Translations under genes and position numbers: made by a program
Origin: Azolla caroliniana
Lineage: Eukaryota; Plantae; Polypodiophyta
NCBI GenBank assembly: GCA_043228905.1
Contig: JBHGNT010000002.1
Coordinates: 7,006,001 to 7,070,000, forward strand
Direction of reading: 5' to 3'
DNA: 64,000 bases
In this document: positions 1-64,000 of the stretch, one piece after another
Layout: the number at the start of each line of letters is the position of its first letter
Numbering within the stretch: the first letter of the stretch is position 1
The notes under the pieces: model-generated
What the model was told of the DNA's origin: nothing
The model's database searches: none
The model's input: the letters and a program-made list of their open reading frames with translations, nothing else

Positions 1-311
1 GTAAGTAGGAATAGTTCTTGATGAGAAAAGACCTTCAGTATACCTATAAAAGGGAACCGAAGGCATTGTAAGAAAGGTCGTTTACTTAGTAATATAAGTT
101 TAAGTTAGGAATATCATGTACGGATTCTGTGTTCTTTCTATTGTCTATGTTGTTAAGTGCAAGCTTCCTAATTTATAACTAAGTAACGATCACGGTAATT
201 ACCGATTAATATAGTATAATTCTGTTCGTAAAACACAATTCCTTGTTAGAACGTTGAGTAGCGATGTTCACTCTTCTGTATCGGTAGTAGTTAGTAATTA
301 GCCGATTAACA
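1..311 (+). mobile_element. 3' part of an LTR of an element inserted into the RT of element A (rest lies left of the window)
   Basis: AT-rich, TATAAAAG near 45, ends ...TTAACA at 311. The minus-strand RT of A (EVQWFLGAC) stops abruptly at 312. Confidence 0.6.
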
Positions 312-546
312 CACATGCTCCTAAGAACCACTGGACCTCCGTGATGGATCCGCACTCCTCCTTCATTGCCGAGATGGCCTCTACCTTGGTCGGCGATGGC
401 TTCCGACCGTACGACCGACATAGATGGCCCACCGCTAAGATCTCTAGCTGTCCGAAGGCCGACTTTTCTCCCGAGAAGGTAAGCCGCGCGCCTTCAAGCC
501 TCTGTAGTATCTTCTCGCAGTCGGAGATATGGTCGGTGACAAACCT

Positions 547-1080
547 TCAGCACCCATTCGTGCCGATCGACTCATCCTTGGCGTCCTTCGGACCCCCACT
601 GATAGGGATGTCGTCCAAGAAAGGCATGGTGATGTCCGGAATGCAGTCCCGTAGAATTCTGTTCATTGCGTTCACCATGTGTGCCACTGAGTTGGTCCCC
701 CCCTGTGGTAGGGTACACATTTGAACTAGGCCGAGAGGGGTTCGCATTGTCGTGATGTCCCTGCTTTCCACGACCAGCTGGAACTGGTCGTACCCCGAGT
801 AAAGGTCTCCGACCGAGTATATGGACCTTCCGGCGAAGGCTTCCGCGAACTCATCGATCGACGACCCAACTCCCGTAATGCGGATGGTCACCTTGTTGAC
901 CGGTTGTAAGTCCTGGATGAAGCACAACGTACCGTTCTTCTTTGGTACCGTAAACCACCGGTTAGAGTAACGGGCACTCAATGGTTCGACGATGCCCAGT
1001 TCCACCTTCTGCTTGAGAAGCTCCATCAACATTGCCATGTGAGCTCTCGGTACTTGAATTGGTTTGAGACTCCATGGCAC
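547..1080 (-). pseudogene. Reverse transcriptase fragment of element A
   Basis: YSNRWFTVPKKNG, DLYSGYDQF, LPQGGTNS and MPFLDDIP motifs. It continues in another frame to 312. Confidence 0.9.
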
Positions 1081-1656
1081 GTTGTCGCGTTGTTACGCGC
1101 GTGCGTGTAGAAGGGGCGGGACCGCGGGGGTCATGGACTAGGGAGTGGAGGAGAAAGAATAGGACATGATATGGAGGCTTAGTTCAAGAGGAGAAGAGGA
1201 AAGAATAAGACCACGACATCGAAGGAGGGATCGGCGGAGGCAAGATGCTCAACAAGCTATATTAAAACAACGAATGGTTACAACAATGGTGGCCGCCATG
1301 GCCGCACCAAAATGACTATCCGAAAACCCTAAAGGGAAACCCCAGGAGAAACCCTAACTGAAACCTACCGGTATACACTCTAATACAAAATAGGCAACCC
1401 CTTCATAAGTGACCCCTCCCTTCCTTTTATAGCCCAAGGAGGGAGGGACCTTACAATGTGGGACAAAAATTTCCCCTCTCTTTCTATACACCATATCCTA
1501 GTATACATGTGCACATGTTGCACAACACCGACTTGTCCCTTCCACCCCGGTTTCCGCCTATGGACGAAAATCTTCACGACATCCACCCCCACCAAACCGC
1601 ACATCCACGGGTATGTGCCAAGAAAGGAAAAGTGTGAGAGATTTCGTCCACGGTGA

Positions 1657-4600
1657 TCAACCGGGTCTTTCGCCTGACCGGCACCCAACCTTCTTGCCGG
1701 TCCCTTGCTGGCGCCGATCCGTCTTGCCGGCCCCGACCCGCCGACTCCATCCGATCCACCACGTCCACCGCATTTCCCCGAACCGTCGGCTCCATCCAAT
1801 CCGCCATGTCCGGCGCATGCACCTTCTTCTTCGACCGGCCATCCCGGACACCATTGCCGATCCGGTCTCCCTTCCTTCACTCACCGCGCATGTCCTCCGG
1901 TTAGACCCCCGATTACTTCGATTGCTCGTCGGGTGCCGCTCCTCGGGTATCGCGTGTGTTCCACCTCCGGCTCGACCTTCTCCTCGCCCCGAACACCTCG
2001 TACCGACTCCCTTCGTTCTGCACTCGGCTTCCGTAGGCACTTCCCGTGCGTCGTTGTCGTCCATCGAATGCGTGCTCGTTCTTCGGTCCTTACGTGACCC
2101 CATTACGCGCTCCTCGCTTCTCCCTTGCTCGTCGTGCTCTCTTGTCGTAGAGCGTACCGTCATCCCGACCACCATGTCAATGTCCTTCGCGACTCCCGTT
2201 ACTGCTTCATCCCGACTCTCGTCCTCTTGGCCCGCTTGGCCTCGCATGCCTTCGGGGAAGCCGTGCTTCCTCTTCCCGGCGCGTAGCCCGTTGCTCTCCA
2301 CGCACCTCCTCCGGTTCTCAAGACATAGCCTTCCATGCTCGCCGATCATCCTCATGCTTGTCATTCGGCCCTTACGCGGCCACATCGCACGTCTCGCACT
2401 CCGCTCCGCTCTGCGTACCCTTTCGAAAAGGTACGTTGCTTCCCCGACATCCGTGTCGGTGCTCTCGTCTTCGGTGTCCTCCGCAACCTCCGATGTTGCC
2501 GCTTCGCCCCGAGGTACACCCTCTTGGTCCGCCTGGCCTTGGATGCCCTCCGGGAAGCCGCCACGTTTTCTCTTCCCGGTGTGTACCCCGTTGTTCTCCG
2601 CGCATCCCCTCCGTTTTCCCAGACACAATCCTTCATTCACGCCGATCACGCCCGTCTCGTTTTGTTGATCTTGGCGTCTCGTTGCACCGCCCGTCGTCCC
2701 ACACTTGCCTCTTGAAGGCTTTCCCCGACCGTCATCGTCGGTCACTCGTTGCGGCTCTTCCGGGTGCATTCTTGCTTCTTGGCCCTTCGCCGACCGTAGT
2801 GCACGCTCCGTTCTACGCCGTAATGCATGGTTTGCGTTACACACTTCCCTCGTTGTAGTCCCGACCTCCGCTTCGGCCTCTTCGTATTTCGTTGCCGTAG
2901 CCCCTTTCGACTCCGGCTTGCCGTCTTGGCCGTGCCCGTCCGCCTTCACGCACCGGGTACCCGTTCCGATAGCCTCGTCCGTTCCGATCTCCGACTCCTC
3001 GCCGCCTTCCGTCGTCTCTTTGGTCTTACATCGATCCGCAACCACCGAAGTCTCAAGGATAGATGTGGAGGGCTCCTCTCGCTCTCGGTCTTCTGCCAAG
3101 CCGTAATCACCGTGCCCGGTTAGCTTTCTTCTCGCGCTCACCGGCTCCCACCGGGTGTTGTGGCCCGTTTGCCTCGACCTCCAACCGTGCCAACTTTGCC
3201 TTCGCCCGGACCGGTCTCGGCCGATCGAGTTCTGGTTAGGTCGGCTCCCTTCCGTAATTGTAACCGGCCGGCAGATGTTTGTCCGAACAAATCCGACCTT
3301 GCCAGCTCTTCTTCGGTTCGGGCCCGGTTCACCAAACCTCGCTCCAATGTTCTTCCGCGTCGTCTTCCGGTCATGTCGGATTATCGACCGGTCCATCTTC
3401 CGGTCGGGTCGGTTCCCGACTCTCTCCTCTTTGCCGCTCCCGACCTCTCCGTCGGTCCTCTCGTATATGCCCGTTCCGGGCCTCGCGTTCTCATCTTCGT
3501 ACGTGTTCGCTCCGGGCCACACCTCCTCACGGCCACCGCCCTTCTCTCCGGTCTTATGTTGGCATTCGAGCGCAACCGCCGTAGTCTCCGGTCTCGGTGT
3601 TGAGAGGTCTTGCCTCCGTCCGCTATGACCTTCCTCATCGTCATTTCGATCGTCCGCTTTGCCGCCGCCACCTTCCGTCTCTCCGGTCTCACGTGGGCTC
3701 TCGGGGCCGACTGCCGAAGTCTCTAGAATAGGTGTGGGAAAAGTCCCGATACCGTTACTCGCCGATGCCATGTTCGTAGCCACCTTCGTTCGGACGCCGT
3801 GGTCCGTGGCTATCTCTTCCTCGTTCTCTTCATCGTCGTGGTAGGCCGCCTTGCCGCCACCACTGCCCATCGCTCTAGGTCTCACGCCGCCACTCGGGCC
3901 GGCCGCCGGAGCCTCTAGGACCGGTGTGGGTAAGGACCCGGCACCGCCACTCGTTGTGTCAGTAGCCGCTTCCGTCCGGTCGTCGTTGTCCGCGGCTACC
4001 CCATCTCCGATTCCGCAAACCTCGATTACGCTTGCCACCATCTCTCCCATGCCGTCGTCTCGGTTGCCCGCCTTGCCGTCGCCACCGTCCGTCACTCTAG
4101 GTCTCACACCGGCTCTCGGGCCGGATGCCAGAGTCTCTAGGACCGGTGTGTGTAAGGTCGCGGCACCGCCGCTTGTCTGCTCCTCACTCAATGTTTCGGG
4201 CCGCCATGTCCCGAATACGTAGTTACCGGCCTCCATGGCCGTCCCTTCACCGCAAGGCAAGAGGGTCGCTTGCTCCGCACCCTCTCCTATCTCGCCGTCG
4301 TACGCTCTCCCGGCCTCCGTATAGACCCCGTCTTCTACGTCTAGGGAGGCTTCTTCCTCCGCATCCTCCAATCGCCTCCGGCCCGTCTCCATAACAAGCC
4401 CTTCTTCGGCTCCGATTTTCGCCTTCACAAGCTCGCATGCCTCTCGTATTAGCGCTTCTAGGTCGAGCTCCTCCGAACCGTTTTGCGTTGAGCTCTCTTC
4501 CGGCGGTAGTGCGTACTCACTCACCGCTCTCTCTTCTCTGTCGCTCGCGGGCCACGTCGTTGCCGACCGCTCCCCATCGGGTTGCCGGCATACCCACTCC

Positions 4601-4935
4601 GGTTTCGCGTATCCGCACGCTTCCAATAGGGCTACCTCCAAGGACACCCACGACTCGTGAGCTTCTCGTAGCTCCTTGACCCCCTTGTGCACCGATGCGG
4701 CCGCCACTCGAGGAAAATACTCTAGCCGCATCTCCTCGTCCACGCCCCCTTTCGCCATCTCGTCCTCGTACGCTTCCAAGAACCTCGGGACATCGTCCCC
4801 GTTGAATCGGCCGACTCGATCGACCACCCTTTCGACGGCTTGTTGAGCCGCATCTCGCTTCGCCATCTTCCGTCCGGCTTCCATCACGATTTTTGCCATC
4901 ATCTCCTCGAAGTCCAAGTCTTCTTCCATCTCCAT
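1657..4935 (-). CDS. 1092-aa Gag-like N-terminal domain fused to a long repetitive low-complexity tail
   Basis: Stop-free ORF starting about 15 nt after the PBS. The N-terminus (AVERVVDRVGRFNGDDVPRFLEAYEDEM...LLEACGY) aligns by eye with Gag of G (AIESIVGTIGRFGGKSATSYLEAYRAEM...LLEKYGY). Confidence 0.75.
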   Translation of the reverse strand: MEMEEDLDFEEMMAKIVMEAGRKMAKRDAAQQAVERVVDRVGRFNGDDVPRFLEAYEDEMAKGGVDEEMRLEYFPRVAAASVHKGVKELREAHESWVSLEVALLEACGYAKPEWVCRQPDGERSATTWPASDREERAVSEYALPPEESSTQNGSEELDLEALIREACELVKAKIGAEEGLVMETGRRRLEDAEEEASLDVEDGVYTEAGRAYDGEIGEGAEQATLLPCGEGTAMEAGNYVFGTWRPETLSEEQTSGGAATLHTPVLETLASGPRAGVRPRVTDGGDGKAGNRDDGMGEMVASVIEVCGIGDGVAADNDDRTEAATDTTSGGAGSLPTPVLEAPAAGPSGGVRPRAMGSGGGKAAYHDDEENEEEIATDHGVRTKVATNMASASNGIGTFPTPILETSAVGPESPRETGETEGGGGKADDRNDDEEGHSGRRQDLSTPRPETTAVALECQHKTGEKGGGREEVWPGANTYEDENARPGTGIYERTDGEVGSGKEERVGNRPDRKMDRSIIRHDRKTTRKNIGARFGEPGPNRRRAGKVGFVRTNICRPVTITEGSRPNQNSIGRDRSGRRQSWHGWRSRQTGHNTRWEPVSARRKLTGHGDYGLAEDREREEPSTSILETSVVADRCKTKETTEGGEESEIGTDEAIGTGTRCVKADGHGQDGKPESKGATATKYEEAEAEVGTTTREVCNANHALRRRTERALRSAKGQEARMHPEEPQRVTDDDGRGKPSRGKCGTTGGATRRQDQQNETGVIGVNEGLCLGKRRGCAENNGVHTGKRKRGGFPEGIQGQADQEGVPRGEAATSEVAEDTEDESTDTDVGEATYLFERVRRAERSARRAMWPRKGRMTSMRMIGEHGRLCLENRRRCVESNGLRAGKRKHGFPEGMRGQAGQEDESRDEAVTGVAKDIDMVVGMTVRSTTREHDEQGRSEERVMGSRKDRRTSTHSMDDNDAREVPTEAECRTKGVGTRCSGRGEGRAGGGTHAIPEERHPTSNRSNRGSNRRTCAVSEGRETGSAMVSGMAGRRRRCMRRTWRIGWSRRFGEMRWTWWIGWSRRVGAGKTDRRQQGTGKKVGCRSGERPG

Positions 4936-4950
4936 GCTCCCTTGCCGCCC

Positions 4951-4968
4951 TTCACGTCGGGTTCACCA
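4951..4968 (-). promoter_or_regulatory. Primer-binding site complementary to tRNA-Trp 3' end (element C)
   Basis: TGGTGAACCCGACGTGAA on the minus strand is the complement of the plant tRNA-Trp 3' end ...TTCACGTCGGGTTCACCA. Confidence 0.85.
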
Positions 4969-5471
4969 AAGATGTCGCGTTGTTACGCGCGTGCGTGTAG
5001 AAGGGGCGGGACCGCGGGGGTCTTGGACTAGGGAGTGGAGGAGAAAGAATAGGACATGATATCGAGGCTTAGTTCAAGAGGAGAAGAGGAAAGAATAAAA
5101 CCACGACATCGAAGGAGGGATTGGCGGAGGCAAGATGCTCAACAAGCTATATTAAAACAACGAATGGTTACAACAATGGTGGCCTCCATGGCCGCACCAA
5201 AATGACTATCCGAAAACCCTAAAGGGAAACCCCAGGAGAAACCCTAACCGAAACCTATCGGTATACCCTCTAATACAAAATAGGCAACCCCTTCATAAGT
5301 GACCCCTCCCTTCCTTTTATAGCCCAAGGAGGGAGGGACCTTACAATGTGGGACAAAAATTTCCCCTCTCTTTCTATACACCATATCCTAGTATACATGT
5401 GCACATGTTGCACAACACCGACTTGCCCCTTCCACCCCGGTTTCCGCCTATGGACGAAAATCTTCACGACA

Positions 5472-7275
5472 ACGTGCGGCACGGTAAAGATCACCATTGG
5501 TTTGACAATGGTTGGGTTGACGCATCCGATCTCTCCCGGCGAGAATGCGAAGGCTTTCCCGTGCCTCTCGAGCATCCTTCTGAACCAGTCCTCTTCCACC
5601 GGCAGTAGGAAGTCACCCCCACCGATCTTCAGCTCTCGTAGTGTTTTGTTGGTGAAACGGTGTCCTATGTTGGCCGGATCTCGCAAGCTCGGGTCGGTAG
5701 CGACCCCATTTATTCGTTCCCAAGTGCCCTCCAGTAAGGGCGCCGCAACGGGCTTTTCCTTTCGGTCTACCACTTTGTACTTGGTGTCTACTCGGGCGAT
5801 CCAATGCGCCCTAGTTTTTCTTTCGAAGTCCGCAATGATTTCATACATGTCGACCGGGTTGATCGGTATGACTCGATCTTCACTTAGGCCTCCCTCGACT
5901 ACCTTCCTGATTTCTCCAAGGGTATCATCGAACGAGACCGCTTCCACGGCTTCCCCAAACCCTTCGTCGTGACTCAAGGCTCCGCACGCTTTTAAGCGTA
6001 TCTCGGCCCGCTTTTTTTCTCGGCCACTGATGCTGGCAATGATACATCCCCCGTTGTCGGAGAACAAAACTTTCCTCCCTATTTTACAGAGGTGGGGAAT
6101 TTTCCGGCTATCCGGACTATCACAGCCCCACGCCTTGATAGCCCTTTCCAAAAATCCGCCTTGTCGTTATTTCCGAGGGTGTCCCTGTTCCGCTCGTGAT
6201 TCTTCCGAACGGTCAAAAATTGGACGGAATGACGACCGTTCTGACTTTTTACCCTTGCATAGGTTGAACCATTGTCCAACACTTTTGTCTCCATTCTAGC
6301 CACCGTGATGTACGGCTCGCCGAGGATGACCGGGTGGGAGGACGTCTCTTGCACAAAAAAGTGTTGGTTTATATCGACGTCTCCGACGCTCACCCGGACG
6401 TTCGGGCAAGCCCTGTGTATTTCCTCTGTGGCTCTTGTAGCTGCACGTATCTTCCACCCGTGTTTGGTGTTGATCAGCCAATTCCCTTTCTTGTAGAAGT
6501 CCATGGAGATCAGGTTAATTTCCGACCCGTAGTCGATTAATGCCACCACTGGTTCCTTCACATCCCCGATACGACCGGGGGTTTCTGTAGTCACTCTTGC
6601 CCAGTACGGCCTGGCGTAGTGGCTTTCTGCAAGCTCGTCTTCCGTAGCCATCTCGTCCAGGAGTGCCGTCTTTACTTCAACCCGCTTCTCGGGCTCTGGT
6701 TCTGTCGCGAGACGTTTTCTCTTTACGAGGTTCACAATGCTGTCGTGGAATTCCCTTCTCGCTATGCCAAGCACTTCCCTAAGCGTGAGTTCTATGTGAC
6801 TGTCGAGAACTCGCTCCTCTAGAACCTTTTGCAGGTTCGTTGTTTTCTCGATTTCCGAGCTTAAACGGAAGCTCGGAATCCTGCCCTTCTCCTTCTCCTG
6901 GGACCCGGTCGGAGTGGCATCGTGCCCTTTCGGCGTGCTTCCGGTGTCATACCTCCCCAAAGGGCCCGCTCCCCCGATTTTCCCCGCTCGCCTTTCGTCG
7001 ATCAGGGCCTCGTAGTTCTTGCACACGGCTTCCACAAAGCCGATGCTCTCCTCAACGGGGTCACTCCAGTCGGTAACTTCGCGCACACGCTCCTCCACGC
7101 GCTCCGTTTCTCCCTTCTGCAACCTTCCTCCGGACAAGGTCTCGAGAATAACCGGCCAGAACCCAGGGTTTGAATTGGGTTTGGCTACCTTTTCGCCTAC
7201 ACGGATGCCGGCCGAAGCCGAGTAGTTGATGGCTTCGACGTGCCGTGCCGCAACTTCTTCCATTAGCCTCTTCAT
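5472..7275 (-). pseudogene. Element A Gag C-terminus and aspartic protease (6079-7275), then the pol N-terminal region in the -1 frame (5472-6151)
   Basis: D-x-G protease motif ALIDYGSEINL. The two ORFs overlap at GGATTTT (6157-6151). Confidence 0.8.
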
Positions 7276-8301
7276 GCCACCTCATCCGAAATTTGCGTCA
7301 AGCAATCTTCGCATGTCACTCACATGTATCCTACCATTCAAGAGATAGACTACATTACTTCTAAGCGCTTCATTGAGGTTAGCTCAATCTCTCTAGGAAT
7401 GTCTGGTGGCGTCGCACCATATGCACCTATGATTGGCCGACGGTCGTCAGTCGCGCGGCTGACCCTCGTCACTTCGCCGGGCCTGGGCGATCTAGAGGTC
7501 GCGCACCATGCTTGTCAGTTCTTCTAGTCCTGCGCCACCTGCAGGTCCCGCGACTACGTTTGCCGGGGGTGGGCCTTGCTCGAGCCACCTCCTCGTTTCT
7601 TCCATTCGGGTCGGTGTCAGCTCCGCTCTGGTTTCGATGGCCGGTCCGGCCGGCAAGGACCCCCTTTCTTTCCAATCTCGGCATTTGTCAATCCTACCGC
7701 ATACTTCTTTGACGGTCCCCCAGTCAATCGTGAGACCGCAGTTGGTTTCAAGAAGAAGACCCACGCTTTCTTGAACGCGCGAGTCGAACGATGTGACGAA
7801 AAATAGGACTTTGCTTGTTTCGAGCACGGCTCGGTCCAATCTTGAGAGCCGTGCGAATCGTGACTCGAACTCCTGGAGGAGCGCCGAAGTGTTCTAACCC
7901 TTGTCGGGGCTATTGACCCAATCCATAAAGTCCGTTCTCGATAGCTGGAACGAGTCATCGTAGCCGTACCTTTCGAGAACTTCTTCCGCGAATTCCGCCC
8001 AATCGCGGCAGCCTAGTTGTATTTCGGCCATTTCCGTATGGATGTGTGGTGTCATGACCTGGGGAAACCCTGTCAGCCATCTATCCTCGGGTATATTCCT
8101 CATCTACATCTCGGATTTGGAGGCCTCTAAGTAACTCGTGGCGTCTTTTCCACTAAACCGGCCTATCTTGTCGACTGTTGCTTCTATGGCCCTGTCGAGG
8201 GCACTCACACCCTTGCGAGCGCTAACCAGGCGGTCTACTGCCACCGCCATTGCTTCTGCAAGTTCGCTCCCTCTCATTTTCAGTTTCCTTTGCCGCCCTT
8301 T

Positions 8302-8319
8302 TTCACGTCGGGTTCACCA
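8302..8319 (-). promoter_or_regulatory. tRNA-Trp primer-binding site (element A)
   Basis: Perfect 18-mer TGGTGAACCCGACGTGAA, 5 nt from the LTR end. Confidence 0.85.
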
Positions 8320-8324
8320 AATTA

Positions 8325-9088
8325 TGTCGAGGAAATCCTCACGGATGCGTAGAAGTTGGGCAGGACCACGGGGGTCTTGAACCAAGGAATCCAGAAGTGA
8401 GGAGGAAGAGTTTGTGGTTTACAACGACCCCGAGACCGCGGTTTAAACAGAAAAGATTAGTGAAACGAGAGAGATAGTGTAAGAGGAAGGTGCGTAGACA
8501 CGAGCACGGACAGATATGCTAAGAACAACTTGCGTTAGGTGGATAAGCTTCTATTAATCAATATATGCGCATGGCGCGGTGGGTGATTACAACCGGATCA
8601 GTGCCGGTGTTTGAGCGTAGGCTCTACAGTAGTCAGATATGGAGATGAATGGGCACACAGAAGGTCGATCCCCTGGTCAGGAGCACTCGGCGTCTAACGC
8701 GAGCAGGGGAAGCGCCTTCCGGTGGCATGTTGTAGGACTCCTCATCTTCTTTTGTCTCTCTTTTCTTTCTCCTCTCTCTCAAAAAAAATTACATCCCCAA
8801 AAACAGTTGAGGGTCGCCCCTTTTATAGCACAAGGAGCGACCGTTATAGAGCATTAATGGCCTTGTTGCTTTAACTTCCTAAATTCTCCCCTTGATTCGC
8901 TCTCCTCGTAACTCTCCCTACTTACGTGATGTGTAAATCCCTATTAATGCTTTAACTACTTAGTACACCTCCTTTTTCCTATGCCTAGTACTTACACTAT
9001 CTAATTCACTAGGGGTGGGCACTCATGCACACCAGTGCTCCTGCACGTTTCTCATTGTTTCTACCGATGACCCGGAATCTTCACGACA
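8325..9088 (-). repeat. 5' LTR of element A
   Basis: TG...CA termini, minus-strand TATAAAAG near 8820-8827, adjacent PBS, flank ACGT. Confidence 0.85.
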
Positions 9089-11988
9089 ACGTCATGTACA
9101 TGTAATGATGCGCTATGTACTCGTTGTATCCAAAGCAGACCATGGGGTTCTTCTGGCGGGTAGATTGGCATCATTGCTCATTAGCCGATTTTGAGGCCCT
9201 CTTGGCGACTTTGTTTCCGGAGGTCCATCTTCGTTCTTCTCGGAGTCGAATTCACTTTGATCTGACTCTTCCTTATCCGTGCCGTACTCTGGCATCTTCT
9301 TCTTTCCCTTCTCTTCGCGCGTAAGCCATGTCCTCGGCTTCTTGCACGTGGAATGCATGGCCGAGTCACCATTACTCGCCGGCTCTGTGTCTAACTGAAC
9401 ATGCCGACTCAGTCGCTCATTCGGCGCACTTAGCCTGAATGAGATCAGACTCTCTTCAAGAGCTCCATTGTCTGCTTTGTCCCGAGGCATTTCAGCCTCA
9501 CTAACCTCTTCGTTAGTGATCGGAATGGAGTCATCAGTGGTTGGTGGCGAAGGCAAGTACCACGACACTGAATCGTCGAACACAACATCACGACTTACGC
9601 GAGCTTGTTGGTTCGGGGGTTATAACACTGATAAACCTTCTGTTCATCCGAGTAGCCAACCAAGATACACTTCTTGGCTTTGGCGTCCAGCTTCCTCTGT
9701 TTCTCCTTCGGCATATGCACATACACGATGCTACCAAAAACCCTCAAGTGTGCCATGTTCGGCTTCTTCTTGAAGTACAATTCATGTGGCGACAATCCTC
9801 CATTAGCAAAAGTCCGATTTTGAAGGTAAACAACTGTCCTTACGGCTTTAGCCCAATAAAATTTTGGCATATGTGTCTCTTCGATCATTGTCCTAGCCGC
9901 CTCTTCGATCGTCCAATTTTTCCATTCTGCTACAGTGTGTATTTGCAAGAGAATTCATGCCAAATTCCTTTGTCCTGCAGATAATTCGAGAATTGGTCGG
10001 AGAAGTACTCCTTCCCACCATCAGATCTTAGGCACTTGATCTTTCGTCTGGTTTCCCTTTCTGCAAGACTCTTTACCTTCAAGAAACACGTGAAGACTTC
10101 GATCTTTTTCGCAATCAAGCACGCCCAAGTGTGCCGAGAGAAGTCATCTATGAAAGTCACGAAATATCGGCTTCCACCGAGACTCACGTTCAGTGCCGGT
10201 CCCCATACATCTGAATGGATCACATGGAGCTGATTTCGACTCCGGTTACGCTCATTTGGGAATGGAAGTCGGTGATGCTTTCCCAACAGGCATGCTTCGC
10301 TGACTTGGCCCTTTCGGTCACTGAATTTCGGCAAGCTGAAAACAATGTTTTTCGTCTGCATTTCTCGAAGCTACAGGAAATTTACCTGGCCGAACCGCTT
10401 GTGCCATAGGTCGATATCCAGTTCGAACATTTTCCCTTTTGTGAACATAGTGGTGCCTACATAGTTGGTCTCGAGGATAAACATCCTCCCTTCACGACGC
10501 CCTTGCGCGATTATCTTGCCTTCCTCTTCGATGTAACAACCAAGATGCGTGAATCGAACTTGCATCCCTTGGTCGACGATCTGTCCGACTAGCACCAGGT
10601 TCTTGGTTATTGTCAGGACGTGTGGCACGTTCATGAGTTTCCCTTTCTGCCCGACGTGGCTGAGGGGAACTTCTCCAATATGTTCGATGGTATGCAAAGT
10701 GTCATCTCCAGTTTCGACCACTCCTTGTTTTTCCGGTTTCTCCAAGTATGAGAACCATTCCTCGTGACTTTTCATATGATTTGACGCCTCCACTGTGCGC
10801 CGACTCGCCTTGTCTGTCACAACCACGTGGCCTATCTTCCTCCATGTACAACATCTTGTTGTCAGCGTGCATACTTGTTAACGCACCCACATGGTTCTCC
10901 TCTACTAGGAGCATCGACTGTAAGTCAAAAAACGATGGCTTATTCTCCCTCATACAGACCGCAGTTCGGAAAGCTCCGAACTTCGACGCTAACCCTCCGA
11001 GACAGACCTGCACCATTTCCTCCTCCTCGACGTTTACATCGACGGAGGTGAGAGAGTCACAGATGTCCTTGATCTTGGAGGTGTAGTCAGCCACTGACAT
11101 ATCTCGTTATCGAACATTGCTCAACTATTGCCTGAGTTGGAGCTTTCTGGCTGTGGTGCTCACGACGAAAATCTTTTTCAGATTTCCCCAAGCATCCTTT
11201 GGTGTCTTCACATCCCGAATGTAGCTCAGAAGCTACTCGCTCACACAGGATGCGAAACAATAGAGAACGCTACTTGCCGCTTGTTCCCAGGCCGACAAAA
11301 CTCTGTGTGTCGATTCGGGTGTTAAGCATTAACTGCATTGATATAACTCCAATAACCATGACCGAGCAGGTACTGGTGCACCTTGTAAGACCAAGATGTG
11401 TAGTTGCTCCTGTCGAGCTTCTTAATCGGTAGCGAACTTCCCATTCCTCTGTCCATATTGTTGTCGTATCTTTGCCAAAATCGAAAAAGCTTGACTCTGT
11501 CTTTATCGCTTGCCTTTCTATCGGTTGTAGAGGAGTCTAAACCCTCGCGCTCTGATACCATGTAAAGGAATACATGCGGAAGCATGTGCATAAAAGACAC
11601 ATAGTACACAGTTTGGAAACATGACAATTTGGTGAAACACAGAAAACACAAAGAGAAGAAGAAGAAGAAGGAGGGGGAGAGAGAGAGAGAGAGAGAGTAA
11701 ACAACATTTCTATTCTAAGAAAATAACACTTTGTACATAGGATGTGCTCAAAGAGCACTTTTATACAAGTCCATACGGACTGATAGAAGTACTGACACGT
11801 ACTTCAATGCTCATTAATGAGCCCCTACATGAACTCCCAAAATATATTCCTCCGCGGAATATCTTTCCAATGGCCTCTCGGTTTACGCACCGCCACGACC
11901 TCTTGTTGCGCACCCGGTTTACGCACCTAGCCTACGCACTAGTTTACGGACCGGTTTACGCACCCAATGTTGATCTTGTATCTCAACA
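9089..11988 (-). mobile_element. Element B: degenerate Ty1/copia, 5' half, interrupted by A
   Basis: LTR about 11561-11988 and tRNA-iMet PBS 11549-11560. Gag (KLDRSNYTSWSYK), GAG-pre-integrase WHKRFG, integrase HSDVWGP...LRSDGGKEY, and KLDAKAKKCILVGY, all frameshifted. A deletion near 10785 removes the zinc knuckle and protease DSG. Confidence 0.88.
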
Positions 11989-12229
11989 GAAACCATGGCT
12001 CCAATCCCATGGTTTTGTGCAAGGAAAAACCTATAAAAATCCCTAGTAGGGCTTGTGTAAAGAGGGGGGTCAATTTGGAGATCATCATCATCAATATAAT
12101 ATTCTTCTTGACATCTATCTTCTTCTAATTTAGCTTCTTTTTTAGTATAAAAATCTTTGTTCTTTTCAAATGTGACATTGGTTGCACGTGAATCTTCGTG
12201 ACACCGCTTGATAATGTCATAGACATATG

Positions 12230-15200
12230 CCGGTTCAACGCATTCTTCCTCATCAGGGAGGTCCGGTTCAACGCATTCTTCCTCTCGTAGAGGCCCGACA
12301 GCTTCCGCCACATCTCATATGCGTTGGTGTCGTTCGCCACATGTTGTAGAACGCTCACGTCGACGTATTGCCGAATGGTTGCAACGGCTTTCCGGTTCAG
12401 AAGCCTCCATTCCGACTCAAGTACCCCCTTCGGTATTTCCGACCTGTCAATCGGTTCGTACAGGTCCCGAACAATCAGAAGATCCTCCATCTTGATCTTC
12501 CAGTCGGCGTAATTCTGCGCATTCAGCACCATCATCCCCGGCTGCCCGCTGCCGCCGCCTTCCATTTTCTGCAGCAGTCGCTCTGATACCAGTTTGTAGA
12601 GAAATCGACGCTCCAATTAATCTTCACCGCTCGGCCACAACCGAGTAAGCACGAATCAATGCAGCAGAAAATAGGAACCACAGAGAAAGAACACGAATAC
12701 ACAGTGATTAACGTGGAAAACCCTAGACGGGAAAAACCACGGGAGTACAAGACTCCAAACCAAAACTATGCACAGAGAAATATACAATGGCGAGCTGCAA
12801 GGCGACGACCTTGAGCTCGCATTCCTCGCCACAGGCGGCGGTATTACACAGAGGCTTCGACCTCCTCGTCTCTCACACTCTATCTCTCTCACGGCTGCGC
12901 TCTCTTCACTTCTCTTGAGTGGAAAAACAGAAAAATGAGTAGCAACCACAGAACTGTTTGCCCTAAGTCATATTTATACACATATGACTTTGGGGCTATT
13001 TACAACTATAGCCTCAAGGGCCCTTGGCAAACATATTTACAGATATGTCCCCGCATCCGGATCTCGCTCCGAGTACATTCGTCATCCGGCTCCGAAGCCG
13101 GGGTCTTCATCATCCGGTTCCGAAACCGAAACCGGGCTTGTCGGCATTCATCTCCGATATCCGACCATCCCATCCGAAAGGGACCGTAATCCCAACAAAC
13201 TCCCCCTTCACTTCGGCATGGGATGTCTTTCCAATCCGATCCTCTTCCGGCATGCTTCGAGCTTGTCGGGTGTGAGCACCTTGGTCAGCATATCCGACCC
13301 GTTCTCGTCCGTGTGGACCTTCGTCAGCACGAACTCCTTGTCTTCTATCCTTTCCCGGATCCAGTGATATCTTCGCTGGATGTGCTTCGTCCGGGAGTGA
13401 TAGGCCGCGTTCTTCGCAAGGTGGATTGCACTCTGACTGTCGCAGTAGAGTCGGTACTCCTCCTGTCGGATACCGAGCTCTCTAATGAAGTCCTTCATCC
13501 ATATTATTTCCTTGCCGGCTTCAACAGCCGCCATGTACTCCGCCTCCGTGGTTGACAACGCAACCGTCTTCTGCAGCCTCGACTGCCATGAAACAGCTCC
13601 CCCTGCATACGTCATCACATACCCTGATGTGGACCGGTTGGTATCTGCATCAGCCGACATATCCGAATCGGTGAAGCCGTCGAGTTCGGGCTACCGGAGC
13701 CGAATCGGAGGCACACGTTTGCCGTGCCCTTCAGGTATCGGAGTATCCACTTGACCGCGTTCCAGTGCTCTTTGCCGGGATTGCTCATGTACCGGCTCAC
13801 CACTCCGACTGCATATCCTATGTCCGGTCGGGTACACACCATTGCGTACATCAAGCTCCCGACGGCAGAGGCATATGGTACTTTCATCATGTCCTCCTTC
13901 TCAGTCTTTGTCTTGGGGTTTGCTTGCTGGACAGCTTGCAGTTTGCCGGGAGTGTTGACCCGACCGGTCATGCTTCCGACATGTTGAACCGGTGAAGCAC
14001 CTTTGTCACGTACTTCTCCTGTGACAGCCACAACTGCTTCTTCTTCCGGTCCCGGATGATGTGCATCCCCAGTATTTGCCTCGCCGGACCCAGGTCCTTC
14101 ATTGAGAAGGTTCGGTGAAGAGCCTTCTTCAGCATCCGTATCTTGATTTGGTCCCGTCCGACGATCAACATGTCGTCCACGTATAGGAGGAGTATTAGAA
14201 AGTCTCCTCCTTCGAACTTCTTCACAAACACGCAGTGGTCGGACTGCGTTTTGAGGTACCCTTCGTCGGTCATGAAGGAGTCGAACTTCCGGTACCATTG
14301 TTGGGGAGCCTGTTTCAGTCCGTAAAGGCTCTTCTTCAACCGGCATACCAGGTGCTCCTTCCCTTTCTTCTCGAATCCTTCCGGTTGCTGCATGTAGATC
14401 TCTTCTTCGAGGTCACCGTGAAGGAATGCCGTCTTCACGTCCATCTGTTCTACCTCGAGGTCCATGCTTGCCGCTATGCTCAGCACCGTCCGGATGGAGG
14501 TCATCTTCACTACCGGGCAAATATCTCGTCGAAGTCGACGCCCTTCTTCTGCTGAAACCCCTTCACCACGATCCTGGCTTTGTATCTCGGGGGGTTTCCG
14601 GCATCTCCCGGTTTCAGCTTGAACACCCACTTGTTTCGAAGTGCCCGCTTTCCTTTCGGCAACTCCACAAGTTCATATGTGTGGTTCTCATGCAGGGAAT
14701 CCATCTCGTCCTGCATGGCACTCAACCACCTGCGGCTCTGGGTGTCATGCTTTGCTTCTTCAAAGCTCTCCGGCTCCCCCTCGTCGGTTAGTAGCACGTG
14801 CTCTGGTTCCGGAAATCTCCGGGGGGCCCTTCTCTCTCTCAGAGGATATCTCCGTTCCGGAGCTTCGGTAACCGGTTCTTCCGATTCTTCTTCATCCGAA
14901 TCCATTTCGGGATCGGGGCCGGTTCCGGTATCGTTTTCATCTTCTTCGGACGGTTCTGTTTCTTCACCGTCTTCGGCCGGATCCTCGAGTGCTAACCGGT
15001 CCCTTGCCGGTCGGGACTGCTCCTCGTAGAGTTGATCCTCACCGGTCGACTTGGAGCTCTTCATCTTCTTCTCCGACTCCCAGTCGGCGAGTGTCTTGTT
15101 CTCCATGAAGATGATATCACGACTCCGGAATATCTTCTTGTCAACCGGGTCCCATACTCGGTAGCCGAACTCGTCATCGCCGTAACCGAGGAATATGCAT

Positions 15201-17910
15201 GGCCGGGTCTTTGGATCTAGCTTTCCTCTCCGGTCCTTTGCCACATGCACGTATGCGAGACACCCGAACACCTTCAGATGCCGGTAGGATACTTCCCTAC
15301 CGGTCCACACTCTCTGCGGTGTGTCTCCGTCCAAAGGTACTGAGGGTGATCTGTTTATCACGTATGTCGCCGTCGACATCGCCTCAACCCAAAACCCCTT
15401 GGGTAATTCCGCATGCGCCAGCATACTCCGGACCCTCTCCATTATGGTCCGATTCATCCTCTCGGCCAGCCCGTTCAGTTCCGGCGTCTTCGGCATAGTA
15501 AACTCGAGCCGGATTCCCTTCGAGCGACAGTACTCCGCGAACTGCCCCCGGTATTCCCCTCCGTTATCCGCTCGTATCGCTTTCAGCTTCTTGCCGGATT
15601 CCCTTTCCACTCTCGCGTGGAGTTCTTTGAAGACGCACAACACTTGGTCCTTTGTCTTCAACGGTGCCATCCACAGCTTCCGGCTGTGATCATCAATGAA
15701 GGTTACGAAGTACTGGGCTCCGCCATGTGATTTCGTTTCTACCTGACACACATCAGTGTGTACCAACTCCAATGGTACACTACGTCTCGTCGGTGGCCTT
15801 GAGTGGAAGGAGGCTCGGTTCTGCTTACCGGCCAGGCAATCGGTGCACTTCTCCAGGTGCACGTGCTTCACTGGAATAAGGTTGTCTTCTGCAAGCCTCT
15901 TCATCCCCTTCTCACTCATGTGGCACAGTCTTTTGTGCCACAGCTCACCGGCAGTGTCGGCTGCCACATTCAGCTCTTCCGGACATAACCGGGCATTCAT
16001 CAGGTACAGTGTGTTGACTTTCCGGGCCCGAGCCACTATCAGGCTCCCCTTGCTGAGCTTCATTACGCCGTTCCGGATGCTACCTGTGTAGCCTTCGTCG
16101 TCTAGCCTTCCGGACGAAATTAGGTTCAATCGAACCTCCGAAACGTGTCGGACATCCTTCAGCAGCATTTTGCATCCGGTCGGGGTTGTCAACCACACGT
16201 CTCCTATGCCGGCAATCCGGCACGTACCTTCGTTTCCCATCCGAACACAGCCATGCTCACCGGCTGTGTAGGATGAGAAGTATCTTCTTTCCGGGGTCAG
16301 GTGGAACGATGCTCCGGAATCAACCACCCAGGTCGTCTCATCGCCGGCAATGTTTAGTTCACCTTCTTCGGTGATGAGCATGATCTCCTCTTCACTTGCC
16401 GCGAGTGCCGTCGTTCCTTTCCGGTCCTGCCCTCGCCGATCCGGACCTCTCCGGTCCGTGGCTCCCCGGTATGCACCGTTTCTCTCCGGTGACTTCTTCG
16501 AATCGGTGTCGTCGGCTCCGTTGTCCTTTCGGTAATGCCGACAATTCTTTCGGAAATGCCCCGGCTTCCCACAGTGGAAGCAAGTGGGCCTTCCTCTTGA
16601 CTGCGACCGGGTCCCCGACTTCTCTCGTCTTTGCGGACTCCGGTTCCATTGTCTTCCCCGATCCGATTCGGTAAACAACATCTTCGGATCGGAGGCCGGT
16701 TCTTTATCTCTCCGACGCGCTTCTTCGTTCAAAATACTTGTCTTTACCGTTTGTAGGGACAAGTTATCTTCGGTGCAGGAGGTGTTGAGAGTCACCACCA
16801 AGTTCTCCCAGCTTTCCGGCAATGTACACATCAGGATGATGGCTTGCATTGCATCCTCCAACGGGAACTTGATCGCCGCAAGCTGGTTCACGAATCCCAT
16901 GAACGTGCTTACGTGTTCCACCATACTCTCGCCGTCCCGGTACTTGAGGTTCACTATCTTCCTCATCAGGGAGGTTCGGTTCAACGCATTCTTCCTCTCG
17001 TAGAGGCCCGACAGCTTCCGCCACATCTCATATGCGTTGGTGTCGTTCGCCACATGTTGTAGAACGCTCACGTCGACGTATTGCCGAATGGTTGCAACGG
17101 CTTTCCGGTTCAGAAGCCTCCATTCCGACTCAAGTACCCCCTTCGGTATTTCCGACCTGTCAATCGGTTCGTACAGGTCCCGAACAATCAGAAGATCCTC
17201 CATCTTGATCTTCCAGTCGGCGTAATTCTGCGCATTCAGCACCATCATCCCCGGCTGCCCGCTGCCGCCGCCTTCCATTTTCTGCAGCAGTCGCTCTGAT
17301 ACCAGTTTGTAGAGAAATCAACGCTCCAATTAATCTTCACCGCTCGGCCACAACCGAGTAAGCACGAATCAATGCAGCAGAAAATAGGAACCACAGAGAA
17401 AGAACACGAATACACAGTGATTAACGTGGAAAACCCTAGACGGGAAAAACCACGGGAGTACAAGACTCCAAACCAAAACTATGCACAGAGAAATATACAA
17501 TGGCGAGCTGCAAGGCGACGACCTTGAGCTCGCATTCCTCGCCACAGGCGGCTGTATTACACAGAGGCTTCGACCTCCTCGTCTCTCACACTCTATCTCT
17601 CTCACGGCTGCGCTCTCTTCACTTCTCTTGAGTGGAAAAACAGAAAAATGAGTAGCAACCACAGAACTGTTTGCCCTAAGTCATATTTATACACATATGA
17701 CTTTGGGGCTATTTACAACTATAGCCTCAAGGGCCCTTGGCAAACATATTTACAGATATGTCCCCGCATCCGGATCTCGCTCCGGGTACATTCGTCATCC
17801 GGCTCCGAAGCCGGGGTCTTCATCATCCGGTTCCGAAACCGAAACCGGGCTTGTCGGCATTCATCTCCGATATCCGACCATCCCATCCGAAAGGGACCGT
17901 AATCCCAACA
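12230..17910 (-). mobile_element. Element D: very young Ty1/copia (Tnt1/Tork-like), complete unit 12595-17910 plus a tandem truncated second unit 12230-12594
   Basis: 603-bp LTRs at 12595-13197 and 17308-17910 (3 substitutions by eye). iMet PBS at 17293-17304 and again at 12580-12591. PPT AGTGAAGGGGGAG near 13200-13212. Confidence 0.95.
13208..17278 (-). CDS. Copia Gag-Pol polyprotein of D (gag, CCHC knuckle, protease, integrase, RT, RNase H) with about 4 frameshifts in RT/RH
   Basis: 922-aa ORF 14510-17278 with CFHCGKPGHFRKNC, WVVDSGAS and HTDVC..DNGGEY. YVDD in 13968-14630, RNase H in 13208-13660. Confidence 0.9.
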
Positions 17911-18017
17911 TATTCTAATCAAGGTGAACAACACCAGTTGCGGATTCTATAAGTTGAGTTCTTGTTCTTTTCCTCTCTCTTAGTCTTTGCTCTGCTCTAT
18001 TATACTTGTCTGTGACA

Positions 18018-18029
18018 GTTGTTCACCTT
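18018..18029 (+). promoter_or_regulatory. Self-priming PBS of F
   Basis: GTTGTTCACCTT is the exact reverse complement of AAGGTGAACAAC at 17921-17932 in the LTR. There is no TGG tRNA-type PBS. Confidence 0.85.
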
Positions 18030-19137
18030 CTCCTCTTTTTGCTACCATGTCCAGCTTCGTTGACAACCTAAACCAAGTCATGGCAACCTTGCACCAACTT
18101 CAGCTAGAAAATGAAATCTGTCGGGAATCATTATGAGAGTTGCAATCCGGCACTTTAAGAAATCCACCACCCGCCGAGTCACAACAACCGTCGGCACCTA
18201 GCCTGACCACGTCCTGTTCCCATCCATATGTCCTCGAACCAACCATCATCCTACCAAAAAAATTCAACGGCACGAGGGTGTATCTTTGTGGCTTCATCAA
18301 CCAAATTCGGCTTATCATCCAGTTAAAGCCCCAACGGTATGCTAGCAACTTTTCTCAGGTTGGGCTTGTCGGCACTCTTCTCTTCAGCCTGGTGCAAGCG
18401 TGGTTTGCACCCTTGATCGAGACCTCATCCCCTCTCTTAGAAAACTTCACCACTTTCATTGAGGAGCTCGAAGCGACATTTGGCAACACACACTGGCGAC
18501 GAATGGCACTCACAAAGCTTTATTCTTTCCAACAAGGCTCACGTCCAGCCTTGGTCTACGCCTCAGAGTTCCATTAGATTGGCTGCGATGTGACCATTTC
18601 CATCTCGGTCTCCGAAACGACGTCAAGTCGCTTCTCTTAAACTTCCCGGAGCCCACATCGTTGTCTAAAGTAATCTCCCAAGCTGTCCAGTGTGAAAATC
18701 ATCTCCTCGAACTTCATCAAGAAGAACGGGGGACTCGCGGGTCTTGGGCTTCTTCCTGAAACTCATTAATCACCAGGCCCTACTTGTCTCCTACGCCAAA
18801 CTTACCATCACCCAGTGATACCCATACCACGATGGAGGTCGATTTCCATACCCTGATGGAGATCGAGCACGCTCGGTTCCAATCACTAACTGAAGCCCAA
18901 TGCCAACATCGTTGGCACAATGGACTTTGTCTCTATTGTGGCAACCCCGGCCATGTCATCCACCACTGCCCGGTGCGGGGCCTGCAGCACCAATTCCATC
19001 GTGCACGTCTTGCGGAGGTTCCTCGACAATAGAAAAATGACCAAGTCCGGCTGCAGTAGGAGCCATGCCATTGGACACTTCCCGTTACTCACCTTCTCCA
19101 TGCTCCTACAAGTCCGTTCCACCATTAGCAGGGTTTT

Positions 19138-19412
19138 TTGTTTTTTTAAAGGAAGATACACGTTAGTATATTACTTGAAAAGTCCACATAAGAAAAACAG
19201 AAGGAGACATTTCATCTCACTTCTTTTTGTAAGATACAAAAGCTAGTACATCTCATGATACAAATGATGTCATATATGAACAAGTAGAATAGTACTTACT
19301 GTCCACTATCCAACATAAACGAAGGTATGGCATAACTCCACTTTGGACTAACAGTTGTCTCTGAAAATAATTGGAGTCCTTGCCATCGGTTCTTAAAGGC
19401 CACTTGCCATTG
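19138..19412 (-). mobile_element. 5'-truncated LINE 3' fragment inserted in F
   Basis: Flanked by CCATTAGCAGGGTTTT (19122-19137) and CCATTAGGAGGGTTTT (19413-19428), with a poly-T tract at the left end. Absent from the related element I. Translation AFKNRW..PKWSYAIP resembles the end of the LINE near 53650. Confidence 0.75.
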
Positions 19413-20948
19413 CCATTAGGAGGGTTTTCTTTGCAAGTATGTCTTTGTTTTTGTTCGACTTCAATACATTCTCATGCCTTGCTCGACTCCGGAGCATCTA
19501 CTTGCTTTATCAATCAATCATTTGTCCACACACATAAGATTCCCACCGTCCACACATCACAACCCATACCTGTTGAAGCGATCGACGGTCAGGTTCTCTC
19601 TTCGGGGTCGGTTACCGAAGCCACTATCCCGTTGGAACTCACTTTCTACCTCATCACAACCCTCCGACATCCGATTGTGTTGGGGCTATCTTGGTTGGAG
19701 ACACACAATCCAACGGTGGATTGGTGTAACTGCTCCATCACTTTTCCAGTAAAGCCAATTCCTGCTAGGTCATGACACTCTCTTGATTCCATTGCAGTTG
19801 AGTCCGGTTTGGTCGCTACATTGGCCATTCCTGTCAACAATTTACCCGTCCGATATAGTGACTTTTCCAACACCTTCGAAAAGTGGAATGCCGATCGGTT
19901 ACCGGCTCATAACCCCTACGATTGCCCAATCGAACTCCAAGATGGTGAGCATCCCCCATTCGGTCCTATCTATGGGTTATTTGAACCCAAACTTGAGGCT
20001 CTCCGGACATATTTGGTTGAGAATCTCGCGAAGGGCTTCATTCAACCCTCCAAATCACCGCCCGGGGCACCAATCTTATTTGTCAAAAAGAAGGATGAGT
20101 CCTTACGCTTATGTGTGGATTATCAAGGTCTCAACAAAGTTATGATGCGTAATCATTACCCCTTGCCCTTAATTCCAACGCTCCTCTATCGACTCTGCAC
20201 TTGGAATATCTTCTCCAAAATCGACCTTCAAGGCGGCTACAATTTGGTGCGCATCAAGCTTGGGGATGAGTGGAAAATGGCTTTTCGGATGCGCCATGGA
20301 CATTTCGAGTACAAAGTGATGTCATTCGGCCTTATCAACGCTCCGGCCGTCTTCCAACACACGATGAACGATATTTTCTGAGAGTATCTCGATCATTTCA
20401 TGGTCATCTACCTTGAAGACATCCTAGTTTTTTCTTCCAACTGGGAGGATCACACACACCATGTCCGGTTGATTCTCACCAAACTCCAGGAATATGGGCT
20501 CTTCCCTAAGAGTGACAAATGCGAATTTGATCGGACCTGTGTCGAATTCCTGGGTTACATGATCTCACCTACCGGGATCACAATGGATGAACGCAAGGTA
20601 GCAGCAATCACTGATTGGCCTCTCCCGACTCGGCTGAAAGAGGTACAATTGTTTCTTGGTTTTGCAAATTTTTATAGACGAGTTCACTTCCCTAGTCCAG
20701 CCTCTCATCCAGCTTACCCAGAAAGATACTCCATTTCTTTGCACCCCTGTGGCACACAATGCTTTTAATGCCCTCAAAGTAGCTTTTCTCTCCACCCCCA
20801 TCTTAGTCCACCCCAACCCCACTCACCCTTTCCAGGTTGAAACCGATGCCTCCGACTTTGCCATAGGTGTGGTCTTGTCTCAGCTCGATGATGATGGCAC
20901 CCTGCATCCGTTCGCCTTCTATTCTCGGAAGTTTACAGCCCCGGAAAT

Positions 20949-21431
20949 TGTCGAGAATCGAGACCGGCCTCAACCGGCTTATTGTTCGGATGTGCGGGTG
21001 CAAAGACCGTAAAGTAGAAAGCACTCAGACAGAGTACAAAAACAGAAATAGCACAAGAGACAGAGACACATGATCTTAACGTGGAAACACGAAATGGGAA
21101 AACCACGGGGGTCCACAAACCCCGAGAAACAGAATCACTATGGTGAAAGGAGGAGTACAACTAGAAGCTCCGAGGCAGCAACCTCAAGATTCTACTTCGT
21201 CAAACGACGGATACACAGTTATAAAGGCAACGACCTTCTAAGTAACTTTTTAACAATGACTCATACATCATAACATTATGATTGCCCTAAGTACTTATAC
21301 TAGTACACCTTTTGGGTTATTTACAAGTGTAGCCCATAAGGGCATATTTAGACTATTTACAAGTATAGTCTTCCGAGTCGGCTGTCTACACGATTTTGGT
21401 TTTAGCCTCTACCACGACCCGTTTCCTAACA
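20949..21431 (-). repeat. Solo LTR of a copia family related to D/K
   Basis: TG...CA with perfect TSD GAAAT. Shares TAACGTGGAAA...AAAACCACGGG and CCCTAAGT motifs with the D and K LTRs. Splits [10 protein letters not shown] of F. Confidence 0.9.
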
Positions 21432-21516
21432 GAAATCAATTATCTGGTCTACGATAAGGAGCTTGCAGCTATCATCTCAGCCTTCGCGGAATGACGACCC
21501 TATTTGGCTGGGGCCC

Positions 21517-24500
21517 TGTTAAGAGTCTATTACTAATCAATAGACCAAACTAAAGTAAAGGAGGGAAAATATAATGGATAGAAGAATCCGTTCCACCCGA
21601 CCACCCCCGAGCTATGATCTAGACATAGCCAACCTACCACCGACGTCCCATACCACTAGATATTAGGATGACTAATACCTTGGAAGAGATCAACACGATC
21701 GTTAAGACGAAAGCCTAGCCCGCACCACCGGTGTCTAAGACAACAGCCTTTTGACGTAATGTGATTATGAGAGTAGCTAAGTGTCATATTTATACCTTTT
21801 CCTAGGCCCCTTGAATAGATGTGCCTTTCTAAAAGGCTCTCCATTCATTGGTTGTCCAAATCATGATAGTGCATGCACCTATCATTCCTTCCATCCAATC
21901 ATTAGTCCCCTTTTTAACATTACTCAATACACCCTTCACTAATGTAAATATTGGTGACCTACCCTCACCAACGTTATGTGTACATAACATACTCCCCTAC
22001 TTCAAAAGATTGCACTCTTGCAATATAAAGTGAGGAAATTCTGCCTTAAGAATATGCTTGCATTCCCATGTGGCATCATCAATAGGTTTATCCATCCATT
22101 TGAGCTTGAATAGCCGAATCTCTTTAGAACGTAAACGTTTAGTACGAGAATCAAGAATTCGTTCAGGAACATGAGGTTTGTTAGGAAAATCCTCTAATGT
22201 TACACGATCTTGGATTGTGATGGTGTTATCACCAGAGCCTAAAAATGGTTTTAGACGACTGGCGTGAAAAACAGGATGAATACCAACATTACGGGGTAAG
22301 GCAAGGTGATAAGCAGATGACCCAACCCGCTTAAGAATTTCAAATGGGCCACAATATCGTGGGGCTAACTTAGCGCACTTGCCTGTAGACAATGACGTAG
22401 AGTCAGTATGGACACGCAAAAAAACATTTTGACCAATAGTAAATGCACGAGATGTCTATTTTGATCAGCATAAAATCGAGCACGATCTTGAGCTGTCTTG
22501 ACATTCTCTTGGCAATATGCAACATTTGGTTCATGTCTTGCAAAAAATTGTGTATACTGTCTAATGTATCACGATGAATCGTGACATCAAATGGGGGCAC
22601 GTGGCTGAAAACCATACATCAACATAAAAGTACTATATCCACTGGATGTATGTTTAGAGCTATTATAGGCAAATTCTAAGATAGGAAGGTATTGCTCCCA
22701 CTTAGAAGGGGTTTTTGCTACATAAGCTCAAAGCATGTCCTCAATAATTTGATTAACTCGTTTAGTTTGTCCATCAGACTGAGGATGATCTGCGGAACTC
22801 ATGCTCAACGTAGTTTCTAGTTTCTTGAAGACTTGAGTCCAAAAGTCACTAGTAAACTTGGAATCTCGATCACTAACAATATCCATCGGTAATCCATAAA
22901 AACGAAATAACTCATCAACAAATTGATAAGTCAATTGTTGAGAAATTACCGTGGTTTTGGTAGGAATAAATCTAGCCAATTTTGTTAGTCTGTCAACGAC
23001 AACCCAAATGGCATCATGACCCTTCTGTGTACGAGGTAAACTAACAATAAAATCCATCGAGATACTTTCCCATTTGTTGTTGGGAATATCTAAGGGATGT
23101 AAAAGACCAGCAGCTTTAAGTCGTTCCAACTTATTAATTTGACATTGAAAGCATTGAGTTACGTATTTATGCACATCAGAGTGCATCTTAGGCCAGAAAA
23201 AAGCACTCCAGATGAGAACGAGTGTGCATTGTATTCCAGGATGGCCAGCAAATGGTGCATCATGACATTCATGAAGAATTTTCTGTTTTACATTTGGTAA
23301 ATCTGGAACATAGACCTTTCCACTACGGTAGAGCAAACCATTTGTAATGTGAAAGGTCCCCTTCGAGGGTAGGGTGCTAGTATCGGCATCTAAAACAAAT
23401 TCGGCTTTTGTCCAGTATTTCGAAAATTAACTGTCATCAAGGTATTTCCCTCAAAGGTGATCTAAAAGATCAGATTTTATTTCCGTGAAGCTAAGCATGT
23501 TAACTTCTTTAATGCTACTAAGACCATCCGCAACAGTGTTCATAGAACCCTTGCGATACCATATGTAAAAATCAAAATCTTGCATAAGGTCAGCCCAACG
23601 GCCTTTACGACCAACAAGATCTGGCTAGTCACAAAAATACTTCAATGATTGATGGTCTGTTGTAACCACAATTTTATTTCCATAGAGATAGTGCCTCCAT
23701 GTTTTAAGTGCATGTATTACCGCAAACAACTCTTTCTCTTGAACCGAATACTGAGATTGAGCAACGTCAAGCTCCTTACTTTCAAAAGCAATAGGGTGAC
23801 CGCCTTGATAAAGACGACACCAATAGTATACTCACTAGCATCGGTTTCGATTGAGAAAGGCTTAGAAGGGTCTGGTAATAGAAGAGTGGGAGCCAGACAC
23901 ACATGCTCTTTGAGTGTTTGAAATGATTTGTCAAGTTGTTCATTCCATGCAATTGGTTTGACAGACTTATGTGGATGACCTTTTAAAATGTCAGTTAATG
24001 GCGTAGTTAATTTGGAATAGTTACGAATTTATTTTCGTAAAAATCCAACAAACCCTAAGCATGATCGTAGTTCACGAATATTACGAGGAACGAGCCAAAG
24101 TTTAACCTTTTCAATATGAGAAGGTTCAATTTCAATACCATTTTCCGTAATTAAATGACCTAGGTACACAATAGATTTTTGGAAAAAATCACATTTTGAA
24201 TGTTTTGCATAGAAAGAGTTGTCACGCAACTTTTGCAAAACAAATCAAACATGTTGAACATGATCTTGCAAGCTACGACTATATATCAAAATATCATCCA
24301 AGAAGACGACAACAAAATCACCGAGTTGATCTCGGAAAACGTCATCCATCGCTTGTTGGAATGTGGCTGGAGCATTAGTCAACCCGAAAGGCATGACTAA
24401 AAACTCATAATGGCCATAGCGCATACGAAAAGCGGTTTTAGGAATATCATCCTCGGCAATGCGAATTTGATGATAACCTGTTCGCAAGTCAATTTTCGTA

Positions 24501-27500
24501 AAATATCGGGCCCTATGCAAACAATCAATCAAATCATCGGCATGAGGTAACGGATATGCATTTTTAATTGTCATTTTATTCAAACGGCGATAATTGATAC
24601 ACATTCACCATGAACCTTCCTTCTTCTTAACTAATAGAACTGGCGCACCCCAAGGTGATTTACTATACCTAATGTGACCCATAGTCAAGTATTCCTTAAA
24701 TTGTTTAGCAATCTCATCCTCTTCTAATCGACTAAGTCAGTAAGGTGGAATGCTCACAGGAGCAACACCGGGGATGAGTTTAATTTGATGGTCCACATTA
24801 CGTTTTGGTGGTAAAGTAAGCGGCAATTCATTAGGAAACACGTTTTGAAAATAATCTAAAATAGAGTCGAGTAATCATTGTTCATAATGTGGTAATGGTG
24901 TGGCGTCAATATTAAAATAATAAAATTGAAGCACAGGATCAATTACACACGAATAAATTAATGAACTTGAATACTCACTTAAAGATTTAGAAGACACAAG
25001 TGAACAAGAAGGAAGTTTTGAACATTGAATAAAATGTTTACAATTATTAAGTTCAATGTGATTGAGTGATTAACCCAATCAATGGAAAAAGAAGGGTTTT
25101 TATTAAAAAACCAAGCGTATCCTAAAATGACATCTGCGATTTGTAGTTTCATAACATGAAAGTCAAGCTTCTCCAAATAGGTATCTATTTGAATTGGCAA
25201 TTGACAAACAATGCCACTAATGTATTGAACACTTCCATTTGCCATGTGAACTTGATAGATATGACCACTTGCGTTTATGTGGAGTTCAATTTGTTGCACA
25301 AAGTGATCATTAAGAAAATTGTGAGAACTACCGGAATCAAACAAGAAATGTGCTTGTGTTCCATTGATATACCCGACTGCTCGGAGTAAATCATTAGGTC
25401 CAAGTAAATGTGAAGGAAAAGTGCATTCACATGAACTTAAGTGGTTGGTATGAACTTCAACAACATCAAAAGACTCACCTATGTGACTCGTAAATTTGTC
25501 TTGAGGGGTGTTCATTGACTTCCTCTCAAGACGACGACAAGTATCCTTTGTGTGGCTCCGCTTCTTGCAATATGCACAGAAGAGGTTAGGTTTCTTGGAG
25601 TCGCAGTCAAGAGTGTCATTGGATTGCTTACGTTTCCCAATGAACTTGACATTCGGAGTTTTGGCGAACTCAGGTTTATTGTGGTCTTTCTTGGAAGTCC
25701 TATGGTACTGAAGTACAATGTTAACGGCTTCCTCAAAAGTTGTGGGGTCCTTGTCATGGACAATCCAATGGTAATCCCCATTAGGAATACCATTCAAAAA
25801 GCAAGCAACAAACCATTTCTCACCCGTAAGTCCCGATTTTTGGATATGGGTCCGAGCATGATGCACATAGTCCTCGAGAGAGGTAAATGGCTTACTCAAC
25901 AATGTGAGCAAGTGTTGCACTTGTTCAGTTTGAGAAGGTGGCTGCAAAAACTATTTCTTAAAAACATCAACGAAACCTTCCCAAGTTGTGGGTAAGTTCT
26001 TTGCAGTCCTTAGACCGTGCCACCAAGCAACAACTTGGCCACCTAACTCACGACCAACGTAACCAATTTTTACAGCATCGGGCTTGGGGTGGAGCTCAAA
26101 GTGAGACTCCCAACGACCAAGCCAAGTGATAATGGCCTCCTTGGTTCTTTCTTTCTTATCTCCCTTAAATGGCGTTACTACAAAAGAAGGCTCACCTTCT
26201 TTCTTGGACTCAATAGTCAATTCTTGGAATTTCTTTCCCAATGCCATATTTGTCTGCCTCATTTCGGCCAATTGATTCAAGGTAGTAGTGAGCAATTGCT
26301 CAATAGTGATCTCAACTTGTGTGCGATATGTGGATTGAAGTTGAGAGGTCTTGGTCAGAGAGATTGCTCCAACAACGTTCAAAACTTGTTCCATCATGCA
26401 AGTTGTGGGTATTCAATATAGATAAGGAGGTTCAGAAAATACACAAGCAAAATGAATGCTTGAAATTTTGATTGTAAGAACTTTACCAAGAAAGCATCTC
26501 ACGTCTTTACCCCTCTAGACATGTGAGATGTGATTCGAGATGCGATAACTATGGTAACACTATGGTGTTTTAAAAACCATGGGGGAAAACATAGCTAAGA
26601 TGTCTTTCTCGGATCTCTATCTTGAATAATCATGGCGGCTCCCCGAGGCTCAACCATGGTTCTAACATCAACATAGTTTCCTAGTTAGCCTTATATTAGA
26701 ATGCCAACCCAACATGTATTGATATGGTCGAGAAAGTGTATTACGTGGAAAAACAAGTGCACTCGCAAGTAATATTCTAGTTTTGCGAGTAACAAGCAAA
26801 TGTTATGACAAAAACGATAAAATAAGGCACTACCCATAAGAATCAAGCAGTGACGAAAACAAGGGTAAAAAAACCCATGTGTTACCTACTAAAAAAAAAA
26901 TGTCACAAATAAATGGATAGTGCGAGGTATGCACATATACATCCCAATATGGTGGTTGTAATTTGCACAATTGTGACATAAACCACAAATTGACACAAGT
27001 GGCGGTGGTGTTTGTGCGCAAAGATGTGGAACTCAAATCTATGAGTAAAACATCAATAGGGGAACTCATGTGGTTTTACTCGAGTTCTAAGGCTCGATAA
27101 TATGAGTTAAACCTAGATGAGCCGTTGGAAAAAATCGTTCAAAAAACGGCATGATGCCCACTCAATATTAAAGAATAGTCTACATGAATCGTTACACCAT
27201 TAAACATACGTAAATAGTGTAGATGAACTTAAAATAAGGGCAAGATAGAGAGTTAATTGTGGGTGGGTAAATGACAATTACTAGAAAATCATACAAAAGT
27301 GAAACAAAAATTTGTGTAATTAGAAATTAATTAGAATAATAATCAATTAGATGTATGAATCATTAAGCATGACTTAAGGTATGAAACCCTAAGGTAGTCA
27401 ACATGCACCTCCTCAAGACCACCACATCTCCCTAGAATCAGTCAATTGATGGCTCAATAAAGAGTAAAGTGGCATAGGTAAGTGACATATACCTCGTTAA

Positions 27501-28555
27501 GGCCACAACATCTCGTAGAATCGGCCAAGTGATGGCTCAATAGAGAGTAGAGTGGCATAGGTAGGCGACATACACCTCGTCAAGACCATGACATCCCATA
27601 GAATCGGCCAAGTGATGGCTCAATAAAGGGAAGAGTGGCATACTCAACATCATATGCAAAAGGGCCATGAGGTGAGCGTGTGCGATTAGGGCAAACACGG
27701 TTGACCCGATACACAAGAATAATTATTATCGTAAGAGATGGCTCAAGAGAGGGGAGAGTGGGAGATACATCACAATATGCAAAAGGGCCATGAGTTGAGC
27801 ATGTGCGATTAGTGCAAACACGCTCGACCCGATGCATAAGTAGATTAACATCATATGATGGTAGAAAGAAGAAAGAAAAGAAAAGAAAACGTAATACCAC
27901 TTCCATATGACCAAGAAGAAAGCATCATAGAAAAGAAAAGAGAGATCGAGAAAGAAGAATACCAGGTTAAGAATGTTGTTTTGATCCTGTGAAGAGCATG
28001 ACAAGCCTTGTTAGATCCACATCGCTCACACGCAAAAAAGATCAAAACAACAAAAAAAAAATTAGTAAATGCTCTGATACCACTGTTAAGAATCGATTAC
28101 TAATCAATAGACCAAACTAAAGTAAAAGAAGGAAAATAGAATGGATAGAAGAACCCGTTCCACCCAACCACCCCCGAGCTATGATCTAGACATAGCCAAC
28201 CTACCACCGACGTCCCATACCACCGGATATTAGGATGACTAATACCTTGGAAGAGATCAACACGATCATCGAGAGGAAAGCCTAGCCCGCACCACCGGTG
28301 TCTAAGACAGCCGCCTTCCGACGTAATGTGATTATGAGGGTAGCTAAGCCTCTATTTATACCTTTTCCTAGGCCCCTTGAATAGATGTGCCTTTCTAAAA
28401 GGCTCTCCATTCATTGGTTGTCCAAATCATGATAGTGCATGCACCTATCATTCCTTCTATCCAATCATTAGTCCCCTTTTTAACATTACTCAATACACCC
28501 TTCACTAATGTAAATATTGGTGACCTACCCTCACCAACTTTATGTGTACATAACA
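21517..28555 (-). mobile_element. Element L: full-length degenerate tRNA-iMet chromovirus (Ty3/gypsy)
   Basis: LTRs 21517-21989 and 28084-28555, TSD GGCCC, PBS 28071-28082, PPT GAAGTAGGGGAGTA. Gag/protease 24979-26397 (CAYCKKRSHTKDTC, FDSGSS), RT 24245-24604, integrase 22728-23336, chromodomain 21997-22200. Leader of about 1.7 kb. Confidence 0.95.
27406..27845. repeat. Tandem repeats in the leader of L (three ~84-bp units overlapping two ~120-bp units)
   Basis: TAGAATCGGCCAAGTGATGGCTCAATA recurs three times with substitutions. ATATGCAAAAGGGCCATGAG...TGTGCGATTAG occurs twice. Confidence 0.75.
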
Positions 28556-31500
28556 GGCCCAACATCGTATTCAGGTGTTGACCGACCACAAGAATCTCAT
28601 CTACTTTACCACCACTTGTACGTTGAATCAGAGGAAAGCTTGCTGGTCATCTTTTCTCGCCGACTACGACTTCGAAATCTTGTTTTGACCCGACGTTCAA
28701 CATGGGAAAGTGGATGCTCTCTCTCGGCGACCTGACTTTGCGCCACACCCAAGTCACAACGCATATTCTCAACAACCGCATTGTTTATTGTAGCCCAATA
28801 AACTCCACATGTTCGCAACCTATATGTTGCATGATGATTCCTTGCTCAACGAGATCACCCAAGCAACCACGTCAGACCCTTTCGCTACTAATGTCAGAAC
28901 CAAGGATAAAAGATAGAGTGATGGAAGAAGGATATTAGAGAACACAAGAAGAAAGGAACCAAATACTAAGAGAAGAATGGATGTATAAGATAGAGAAAGA
29001 AAGAGAATGGATACAAGATATGTAATGAGAGCTAAAGACTGGTGTTGATTCGAATTGATTTGAGAATACATGTATGCCCTTATTTATAGGTTCCTATAGA
29101 ATAGCTTAGATATGTAATGAGAGCTAAAGACTGGTGTTGATTCGAATTGATTTGAGAATACATGTATGCCCTTATTTATAGGTTCCTATAGAACCAAGGA
29201 TAAAAGATAGAGTGATGGAAGAAGGATATTAGAGAACACATGAAGAAAGGAACCAAATACTAAGAGAAGAATGGATGTATAAGATAGAGAGAGAAAGAGA
29301 ATGGATACAAGATATGTAATGAGAGCTAAAGACTGGTGTTGATTAGAATTGATTTGAGAATACATGTATGACCTTATTTATAGGTTCCTATAGAATAGCT
29401 TAGAGATTTCTAGAATGTTCTAGACCTAGAATGCTCTAGGACATTCTAGAATAATCTAGAGTTTTTACAATAATCAATGTAATACAAAAAGTAGTGTTTA
29501 TTGTTTCATATAACAATAAGCTATCTTAATGGTTGAGGTTTTCAAGTATGGATTACAAGGTTCAAGTCTGGGTGATGCCATAATGGTCATGTGTTCATGA
29601 CACTATCCCTCCTTCGAGAATGCCGAGTGGAAGTCGACGTTAACATTGTTGGGTCGGGCTTGTTTGGATAGTGACGATGGAAGTCGTTGACCAGAGCTTC
29701 AGCATTACAAACGTTATCGATGGGTTCCCAAGTGCAATCACTTGGAGGATAGCCAAGCCAATCAACTAGATAATAAAGCTTATTGCGCACAATCTTAGAA
29801 TCGAGAATAGCAGCTACCTCGTATTTGGGGTCGTCCACAAGTTGTACAGAAGGTGGTGGTGGCACGACAGACACTATTAGGAATTAAAGAGGTGCGGCAA
29901 GGTTCCAAAAGAGAGCTATGAAAGACAGGGTGAAGCCGCATATGTGCAGGAAGGTTAAGACGAAATGTTGCATCATTAATCTGCGCCGTGATGACAAAAG
30001 GACCTAAGCGTTGATAGTCAAACTTAGCACACGGTCGGGTAGTCTTGATGTGACGACGAAGCAACCATACATGGTCACCAACCTTAAACGGAGACTTAAG
30101 ACGATGTCGATTGGCATTGGTCTTATGGTGTGCTTGCGCTTTCTGAAGATGTGACGATAACTCGAACTGGATTTGTTGTAGTCGGTGGAGGTGATGCGCC
30201 GCACTAGGGTTTCGTGACACCTCGGGAAGATCCAGTATACACCATCGAGGGTGGTTGCCGGTGTAGGCAAAGAAAGGTGTAACTTTGGTAGAAGAGTGGA
30301 CCGTGTTGTTGTATGCAAACTTGACAAGATGTAAAATATTACTCCAATCATCTTGTTGATAACTAATGAAACATTGAAGATATTGCTCGAGCGTTTGATT
30401 TGTGCGCTCTGTTTGTCCGTCAGTTTGTGGATGATAAGCCGAAGAGAGTTTGCAAGAGATTTTGAGGCCTGCCCATAGGTGCTTCCAAAAGTGTGAGATA
30501 AATTGAGGACCTCGATCCCTAATAATATCATTCGGGAGACCATGATGGCGAAACACTTCACGCATAATGAGATCTACAGTTTCTTCACTATTGATGGTCT
30601 TTACACATGGTACAAAATGTGTCATCTTGGTGAACCGATCCACTACTATTAAAATAGTATCAAAGCCTTTGGAAGGTGGTAGATCCGTAATGAAATCCAT
30701 AGAAATAGACTGCCATGGCTTGTTGGGAGGGGGTAATGGTTGTAGTATGCCATAAGGGTGATGCCGGGGTATTTTGGCACAACAGCAAGTGTCACAAGTG
30801 CAAACATAATCTTCGACAAAAATTTTGCAAGTGAGGCCACCAAAATGAACGTTTCACCAGCTCAATGGTCTTGGAAATACCAAAATGTCCAGCCATGGGG
30901 GCATCATGACAATGTTCCAACACTTGAAGTCGGAGTGATCCGTCGAGGACGTAAAGGAGATTCTTGTAGAAGAGTAAGCCATCTTTCCACTTGAAGTCCT
31001 GATAATGTTGAGATTACCCTGGCAATGTGGAGCAAGATGGACGACTTGAACCACAGTGGGCTAAGACATCCTTAGCAAAATCATCCGAATGAAGTTGTTG
31101 CCGAATAGTGTCAAGAAGGGTAGAATCAAGTGGCGTGGCATAAATTGTTGTTACCTGTAGCTTTGATGGCCCGAGGAGAGTTTGCTTTTGATTGTCAAAG
31201 GTCAGATCTCCAGGTCGAAGTGCTAGATACGAACGCCGAGACAAAGCATCCGCTTTCCCTTGTTGTTTTCCGGGGCGAAAAATGATCTTGAAATCGAAAC
31301 GCATTAGAAATTGGGCCCACCGAGCTTGTCGTCTATTTAATACTCGAGCTGTTTGAAAATTTGTGAGATTTTTGTGACCACTATAAATGATAATCTGATG
31401 AGGTGATCCTTCTAGAAAATTACGCCATTGCTTGAATGAGTCGACCACATCTAGTAACTCCTTGTCATGCACCTCATAGTTTATCTCCGAAACAGTAAAT

Positions 31501-33932
31501 TTTCTCGAGTGAAACGCAACTGGATGTGTCTGCCCGTCCTCGCCTTGTTGTGATAGGATACTCCCCAATGCAAAGTCTGATGCATCCGCCTCAATAGTAA
31601 ATGGCTTTTCAGGATCAATATGTGCTAGGATGGGTGCTGATGTGAATGCCTCTTTCAGCTGCGTAAAAGCCTTGTCCGCTTCGATACTCCAAAAAAATGC
31701 TTGATTTTTCTTGGTGAGTTGAGTAAGGGGCAACACAATGCTTGAATAATTATGTATGAATTTGCGATAGAAGTTCGCAAATCCGAGGAAACACTGGACA
31801 TCCCGAACTGAGCATGGGGGTTTCCATTCCAATATTGTTTGGACTTTTGCCGGGTCCATGAAAACACCCTGGGATGAAATAGTGTATCCCAAAAATTGGA
31901 CTTGTTTGCAATCAAAACTGCATTTCTCAAGTTTGGCATAAAGACCATACTTCCTTAGGCGTTCAAGTACTTGCCGCACATGTATATCATGCTCCCCCTG
32001 TGTTTTAGAGTAAATCAATAGATCATCTAGGTAGATGATTAGAAAAACATCCAAGAAATCCCGGAAGATGTCATTTGCCATATGTTGGAATACTGCAAGT
32101 GCATTTGTGAGCCTGAAAGGCATGACTGTATACTCGAAATGACCATACCGAGTACGAAATGTTGTTTTCCACTCATCTCCCGGCCGAATTCGAACAAGAT
32201 TATATGCACCCCTTAGATCAATTTTGGTAAAATGCTTTGCCCCACCAATGCGTTCTAAGAGATTGGAGATTAAAGGTAAAGCATACCTATTCCTTATGGT
32301 GACTTTATTTAAGCCTCAATAGTCCACGACCAAACGAAGGGAATCGTCCTTTTTCTTCACAAAAAAGATAGGAGCACCAGCTGGAGACTTTAAATGTCGA
32401 ATAAACCCATGTGCAAGATTTTCCTCGATGTATTCTCGAAGAATCTCAAGCTCAGTGGGTGATAAATTGTAAATCGGACCCCACGGTGGCTCTTTTCCTG
32501 GTTGGAGATCAATAGGACAGTCGTACGGCCGATGCTTTGGAAGAACACTAGCTTTGACTTTGTCGAAAACATCAGCATAGTCTTGATATTTTTTGGGAAT
32601 TTGGATGTCTGAATTCCCTTGAGTGACACTAGAAGGTGTCATTGATACTGCAAATAAGAAAAGGTCATCCTTGCCTCCCACTTGGTGCAATTGTTGCAAT
32701 GTGATGGCTGAAATTTGATGAGAAGGATATGGTGCATCGGTAGAACTATATACTTTAGGAGGATAATCCCGAGTTCGATCCTTGACAATGATATTTTCTA
32801 TTAAAGGGCACCTAATTTCTCGCTTCCTCCAATCAATTCTAGGGTTGTGTAGCTCGAACCATGGCAAACCGAGGACAATTGGATGCTCAGGACTACGGAT
32901 TATGTTAAAGGAAACTACACATCCTAAATCACCCAAGAGTATGTGTATTGGCTCAGACTCTTCAAATATCTTCCCGGAAGCTATGGGGCGTCCATCAATC
33001 ACTACTATGAAAACTGGACAAGGAAGTGTATGCAAGGATATTTGGTGTTTTTGGGCAAAATCTCTATCCATGAAACAAGAATTGGCTCCAGTATCTAAGA
33101 GGGCTTGGACTTGAAGTTGACAACTGGGTGTCCTAACTTGTACTAGGGCTCAGAAGACTCTACTAACATGCTTGGAAGAAATGGAACCCACACTAGGTTG
33201 TACATATCTAGGGTTGTCCAACCAAATGGCTCCTATTTTGGCCGGACTTATTTGTTTGACTCCTCTTCTAATTGGCTTAGGACTTCAAATTTATTGGACA
33301 AGGGTGGATTATTCATAATACTAGATTCACTAACTACTTCTAAAATGTTGGACTCATTTTTATTGTCATAGTGAATTTGATTTACCTAACATCTCGACCT
33401 ATGGGAGCAATGAATGGCTATATGTCCTGGACCTCCGCAATATAAGCACAGATGGTTTGCTCGATGACGTTGCTTCTCTTCGTCTGACAACAGTCCTCGT
33501 CGTTGAGTCATATCGATCTCCATGGGTTCAGGACTATCCATTGGGACTGGACTACGTGTTTGCCTTGGAGTTGGACCAGGGCTATACATTTGCCTTGGGG
33601 ATGATTGCACCGTTACTGATGCATAAGCTGGTGTGAATCTTGATCTTGTTATTTGTTGTTGTTGTCGGGAACTCAACGCTCCCTATACGCAATGCTCGGC
33701 CACAACCGAGCTTAGGATCATACACAGAAAACGGGAAATAAAACACGACAAGAAGAAGAGGGAGATACACAGGAGGTTTACGTGGAAAACCCCAAACTAG
33801 GGGAAAAACCATGGCAGCCCACAGGCTGCAAACTGTCACTATGTAAGAATATACAACTGTGAGTTCACTGAGGCACCGACCTCATGCTCACAGATCTTCG
33901 CCACAAGCGGCGGTTACAACAGAGGCAACGAC

Positions 33933-33969
<37 letters not shown>

Positions 33970-34389
33970 CAGTTACACACACTCACTCTTTTCTTGCACC
34001 AACAAGAAATGAACAACTACTACACCACTTATTTGCCCTAAGTCATATTTATACTAATATGACTTTTTGGCTATTTACAAATATAGCCTCGATGGGCTCT
34101 CAGAAACATATTTACGAATATGTCTCTTCCTCCGGTTCTCACCGGGTCTGTGTCATCTGGCTCTCCGTAGCCGGGTGCTCCTCATCCGGTTCTTCACCGG
34201 GTCTGTATCATCCGGCTCTCCGTAGCTGGGTACTCCTCATCCGGTTCATACCAGGTCTGCACCATCCGGCTCTCCGTAGCCGGGTACTCCTCATTCGGTT
34301 TCGGCCTCGGCCGAGTTTGTTCATTGGCATTGTTCTTCTCCCTTCCCATCCAGAGGGACTTGTCTCCCAACAAACTCCCCCTTCACTCC

Positions 34390-37300
34390 GGCATGGGGTG
34401 TCTTACCAGTCCAATTCTCTTCCGGCATGCATCCAGCTTGTCGGGTATCAGCACTTTGGTCAGCATATCTGACCCGTTCTCGGCCGTGTGGATCTTCATC
34501 AGCGCGAACTCCTGGTCATCTACTCTTTCCCGGATCTAGTGACACCTCCGCTGGATATGCTTCGTCCGGGAATGGTAGGCTGCATTCTTAGCAAGGTGGA
34601 TGGCACTTTGACTGTCGCAATAGAGTCGGTATTCATCTTGCCGGATACCGAGCTCTCCGATGAAGTCCTTCATCCATAATATTTCCTTGCCGGCTTCCAT
34701 AGCCGCCATGTACTCCGCCTCTGTGGTTGACAATGCAACCGTCTTCTGCAGCCTCGACTGCCATGAAACGGCTCCCCCTGCATATGTCATTACATACCCG
34801 GATGTAAACCGGCTGGTATCCACATCAGTCGACATGTCCGAATCGGTGAAACCGTCAAGTTGAGGTTTTCCGGAGCCGAATCGGAGACACATATTTGAAG
34901 TTCCCTTCAAATACCGGAGTATACATTTGACCGCGTTCCAGTGCTCCTTGCCGGGGTTGCTCATAAACCGGCTCACCACTCCGACTGTGTATCCAATGTC
35001 CGGTTGGGTACAAACCATTGCGTACATCAAGCTCCCGACGGCAGAGGCATATGGTATCTTCATCATATCCGCCTTCTCTGCTTTCGTCTTCAGGCTTTGC
35101 TTACCGGATAGCTTGCAGTTTGCCAGAAGTGTCGATCCGACCGGTTTCGCATCTGACATGTTGAACCGGTGAAGCACCTTTGTCACGTACTTCTCCTGTG
35201 ACAGCCATAATTGCTTCTTTGACCGGTCCCGAATGATGTGCATCCCCAGCATCTGTCTTGCCGGACCCAAGTCTTTCATTGAGAAGGTCCGGTTGAGAGC
35301 CTTCTTCAGCATCCGTATTTTTACTTGGTCTCGTCCGACGATGAACATGTCATCCACGTACAGGAGGAGTATCAAGAAGTCGCCTCCTTCGAACTTCTTC
35401 ACAAACACGCAGTGATCGGCCTGCGTCTTGTGGTACCCTTGATCGGTCATGAAGGAATCGAACTTCTGGTACCATTGTCGGGGAGCCTGCTTTAGTCCGT
35501 ACAGGCTCTTCTTCAGCCGGCATACCAGGTGCTCCTTCCCTTTCTCCACAAATCCTTCCGGTTGCTGCATGTAGATCTCCTCTTCGAGGTCGCCATGAAG
35601 GAATGTCGTCTTCACGTCCAGCTGCTCTACCTCAAGGTCCATGCTTGCCGCTATACTCAGCACCGTCCGGATGGAGGTCATCTTTACTACCGGGGAAAAT
35701 ATCTCGTCGAAGTCCACGCCCTTCTTCTGCTGGAACCCCTTCACCACAATCCTGGCTTTGTATCTCGGGGGGTTTCCGGCATCTCCCGGTTTCAACTTGT
35801 ACACCCACTTGTTTCGGAGTGCCCGCTTTCCTTTCGGCAACTCCACCAATTCGTACGTATGGTTCTCATGCAGGGAATCCATCTCGTCCTGCATAGCACT
35901 TAACCATTTTCGGTTGTGGGTGTCATCCTTCGCTTCTTTGAAGCTTTCCGGCTCCCCCTCATCGGTTAGCAAAACATGCTCTGCATCCGGAAATCTCCGG
36001 GGGGCCCTTCTCTCTCTGAGAGGATATCTCCGTCTTTGGGCTTCGGTAGCCGGCTCCTCCATTTGCTCTTCATCCGAATCCGATTCGGGGTCTAGGCCGG
36101 TTCCGGTCTCAGCTTCCTCTACTTCTTCTTCTGCCGGTTCGGTATCCTCACCGTACCCGGCTGGTTCTTCGAGTGCTAACCGGTCTCTCGCCAGTTGGGT
36201 CTGCTCATCGTAGAGTCGATCCTTGCCGGTCGACTCGGAGTTCATTATCTTCTTCTCCGACTCCCAGTCGGCGAGCGTCTTGTCCTCCATGAAGATAATA
36301 TCTCGACTCCGGAATACCTTCTTGTCGACCGGGTCCCACACTCGGTAGCTGAACTCCTCGTCACCGTAACCGAGGAATATGCATGGCCGGGTTTTTGCAT
36401 CTAACTTTCCTCTCCAATCCTTTGCTACATGCACGTACGCGAGACACCCGAACACCTTCAGATGCCGGTAGGAGACTTCCTTACCGGTCCATACTCTCTG
36501 TGGCGTGTCTCCATCCAAGGGTACTAAGGGTGATCTATTTATCACATATGTCGTCGTCGACAGTGCCTCAGCCCAAAACTTCTTGGGTAGTTTTGCATGC
36601 GCTAGCATACTCCGGACCCTCTCCATTATGGTCCGGTTCATCCTCTCGGCCAGTCCATTTAGTTCCGGCGTCTTCGGCACGGTAAATTCGAGCCGTATTC
36701 CCTTTGAGCGGCAGTACTCCTCGAACTGCCCCGGTACTCTCCTCCGTTATCTGCTCAGACCGCCTTCAACTTCCGGCCGGTTTCTCTTTCCACTCTCACG
36801 TGGAGCTCTTTGAAGACGGATAACACCTGATCCTTCGTCTTCAACGGTGTGGCCCACAGTTTCCGACTGTGGTCATCTATGAACGTCACGAAGTACTGCG
36901 CTCCGGCATGTGACTTCGTGTCTACTTCACACACATCCGTATGCACCAACTCCAGTGGTGCATTACGTCTCATCGGTGGCCTTGGTCGGAAGGAGGTCCA
37001 GTTCTGGTTACCGGCCAGACAATCAGTGCACTTCTCTAAGTGCATGTTCTTCACTGGAATGAGGTTGTCGTCTGCAAGCCTCTTCATCCCCTTCTCGCTC
37101 ATATGACACGGCCTCTTGTGCCACAGCTCACCGGCAGTGTCGGATGCCACGTTCACTTCTTCCGGGCATAACCGGGCATTCATCAGGTACAATGTGTTTA
37201 CCTTCCGGGCCCGAGCCACAATCAGGCTCCCTTTGCTGAACTTCATGACACCGTTCCGGATGCTACCCGTGTAGCCCTCATCATCTAGCGGACCGGCTGA

Positions 37301-38428
37301 TATCAAGTTCAGTCGAACCTCCGGAACGTGTCGGACATCCCTTAGCAGCAACTTGCATCCGGTTGGTGTTGTCAGCCACACGTCTCCTATGCCGACAATT
37401 CGGCATGTACCTTCATTCCCCATCCGGACACAACCGTGATCACCGGCTGAGTAGGATGAGAAGCATTTCCGGTCCGGGGTAAGGTGGAACGACGCTCCGG
37501 AGTTTACCACCCAGGTCATCTCGTCGCCGGCAAGGTTTATCTCACTCTCCTCGGTGATGAGCATCAACTCTTCTTCACTTGCCGCGATTGCCGTCGTCCC
37601 CTTCCGGTCCGGCCCCCTCCGGTCTTTACCGTTCCGGTCCGGGGTCCGCTTCGAATCGGTACCATCGGTCTCCTTATCTTTTCGGAAATGCCGACAGTTC
37701 TTTTGGAAGTGTCCCGGCTTGCCGCAATAGAAGCAAGTAGGCCTCCCCCTTGACTTTGACCGTGTCCCCGACTTCTCCCGGTTCTGGGCACTACGGTTTC
37801 TATGTCTTCTGCGTTCCGATTCGGTAAGGAGCGCTTTGGAGTCGGAGCTCGTATCCTTATCTTTCTGACGCACCTCCTCATCCAGCAAGCTCGATTTCAC
37901 TCTTGCTAGGGATAACCGTTTTCCTTCCGGCCCGGTGTTGCCCAAAGTGACGACCAACGTCTCCCAACTATCCGGGAGGGAACCGAGCAGGAGTAGTGCT
38001 AGTACCTCGTCGGCGAGAGGTACTTCCAATGATGTTGCCTGGTGTATCAGCCCCTAGAAGGCATTCATGTGCTCCGCCATGTTGGAGCCATCTTGGTACC
38101 GGAGTCTTACTAGCTTCCGGAATACCGAAACCTGATTAACAACATTTTTGTTCTGAAACATTATGTCGATCTTCTCCCAGAGCTCATGAGCCTTGCTCTC
38201 TTCATTGAAGTTGTTGTACAGGCTCATGTCGATGAAGCACCGTATGTACGCCGTTGTCTTCATGTGCATCACCTCCCATATCGTGGCGTCCATTTTGTCT
38301 GGTCTCTTGTCCCCGAACTGAACCAGCAGCCAGAGATCTTTAACCACGAGCATGTCCCTCATCTTCGACTTCCACACTGAATAGTTGGAGCCGGTGAGCT
38401 TGAACATGCCGCCAAACGATTCGTCCAT
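34390..38428 (-). pseudogene. Copia Gag-Pol of K with premature stops and a frameshift
   Basis: CFYCGKPGHFQKNC, HTDVC, YVDD and TKHIQRR motifs. Stops at 38054 and 34536, frame change near 36740. Confidence 0.9.
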
Positions 38429-38920
38429 TTTTTGTGTCGATTTTGCTCTGATACCACTTGTTGGGAACTCAACACTCCCTATACGCAATGCTCGGCCACA
38501 ACCGAGCTTAGGATCATACACAAAAAACAGGAAATAAAACACGACAAGAAGAAGAGGGAGATACACAGGAGGTTTACGTGGAAAACCCCAAACTAGGGGA
38601 AAAACCACGGGAACCCACAGGCTGCAAACTGTCACTATGTAAGAATATACAACCGTGAGTTCACTGAGGCACCGACCTTGTGCTCACAGATCTTCGCCAT
38701 AGGCGGCGGTTACAACAGAGGCAACGACCTCTTTCTCTCTCTCTCTCTCTCTCTCTGTACAGTTACACACACACTCTCTTTTCTTGCACCAACAAGAAAT
38801 GAACAACTACTACACCACATATTTTCCCTAAGTCATATTTATACTAATATGACTTTTCGGCTATTTACAAATATAGCCTCAGTGGGCTCTCAGAAACATA
38901 TTTACGAATATGTCTCTTCC

Positions 38921-39195
38921 TCCGATTCTCACCGGGTCTGCGTCATCCGGCTCTCCGTAGCCGGGTGCTCCTCATCCAGTTCTTCACCGAGTCTGTATCA
39001 TCCGGCTCTCCGTAGCTGGGTACTCCTCATCCGGTTCACACCGGGTCTGCACCATCCGGCTCTCCGTAGCCGGGTACTCCTCATCCGGTTCACACCGGGT
39101 CTGCATCATCCGGCTCTCCGTAACCGGGTACTCCTCATCCGGTTCACACCGGGCCTGCACCATCCGGCTCTCCGTAGCCGGGTACTCCTCATCCG
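38921..39195. repeat. 54-bp tandem repeat in the K LTR (about 5 units here, about 3 units at 34131-34297)
   Basis: Unit CCGGTTCACACCGGGTCTGCACCATCCGGCTCTCCGTAGCCGGGTACTCCTCAT. Confidence 0.88.
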
Positions 39196-40038
39196 GTTTC
39201 GGCCTCGGCCAAGTTTGTTCATCGGCACTGTTCTTCTCCCTTCCCATCCGGAGGGACTTGTCTCCCAACAGTTGTCGCTCACATCAACGCTCAAAAAGGC
39301 GCTTGTCACACCGCATTGCTCGACTAATAGCTTCTATAAGTGACCTTGGATCCTCGGGGAAGGTAAGAAGTAAGTCTTTGACATCACTACGAAGGCCTGA
39401 ACGGAATTGCTCCATTAGGGCTTGTTCATCCCAAGGAATATCGCTTGTGATGAGACGGAAATTGGCAGCATATGTCGAAGCTGGTTGATCACCTTGACGA
39501 AGTGTACAAATCTTGTTGATAGTTGTTCTCGCCCCATCAGTATCTCCGAAACAAGCCTTAAATTCCTCGAAATTATTCAGTAGAGGAGAATTGGTCTCTA
39601 GCAATGGAGCAAACCACGACAACGCTATGTCAATCAATAAGGTGCCCACTAGCCCGACTCGTGATGCATCTGTTGGATAACGTGCGGGATGCACTTGAAA
39701 CACCAACCGTACTTGATTCAAAAAACCTCGGAAATGCGCCCTCGACCCATAAAATTTAGCTGGGAGGCTAATTTTGGGCTCCTTGATAAGTCCCTAACCT
39801 TCAACCCTTTGTTGTTGTAACACTATGATTGTTGACTCTAATTGTTGCACTCGTCATGTGAACTCCTCTTGTTGTTGTTGCTTCTCTATAGTGTAACCTT
39901 TTGTAGATCCCCAAGTAGACGTTGATTCTCTACTTCATGAGATGCGAACTTGGATTTAAGGTTCTCCATTTCTGCAACAAGGGTGAGATATTCTTCTGAG
40001 TTAATGGCAGCCATGGTTTCAGGATGGTTACAAAGGAG

Positions 40039-40041
<3 letters not shown>

Positions 40042-40078
<37 letters not shown>
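40042..40078. repeat. (GA)n microsatellite in the leader of H, adjoining the PBS
   Basis: Read directly from the sequence. Confidence 0.9.
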
Positions 40079-40083
<5 letters not shown>

Positions 40084-40090
40084 GAATCAA
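40079..40090 (-). promoter_or_regulatory. Self-priming PBS of H
   Basis: Minus-strand TTGATTCGAATT is complementary to AATTCGAATCAA in the LTR (plus-strand 40246-40257). Confidence 0.8.
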
Positions 40091-41972
40091 ACTGTCAGAA
40101 CCAAGGATAAAAGATAGAGTGATGGAAGAAGGATATTAGAGAACACGAGAAGAAAGGAACCAAATACTAAGAGAAGAATGGATGTATAAGATAGAGAAAG
40201 AAAGAGAACGGATACAAGATATGTAATGAGAGCTAAAGATTGGTGTTGATTCGAATTTATTTGAGAATACATGTATGCCCTTATTTATAGGTTCCTATAG
40301 AATAGCTATGAGATTTCTAGAATGTTCTAGAATGTTCTAGACCTAGAATGCTCTAGGACATTCTAGAACATTCTAGAATAATCTAGAGTTTTTACAATAA
40401 TCAATGTAATACAAGAAGTAGCGTTTATTGTTTTATATAACAATAAGCTATCTTAATGGTTGAGGTTTTCAAGTATGGATTACAAGGTTCGAGGTTCAAG
40501 TCCGGGTGACGCCATAATGGTCATGTGTTCATGACAACTGACATCATGACGTGCCTCAACAACCCATCCCATGAAATGCAAAACTCGAGTCTCAATCACT
40601 TTACAACTCAGGATGGGCTACTCTATCGTAATCACCTCCTTTATGTACTAGCTGGCACATGTCGCATCCGAGTCCTACAAACTTGCCACGATGATCCTCT
40701 TATCGGACGCTTTGGGGTCACAAAAACATTGGCGTTGCTGTCTCTGGGGTTTTGGTGGCCCCAACCTTGGAGATTGGTCAAAGAATTTATCAAAACTTGT
40801 GACGTCTGTGCTCGCTCCAAAGCGGCTCACCATCGTCCATACGACCTTGTACACCCACTTGCAATTCCCATTCGACCTTGGGCATCTCTCTCCATGGACT
40901 TTATCACCAACCTTCCTTAGGTCGGTGACCATGAAACGGTGGTAGTGGTCGTCGATCGGTTTTTGAAGATGGCTCACTTTGTCCCATGTTCGAAAACCAT
41001 TTCGAGGGAGGAAACGGCTGACCTTTTTCTGAAAAATGTCATCTGATTACATAACTTCCCTAAGGATGTCACTTCTAATCGAGGTCCTCAATTTATCTCC
41101 CACTTCTGGCACCGACTTCTACAGACATTCAGGATTTCTATGAACGTGTCAACCGCACACCACCCTCAAACTGATGGCCAAACCGAAAGAGTCAACCAAA
41201 TCCTTAAACAATACCTCTGGTGTACAGTCAGCTACCAACAAGACGATTGGGTGGACTTCCTTGCCATGGCGGAATTTTCCTACAATAATAGTATCCATGC
41301 CTCAAATAAGGTTTCCCCATTCTTTGCAAACTACGGTTTCCATCCTCGTTTCAACATTTCCATTCCGTAAATTTCCGTCAATCCGTCGGTCGAGAGGCAT
41401 GCCCACACCTTACAAGATGTCCATCGTGACCTCTCCCTCAAGCTCCGTGCCGTTGGCAAACAATATAAAGCTCACGCTGACTGACATCGCTTGGTCGCGC
41501 CAACCTTCGTAGTCGGTGACATGGTTTGGCTGCTACGTCGCCACATCACAACCACCCGTCCCTGCGCGAAGCTCGATTACAAAAAGCTAGGCCCCTTCCG
41601 TATCCTTGAGCGCATTAACCAAGTCGCCTTCCGGTTAGCGCTTCCCCCCACATTTCGGCTTCACAATATTTTCCACGTCTCTCTCCTCAAACTCTACCAT
41701 CCTTCTCGTATTCCGGAACAACAACCTCCTCCGCCGCCGACCGTGGAATTATCAACAAGTGAGGAGTACGAGGTTGACCGGATCCTCGACTCCCACTTGT
41801 GTCGACGAAAACTTCAATACTTGGTCTTATGGAAAGGTTACCCTCTTTCGGACACCACATGGGAACCAGTTACACATTTACAAAATGCGTCGGAGGCAAT
41901 TCGCGCTTTTCATCAACGATACCCTCATAAACTGGTCACAGGTGTTGCGAGGCGGCCTCAGAGGGAGGATAA

Positions 41973-42389
41973 TGTCATAAACATATGCCACAGAAGAAGG
42001 TAGGGATTGAACCCAAAACCTCACGGTCTCTCTTAGGCAACCCTACCAATTAAGCTACATATGCATCCTTATATTAAATCCAACTTCATGTAATGTAGAT
42101 TGAACATTGTAAGTTCCTAGCTTGCATGCATCCTCATTTCTAGCTTGCACACATTCTCATGCATTCTCTATTGCATGCATCCTCATGCATTCTCTATTTT
42201 TGCATGCATACTCTATTTCTAGCTGGCTTACATAGCCCTACCTTCTTGTATAAATACTCAGGTGCATCTTGATTCTAATCAAGGTGAACAACACCAGTTA
42301 TGGATTCTATAAGTTGAGTTCTTGTTCTTTTCCTCTCTCTTATTTTCTAGTCTTGTCTTTGTTCTGCTCTATTATACTTGTCTGTGACA
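41973..42389 (+). repeat. 3' LTR of F
   Basis: TGTCAT...GTGACA, TATAAATA at 42249. Its 3' part matches 17911-18017. Confidence 0.9.
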
Positions 42390-44994
42390 GATAAGGTACA
42401 CAATAGTATCATGGAACTCCTTCTTAGCGATCCCAAGTAGTTCTCTCAAGGTAAGGTTGACATGACTGTCTAAAACCTTCTCCTCAAGGACCTTCCGCAA
42501 GTCAGTTCTTTGTCCGACGTGAGCTTGTAAGTCGGCGCCTCTCATTCTTTTCCTTTCTTCCATTAGAGTAGGTTTGCTCGATCCACCAGGTTTCATGCTT
42601 GTTTCTCCAACCTCTTTTCGTGGCATAAGTTGGGCTTGCCCTTCTTTCCTTGTGTTCCTCGTGTTGGGACACTTTGATTTGCCATCTTCTTCACCAGCTC
42701 TTTTCCTCTTCTCTTTGACAAGAGCTTCATAGTTGTCGCACACAACCTCCGCAAAGCTTGTGTTATCGTTGTTGAGAATCAATCTCAACATAGTGCAACA
42801 TGTGAACATACCTTTTGAGAATCCATGATTATTCAAAGGTCAAGAGTCACACCACTACTCTCTACACATCAACTATGTGTCATAGAATCATATTCTATGA
42901 CACATAACTAATGAGTTACATATTCCGCATGACTATGAGTCTTCACATTCCCCAAGAGAGAGTGGTTGTTGTAGTTAGTTAATGAAGAGAGAGGGTGACT
43001 ATATATAAAGCACCCTCGTCATACTTCATAGAATGTCGGTTGTGACTCCTTGTAATGCTACATTTTTGTATCTCTTACTTTACTTGTGAATATACATCTT
43101 CTTCTTGAGTACTTCATTGTGTTCCCATTCTATCTAATCTATCTTGTGTTTCTCTTCTCTTCTCTCTTTCCTCTCACACATACACATAACACACATCTCT
43201 TCCGCTACACAAGAATCATACCCGATTCTTTACAATCATCGACTGGATCCGACCATCTAGTAACTCGTCGCACATTCCGATCAGCAAGTTTTAGATCCTC
43301 CAAATCGATTTTTCCTTTTTTCTTGCACTCAAAGACTGTCGGCCAAAACCCAGCTCCTCGCTTGATCGTTTTTAGATTCTCTCCTCCAACTCGTATCCCG
43401 GCCGATGCAGCATAGTGCATAGCTTCCACATGCCTTGCGTCATCCTCTTTCACAATCTTTTCCAGCCTGCCTCTTCCGAAGTTTACTTGTAGTGGCTTCT
43501 AGGTCTCGCTCGAGTGGATCATGTTGTCATCCAAATAGACGACGTTCTTGAAAATCGCATCTTGCAAGTCAGTGCACTCCCTTCGTGAGTGCTCCAAGCT
43601 GTCGCACCACACACATCTAAACACTTCTTTCCCTTGGGCCCGCGTCGAGCTAAGTTGGCTAGTGATACCGCTTCAAACTTCTTGGAGAGTTCTTCGATTA
43701 TAGATTCCTACATCGCTTTCTTGTCGAAATTGTTGATCGGCTTGCTAGGCTCGATCATCATAGGCACCTTCCTCCTCCACGATTGTGGATTCTCCACGTA
43801 AGTTTACTCTAGCCATTGTCGATGCTTATCAAGATGGCTACAAGCCATCTTTACCATCACCTAGTCCGCTACCAAGCCATTTGGTTGCATTTCATCTTCC
43901 AAAAGGTTGCCCAATTCTCACCGGTCTTTCGTATCCACCGTCTTCAGGAACAACAGGACTTTATCTCCATCGAGAACTCGTTGATCAACACTCGGAAGTC
44001 GGTTGTACTTCTGTTCAAAGAACATCTTCAAGCATGTATTCAGCAAGCAGTGTCTTTTCGAACTCCATCCAAGTTGTGTGCTCGTTTTGGATCTCCATGA
44101 CGCACTCGCGGATCCCTGGTTCCACCACACACTTAAAGCTAGAAATTTGTTTCAGATCATGGACATCCCTCTACTGCATCTTGTTCCGATAGTTAGCAAG
44201 GAAATCCGTGATGTTCTTGCCACCAAATCGTCCAGTTATCTCCATTGTTTGATTGACAACTTTGTCGACTAAAGTCTCCCGATCTCTCACCTTCAGCATG
44301 AATTCCACGACGGCCACCATGCCTTTCTTCAATTCCTCTCCTTGAGTTCCGCTTGTCGAAGTCATCGTCGCACTTGATATCCTCCTGCTGCCTCGTTTCA
44401 CGTCGGGTTCACCAAGAGAGATGTCGTTGAAATCCTCGCATGTTCGTGAAATGAAACGCAACCATCGGGGTCACAGACCTGAAGGATTCAATGTTTTTAG
44501 TAGCGTAAGCGAGAAAGTATTGAAGATAGATGGATGGATGGATGGAGAGAGAGCAAAAGAGAGAAAGACAAAGATTGAACCCTTGACTTTAGTTTTGCGA
44601 GACAAGATATATCACCAACAGGATAACTTTAGATCCTTTATTAGAAATTTCTTCCTTACATCACTTCCCCTTACACAAGCCCAACTAGAGGCTTTTATAG
44701 GTCTCTCCATGCAAAAACTATGGTTTTGCACACGGTTTTTTTTTATGTGTTTGTTTCCTATGAATTACTGAATATGAAAAGAAAATACATAAAGTTTGAA
44801 GTATATGATAGTAGTCCTCGTGGTAAATCAATTCTCTTCTAACTTGAAGGTACAAGGTTCAAATCTTGTTTCCACCCCTCTCTATATGCACTAGGCCCTA
44901 GGTTTATTTTTTATTTATTTACAAGTGTTTGTGTAATGTGCGCGGAACCACACTTTTTCACTTTTTCTCCTACTGGACACGCAACATCACGACA
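42390..44994 (-). mobile_element. Element E: 5' part of a divergent tRNA-Trp-primed gypsy-type element
   Basis: LTR 44422-44994 (TGTCG...CGACA) and perfect Trp PBS 44397-44414. Gag (GRFGGKNITDFLANY, CVWCDSLEHSRREC, LRKVLEEKVLDSHVNLTLRELLGIAKKEFHD) is homologous to A and G. Confidence 0.88.
42770..43234 (+). repeat. Solo LTR (termini like copia B) inserted in gag of E
   Basis: TGTTGAGA...CTTTACA with TSD ATCGT/ATCAT and TATATAAAG near 43002. Removing it restores WSDPVDDNTSFAEVVC. Confidence 0.85.
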
Positions 44995-47350
44995 ACAGAG
45001 GCCGACCACTGCATGTTGGTGAAGAAATTCGACAAAGGCGACTTCTTGATACTCCTACTGTATGTGGATGACACACTAATTGTCAGACCGGACTGAATCA
45101 AAATCGAGCGTCTGAAGAAGGCCTTGAACCAGACCTTCTCAATGAAAGATTTGGGTCCGGCGAGACAGATATTGAGGATGCACATAGTCTAGGACCGGAC
45201 GAAGAAGCAGTTGTGGTTGTCATAGGAGAAGTACGTGACTAAGGTGCTTCAAAGGTTCAGCATGTCAGATGCTAAGCTAGTCGGGTCGACCCTTCTGATA
45301 AATTGCAAGCTATCCAAAAAGTGGAGCCCGAAGACAAAGGCAGAGAAGTCGGAAATGATGAATCTATCGTATGCCTCTACAGTCGGAAGCGTCATGTACG
45401 CAATGGTGTGTACACGACCAGACATCGGATATGCAGTCGGAGTGGTCAGTCAGTTCATGAGCAATCCGAGAAAGGGCCATTGGGCAGCTGTCAAGTGGAT
45501 ACTCCGGTACTTGAAAGGCACTTCGAATATGTGCCTCGGATTCGTTTAAGGTAAACCCCAACTTGAAGTATACACCGATTCAGACATGTCGGTTGATGCA
45601 GATACCAACCGGTCTACATCCGGATATGTCACAACATATGCGGCAAGAGTCGTATCATGGTAGTTGAGGTTACAGAAATCCATTGCATTGTCAACAACGG
45701 AAGTGGAGTTCATGGTTGTTGTGGAAGCTGGCAAAGAAGTAATCTGGATGAAGGACTTCATCGAAGAGCTAGGGATCCGACAAGAGGAATACTAGCTCTA
45801 TTGCGATAGTCAAAGTGCCATCCACCTTGCAAAGAACGCGGCCTACCATTCTAGGATGAAGCACATCCAACGCAGATAGCACTGGCTTCGGGAGAGAGTA
45901 GAAGACGAGACTTCTCGTTGCTGAAGATTCATACAGAGGAGAACAGGTTAGATATGCTAACCAAGGTGCTGTCAGCCGACAAACTAGACTTGTGCCAGAG
46001 ACGGATCGGGTTAACGAAGACCCCATGCCGGAGTGAAGGGGGAGATTGTTGAGATATTGGTCCCTCCGGATGGGAACCGGTCGAGCTGGATCGGAGGATC
46101 CGGAGGAGGAAGACAAATCGGATGGATCCGAAAGGATATCGAGAAGTCGGACTAGATGAAACCGGAAGGAGTCTAGCCGGAACTGGTATGAACTGTGAAG
46201 AGAGACAGATTTGTAAATATGTTTCTTATGGGCCGTTGAGGCCACATTTGTAAATATCCCATAAGTTTTATAACTAAGGAAGATGGATATAGCTATAGTT
46301 GTTGTTATCTTTGTGTTAGAGTGAGTTAGCTTTGTACACAGAGAGAGAGAAAGAAAGAGAGAGAGGGAGAAAGAACAGAAGGTAGTTATTCTGTTCTAAC
46401 CGCATGTTGGCGAAGACATAGGGCTCAAGGTTGTTGCCTCTAAGGTCCTCATTGGTGTACCTCTCCTTAGACAATGATTTTTGGAGTCTGTGGGCTCTCA
46501 TGGTTTTGCCTTGTTTCGAGGTTTCCACATTAACATTCTGTGTCGACTTATTTCCTGTGTAATTGTGCCTCTAACTATATGTTTTCTACTTGAGTTCTTA
46601 CATTGTACCTTAGAGATTCGGTTGTGGCTGAGCATCGAATACTATTAAGCTGGTATCAGAGCGAACAACAAAGGAAAGAAAATGGAAGATTCATTCGGCA
46701 GCATATTCAAGCTCACCAGCTCCAACTATCTAGTATGGAAGTCGAAGATGAGGGACATGTTGGTGGTCAAATATCTCTGGTTGTCGGTACAGTTTGGGGA
46801 CAAAAGACTGGACAAGATCAATGCCGCGACCTGGGAAGTAATGCACATGAAAATGATGGCATACATTTGATGCTTCATCGACATGAGCCTGTACAATAAC
46901 TTTAATAAAGAGAACAAGGCCAATGAGCTCTAGGAGAAGGTTGGCATGATGTTGGAGAACAAGAACGTCGTAGATCAGGTCTCGGTATTCTGGAAGATAG
47001 TGAGGCTCCGGTATCAAGACGACTCTAGCATGGTAGAGTATATGAACGCCTTCCAAGGGCTGATAAACTAGACTATCTTGCTCGAAGTACCGTTAGCCGA
47101 CGAGGTACTGACATTGTTATTGCTCGGATCCCTTCCGGATAGCTGGGAGACGTTGGTTGTCACTCTGGGTAATGCCGGACTGAAAGGAAAGAATTTATCC
47201 CTGGCAAGAGTGAAGTCAAGTTTGCTAAACGAAGAAGCTCGTCGGAAGGATCAGGAATCTGGAACCGACCCGAAAGCCTTAGTCACGGAAGACGACAATA
47301 ACCAGGGAAGACGCCAGAATCGGAGTCCCCAGAACCGGGACAAAGTAGTG
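44995..47350 (+). mobile_element. Element J: degenerate copia of the D/K lineage arranged RT/RH - PPT - LTR - PBS - truncated gag
   Basis: YVDD near 45061, RNase H to ~46030, PPT GAAGGGGGAGA, LTR about 46047-46647, PBS TGGTATCAGAGC 46651-46662. Gag from 46682 (MEDSFGSIFKL) breaks off near 47350. Confidence 0.9.
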
Positions 47351-48634
47351 TGAGTTCTGCCAATAAAAATTGCCCATAAAAAATTGTTGATTGTCTGAAC
47401 AAGTATATTTCTAAGCTTTCAAATGTTTTTCTAGATCTCCAAGGATGTAGTAGAAGTTTTAATATTCCATCTGCGTATTGGCCCTTGATCCTATGCGTTT
47501 GTGATCGATAGCTTTAGAGGGCGCCATGGAAGCTTCTGCCCTCCCAAAGGTGAAACAAATTCTCCAATCAATAAATAAATCTTCCTCTAGTAGTTTTTTG
47601 TAACAAATTGAAAATGTGAAGCAATAAATTGGAAGAATTCAGAAGTATATGTCACTCTTTTTTCTTTACTAATCGGTCCATTAATGGCCCTTGCTTCATT
47701 TATTGGGTTTACTAGTTAAATAGATGCAAATTAATTAGTTGTGTGTTTCTCAATTAATATTAATGTTTCTATGAAGCCTATATCTTGATAAATAATTGCA
47801 ACAATACTAAAACCAATTTACTTCACATACTTATTTAATTCATGTCAATCAGTAGTGAATATATGGATGAGCCTAGGACACTCAAACATTGGTTAATCAA
47901 TAACAAGAACATAATTGATGAAACAATGATTAGGATTCCTTAGAGCCAAATTTCTTTAAAGCAAGACACACATAACTTGATCTTTTAGGAGAAGAAAATT
48001 AGACCTTGGGTTGAACAAGAACAAAAACTATGTGAATTGTTTATTAAGATGTTGAACAAAGAGCATGGGACAATTGGCTCGTCACATCAAATGTTTCTTG
48101 GTGTTTATCTTCTTATCAAATATGTAGTGCACAACATCATCAAAACAACAATTTCTTTGAGACAAGCAATTACAAGCCGTATAAGCAAGTGGTGAGGTTG
48201 GACCCGTCATGCCAAATTTTGATGGTTGTTTTCTAGATACATGAACAATGGTCTTGAGTGTGGGCATCCAAATGGTCAACTTGATGAGGACGTGGGGCTC
48301 AAAACACAAGTTTTTCAAAGTGGCAAATCATGTAACAGAGCGACCCGCAAATATAAAAATTTGGAATGATATAGAGTGAGACCAAATTGAAATGGTCAAG
48401 AGAATACAATGTGGGCTCATATGAAAGGAGAGAAAGAAAGAGAGAGGGGAAGTTCCACTTGAGAACATCGATGACATTAGCATGGGGGCCATGGCGTCCG
48501 CAGAAAAAGGGTCATGATCAAGAGAGAGTGTGTGTGTGTGGAGAAAAAGGGCGAGACCACGTGGATATAGTTCACTTGGGAGGTTTGTCCAAAGCAAGTG
48601 CGAGACCGACAAGATGGCGTAGAGCTAGCGGTCA

Positions 48635-48857
48635 ATGTGTTCAAACTCCTACACAATTCCACGTCGGGTAAAATCGGAGGACACTAGGGAAGAGATTCAA
48701 TTCAAAAGCCAAGGGTTACATGTGCGTTACGTAGAGTTTAAATCGATGTGTTCAAACACCTCACACAATTCCACCTCGGGTAAAATCGGAGGACACAAGG
48801 GAAGAGATTTGATTCAAAAGCCAAGGGTTACAGTTGCGTTATGTAGGGTTAAATCGA
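48635..48857. repeat. Tandem duplication, two ~111-bp units
   Basis: ATGTGTTCAAAC...CACAATTCCAC.TCGGGTAAAATCGGAGGACAC...TTCAAAAGCCAAGGGTTACA at 48635 and 48746. Confidence 0.85.
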
Positions 48858-49084
48858 ATGGAACGGAACGGAACGAGGCATGTGCTTCGGATGAGCGAGA
48901 TGAGATTCGAACCCACACGCACTCATAGCCCCCCACACAAAGTACATGGCCGGTCATTAATCGTCACTAACTATCTCACCTATAGCTCTTCTCTTTCTCT
49001 TTCTCTTTCTCTTTCTCTTGACGAGAAAACAGAGAGAATGACCGAGACAGGGAGTGCGGGGCTCTCTCCTCTCTGGTGTATGAA

Positions 49085-49097
49085 AGAGAGGAAATGG

Positions 49098-49130
<33 letters not shown>

Positions 49131-49380
49131 TGGAGCACGAGAAAACAGGACCACTTTTGTTTATAGGTTTGGGTAAAACCTGTTAAAATTGGGGGTAATT
49201 AATGCTGATGATATGTGTCTTCTCTTTATCTTTGTGATCATAGAGAAAATGAAGAAGAAGAAATGATGTGGATGATGATGAAGCACAAGAGACGGGACCA
49301 CTTCTGTTTTTTATGTTTGGCCAAAACCAGTTTAAAATTGGGGTTAATTAATGCTGATGGGAAATTGGGGGTAATTAATT
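49085..49380. repeat. Diverged duplication containing (GAA)n/(GAT)n runs
   Basis: GGACCACTT.TGTTT...GTTTGG..AAAACC.GTT.AAATTGGGG.TAATTAATGCTGATG occurs twice. Confidence 0.7.
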
Positions 49381-50824
49381 TGTGCAATATGTTGTGTAAT
49401 TTATGGTGCTAGGTGACATTCCTCCCGCATGGAACAAGCAACTTTTGAGCTATGTATGTCACAACACGATCCGCAGACAACTTGTCAAGCCGAAGATCTA
49501 GAGTTTCTTTTCCTTTCTCGTCCCATCTCTAATTCCAATTCAAACTCCAATAATAGGATTGGTCCCTTGTCTTTTGCAAATTGCCAACTCTATCGTCGAT
49601 CTTCAATGTTGTTTCTACCACAGTCTTGAATGTTTTGTGGGAATGAGCTCCATAATACCCCCATGTTTTTTACAATTGTAAAAACCAAGCACAATGATTG
49701 GAAATGAATGATGTTTTATATTAAGCACTTTTTACCCATCATTGCAGTTATTTCCAATACTAGATAGCCCCTAGCATAAAAGGAAAAATGTAAAAAACTA
49801 GAGCAAACAAGGAGAGAGAAGGAGGGGGGGTATTAGCGAGAAATATTGTTTGTACGTCAAATCATTGTAATGTCCAAAGTAAAAGTTTGGTGGTCTGGTG
49901 TTCTTTTAACATGAAATCATCACGAGTGTCTTCCTTTTTATTGATGGAGACAGTAGAGTGGTCTAGGGAGATAGTGAAAAAGTGTGCATACGCATAGAAT
50001 TGAGAAGAGGATGGGCTATCCGTGTGACAAAACAATGACATAAAGGGCAATAAAACTTCTCTTATTAGCAAATATTTGGCCCACATAGAGTAGATTCTTT
50101 TCATTTAGAGTGCGATTTGCTACTTGGAAATTGTCAGGGATAATTTGTTATTAAACCTTGGTGGAATGTGGATGGGTGTGGACTTTGAACCATAGTAGAA
50201 ATCGAACCCCTAAAAGTGGAGAAAGGCTTAAGACATGAGCCCATGGACCATAGGTTCATTAAATGCAATGATAGCAGTCTAGTAGGTGGGCGAGAAACCA
50301 AAGTTTTGAAATTGAATGTAGATAAGACGACATACTAACAAAGTTATGGACTATGACACACATGGATTTGTTGCATATGGTGAAATTTGGAAGAATACAT
50401 GCACTCATGGTTCGAAAGAGACAAAGAATTACTACGCTTTATAGTCCTCAAAAACAAGTAGGAGCATGAGATACTAGTGAGAAAAGCACGATACAAATGT
50501 ATATAGACAAGTTACGGTTAGAGAGGTTGGTCAACAAACGCCGGTTAAAAGGGTGGTTGGGGAGGCCACATGGACATTAGAAGTGATGGGTAAAACTCTT
50601 AAAGCTTAAAGGTTGGATATACGGTGCTGAGAAAGGATGTGTATATGAAGATGATGTTTGCTATGTATGTATGTATGATATGTATTATGGTCAAAGAGTC
50701 TAAGAGCATGATAAAGATGATGAGAAAAACAGTATAAAATGGTTACCTCACCCTAGAGCCCCCTCTACCCTCCCATGTATATGCAATTTCAGTTGTCCTC
50801 CTAGATAGCTAAACAATATAAACC

Positions 50825-53003
50825 ATGACACTCTTCCTGCCGCCGCGTTCGACCAGCCTAGAGAACCCCAAATTCCCGGCCACACAAAGCCCCACCGAAT
50901 TCCCGACCATATACCAATGCGACACCGTTGACCCCGACGCAAACCGGGAGAAACAAACCGTGGTGTCCGGCTTGAACGGCACCCTCCTCCGATCCCGCTC
51001 GTCCTTCCCGTACTTCATGCTCCTCGCTTTCGAATCCCCATTGGGCTGGCTCCGGTTCCTCATCCTCCTGGTGCTCTCGCCACTCGTGTGGCTCCTAGAC
51101 ACTTGTGTCTCCGAGGGGGCATCCCTACGCCTCCTCGTGTTTGTGGCGTGCGCGGGCGTGCGTGTGGCGGACATAAGATCCGCGGCCCAAGCGGTGCTTC
51201 CCAAATTCTATGTCCAGGACGTGCATCCCGAGGCGTGGCGCGTTTTCTCGGCATTGGGGAGGCGGTATGTTCTTACATCGAGCCCACGCTTGATGGTGGA
51301 GCCCTTTGCACTACAATATTTGGGGGCTGACGGGGTGATCGGCACAGAGCTTCACATTTTGTCCAGGTTTGGGCATCGCGCATCGGGATTCGTGCTTCCA
51401 TCCCGATGTATGATCGGGGAGGATAAAGCGATCGCGCTCCGGCAGTATTTCTTGGACTCCTCCGAGGGTGCGGGCCATGAACACACTTCCGAGGATGTCC
51501 TTGTTGGACTAGGCAATGGACCCAATGACCACCCTTTCCTCTCCCTTTGCAAGGTATATGATCACCACGTCTTATCCTTCATTTTGGGTGTTAGACTCCA
51601 TTCCATGGTTTCCATCAAATTTTATTTATTTTTGTCATCATCTCCATTGAGGGGCATATTTGGAAATAATTAAAAAATTATCCAGTGGGCAAATTGGGTA
51701 ATTGTAGAAGCAAGTATGGCTAAACGATTGACCAATCACTTTTGTGAAAGACCCCATTGCTTTGTGGTCTAGGCATGGACCTAGGGTTTCATGGTATAAT
51801 AAGGGGGGGGGGAATTTTTGTAGTCAATAGCCGTCCAACAAGAGAACACAAGACCCTATGAACCGGGACCATAATAAATCATAGATATCCTAATTATATG
51901 CAACTTTGTCGTCATCCACGCCAATTTGATGGGTGATGTCAACTTATTACATTAACAACTCCTTATTACATTAACAATGTTTAAATATCTCTTTGTAACT
52001 ATGTTTTTTGTTACATTAGCATATGCTTTACCAAGATGTTACTTTTCTTTTGCTAAATTTTAAAATCAACTTTCGCATTGATTTATATCACTTTATTTCA
52101 TTTTGCTTGTAGGAGGGATACATTGTTCCTCGACTTCCTAAAATGGATGCATTACCTCCATCAAGACTTCCTAAAACCCTCATATTTCATGATGGAAGAT
52201 TAGTTAAGAAGCCCACAACATTATGTGCATTAATGACAATCCTATGGCTTCCTATAGGCTTTGTCTTGATGACACTAAGAATTATCATAGGACTCACTCT
52301 TCCAACGAGCATGTTATACTATGGCTATAAAGCCTTGGGAATACGGATTATTGTAAAAGGCACACCACCTATTTCCATGAAGGACAAAAAGAGGCACGGT
52401 GTGCTATTCGTGTGCACACATAGAACATTAATAGATCCTTTAATTGTATCATGTGTTGTTAGAAAGCCGGTTATTGCATTGACCTACTCATTGTCGCGAC
52501 TAACTGAGGTCTTCTCTCCAATACCAACAATGCGGTTGACACGAAATAGGGAGAAAGATGCATTGACTATTTGCAATCTACTAAAGCAGGGAGATTTAAC
52601 GATTTGTCCAGAAGGGACAACATGTAGGGAACCCTTCTTGTTAAGGTTTAGCTCCCTATTTGCAGAATTAACTGATCATATCATCCCTGTTGCTATTAAT
52701 TGCCATGTGGGAATGTTCAATGCTACCTCAGCAAGAGGGTGGAAAGGACTAGATAGCTTTTACTTCTTTTTGAACCCAAGCCCAATCTATGAAATCACAT
52801 TCCTTAACAACTTACCCCAAGAGCTCACATGTGCTGGTGGAAAATCCCCTAACGAGGTTGCCAATTATATCCAACGTACACTTGGAGCCACCCTCAACTT
52901 TGAATGTACAAACTTGACACGCAAGGATAAATATTTGACACTAGTAGGCCATGATGGAAGTGTTTCATTTGACCAAAAATATTCTAAATATACTATAAAT
53001 TGA
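50825..53003 (+). CDS. GPAT: Land-plant sn-2 glycerol-3-phosphate acyltransferase (GPAT1-8/RAM2 family), join(50825..51553,52113..53003), 539 aa
   Basis: N-terminal HAD-like domain ([22 protein letters not shown]) and PlsC motifs HRTLIDP and [16 protein letters not shown], plus TRKDKY. A phase-0 GT-AG intron falls at the family-typical CK|EGY position and both exons are in frame. Confidence 0.95.
51554..52112 (+). other. GPAT intron
   Basis: AAG|GTATAT donor and T-rich TTGCTTGTAG|GAG acceptor. Confidence 0.9.
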
Positions 53004-53240
53004 GCAGAGTTCCAGACACCATGACAATATGGGTGACTTTCATATGGGAAGCATAATGCAAGAAACTTGGTGTTATGCATGATGCTTGTGTATACAAGAT
53101 TTTACAAACCTCATGATAAATTGGATACATGTGTATGAGTTTACTTGGTATGAGATCTTCATCCATATGAAGCTATTAATAAGATGCCAAGAACTTTCAA
53201 TACTCATAAATGGTGAGTTCACCATTGTAATTATTATGAA

Positions 53241-53358
53241 TGATCAATTTGATGTATGTTCCAAAACACAAATACTTGTTTTTTTCTACCACTATGATTA
53301 TGTTGCTTAGTGATCTATTTGATGTATGTTCCAAAACACAAATACTTGTTTTTTCTAC
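53241..53358. repeat. Duplicated ~48-bp segment downstream of GPAT
   Basis: TGATC.ATTTGATGTATGTTCCAAAACACAAATACTTGTTTTTT at 53241 and 53311. Confidence 0.85.
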
Positions 53359-56300
53359 AATATATGTTGCTTCCATGGTGGGCGTTATTTCCTAGGAGCA
53401 TATATTGACTAATATAAGTTCAGTGTTCATACCATATTTTTGCCCCCAATTTGTCCACTTGAGCTTCAAATATTATAGTTGTAGCGTAAACCTCCTATGA
53501 GATGTAGTTCTTGTCATATTCAATATAGTTATTTTTCTTTCTTTTCTTTTCTTTTCTTTTCTTTTCTTTTTTCCAAAAAATCTCCTTCCATTAGTTATAA
53601 AGAGTTTACAGATGAGATAATTATATACAAATCCCTATAGGGACACGATAGGTCCATCTTATGTGGATGCCAACTGCCTCAAGAAAAGGAGAGGACGACC
53701 ATTATTGGATAAAGGCTAGTCGTTGTCTTTCAACTCTATCGGAGTTGCCCTTGAGGCCATCATATTGGCTCTTTAGAGTGGCTACAGCTTCACGCCATAT
53801 CTCTTGCATTAACATTATTGGTTGCGTGCTTTGGTTGGAAAAGACCCGTCTACACCATTTTTTCCATAGAATCCAAAGAGTTATTGGGTTGACCAAGTCC
53901 AACACAACTTGAGATTTGGCACTAATAGGAGTTGAGTGGATATTGCCGATGGTGGAGAAAAAAATCTCTTGTGCTTTTATAACCAAAGTCATCCCCTCTT
54001 CCTGATGCTCATAACTGTCAATTGGGACCTGCCATGATAGCCAACATACATTCCCCCACTTGATTGAGCCTTTCACCTGGCATAATTGCAATAAGCGGCC
54101 AATCCCCCACCATATTCAATGGGACTTTGGGCAGTCCCATAGAGCATGTCGTGTGGATTCTAATACAGTTGGACACGCTACACAATTAGGAGAGTTGAGG
54201 TTCCCATGTTGCCATGCACCAACCGGTAGTGACTTATGTATTAATAGCCATTGGAAAGTGGTGATTTGCCTCACGTGTTGTTGGTTCAAGAGTTTTTGCC
54301 AAAACTTGGTGATAATTGTGTAAGGAACATGATATGTGTGCCAGACCTTTGCAGCAACCGGCTCTCGGGTGGATTGAGCGGCTATAATATGGCGACCCAA
54401 TCTAGTTGTGAATTGAAAGAAAGGGATAGGTTTGCTTCCTTTCCCCACGTAAGGGTCACACCATGTCCATTGCAAAGGGTTCCAATTGACCTTATGTAGC
54501 CATGTGTTTTCATGAGTACATATGTGCCAATCTGGTTGTACTTTGATCGGATCAGGATCCACAATACTTTTTTTCCCAGTATATGCTAGTATTCGAATTG
54601 CCTTATGTTGTGTTGATGTCTCGTTGTCCTGCAATTTAGAGCCTTCGATCGTGTCCGGTGTCGTGGAAAAAACCGCCCCTAGGAGGAATCAAGGGGAAGA
54701 GGCGTGACCCAATCCTTTTCGTGTGTGTGTGTTTATGAATTGTACATAGCTAGGAATAGATCGGTTGATGTACATATGTACCAGGAAGGGTATTAATTGT
54801 CTAGGGAATCGATTCAAATCTCTGTCCGAAAGGACAGAGAATAAAGTTGATCTGTTTGATGTAACGACCTCCTCCACGACCTATAAAAGGGAGGGGAGAA
54901 GAAGAAGAAACTATCGCGTTTTGGCGAGGACAAAGTGTTGTCGGATTGGGAACCGAGCTCTCTCCTCCTCTATTGTTGCTCTCCACTACGTTTTTGTGTT
55001 GGTTGCCTCTATTACATGTAAGCCCGTGTGCTTCCAGCAGAGGCTCCACCGTGCGTTCTCTATTTCGTCCGTGTGTGTGCGTAGGACCTCTGTTTTGGGT
55101 CTGTTGCCGGTTTGCTGGTTGTAATCGTTGTTGACATAGTAATTGAATCTTCTGTTCCCGTCTCTCTCTCGTTGTGTTTCTGTGAATCGCTCTCCCTCTT
55201 CTTTCTCATGCTCCTTGGTTCAGGGCCCTCGCGGTTCCGCCTCATTTCACACGCGAGAGCGTAACAACATGACATCTTTGGTGACTCTGACGTGAAAGAA
55301 GGCGGCAAAGGAGTTGAAGATGAGGGGATCTGAGCTTGCTGAAGCTATGGCAGTAGCCGTCGACCAGCTAGTGAGTGCTCGTGAGGGAACGGGTGCCCTT
55401 GATAGGGCCATAGAATCGATTGTTGGCACCATAGGCCGATTCGGTGGGAAGAGTGCCACGAGCTATTTGGAGGCCTATCGGGCCGAAATGATCATGAAAG
55501 ACATCTCGGAGGACAGATGGTTGTCCGGATTCCCTTGAGTGGTGATGCTGAGCATCCACGCGGAGGTGCTCGAGGTGCTGGCCAGATGTTAGGCTTGGGT
55601 GGAGCTCGAGGGATGGCTCCTCGAGAAGTACGGGTACGACGATTTGCTTTGGCTGTCGAAGCAGGACTTCATGGCTTGGGTTGAGAGCCCTGGAAAGGGG
55701 AGGAACACATTGGTGCTCCTCCAGGAATTCGAACAACGATTCGCTAGGCTGTCGGCGCTGGATCGGACTGTGCTCGACATGAGCAGGGTCTTGTTGTTCG
55801 TCAAGTCGGTGCATGCACTGGATCGGGAGAAGGTGGTTCTCCTATTGGAGACGGATGACGGCCTCACGGCCGACTGGGCCGTGGTCAAAGGGGTCTGCGC
55901 CCGCTTTGACAAGCGGCACGAGTGGAGTGATGAGGGCTCGACGACGTCGGGGCCGGTCCCAGCGAGGAAGCTCGAGGAGCTGGTATCGGTGCCCGCTGGG
56001 AAGGAAGAGACTTGGAATTGGCTCGAGACGGGCCTAGCCTCGAGCGGAGTGGTCCAAGGCTCTTTCGGAGGAGCGGCTCTGGAAGAGCTGACACAAATGG
56101 TGCGCGACCTCCAGATCACACAAGCACAGAGGGACAGCGGCGATCAACCTCGTGACCGGAGGCCGTTGATGGGGCAACGATGCATATGGTGTGACGCGGT
56201 CGGTCACATCCGGAAAGAACACGCGGATTTCACAGAGGCACTCCTGGCCAACGTGGTGTACCTCTAGAATGGGCGGGTGCATGCCAGAGACATCTGGAAA

Positions 56301-56858
56301 GCCCTAGAGTTGAACACCGGGCGTGGCGGGATGAAGCGCTTGATGGAAGAAGCCGCGATGTGACATGCAGAGGTTGTCCACTGCTCTGCGTCGGCGGGTA
56401 TCCGGGTCAGGGGTGACGAGGGCCGGAAGGCGAAAGACTCCGGATTCTGGCCGCTGGTGCTGAAAGGCCTCTCCGGGGTACGACTAAAGAAGGAGGAGGC
56501 GGACCGCGCGGAACAACGTATCCGGGAGGTCACCGGATGGGACGATCCGGTTGAAGAAAAGACTGGTTTCGTGGAAGCCGCATGCCAGAACTACGAGGTT
56601 CTAGTAGAAGACAAGCGCGCGGGAAGGGCTAGGGGCGCCGGTCCCTTACAACGGTACGAGACCCGGTTTGGACAAAAGCAGAACGATGTTGGCAACACCG
56701 TGGTGCCGAATAAAACGAAAAGGGCCGGTTACCGGCTGAGCACGAACATTGAGAGGTCAACGGAAGTGCGGAAGGTCCTTGAGGAGTGGATTCTCGACAG
56801 CAAGGTGGAGTTGTTGCTGAGGGAGGTGCTTGGAATCGCCAAGAAGGAGTTCCACGAC

Positions 56859-57320
56859 TGTTACTCCTTAGGGCCGGACAATAGCGTAACAAAGAGTGTC
56901 TACAGAAGACACATCACCAAAGGGTGTTACGGTGAAACAAAGTTAGACCGACAATTAACCAGACCTTAATCGATTACTTAAGCAACATATCATTAATCTT
57001 AATACACGCGTAAGATAGAAAGTAATTAGCATAGAACGGTAATCAATACACAGAGATAAGACAATAGAGCTTTATTAATTATCCGTCTTCATTTACAATG
57101 TAATCGGGCCTTTTTATAGATCACCAGCTCTGCCTACAAAACAGTGCCAACCGGCACACTAATATGAACCGGTCCGGATCCGGATCGGCATACCGATTCT
57201 GGTCCGTCCGTTCACTTCTCTAAAATCTACTTAATTACTTAATATCCTAATAACAACTTCTGATTATTTCTGCCCTTTCATATTCTGGACTATTCTCCAC
57301 TCCTTGCCAGCTGGCTAACA
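56859..57320 (-). repeat. Solo LTR inserted in gag of G
   Basis: TGTTA...TAACA with TSD ACGAC/ATGAC. Removing it restores KKEFHDSIVDLVKRKR. Confidence 0.88.
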
Positions 57321-57909
57321 ATGACTCCATTGTGGACTTGGTGAAACGGAAGCGCCTCTCGACGGATCCGGAGCCGGAGAAGCTTGTGGAGGTGCGGACG
57401 ACGCACCTAGAAGACACGACCCTAGAGGATGAGTTGACAGACAGCTACTACGCGAAGCCGCATTGGGCCAGGGCCACTACGGAGACCACTGTCCGGGTTG
57501 GGGACGTGCATGAGCCGGTGGTGGCATTGATAGACCATGGGTCGGAGATCAATCTGATGTCCATGGACTTCTACAAAAAGGGGAAGTGGCCGATCAACAC
57601 CAAGCACTGGTGGCAAATACACGCGGCGACAGGTCCTACGGAGGAGCTACATGGTGCATGCCTGAATGTACGCGTAAAGATCGACGACATTGAAATAGAT
57701 CAACACTTCTTTGTGCAGGAGAACTCCTTGCACCCTGTGATACTTGGTGAGCCATACATTACGGCGGCACAGATGGAAACGAAGGTGCTTAACAACGGAT
57801 CGGCGTACGCGTGAGTGAAGAGCCAGGACGGACATCGCTCCGTTCATATTTTGACAGTGAAGCTGAACCATGAGCGTAACCGTGAGACCCTCGGCGGCGA
57901 GAGCCGAGG

Positions 57910-57975
57910 GGATTTTTAGAGAGGGCTATCAAGGCATGGGGCCGCGATAGTCCGGACACCCCGGAAGAACCCCAC
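57910..57975 (+). promoter_or_regulatory. Putative -1 ribosomal frameshift signal of G
   Basis: In-frame G GAT TTT TAG, 6-nt spacer, stem GGGCTATC/GATAGTCC, loop TGGGG complementary to downstream CCCCA. The same signal is in A at 6157-6092. Confidence 0.75.
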
Positions 57976-60900
57976 ACATGTACCATAGGTAGAAAATTTT
58001 GGTTCTCCGATAACAGAGGTTGTACCATAGCCGGCATTAGTGGCCAAGAAAGGAAGCGGGCGGAAGGAAGACTCAGGGGGGTCCTCGGCCCCGGTGAAGA
58101 GATTGGCAGTGCCGTGGAGGCGGTCTCCTTCAATGACACCTTGGGGGAATAACGGGAGGTTGTTGAAGGAGGCCTTAGTGAAGACCGGGCAGTTCCGGTT
58201 AGTTCAGTAGAGATGTGCGAAGTCATCGTTGACTTCGAGGAAAAGGTCGGGTCCGGTCGGACGGCCCATGTGGATCCAGATACAAGACTGTGGACCGAAA
58301 GGTGAGGCTAGTCGTGGCACCCTTGCCGGAGGGCAATGGAGAGTGGATAAAGGGGGTCGCGTCGAACCCAAGTTTACATCAACCGGTCGGCATAGGGCAC
58401 CAATTCACCGACATAACGCTACAGGAAGTCAAGGTTGGTGGGGGTGGGTTTCTACTGCCAGTGGAGGAGGACCGGTTTCAGAGGATGCTCGGAAGGCACG
58501 GGAGAACCTTCGCATTCTCGCCGGAGGAGATCGGGTGCGTAGACCCGACGATCGTGGTGCCGATGGTGATATTCACGGTGCCAAATGTGCCATAGAATCT
58601 CAAGCCGATTCCAGTCCCCAGAGCTCACATCCCGAAGTTGATGGAGGTACTGAAGCAGAAGGTGGAGATGGGCATCCTTGAACCGTCGAACGCCCCATAT
58701 TCGAATCGGTGGTTTACCGTGCCAAAGAAGAACGGCACGCTGCACTTCATTCAAGACCTGCAACCGGTCAACAAGGTGACCATTCGTAATGCAGGTATCG
58801 GATCGACGATAGACGAGTTCGTGGAAGCCTTCACCGGAAGGTCAATCTATTAAGTTGGTGATCTGTATTCGGGGTACGATCAGTTCCAACTAGCCATGGA
58901 GAGCAGGGATATCACGACAATGCGGACCCCTCTCGGCTTGGTGCGGATGTGTACCCTGCCGCAAGGAGGGACAAACTCGGTGGCGCACATGGTGAATGCG
59001 ATGAACAAGGTGCTAAGGGACTGCATCCCAGACATCACCATGCCATTCCTGCATGACATCCCACGAGGCGGTTGGGCCAGACGGATGCCGAAGGTTCGTC
59101 ACGGACCACATTAATGACTGCGAGAAGGTGCTGCAAAGGCTGGAGGACGCGCGGCTCACCTTCTCCGGGGAGAAATCGGCGTTCGGCCAATCGGAGATCC
59201 TAGTGGTTGGTCACTTGTGCGGGCCCTACAGCCGGAAACCGTGTCCGGAAAAGGTGGAAGCCATCTCCGTAATGAAGGAAGAGTGCAAGTCGGTTACGGA
59301 GGTGCGGAGGTTCCTGGGTGTGTGCGTGTTCTACCACATCTGGATTCCGCACTACGTACACGTCGCGGAACCACTTTACGGGTTGCTGAAGAAGGGGCGC
59401 AAATTTGAATGGGGCAAGGAGCATGTGGAGTCGATCCAGAGCTTGAAGGAGGCACTTACCGCAGCATCGGCTCTCACGAAGGCGGTTTATGGCAAGGAGA
59501 TCCCCATCTACGTAATTGTTGACACAAGCCCTACCGGGATCGGATGGGTGATCAATCAGGAGGACGAGAGGGGAGCGCGGTTCCCGATCCGGTTCAGGGC
59601 AAAGGTTCTCAGTGAGCGACAGCGAGGATACGCCCAAGTTAAGCGCAAACTATGGGGTATCGTTTCGACAGTTAAGGCCGACAAATATTATCTTATAGGG
59701 ACGGAGCTAATAATCGAGACGGACTGCCTACCGATTCTCAGTATGATTTTCGGATGCACGACTCCAGACCTAGCAATGCTCAGGTGGATCGTGTACATCA
59801 AGTCCCTAAATCCGGAGATATGGCACATCTTCGGGAAGGACAACGCCATGGACGACATGCTTTCAAGAGCGCAGTTCGACGACGAGGACGGCATGGTTTC
59901 GGAGGACGAGGAAGTCGGCGTAGACTTCTTCGAGACGGCATACATAACAAGGGAAAGGGGCCCTCCGGCGCTTCACGAATTCCGTGAAGGTGAGTACAAC
60001 GAGGAGTGGCTCCAGATCAATAGGTTCCTAAAGACAATGACACCAGACGCAACGTGGACAAAGGAAGAGACTAACCGGATCCGAAGAAAGCTTACCGGTT
60101 CTTCCTACGGGAAGGGAACATATGGAGGCGCCCTAAGAAGCGAGGCGGTGTCCCACTCCGCGTAGTAGCGAGAAAGGACGAGTAGGACGCGTAGCTTACG
60201 GCGTACCATGAGAGTCCTTGGGCCGGACATCGCGGGACATGGGCCTCTTTCGAGAATCTGAATGAGAAGTATTGGTGGCCAGGGCTGTACCGGGATGTGT
60301 ACCAATTCGTGACAATGTGTGAAAGTTGTCAGATGCACTCCGCGATCTGGCATCGAGACGAGCTGCACCCAACCTACTTGCCGACCATCCACTTCAAATG
60401 GATGGTGGACCTAGTGACAATGTTGATGGGAGTAGGGCAGATGCGGCATCTGGTGCTTGCACGGGAAGATTTAACGAACCAAGTGGAAGGCCGCGCACTG
60501 ACAAACAAGACGACTACGACGGTGTGCCGGTTCCTGATCGAAGAGGTAGTGTGTCGGTACAGATGCGTGGGGAAAATCGTGGCGGATCGGGGAGAGCTGG
60601 ACGCGTAGGAAGCTGAGGAGTTGTTTGACCAGTTGGGGGTCAAGCTCTCCCTCACTACAGCGTACAATCCGGAGGCAAATGGGAAGGTAGAACGCGGACA
60701 CAGAACAATCGTGAAGGCTTTGGTACGAGCGTGTGAAGGGCAGGTTGGGAATTGGCCGTGGCTTCTACCCTACGCGTTGTGGGCAGACCGGACTACGCAC
60801 AATTCGGTGACAGGGTTCATGCTGGCGGAGTTGATGTGGAAGGGATGATCGCTTCGTGGGTCGTGATGGACTGGAAGGACGAGATGAGCCGGGAAGAGTT

Positions 60901-62641
60901 GCTGGCGGTGCGGATTCGGCAGCTTGAGCGATGACCGGAGAACGTGGAGCGGGCGATGACGAAGCTGCGTACGATGGGTGAAAGGAACAAAGGCTGGTTC
61001 GATCGAACACACTAGTTGAGAACGAAGAAGATCGAGGAAGGTGACTGGGTGTTGGTGTATGACAATAGCCTTGATAATCAGCACAAGGCGGTGCATAAGT
61101 TTGCGAGGAGATGGTTTGGGCCCTACATGGTGACAAGCACGAATGACAACGACACGTATCATCTCGCAGAGCTCGATGGGACGCGGATAGCGGTACCGGT
61201 GGCCAGCAAGAGGGTCAAGATGTTCAAGAAACGGCATGAGGACGACCTGGTGACTGATGGTGGCGGTGATGCCCGAATCGGGGAAGGCAAGGGTTCTGAA
61301 AACGATGAGTGATCTAGGGTTTCTACCAAGGGTGTTCCTACCTGGCACATACTGGTGGACATGCGGTTTTCTTGGGGTGGATGTCGTGGAGAAAACCGTC
61401 CCTAGGAGGAATCAAGGGGAAGAGGCGTGACCCAATCCTTTCTGTGTGTGTGTGTGTTTATGAATTGTACATAGCTAGGAATAGATCGGTTGATGTACAT
61501 ATGTACCAGGAAGGGAGTATTAATTGTCTAGGGAATCGATGCGAATCTCTGTCTCAAAGGACAGAGAATAAAGTTGATCTGTTTAATGTAACGGCCTCCT
61601 CAGCGACCTATAAAAGGGAGGGGAGAAGAAGAAGGAACTATCGCGTTTTGGCGAGGACAAAGTGTTGTCAGACTGGGAACCGAGCTCTCTCCTCCTCTAT
61701 CGTTGCTCTCCACTACGTTTCTGTGTCGGTTGCCTCTGTTGCATGTAAGCCCGTGTGCTTCCAGCAGAGGCTCCACCGTGCGTTCTCTGTGTCATCCATG
61801 TGTGTGCGTGGGACCTCCATTTTGGGCTTGTTGTCGGTTTGCCGATTGTAATCGTTGTTGACATAGTAATTGAATGTTCTGTTTCCATCTCTGTCCCTGT
61901 GTTTTCTATGAATCGCTCTCCCTCTTCTTTCTCACACTCCTTGGTTCAGGGCCCCCGCGGTCCCGCCTCATTTCACACGTGAGAGCGTAACAACATGACA
62001 CCAGTGTGTCCCTACCTCTTGGGATCAAAGAGCCCTCGTCCTTGTAGCCTATTCATTTCTCCGTTATTTTCCTTTGATGAGCAACTTCCCTAATCAGTAG
62101 AGTGTTAATGATTTCAGATCTCATAGCCCATCCGCCCCTAATTCCATGGAGGATGTTGGCTTGGTCTTGTATTGGCAATGACATAAACCGTCTTCAACAT
62201 TGTATACTTTTTCCTGGACCTTCCAACATGTATCCCCATGACAACCCCTTACTTGATCTAATTAGTTGATTAGATACATCCCTAATACATGGGTTCCATA
62301 GGATATGTTGACTGAGCCAGGCAGGTTCAGAATTGGGTTGATCGCACTTGAGTCCTCGTCTAATGTCACACCACGCCTTCCACATGGGTGCACTAAATCT
62401 ATCCTCCAGTTGGCGGGAGAAACTAGGTTTGAGATCCATGTTTAGAATCCATCCAGTTTGGGGGACCCAATTGGTCCCTTTTCGTGGCCTAAAGTAAGCA
62501 AAGCATAACCCCAGTAACATTTTCCAACAGTCATTCCCTGGTTGGAGTCCTCACACCTTTGCCAAAATTTATTGTATACTTGTTTTGAGAAATATTTGGA
62601 TGCGTTTTTCCTTGTTCTATCTAGGTAAAATAACTCCCAAT

Positions 62642-64000
62642 TGTCATAGACACGATGGAATGTAAGGGGTTGAACCCATGACCTCTTGGTCTTATTGGGA
62701 AACCTTACCAATTGAGCTACATTCCATCTATGCATTAAGTTTCAACTTATTACATTGTAAGTTAATCACTAGAACTTTCAAGAAACTTTTAGAGAATGCA
62801 TAGACATGCACTCTCTAGAAGTTTCCATGCATTCTCTAGATCTTTCCTAGCTTACATGCATACCACCACATTCTTGTATAAATACTTTGGTGCACCTTGA
62901 TTACAATCAAGGTGAACAACACCAGTTACGGAAGCATAATTTAGTTCTCGCTCTTTTGTCTAGCCTCTCTCTCTCTTGTTCTCTTCTCTATGCTCCTCTC
63001 TATTTATATATCTATCTTTCTCTCTTTCTTAATATTGAGCTCGCCTACTTGTCCTTGCCCTCGTCTACGTCTGTGACAATTTGTTCACCTTGCCTTCTTG
63101 TTACCATGTCTAACTCGGCCTTAAACCAAGTAATGGCAGCCTTGGAGCAACTTCGATTATAAAATGAAAGCCTTCGTCAGTCTTGTCATCCGCCTCTATT
63201 GTGGTACCCCCGGCCATGTCATCCGCCACTGCTCGATGCGAAGCCCTCGTCATCAATCCCACCATGCACATCTTGCAGAGGTTTCTCGACAACAAGAAAA
63301 CGATCGTGCACGTCTTGCGGAGGTTTCTAGACAACAGGAAAACAAGAAAGTCCAGCTGCAATAGGAGCCATGCCGCTGGACACTTTCTGTCGCCCTAGTT
63401 CTTCATGCTCCTACAATTCAGTCACGCTAGCAGGAGGTTTTACTTTGCAAGTAAGTCTTTTTTTTGGGTCTATTTCAATAAAATCCCATGCCTTCCTCGA
63501 TTCTGGTGCATCTACTTGTTTCATCGATATCGCGTTCGTCCGAGCACATAAAATCCCAACCTTCTGCACAACACAACCCATATCCGTTGAAGCTATCCAC
63601 GGACGGGTTCTCTCTTCAGGGGCGGTTACCGAAGCCACTGTCTCGTTGGTATTTCAAGTTGGGTTCCACCAGGAGGTATTAACATTCTACCTCATTGCAA
63701 CCCCTCGTCATCCGATTGTTTTAGGGCTCTCCTGGTTGGAAACACACAATCCGATGGTGGATTGGTGTAGCCGCTCCATCACTTTTCCACAAACACCAGC
63801 GCAGGCCCTTTCCACAAACATTGTTACTTGTGGGGGGGTTGTTTTCAGCTTGGGTGCACATTCTTCTGATTTCAACTCACCCTTCGACGTTGCCGATTCC
63901 GTTCTGGCCGATTCTAGCGTGGTCACTTCCGTGCCCGTTGTGTCACAGGACGTCCCTACTCCTGTCACCAATTTGCTCGCAAGATATAGCGATTTTTTGG
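62642..64000 (+). mobile_element. Element I: 5' end of a self-priming chromovirus related to F, with most of gag deleted
   Basis: LTR 62642-63078. PBS TTGTTCACCTTG (63081-63092) is complementary to 62908-62919. The gag start at 63106 joins directly to the knuckle LYCGTPGHVIRHC. Protease FLDSGAS near 63495. Confidence 0.88.

Follow-up and report, generated by a model that had tools for sequence, protein, structure and literature searches.

Selection on the reading frame, not on the tail residues, of a Pol-less Phygy-type LTR retrotransposon family in Azolla caroliniana

Substitution and indel patterns show that transposing lineages of an enzyme-less LTR retrotransposon family in Azolla caroliniana purge stops and frameshifts from the body of a long protein tail, while the residues of that tail show no constraint. 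The copy studied here lies in a 64,000-nucleotide stretch (the window; contig JBHGNT010000002.1, positions 7,006,001 to 7,070,000). The original interpretation is supported in part: the element is Pol-less and resembles TR-GAG, and the depletion of lineage-shared stops and frameshifts shows that selection holds its frame open.

Architecture, family and helper

As had been proposed, the element is structurally complete, with paired 499-bp LTRs, a tRNA-Trp primer site, a polypurine tract (PPT) and an ACGT duplication. Its features are as follows (coordinates within the window).

1079..1082, no strand: 3' target-site duplication ACGT, NCGN type
1083..1581, minus: 3' LTR of 499 bp, with 98.2% identity between it and the 5' LTR
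1582..1593, minus: polypurine tract, G-rich, adjoining the 3' LTR; that of the helper is similar
1657..4935, minus: sole ORF, 1092 aa, starting 17 nt past the primer site and ending 78 nt short of the 3' LTR
1747..1836, minus: R/W-rich basic core of the tip, aa 1034-1063
1990..4611, minus: tail body (aa 109-982), acidic, rich in G/A and poor in T, predicted to be unstructured
2200..2649, minus: two LCL..RR.C.E.NG units, in phase, aa 763-813 and 863-912, 74% DNA identity
3016..4176, minus: TP(V/I)LE..GP..GGGKA units, three full and two degenerate, all in phase
4585..4611, minus: junction at which the capsid C-terminal domain, 83 aa that full-capsid sisters keep, was lost in frame
4612..4935, minus: helix at the N terminus and capsid N-terminal domain (aa 1-108), with homology to helper Gag
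4952..4968, minus: primer-binding site that pairs with tRNA-Trp(CCA); the helper has the identical site
4973..5471, minus: 5' LTR, 499 bp
5472..5475, no strand: 5' target-site duplication ACGT
5476..8319, minus: older autonomous-type relative with Gag-PR, the start of Pol and its own Trp primer site at 8303

The element is 4389 bp long, with TG..CA LTR termini and a 4-bp duplication, and was inserted into pol of the older relative, whose RT resumes at 1078 and below. Its primer site is complementary to the 3' terminus of tRNA-Trp(CCA) as encoded in the genome (4/4 loci scanned). Protease and Pol are absent, and no Pfam family was matched by the window protein or by full-length sisters. An antisense frame of 388 codons (1502-2668) probably results from the purine richness of the sense strand.

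The element is a member of a large Ty3/Gypsy family of Phygy type that is non-autonomous and has been amplified to hundreds of copies. Exact 4-bp target duplications flank 53 of the 74 copies with parsed TG..CA ends, 52 of the 53 being NCGN, and 71 copies have duplications within one mismatch. Full-capsid sisters measure about 5.7 kb, and a second family, with another capsid head, has an interior of 1.75 to 2.06 kb. Enzyme-less dependents occupy 10 of 40 Trp-primer sites sampled, about a quarter. The helper has its primer site, PPT and NCGN targeting in common with the family and encodes a full GAG-PROT-RT-RH-INT polyprotein, which the element lacks; no chromodomain was found in it. Homologues of helper Gag are named from Physcomitrium and Riccia, the Physcomitrium protein at 29%. 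The window protein has eight database homologues, which may come from the same host, as the one searched back matched the A. caroliniana genome at up to 99%; a metagenome scan gave four loci of the same kind.

According to the available text of the Phygy clade survey (Neumann et al. 2019, PMC6317226), these elements show an NCGN 4-bp duplication in 100% and a tRNA-Trp primer in 81%, average 8.6 kb, carry a full polyprotein and are defined as a clade by RT/RH/IN trees. The likeness found here lies in NCGN duplication, tRNA-Trp primer and a helper without chromodomain. No Pol-less Phygy derivative was found in the text available from that survey; the element is placed here as a dependent of Phygy type and not as an autonomous member of the clade. 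It shares with TR-GAG (PMC4350172, available text) the non-autonomous LTR design with PBS, PPT, TSD and one ORF starting with Gag, without Pol. However, TR-GAG1 as described there has a 433-aa Gag that carries a zinc knuckle and lacks internal duplications, and TR-GAG elements stay below 4 kb, whereas the element is 4.4 kb, has half a capsid, no knuckle and an ORF that is about 90% non-Gag and duplicated, and conserves its frame rather than its residues.

A frame kept open over drifting residues

The 3.3-kb ORF (4935..1657, minus strand) is uninterrupted over all 1092 codons, as first reported. The remaining two sense frames contain 35 and 34 stops across the ORF region, and Markov simulations (2000 each of order 1 and order 2) gave 34 and 23 stops per frame, with longest open runs of ≤ 457 and ≤ 531 codons. 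Because the simulated runs and the stop-ridden other frames fall far short of it, the ORF is not a composition artefact. A stop at codon 1087 is found in 35/63 sibling copies, and the final six residues here are a local extension.

The autonomous relatives are full of stops, as had been remarked, but their contrast with the element is largely one of age. The autonomous relative at 54659-62000 has LTRs 91.9% identical, and both ORFs are open in six of seven young autonomous copies (LTRs ≥ 99.5% identical). The chance of an intact copy at the element's age is about 0.16, which is not rare.

Selection is seen when changes private to one copy are compared with shared ones in 55 copies that were not chosen for open frames. 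In the tail body, 28 of 896 private changes create stops, against 1 of 581 changes common to at least five copies; for changes in at least three copies the odds ratio against private ones is 0.22 (P = 0.0002), and with C>T and G>A changes removed the counts are 13/552 and 1/364 (P = 0.012). Body stops present in several copies are mostly recurrent, arising to TGA at CpG-type codons in copies only 78 to 88% alike. Indels behave likewise: 18 of 19 common to at least three copies are in frame, against 48 of 102 private ones (P = 8e-5). Two open lineages differ at 419 of 1833 aligned bases, over which about 13 stops would be expected. Stops and frameshifts at the level of lineages occur only after the R/W core, in codons 1065-1101. 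All 22 intact copies stop 0 to 197 nt before the 3' LTR, and 28/28 parsed copies of the second family likewise close their frame no more than 200 nt from the 3' LTR. ORF lengths nevertheless range from 572 to 1489 aa across the family, through large in-frame gains and losses.

The residues tell a different story. Tail dN/dS was 1.13, 0.93 and 0.94 (approximate intervals 0.75 to 1.36) at dS of 0.24 to 0.27, while the same code gave 0.06 to 0.27 for Gag, protease and Pol of the helper. With separate rates for C/T and A/G, tail values were 1.0 to 1.22, and charge, hydrophobic and same-class changes were alike; an apparent excess of hydrophobic changes disappeared with the same correction. Inserted copies decay neutrally, judging from their sequences, and most are broken: 4 of 57 unselected copies are intact, about 12 being expected under a rough neutral model. 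Other copies with frequent stops and dN/dS near 1 had been named beforehand as the mark of a GC-content artefact. Both features are present, the stops in most copies; yet the frame is no such artefact, and lineage-shared stops and frameshifts are purged.

The tail contains six internal duplications, all of them in phase. Three TP(V/I)LE units are full (aa 263, 337 and 401), and the earlier count of about five holds only if degenerate ones at 446 and 624 are included; the two LCL units and the R/W-rich C-terminal end are present as described. The hydrophobic fraction of the tail is 0.18, close to that of the other two frames (0.18 and 0.15). In contrast to the other frames, the coding frame combines an acidic body with a basic tip in 5/5 lineages examined: D/E makes up 14 to 28% of the body (4 to 18% in other frames), and K/R 23 to 32% of the last 130 codons (12 to 23%; five lineages, including the A-rich second family). 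No DNA likeness of the tail to the helper was found except for a 27-nt stretch before the PPT, and the RNA fold before the PPT is nothing unusual (z -0.6 to -1.2).

The capsid head

Gag likeness is confined to aa ~5-105, at 37.6% identity to helper Gag, so the first estimate of about 110 aa holds. Also as predicted, the window protein has no CCHC knuckle, which helper Gag possesses. The Gag-derived part is exactly the capsid N-terminal domain (108 of 1092 aa), the capsid C-terminal domain and zinc knuckle being gone. Sister subfamilies carry the same tail on a whole capsid, or on the C-terminal domain only. The head is under moderate protein-level constraint (dN/dS ~0.35 to 0.6), with ~0.4 for the capsid N-domain in five pooled pairs that are not fully independent; in the unselected shared/private test the value was 0.53 and not significant (P = 0.08).

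The helper capsid was modelled with a pLDDT of 92. Its top Foldseek rows are capsids, none at E ≤ 0.001. Pairwise comparisons, all below the mark of about 13 under which helical models call for caution, gave Z 10.2 with the dArc1 capsid (rmsd 8.5, 157 aligned), Z 9.2 with the Arc N-lobe (rmsd 1.8, 68 aligned, residues 36-106) and Z 8.5 with the MOAP1 C-domain (rmsd 3.4, 100 aligned, residues 108-212). Of this putative two-lobed capsid the window protein retains the first lobe only. A PDB sequence search with a four-sequence profile gave a best E of 1.2, and an ESM Atlas search with aa 10-200 gave a best score of 0.87, with retrotransposon-Gag clusters at 0.85 as a lead only. Single-sequence AlphaFold of the whole protein placed 951/1101 residues below pLDDT 50 and was informative only for helices within the initial ~200 aa and for three short helices further on.

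Structure prediction weakly suggests that the capsid piece contacts the helper capsid. For aa 1-112 the score was 0.35 (best control 0.00). The contact mark was passed by 51/78 solved pairs and 2/108 mismatched pairs, but at ≤ 0.60 stand only 5/78 solved pairs together with all four passing mismatches. Across runs 89% of contacts agree, and partner pLDDT was ≥ 83.

A proposed need for translation in cis, and competing readings

The best explanation, to which we give about an even chance on these substitution patterns, is that an RNA propagates only when it is translated in cis over its whole length and that the tail is filler. Helper Gag-Pol would provide the enzymes. The capsid piece of the nascent chain, tethered by the ribosome to its own RNA, would dock into helper shells and thereby favour packaging of that RNA, and ribosome transit to the 3' end would spare an enzyme-less RNA from resembling a prematurely terminated message. 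In-frame duplications through template switching may have lengthened the tail, whose low complexity would follow from G/A-rich, T-poor RNA. Simple nonsense-mediated decay is a weak driver, because Gag-PR ends ~3.5 kb before the 3' end of the helper RNA and because long 3' UTRs failed to predict decay in Physcomitrella, according to the available text of PMC6009662. Against the cis reading, two sister copies, 94.6% alike and at different target sites, have two stops in common, so there may have been at least one transposition of a broken RNA.

Defective RNAs of mouse hepatitis virus are reported to need translation but not its product (van der Most et al. 1995, as summarized in the available text of PMC4395149). 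They resemble the element as helper-dependent genomes with ORF translation in cis and a product that may be irrelevant. That case, however, is an experimental one in an RNA virus, whereas here the requirement would be read from substitution patterns, in an integrated retrotransposon with a constrained capsid head. The evolutionary signal of such a requirement is present here, in that the frame is conserved and the encoded sequence is not.

The data show selection on the frame and not its cause, and disruptions confined to the far end, together with an acidic body and basic tip, fit equally well a protein in three parts: the capsid piece, a sequence-free spacer and a basic R/W tip that would replace the lost nucleocapsid and bind its own RNA, the frame being open only to reach the tip. 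We regard this tether as a possible but distinctly less probable account. The missing zinc knuckle, the constrained capsid piece and the K/R-rich last 130 codons agree with it, as do a tip motif present in 81/87 two-LTR copies and lineage-level disruptions found only downstream of aa 1063. Ty1 Gag likewise has a disordered, prion-like segment of partly exchangeable sequence (PMC10372613, available text), but that segment is short, N-terminal and needed for particle assembly in an autonomous element, whereas the tail here is C-terminal, E/G/R/T-rich, 400 to 1200 aa long, far beyond a tether's need, and without detectable residue constraint. Against the tether, dN/dS within the tip is 0.83 to 1.8 and neither charge nor Trp is retained, Trp codons swapping freely with Arg (kept 8/13, 7/15 and 3/7). 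In two young full-capsid copies the tip is read in a different frame. Its composition is also close to that of body-type sequence shifted by one base, and an old frameshift could account for this without selection. That the tail instead works as a disordered protein, with stabilising selection acting on its bulk properties or with a mixture of purifying and positive selection (in an arms race against helper or host) averaging to dN/dS 1, seems unlikely. The frame-specific acidity of the body persists and a few tail comparisons fall below 1 (dN/dS 0.69, P = 0.01; 0.75; 0.80, P = 0.06; one segment 0.47, P = 0.03), but no substitution class stands out (P 0.09 to 0.26), shared and private replacements have equal mean BLOSUM scores (P = 0.19 and 0.12), and in-frame losses of up to 99 codons are common to many copies.

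That the open frame was left over from a recent coding ancestor, or arises from base composition, and is under no current selection is highly improbable. It would agree with dN/dS of ~1, with the broken state of most inserted copies and with intact copies of this age not being rare; however, same-composition simulations never exceeded 531 open codons, and lineages ~25% diverged are all still open with shared stops and frameshifts depleted. A dominant-negative capsid fragment that restrains the helper on behalf of the host, as first suggested by analogy with Ty1 p22, has hardly any likelihood. Both are capsid fragments that could join helper particles, and one sister subfamily retains only the capsid C-terminal domain, the part contained in p22 (PMC4599808, available text). 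But p22 is Gag's C-terminal half, whereas the window copy keeps the N-terminal domain and has lost the other; in addition, the family depends on working helper particles and intact young helpers are common. Since inserted copies lose the ORF neutrally, selection acts during transposition and not on host loci.

The route of LTR-retrotransposon RNA from translation to packaging, and the preference of Gag for its own RNA, are described as open questions in the available text of PMC4974528. Searches of the openly available literature found no description of a Pol-less LTR family with frame-only constraint. The purging of stops across 3 kb of sequence whose residues are neutral offers a way to measure cis-preference in plants, and a family that thrives with either capsid half makes the value of translation separable from the value of the protein. 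It also provides a long ORF kept by selection at dN/dS 1, which standard tests would call junk and ORF length alone would call a gene. Finally, it extends Phygy-type biology to enzyme-less dependents.

The element, its reading frame and its relatives

The Pol-less LTR element interrupts the pol of an older relative near Pol residue 238 and has the following features (positions in the window).

1083-5471, minus strand: whole element, with two 499-bp LTRs (98.2% identical), TG..CA ends and an ACGT duplication
4952-4968, minus strand: primer site
4935..1657, minus strand: stop-free ORF of 1092 codons
1582, minus strand: G-rich tract

The primer site is complementary to the 3' ends of tRNA-Trp(CCA) genes in the same genome (63 pattern matches; all four scanned loci were tRNA-Trp). 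The remaining sense frames contain 35 and 34 stops over the span of the ORF, and simulated sequence of the same di- and trinucleotide make-up was open for at most 531 codons, which disposes of a composition artefact, the reading to which the refuting outcome named in the original prediction would have pointed. The lack of a zinc knuckle and the R/W-rich end noticed in the 1092-aa protein were both borne out. The TP(V/I)LE and LCL repeats are also present, the "about five" TP(V/I)LE copies being precisely three full and two degenerate units. At window 3016-4176 and its equivalents in eight other copies, the third positions of repeat-unit Thr (ACA, 95%) and Glu (GAG, 100%) codons are as fixed as the first and second; this comparison of 19 dereplicated units, chosen by peptide pattern and of common ancestry, hints at a nucleotide-level motif.

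The 523-Mb land-plant assembly searched contains 331 occurrences of a 32-base start motif (≤ 2 mismatches), at least 150 matches to the N-terminal protein and 5527 exact Trp primer sites. Nine of 40 sampled sites (drawn from the 44 that come first on one contig; four were omitted, three of these being known family copies) belong to the element's tail family and one to a second, related family, so that extrapolation suggests a copy number of roughly over a thousand.

Intact autonomous elements, the presumed helpers, share the identical primer site and a similar PPT. Their Gag-protease (708 aa) contains a CCHC knuckle, and their Pol (1167 aa) is encoded in a different frame; both ORFs were open in six of the seven sampled with LTRs ≥ 99.5% identical. 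The overlap of the two ORFs lies at a T-run (L044:6400-6480), a candidate ribosomal frameshift site. Among 74 parsed copies of the family, 52 of 53 exact duplications were NCGN. NCGN targets of 4 bp (100%) and tRNA-Trp priming (81%) mark the Phygy clade in the accessible part of PMC6317226; judged by these marks, the element is probably a Phygy-type dependent and not an autonomous member. Compared with TR-GAG elements as described in the accessible text of PMC4350172, it works alike, but it exceeds the length criterion and has only half a capsid.

Elsewhere in the window, a third Trp primer site (44398) accompanies a decayed Gag that belongs to the same lineage but is more distant (42390-44414, minus). 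A young Copia element (12244-17910, minus; 954-bp LTRs 99.6% identical, 935-aa open frame) has an 85% identical relative at 33662-39270, and host exons of a RAM2-like glycerol-3-phosphate acyltransferase (GPAT; HAD and acyltransferase domains) lie amid nested elements at 50822-53003 (plus). In other parts of the genome, clusters and tandem arrays of tRNA-Trp-like 3' ends (G000:C8:17796786-17823371, C16:4989495-5105657 and C5:10105608-10112201; periods ~0.9 and 1.2 kb) may be either tRNA genes that were amplified or repeats derived from tRNA.

The capsid piece

A model of helper Gag residues 1-221 (47 sequences, pLDDT 92) has two helical lobes and in structure most closely resembles Arc/retroelement capsids: the Arc N-lobe matches residues 36-106 (Z 9.2, rmsd 1.8, 68 aligned) and the MOAP1 C-domain residues 108-212 (Z 8.5, rmsd 3.4, 100 aligned). 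Foldseek returned no row at E ≤ 0.001 for this model. Of these lobes the window protein retains the first, the second having been deleted in frame. Copies with the N-domain only (102), a full capsid (18) or the C-domain only (20) all have this kind of tail (140 classed of 148 loci); these proportions mirror the queries used, not the genome. N-only copies have two junction types (73/102 and 19/102; the remaining 10 are ambiguous), and one copy of the second family shows a separate C-domain loss.

The complex predicted between aa 1-112 and the helper capsid scored 0.35 (best control 0.00), with 89% contact agreement and partner pLDDT ≥ 83. In the benchmark, 51 of the 78 solved pairs reached the mark, as did 2 of the 108 mismatched ones, yet scores ≤ 0.60 included only five of the 78 solved pairs and all four passing mismatches, so the prediction weakly suggests that this piece may contact helper capsid. 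Its dN/dS was 0.35-0.73 in single pairs and ~0.4 pooled over five pairs (not fully independent), and an unselected shared/private test gave 0.53 (not significant); these comparisons point to moderate constraint on the N-domain.

Two full-capsid subfamilies were also seen. L173-L192 are young (LTRs 99.4-100%), with ORFs of 1133-1489 aa, several of which enter the 3' LTR, and the frame of the last codons varies. An older one (L216, L224, L228, L233 and L235) differs at its N-terminus and has a helical linker of greater length ahead of the same tail. The second Pol-less family (L250 and L253-L282, for example G000:C1:6704699-6709599) is very young; its capsid head shares 67% identity with another helper lineage, and its tail is A-rich and K/R-rich, with short motifs in common with the element's tail. 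In all 28 parsed copies (30 loci) the open frame (572-677 aa) ends no more than 5 nt from the LTR. Tandem copies at G000:C16:15405169-15418443 (L260-L263), three of which repeat with a period of 2790 bases, suggest shared-LTR arrays.

Decay of inserted copies and selection in transposing lineages

Among N-only copies not picked for open frames, four of 57 were intact, where a rough neutral model predicts ~12. Inserted ORFs thus decay, and there is therefore no host locus under preservation. Full-capsid copies were intact in 11 of 12 cases with LTRs ≥ 99.3% and in neither of two older ones; none of seven C-only copies was intact. An open copy at the age of the window element is unremarkable (about 0.16).

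Selection was read from changes common to several copies, which arose in transposing lineages, using 55 unselected copies. In the tail body (aa 109-982), stops made up 28 of 896 private changes but only one of 581 changes common to ≥ 5 copies, whereas the replacement-to-silent ratio was unchanged between shared and private changes (0.95, p = 0.68). Indels were in frame in 18 of 19 cases common to ≥ 3 copies versus 48 of 102 private; the one shared indel that is not in frame marks an alternative 3' module, and in intact copies this module is open. Most body stops found in several copies are TGA changes that recurred in copies distant from each other. The sister copies L113 and L140 (94.6% alike, different target sites) have stops at codons 76 and 520 in common, and may represent a broken RNA mobilised in trans.

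Pairwise codon fits of natural open ORFs gave tail dN/dS of 1.13, 0.93 and 0.94 at dS 0.24-0.27; helper Gag, protease and Pol gave 0.06-0.27 at greater depth (dS 0.9-3.1). Some pairs gave lower tail values (0.69, p = 0.01; 0.75; 0.80). Fits with separate C/T and A/G rates put tail dN/dS at 1.0-1.22, and no replacement class in the tail then departed from the rest. The proposed check of stops and dN/dS across copies thus had a divided outcome: tail dN/dS is ~1 and most inserted copies are broken, but shared stops and frameshifts are depleted. The accessible literature searched yielded no description of a Pol-less LTR family in which only the frame is constrained.

A proposed requirement for end-to-end translation

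The ORF stops 0-197 nt before the 3' LTR in 22 of 22 intact copies (927-1489 aa). Lineage-level stops and frameshifts in the window's subfamily fall only in codons 1065-1101, downstream of the R/W core (1034-1063). The main rival to the reading that we prefer is a tether in which the basic tip replaces nucleocapsid. Most two-LTR copies (81 of 87) carry the tip motif, and five lineages, read in frame, have an acidic body and a basic tip, the reverse of other frames; tip residues, Trp included, show no conservation, and the hydrophobic fraction of the tail is that of other frames. We consider this tether possible but doubtful. Bulk-property or mixed selection on the tail fits more poorly and is improbable. 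A neutral relic, set beside the depletion of shared stops, is very improbable. Slightly less credible still is the dominant-negative restriction factor originally proposed, since the anatomy of the window protein is unlike that of Ty1 p22 as described in the accessible part of PMC4599808.

Nonsense-mediated decay alone is a weak candidate for the driver, because helper Gag-protease ends ~3.5 kb before its 3' end and because long 3' UTRs did not predict decay in Physcomitrella (accessible part of PMC6009662), a moss, which the host here may not be. We infer that the selection against stops has to operate in cis, because protein could be provided in trans by hundreds of copies. A precedent for a translation requirement comes from the defective RNA of mouse hepatitis virus: in the accessible part of PMC4395149, translation is needed and the product may be irrelevant. 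The preferred reading, to which we assign about an even chance, is that the RNA would have to be translated through to its end, so that the capsid piece on the nascent chain could anchor its own RNA to helper particles, and that the tail would be filler enlarged by in-phase duplication.

Follow-up and report, generated by a model that had tools for sequence, protein, structure and literature searches.

Backward tRNA-like A and B boxes at the U3 edge of Tcn1-type LTR retrotransposons in Azolla caroliniana

Element H and its antisense module

The 64,000-nucleotide stretch of Azolla caroliniana DNA analyzed here (the window) is a nest of LTR retrotransposons, amid which lies a host glycerol-3-phosphate acyltransferase (RAM2/GPAT-like) gene at 50822-53003; the assembly surveyed comprises 523 Mb, with 22 large contigs. 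Element H (28892-40536, minus strand; Table 1) is a self-priming Tcn1-type Ty3/gypsy element, with the Ty3/gypsy domain order and a C-terminal chromodomain in Pfam comparisons of the window frames, and with chromodomain sequence found in H copies. Its coding region is interrupted by stops and split by a copia insertion (about 33662-39270), and its flanks, ACTAA and ACTGA, match as a target-site duplication at four of five positions. The sequence immediately to the right of H (40537-41972) is the integrase-chromodomain end of a family I1 element, so that the insertion target of H was itself a Tcn1-type element. The 3′ LTR of H contains tandem R-U5 duplications at 28892-29400 that include the TATA box and self-primer, and in the U3 of the 5′ LTR a palindromic TCTAGAA repeat array (40316-40377) lies between the tRNA-like module described below and the TATA box; an Rfam miRNA match to this array is spurious.

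A self-priming primer-binding site (PBS) is present in all five families tested, with the self-primer 32 to 33 nt after the TATA box and a complement of 11 to 12 nt in each, although the sequences themselves differ. Members of the Tcn1 clade in mosses and clubmosses are self-priming in this way (PMC6317226), and in gypsy domain order, SH3 domain and chromodomain, self-priming PBS, 5-bp duplication, and an LTR of ~440 nt, the elements here resemble the Tcn1 chromoviruses as the available portions of two papers describe them (PMC6317226, PMC2864245). The same portions make no mention of tRNA-like boxes in the LTRs.

Table 1. Features of element H and positions of tRNA-like modules in the window
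Feature	Position	Strand	Remarks
3′ LTR of H	28892-29602	-	Internal duplications
Second H module copy	29515-29580	+	22.4 bits; 7-nt deletion ahead of B box
H coding region	29795-39793	-	gag 39284-39793; protease, RT, RNase H, integrase, SH3 29795-33149
Self-priming PBS	40079-40090	-	Lacks complementarity to tRNA 3′ end
5′ LTR of H	40093-40536	-	444 nt, TG...CA, U3 edge 40536; 40 or more copies at 97-98% in the genome
Predicted RNA 5′ end (self-primer)	40246-40257	-	32 nt past TATA start; 12-nt PBS complement
TATA box of predicted Pol II promoter	40284-40289	-	LTR position 248
tRNA-derived module, antisense to H	40442-40514	+	tRNA positions 1-73; 26.7 bits
A box	40449-40459	+	tRNA positions 8-19; present in 67/69 H copies
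T4 run between boxes	40466-40469	+	Possible Pol III stop; nearly H-specific
AGGT(C/T), variable-loop-like	40485-40489	+	tRNA positions 44-48; 4-5/5 identical in all 28 family pairs
B box	40493-40503	+	tRNA positions 52-62; core in 61/69 H copies, strict form in 52/69
CCA	40512-40514	+	tRNA positions 71-73, not the tRNA 3′ CCA (74-76)
Antisense module, family I1 3′ LTR (LTR 41973-42389, element +)	41992-42064	-	29.9 bits
Antisense module in U3 of unrelated Arg-lineage gypsy LTR (44422-44994, element -)	44805-44877	+	17.9 bits
Antisense module, family I2 5′ LTR (LTR 62642-63078)	62655-62726	-	28.8 bits; acceptor-like stem kept

Within the 5′ LTR of H, and antisense to it, an A box (TATCTTAATGG), a variable loop, and a B box (GGTTCAAGTCC), as read from the window sequence, span 40449-40503 with exact tRNA spacing. 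They fall without gaps onto tRNA numbering, with AGGTT as the variable-loop pentamer, and an apparent tandem GGTTCGA-GGTTCAA is the variable loop followed by the T arm. The initial annotation had the bases and orientation of both boxes right, but started the A box 2 nt too early, at 40447; its 45 nt between the boxes holds as a start-to-start distance (44 to 45 nt), whereas the actual gap is 31 nt. It also correctly placed a CCA end at 40514, 22 nt inside the U3 boundary at 40536. The letters are present, but do not constitute a functional 3′ end: positions 74-76 read TAA, the CCA at 71-73 is unpaired and is missing from most other families, and many tRNA genes read CCA at these same positions.

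The A/B-box profile used to score modules came exclusively from nuclear tRNA genes of the host (five isotypes, a partial set). The H module has the A and B boxes at tRNA spacing of a type 2 Pol III promoter; its score compares with 17.6 to 36.2 bits for the host tRNA genes themselves, and exceeds those of 300/300 dinucleotide shuffles (z, 6.1). Shuffled genome sequence yields 53 matches of at least 17 bits per 1.17 million strand-bases. On both strands of the window, the top four A/B pairs with this host-tRNA profile are the four Tcn1-type LTR modules (22.4 to 29.9 bits), and eight other window LTRs score -6 to 7 bits over their first 120 nt. As had been proposed, the two I-type LTRs carry the same antisense module (with minus-strand B boxes at 42013 and at 62676), and outside it there is little or no alignment between the H and I LTRs.

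The spacing between G19 and G53 is 35 in H, compared with 33 to 34 in the host tRNA genes used. In a non-random sample of 69 H copies, chosen by likeness to the window's LTR or integrase, 67 were measurable, with a spacing of 35 in 65, 28 in one, and 36 in one. The copy with a 7-nt deletion, previously placed at 29520-29580, is borne out at 29522-29580, the loss having occurred between GGTTCGA-type repeats of the variable loop and T arm. The opposite reading, a 7-nt duplication in the copy at 40447, is rejected because the long spacing is that of 65/67 copies.

The module is not a tRNA gene. In H, the acceptor stem pairs at 1/7 positions (0/7 Watson-Crick), the D stem at 3/4, the anticodon stem at 3/5, and the T stem at 3/5. 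ARAGORN finds no tRNA in the H module and Rfam matches nothing there, and an Rfam scan of the whole window is likewise without a tRNA match. Scanned by itself, the I2 module (62655-62726) gives a sub-threshold one (22 bits against a cut-off of 29). The I2 module retains an acceptor stem and has no anticodon stem. Since H lacks an acceptor stem and its module folds no better than shuffled sequence (z, +1.09), it is the DNA sequence that is kept and not the RNA shape. Neither is it a free tRNA-derived SINE, because the module is within the LTR in all copies seen, with no tail or target-site duplication around it, nor a primer or PBS partner, as the PBS pairs with the start of R instead. The match that 13 copies have within the RT coding frame arises by chance in H-type pol.

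Distribution among families and lineages

Families of Tcn1-type elements were collected through integrase plus chromodomain, independently of the module, and grouped by LTR. The highest-scoring box pair runs antisense in all 11 sampled families, and its B box lies 16 to 46 nt from the U3 edge. Seven families (H, H2, M1, M2, I1, I2, and I3) have strong modules of 17 to 32 bits (p = 0.003) with a complete A box and tRNA spacing, and four (K, O, J, and N) have weak modules of about 10 bits (p = 0.013 to 0.040). The conserved columns of an unguided alignment are the boxes and the terminal TGACA. Only worn boxes are present in family N, for which about 40 copies were found, and in L185, an element nested in family O, the module is deleted.

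The module remnants in K, O, and J consist mainly of AGGTC-N3-GTTCGAATC, often forming the loop of a small hairpin close to the end of the LTR. Such remnants would suit motifs that are now sites for another host factor or for integrase and whose likeness to Pol III boxes is merely inherited; we consider this most improbable, because the distance of the B box from the edge is variable where that of an integrase site would be fixed, and because seven families keep the full A box at tRNA spacing.

Exact matches of 11 to 16 nt to host tRNA genes occur in H, H2, M, and I, and raise the question of whether it is the sense RNA that matters, with U3 annealing to a host tRNA at its D and T loops to aid dimerization or strand transfer. 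HIV-1 has a tRNA-Lys3-like sequence in U3-R; it is tRNA-primed and matches its own primer tRNA. A precedent for annealing, which predicts exactly the antisense orientation, is the bipartite primer-binding site of Ty3, in which U3 RNA is complementary to tRNA arms; however, Ty3 is tRNA-primed and matches its own primer, as described in the available part of PMC5371799, whereas the Tcn1 elements here use no tRNA primer. With self-primed elements, a design given in the accessible part of PMC6317226, there would be no primer tRNA to bridge. The best-matching isotype also changes from family to family (within a partial tRNA set), and a sense module such as that of the lineage described below cannot anneal. 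Annealing is thus a very unlikely basis for the boxes.

An integrase tree contains two firm clades, M+H+H2 (support 100/99) and O+N+K+J+I (100/98), the joining of which is unsupported either way in the 58-row tree; a larger 116-row tree was run in quick mode, and both were built without named Tcn1 reference sequences. One old gain of the module followed by losses, or two gains, may each be the history, and both fit the tree.

The initial annotation described the module as clade-wide, and this does not stand. The outside set comprised 97 metagenome and viral loci, in which the LTR start was placed for part only and some starts are uncertain, and a viral collection gave 17 relatives, all distant. 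Two outside loci, L181 and L182, fall into families M and K and have the module. Among the 35 other outside LTR clusters, none has an antisense module of at least 15 bits, and four reach 10 to 15 bits, so that weak outside modules are possible. The nearest outside relatives (L183, L184, and L186) are without it, and in the sequence record available with PMC2864245 no such boxes are seen by eye in the U3 of Selaginella SM-Tcn1, whose SH3-chromodomain and PBS are, also by eye, close to those of H. Given these absences and the L185 deletion, the module is neither clade-wide nor essential. The initial annotation had also proposed a scan of LTR starts against shuffled controls; the strand and position bias that it looked for is present in every sampled family of this genome, with H above all of its shuffles, but does not extend to the outside clusters at 15 bits or more. 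We note that in SM-Tcn1, as in H, the sequence following the 5′ LTR appears on visual inspection to be complementary to one lying ~30 nt past a TATA-like run; the available text of PMC2864245 reports no sign of self-priming in this element. A distant chromovirus relative (L205:4169, a metagenome contig, and L243) has a sense A/B pair just inside U3, at 21.7 bits.

A scan of 1.37 Mb of genome sequence located tRNA-like modules in a second gypsy lineage, with RT, RNase H, integrase, and DUF4100, no chromodomain match, and a PBS, TGGTGAACCCGAC, that differs from those of the Tcn1 families and which we take to be of tRNA-Arg type (hence Arg lineage; loci L391-L424). The module is therefore not specific to the Tcn1 clade. 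One young Arg-lineage family has two antisense modules upstream of the TATA box and one sense module downstream in 19/19 copies (22 to 28 bits); in a sister family, 15/15 copies have an antisense module and 14/15 a sense module. All of these modules point away from the TATA box, and the antisense ones sit 200 to 360 nt inside U3. Modules are present in 3/11 Arg-lineage clusters, the remaining families being without. The lineage includes the window LTR at 44422-44994; the LTR of L393 is about 1.1 kb, and the sister family carries its antisense unit as a tandem repeat.

No module of at least 17 bits was found in tRNA-Met-primed LTRs (0/19 clusters, up to three members each, three of the clusters with less than 100 nt scanned). 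Worn tRNA-like modules are abundant in other repeats of the genome, and two of these repeats (L066:1393, plus strand; L068:1681, minus strand) have sense modules ~80 to 100 nt before a TATA-like box. The genome also contains tandem tRNA arrays for Lys(TTT), Ile(TAT), Arg(TCT), and Thr(TGT) (G000: C5 ~17.99 Mb, C2 ~20.11 Mb, C11 ~0.69 Mb, C3 ~21.5 Mb), and the Lys array holds anticodon-changed copies.

Conservation of the boxes

Anchoring positions were dropped from the comparison of modules between families, 10 of 14 'invariant' positions having been forced by anchoring. At the unanchored box and loop positions, H and M1 agree at 14/17, versus 14/44 in the rest of the module, and H and I1 give the same figures (p = 4.5e-4); for I1 and I2 the counts are 15/17 and 19/44. 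The excess in the boxes is not significant for M1 and M2 (p = 0.32) or for H and K (p = 0.065), and among copies of the young H family the boxes show no greater constancy than the remaining LTR. Beyond the module, little or nothing can be aligned between the LTRs of these families. Conservation of the variable-loop pentamer equals that of the boxes, although a plain A/B promoter has no need of it. At the level of sequence, selection has likely preserved the boxes, and it is from this conservation that the module would be functional, as the initial annotation had it.

The module likely originated by capture of a SINE or tRNA, and one alternative to selection is that a tRNA-SINE or tRNA gene, captured once long ago or several times, has left it behind as an inert relic. 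Such an origin would suit a genome rich in worn modules, agrees with the tolerated loss in L185 and decay in N, and gains from the unsupported sisterhood of the two module-bearing clades. Moreover, H modules are as similar to those of the Arg lineage (13-14/17 box positions alike) as to those of related families, and box likeness alone may thus stem from any tRNA source. Two observations argue against inertness: within the M, H, and H2 clade, LTRs and spacers are near chance (14/44) while the boxes are still tRNA-like in score, and separate captures are not expected to agree in strand and place in 11/11 families. A relic is therefore rather improbable. The same regularities argue against a one-off chance SINE insertion, as the initial annotation had claimed, but leave SINE or tRNA capture as the likely source.

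A second alternative is that the boxes are a working Pol III promoter, with the 3′ LTR giving rise to an antisense, SINE-like RNA that covers the polypurine tract and the end of the chromodomain and limits or tunes copying. The A box is kept as well as the B box and at tRNA spacing, families I, J, K, and M have T4 runs 36 to 120 nt past the LTR edge, an acceptor-like stem is retained in I2, and foamy viruses make Pol III RNAs from LTR A/B boxes (PMC3993851, seen in the part available). Like the modules here, the foamy virus miRNA cassettes place an A/B-box Pol III unit in the LTR of an autonomous Pol II-driven element; they differ in encoding hairpin miRNAs with their own terminator, neither of which is conserved here, where the spacing is tRNA-shaped (same source). 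One conserved RNA product is argued against by the T4 runs: 34/35 two-box H copies have T4 between the boxes (0 to 1 copies in any other family), although an internal T4 occurs in host tRNA-Lys genes as well, and families differ more than tenfold in how far past the LTR edge the first T4 lies, from about 36 to 42 nt (K and M) through 87 nt (I and J) to 420 to 860 nt (H). The Arg-lineage modules, with their antisense copies deep inside U3 and a third one in sense, are also at odds with such a product. We regard a functional antisense Pol III transcript as unlikely.

A predicted TFIIIC dock and its relation to known systems

The boxes cannot drive the element RNA, because this starts ~200 nt further in and runs in the opposite direction, and with the TATA box and self-primer both separate, the module is not needed as promoter or primer. 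Because the boxes are kept, the product is not, and the placement around a Pol II promoter is repeated, a TFIIIC dock is the simplest account. We propose, with a probability of about one half and from sequence comparison, that the module is a decayed backward tRNA-gene sequence whose selected A and B boxes would dock TFIIIC and guard the Pol II promoter of the element at the DNA level. A tRNA gene or tRNA-SINE would have been captured backwards into the first 95 bases of U3, where the cloverleaf decayed while purifying selection would have held the A and B boxes, to which host TFIIIC is predicted to bind. The complex would, at the 5′ LTR, separate the adjoining chromatin from the TATA box ~200 nt further in, with Pol III aimed outwards; at the 3′ LTR, it would aim Pol III into the polypurine tract and the chromodomain coding end. 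The dock is predicted to act on chromatin as a barrier, in the manner of tRNA genes and extra-TFIIIC sites.

Barrier activity is established for tRNA genes and for TFIIIC sites in yeast and mammals, and at tDNA barriers and extra-TFIIIC (ETC/COC) sites the A and B boxes are DNA-level docks for TFIIIC beside Pol II promoters. Both are experimentally shown elements of host chromosomes, whereas the role here is predicted, and for a mobile element in a plant. Counting against a dock, the module is dispensable in some lineages (deleted in L185, worn in N, and absent from L183, L184, L186, and SM-Tcn1), and the ~10 bits of K, O, J, and N are also reached by 4/35 outside clusters. The Arg-lineage modules allow a broader and more tentative proposal, possible but on balance doubtful: two unrelated lineages would independently have domesticated tRNA promoters as portable barriers, with outward boxes recruiting TFIIIC and keeping the element transcribable in heterochromatin.

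The nearest described elements are the Helenus and TRIMp3 TRIMs (PMC10886601), which are non-coding, 311 to 1263 bp, and tRNA-primed, and for which the boxes were proposed as the promoter of the element. In the part of that paper available, Kojima (2024) states that the autonomous partners 'must use' Pol II promoters and that 'not a few' Repbase LTRs contain tRNA-like sequence, only the TRIMs being pursued there. As described in that part, Helenus is like the present modules in having tRNA-derived LTR sequence that is conserved at A and B boxes inside the LTR, with a non-functional cloverleaf and a probable SINE-into-LTR origin. In contrast, the present elements are not short non-coding ones of less than about 1.3 kb, but 5 to 7 kb and gag-pol coding, with LTR pairs about 4.9 to 6.9 kb apart. 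They also differ from the Helenus of that account in having a TATA box, self-priming, and boxes facing away from the element RNA; these antisense boxes at the U3 edge do not drive the replicating RNA, the start of which is set by the TATA box and self-primer.

In the openly available full-text literature searched, conserved antisense tRNA boxes are nowhere described for the LTRs of autonomous plant elements. Although tRNA boxes in LTRs are already known from Helenus, backward tRNA boxes at the U3 edge of coding elements appear to be new relative to that literature. With them, the TRIMp3 idea comes to include coding elements besides tiny non-coding ones, the orientation here excluding use as the element's own promoter, and they bear on how retrotransposons in silent chromatin keep active promoters. 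tRNA-type boxes have apparently been little tested as barriers in plants so far; with hundreds of natural copies in one genome and two unrelated lineages, with boxes intact, deleted, or worn, both the promoter and the barrier questions are directly testable.
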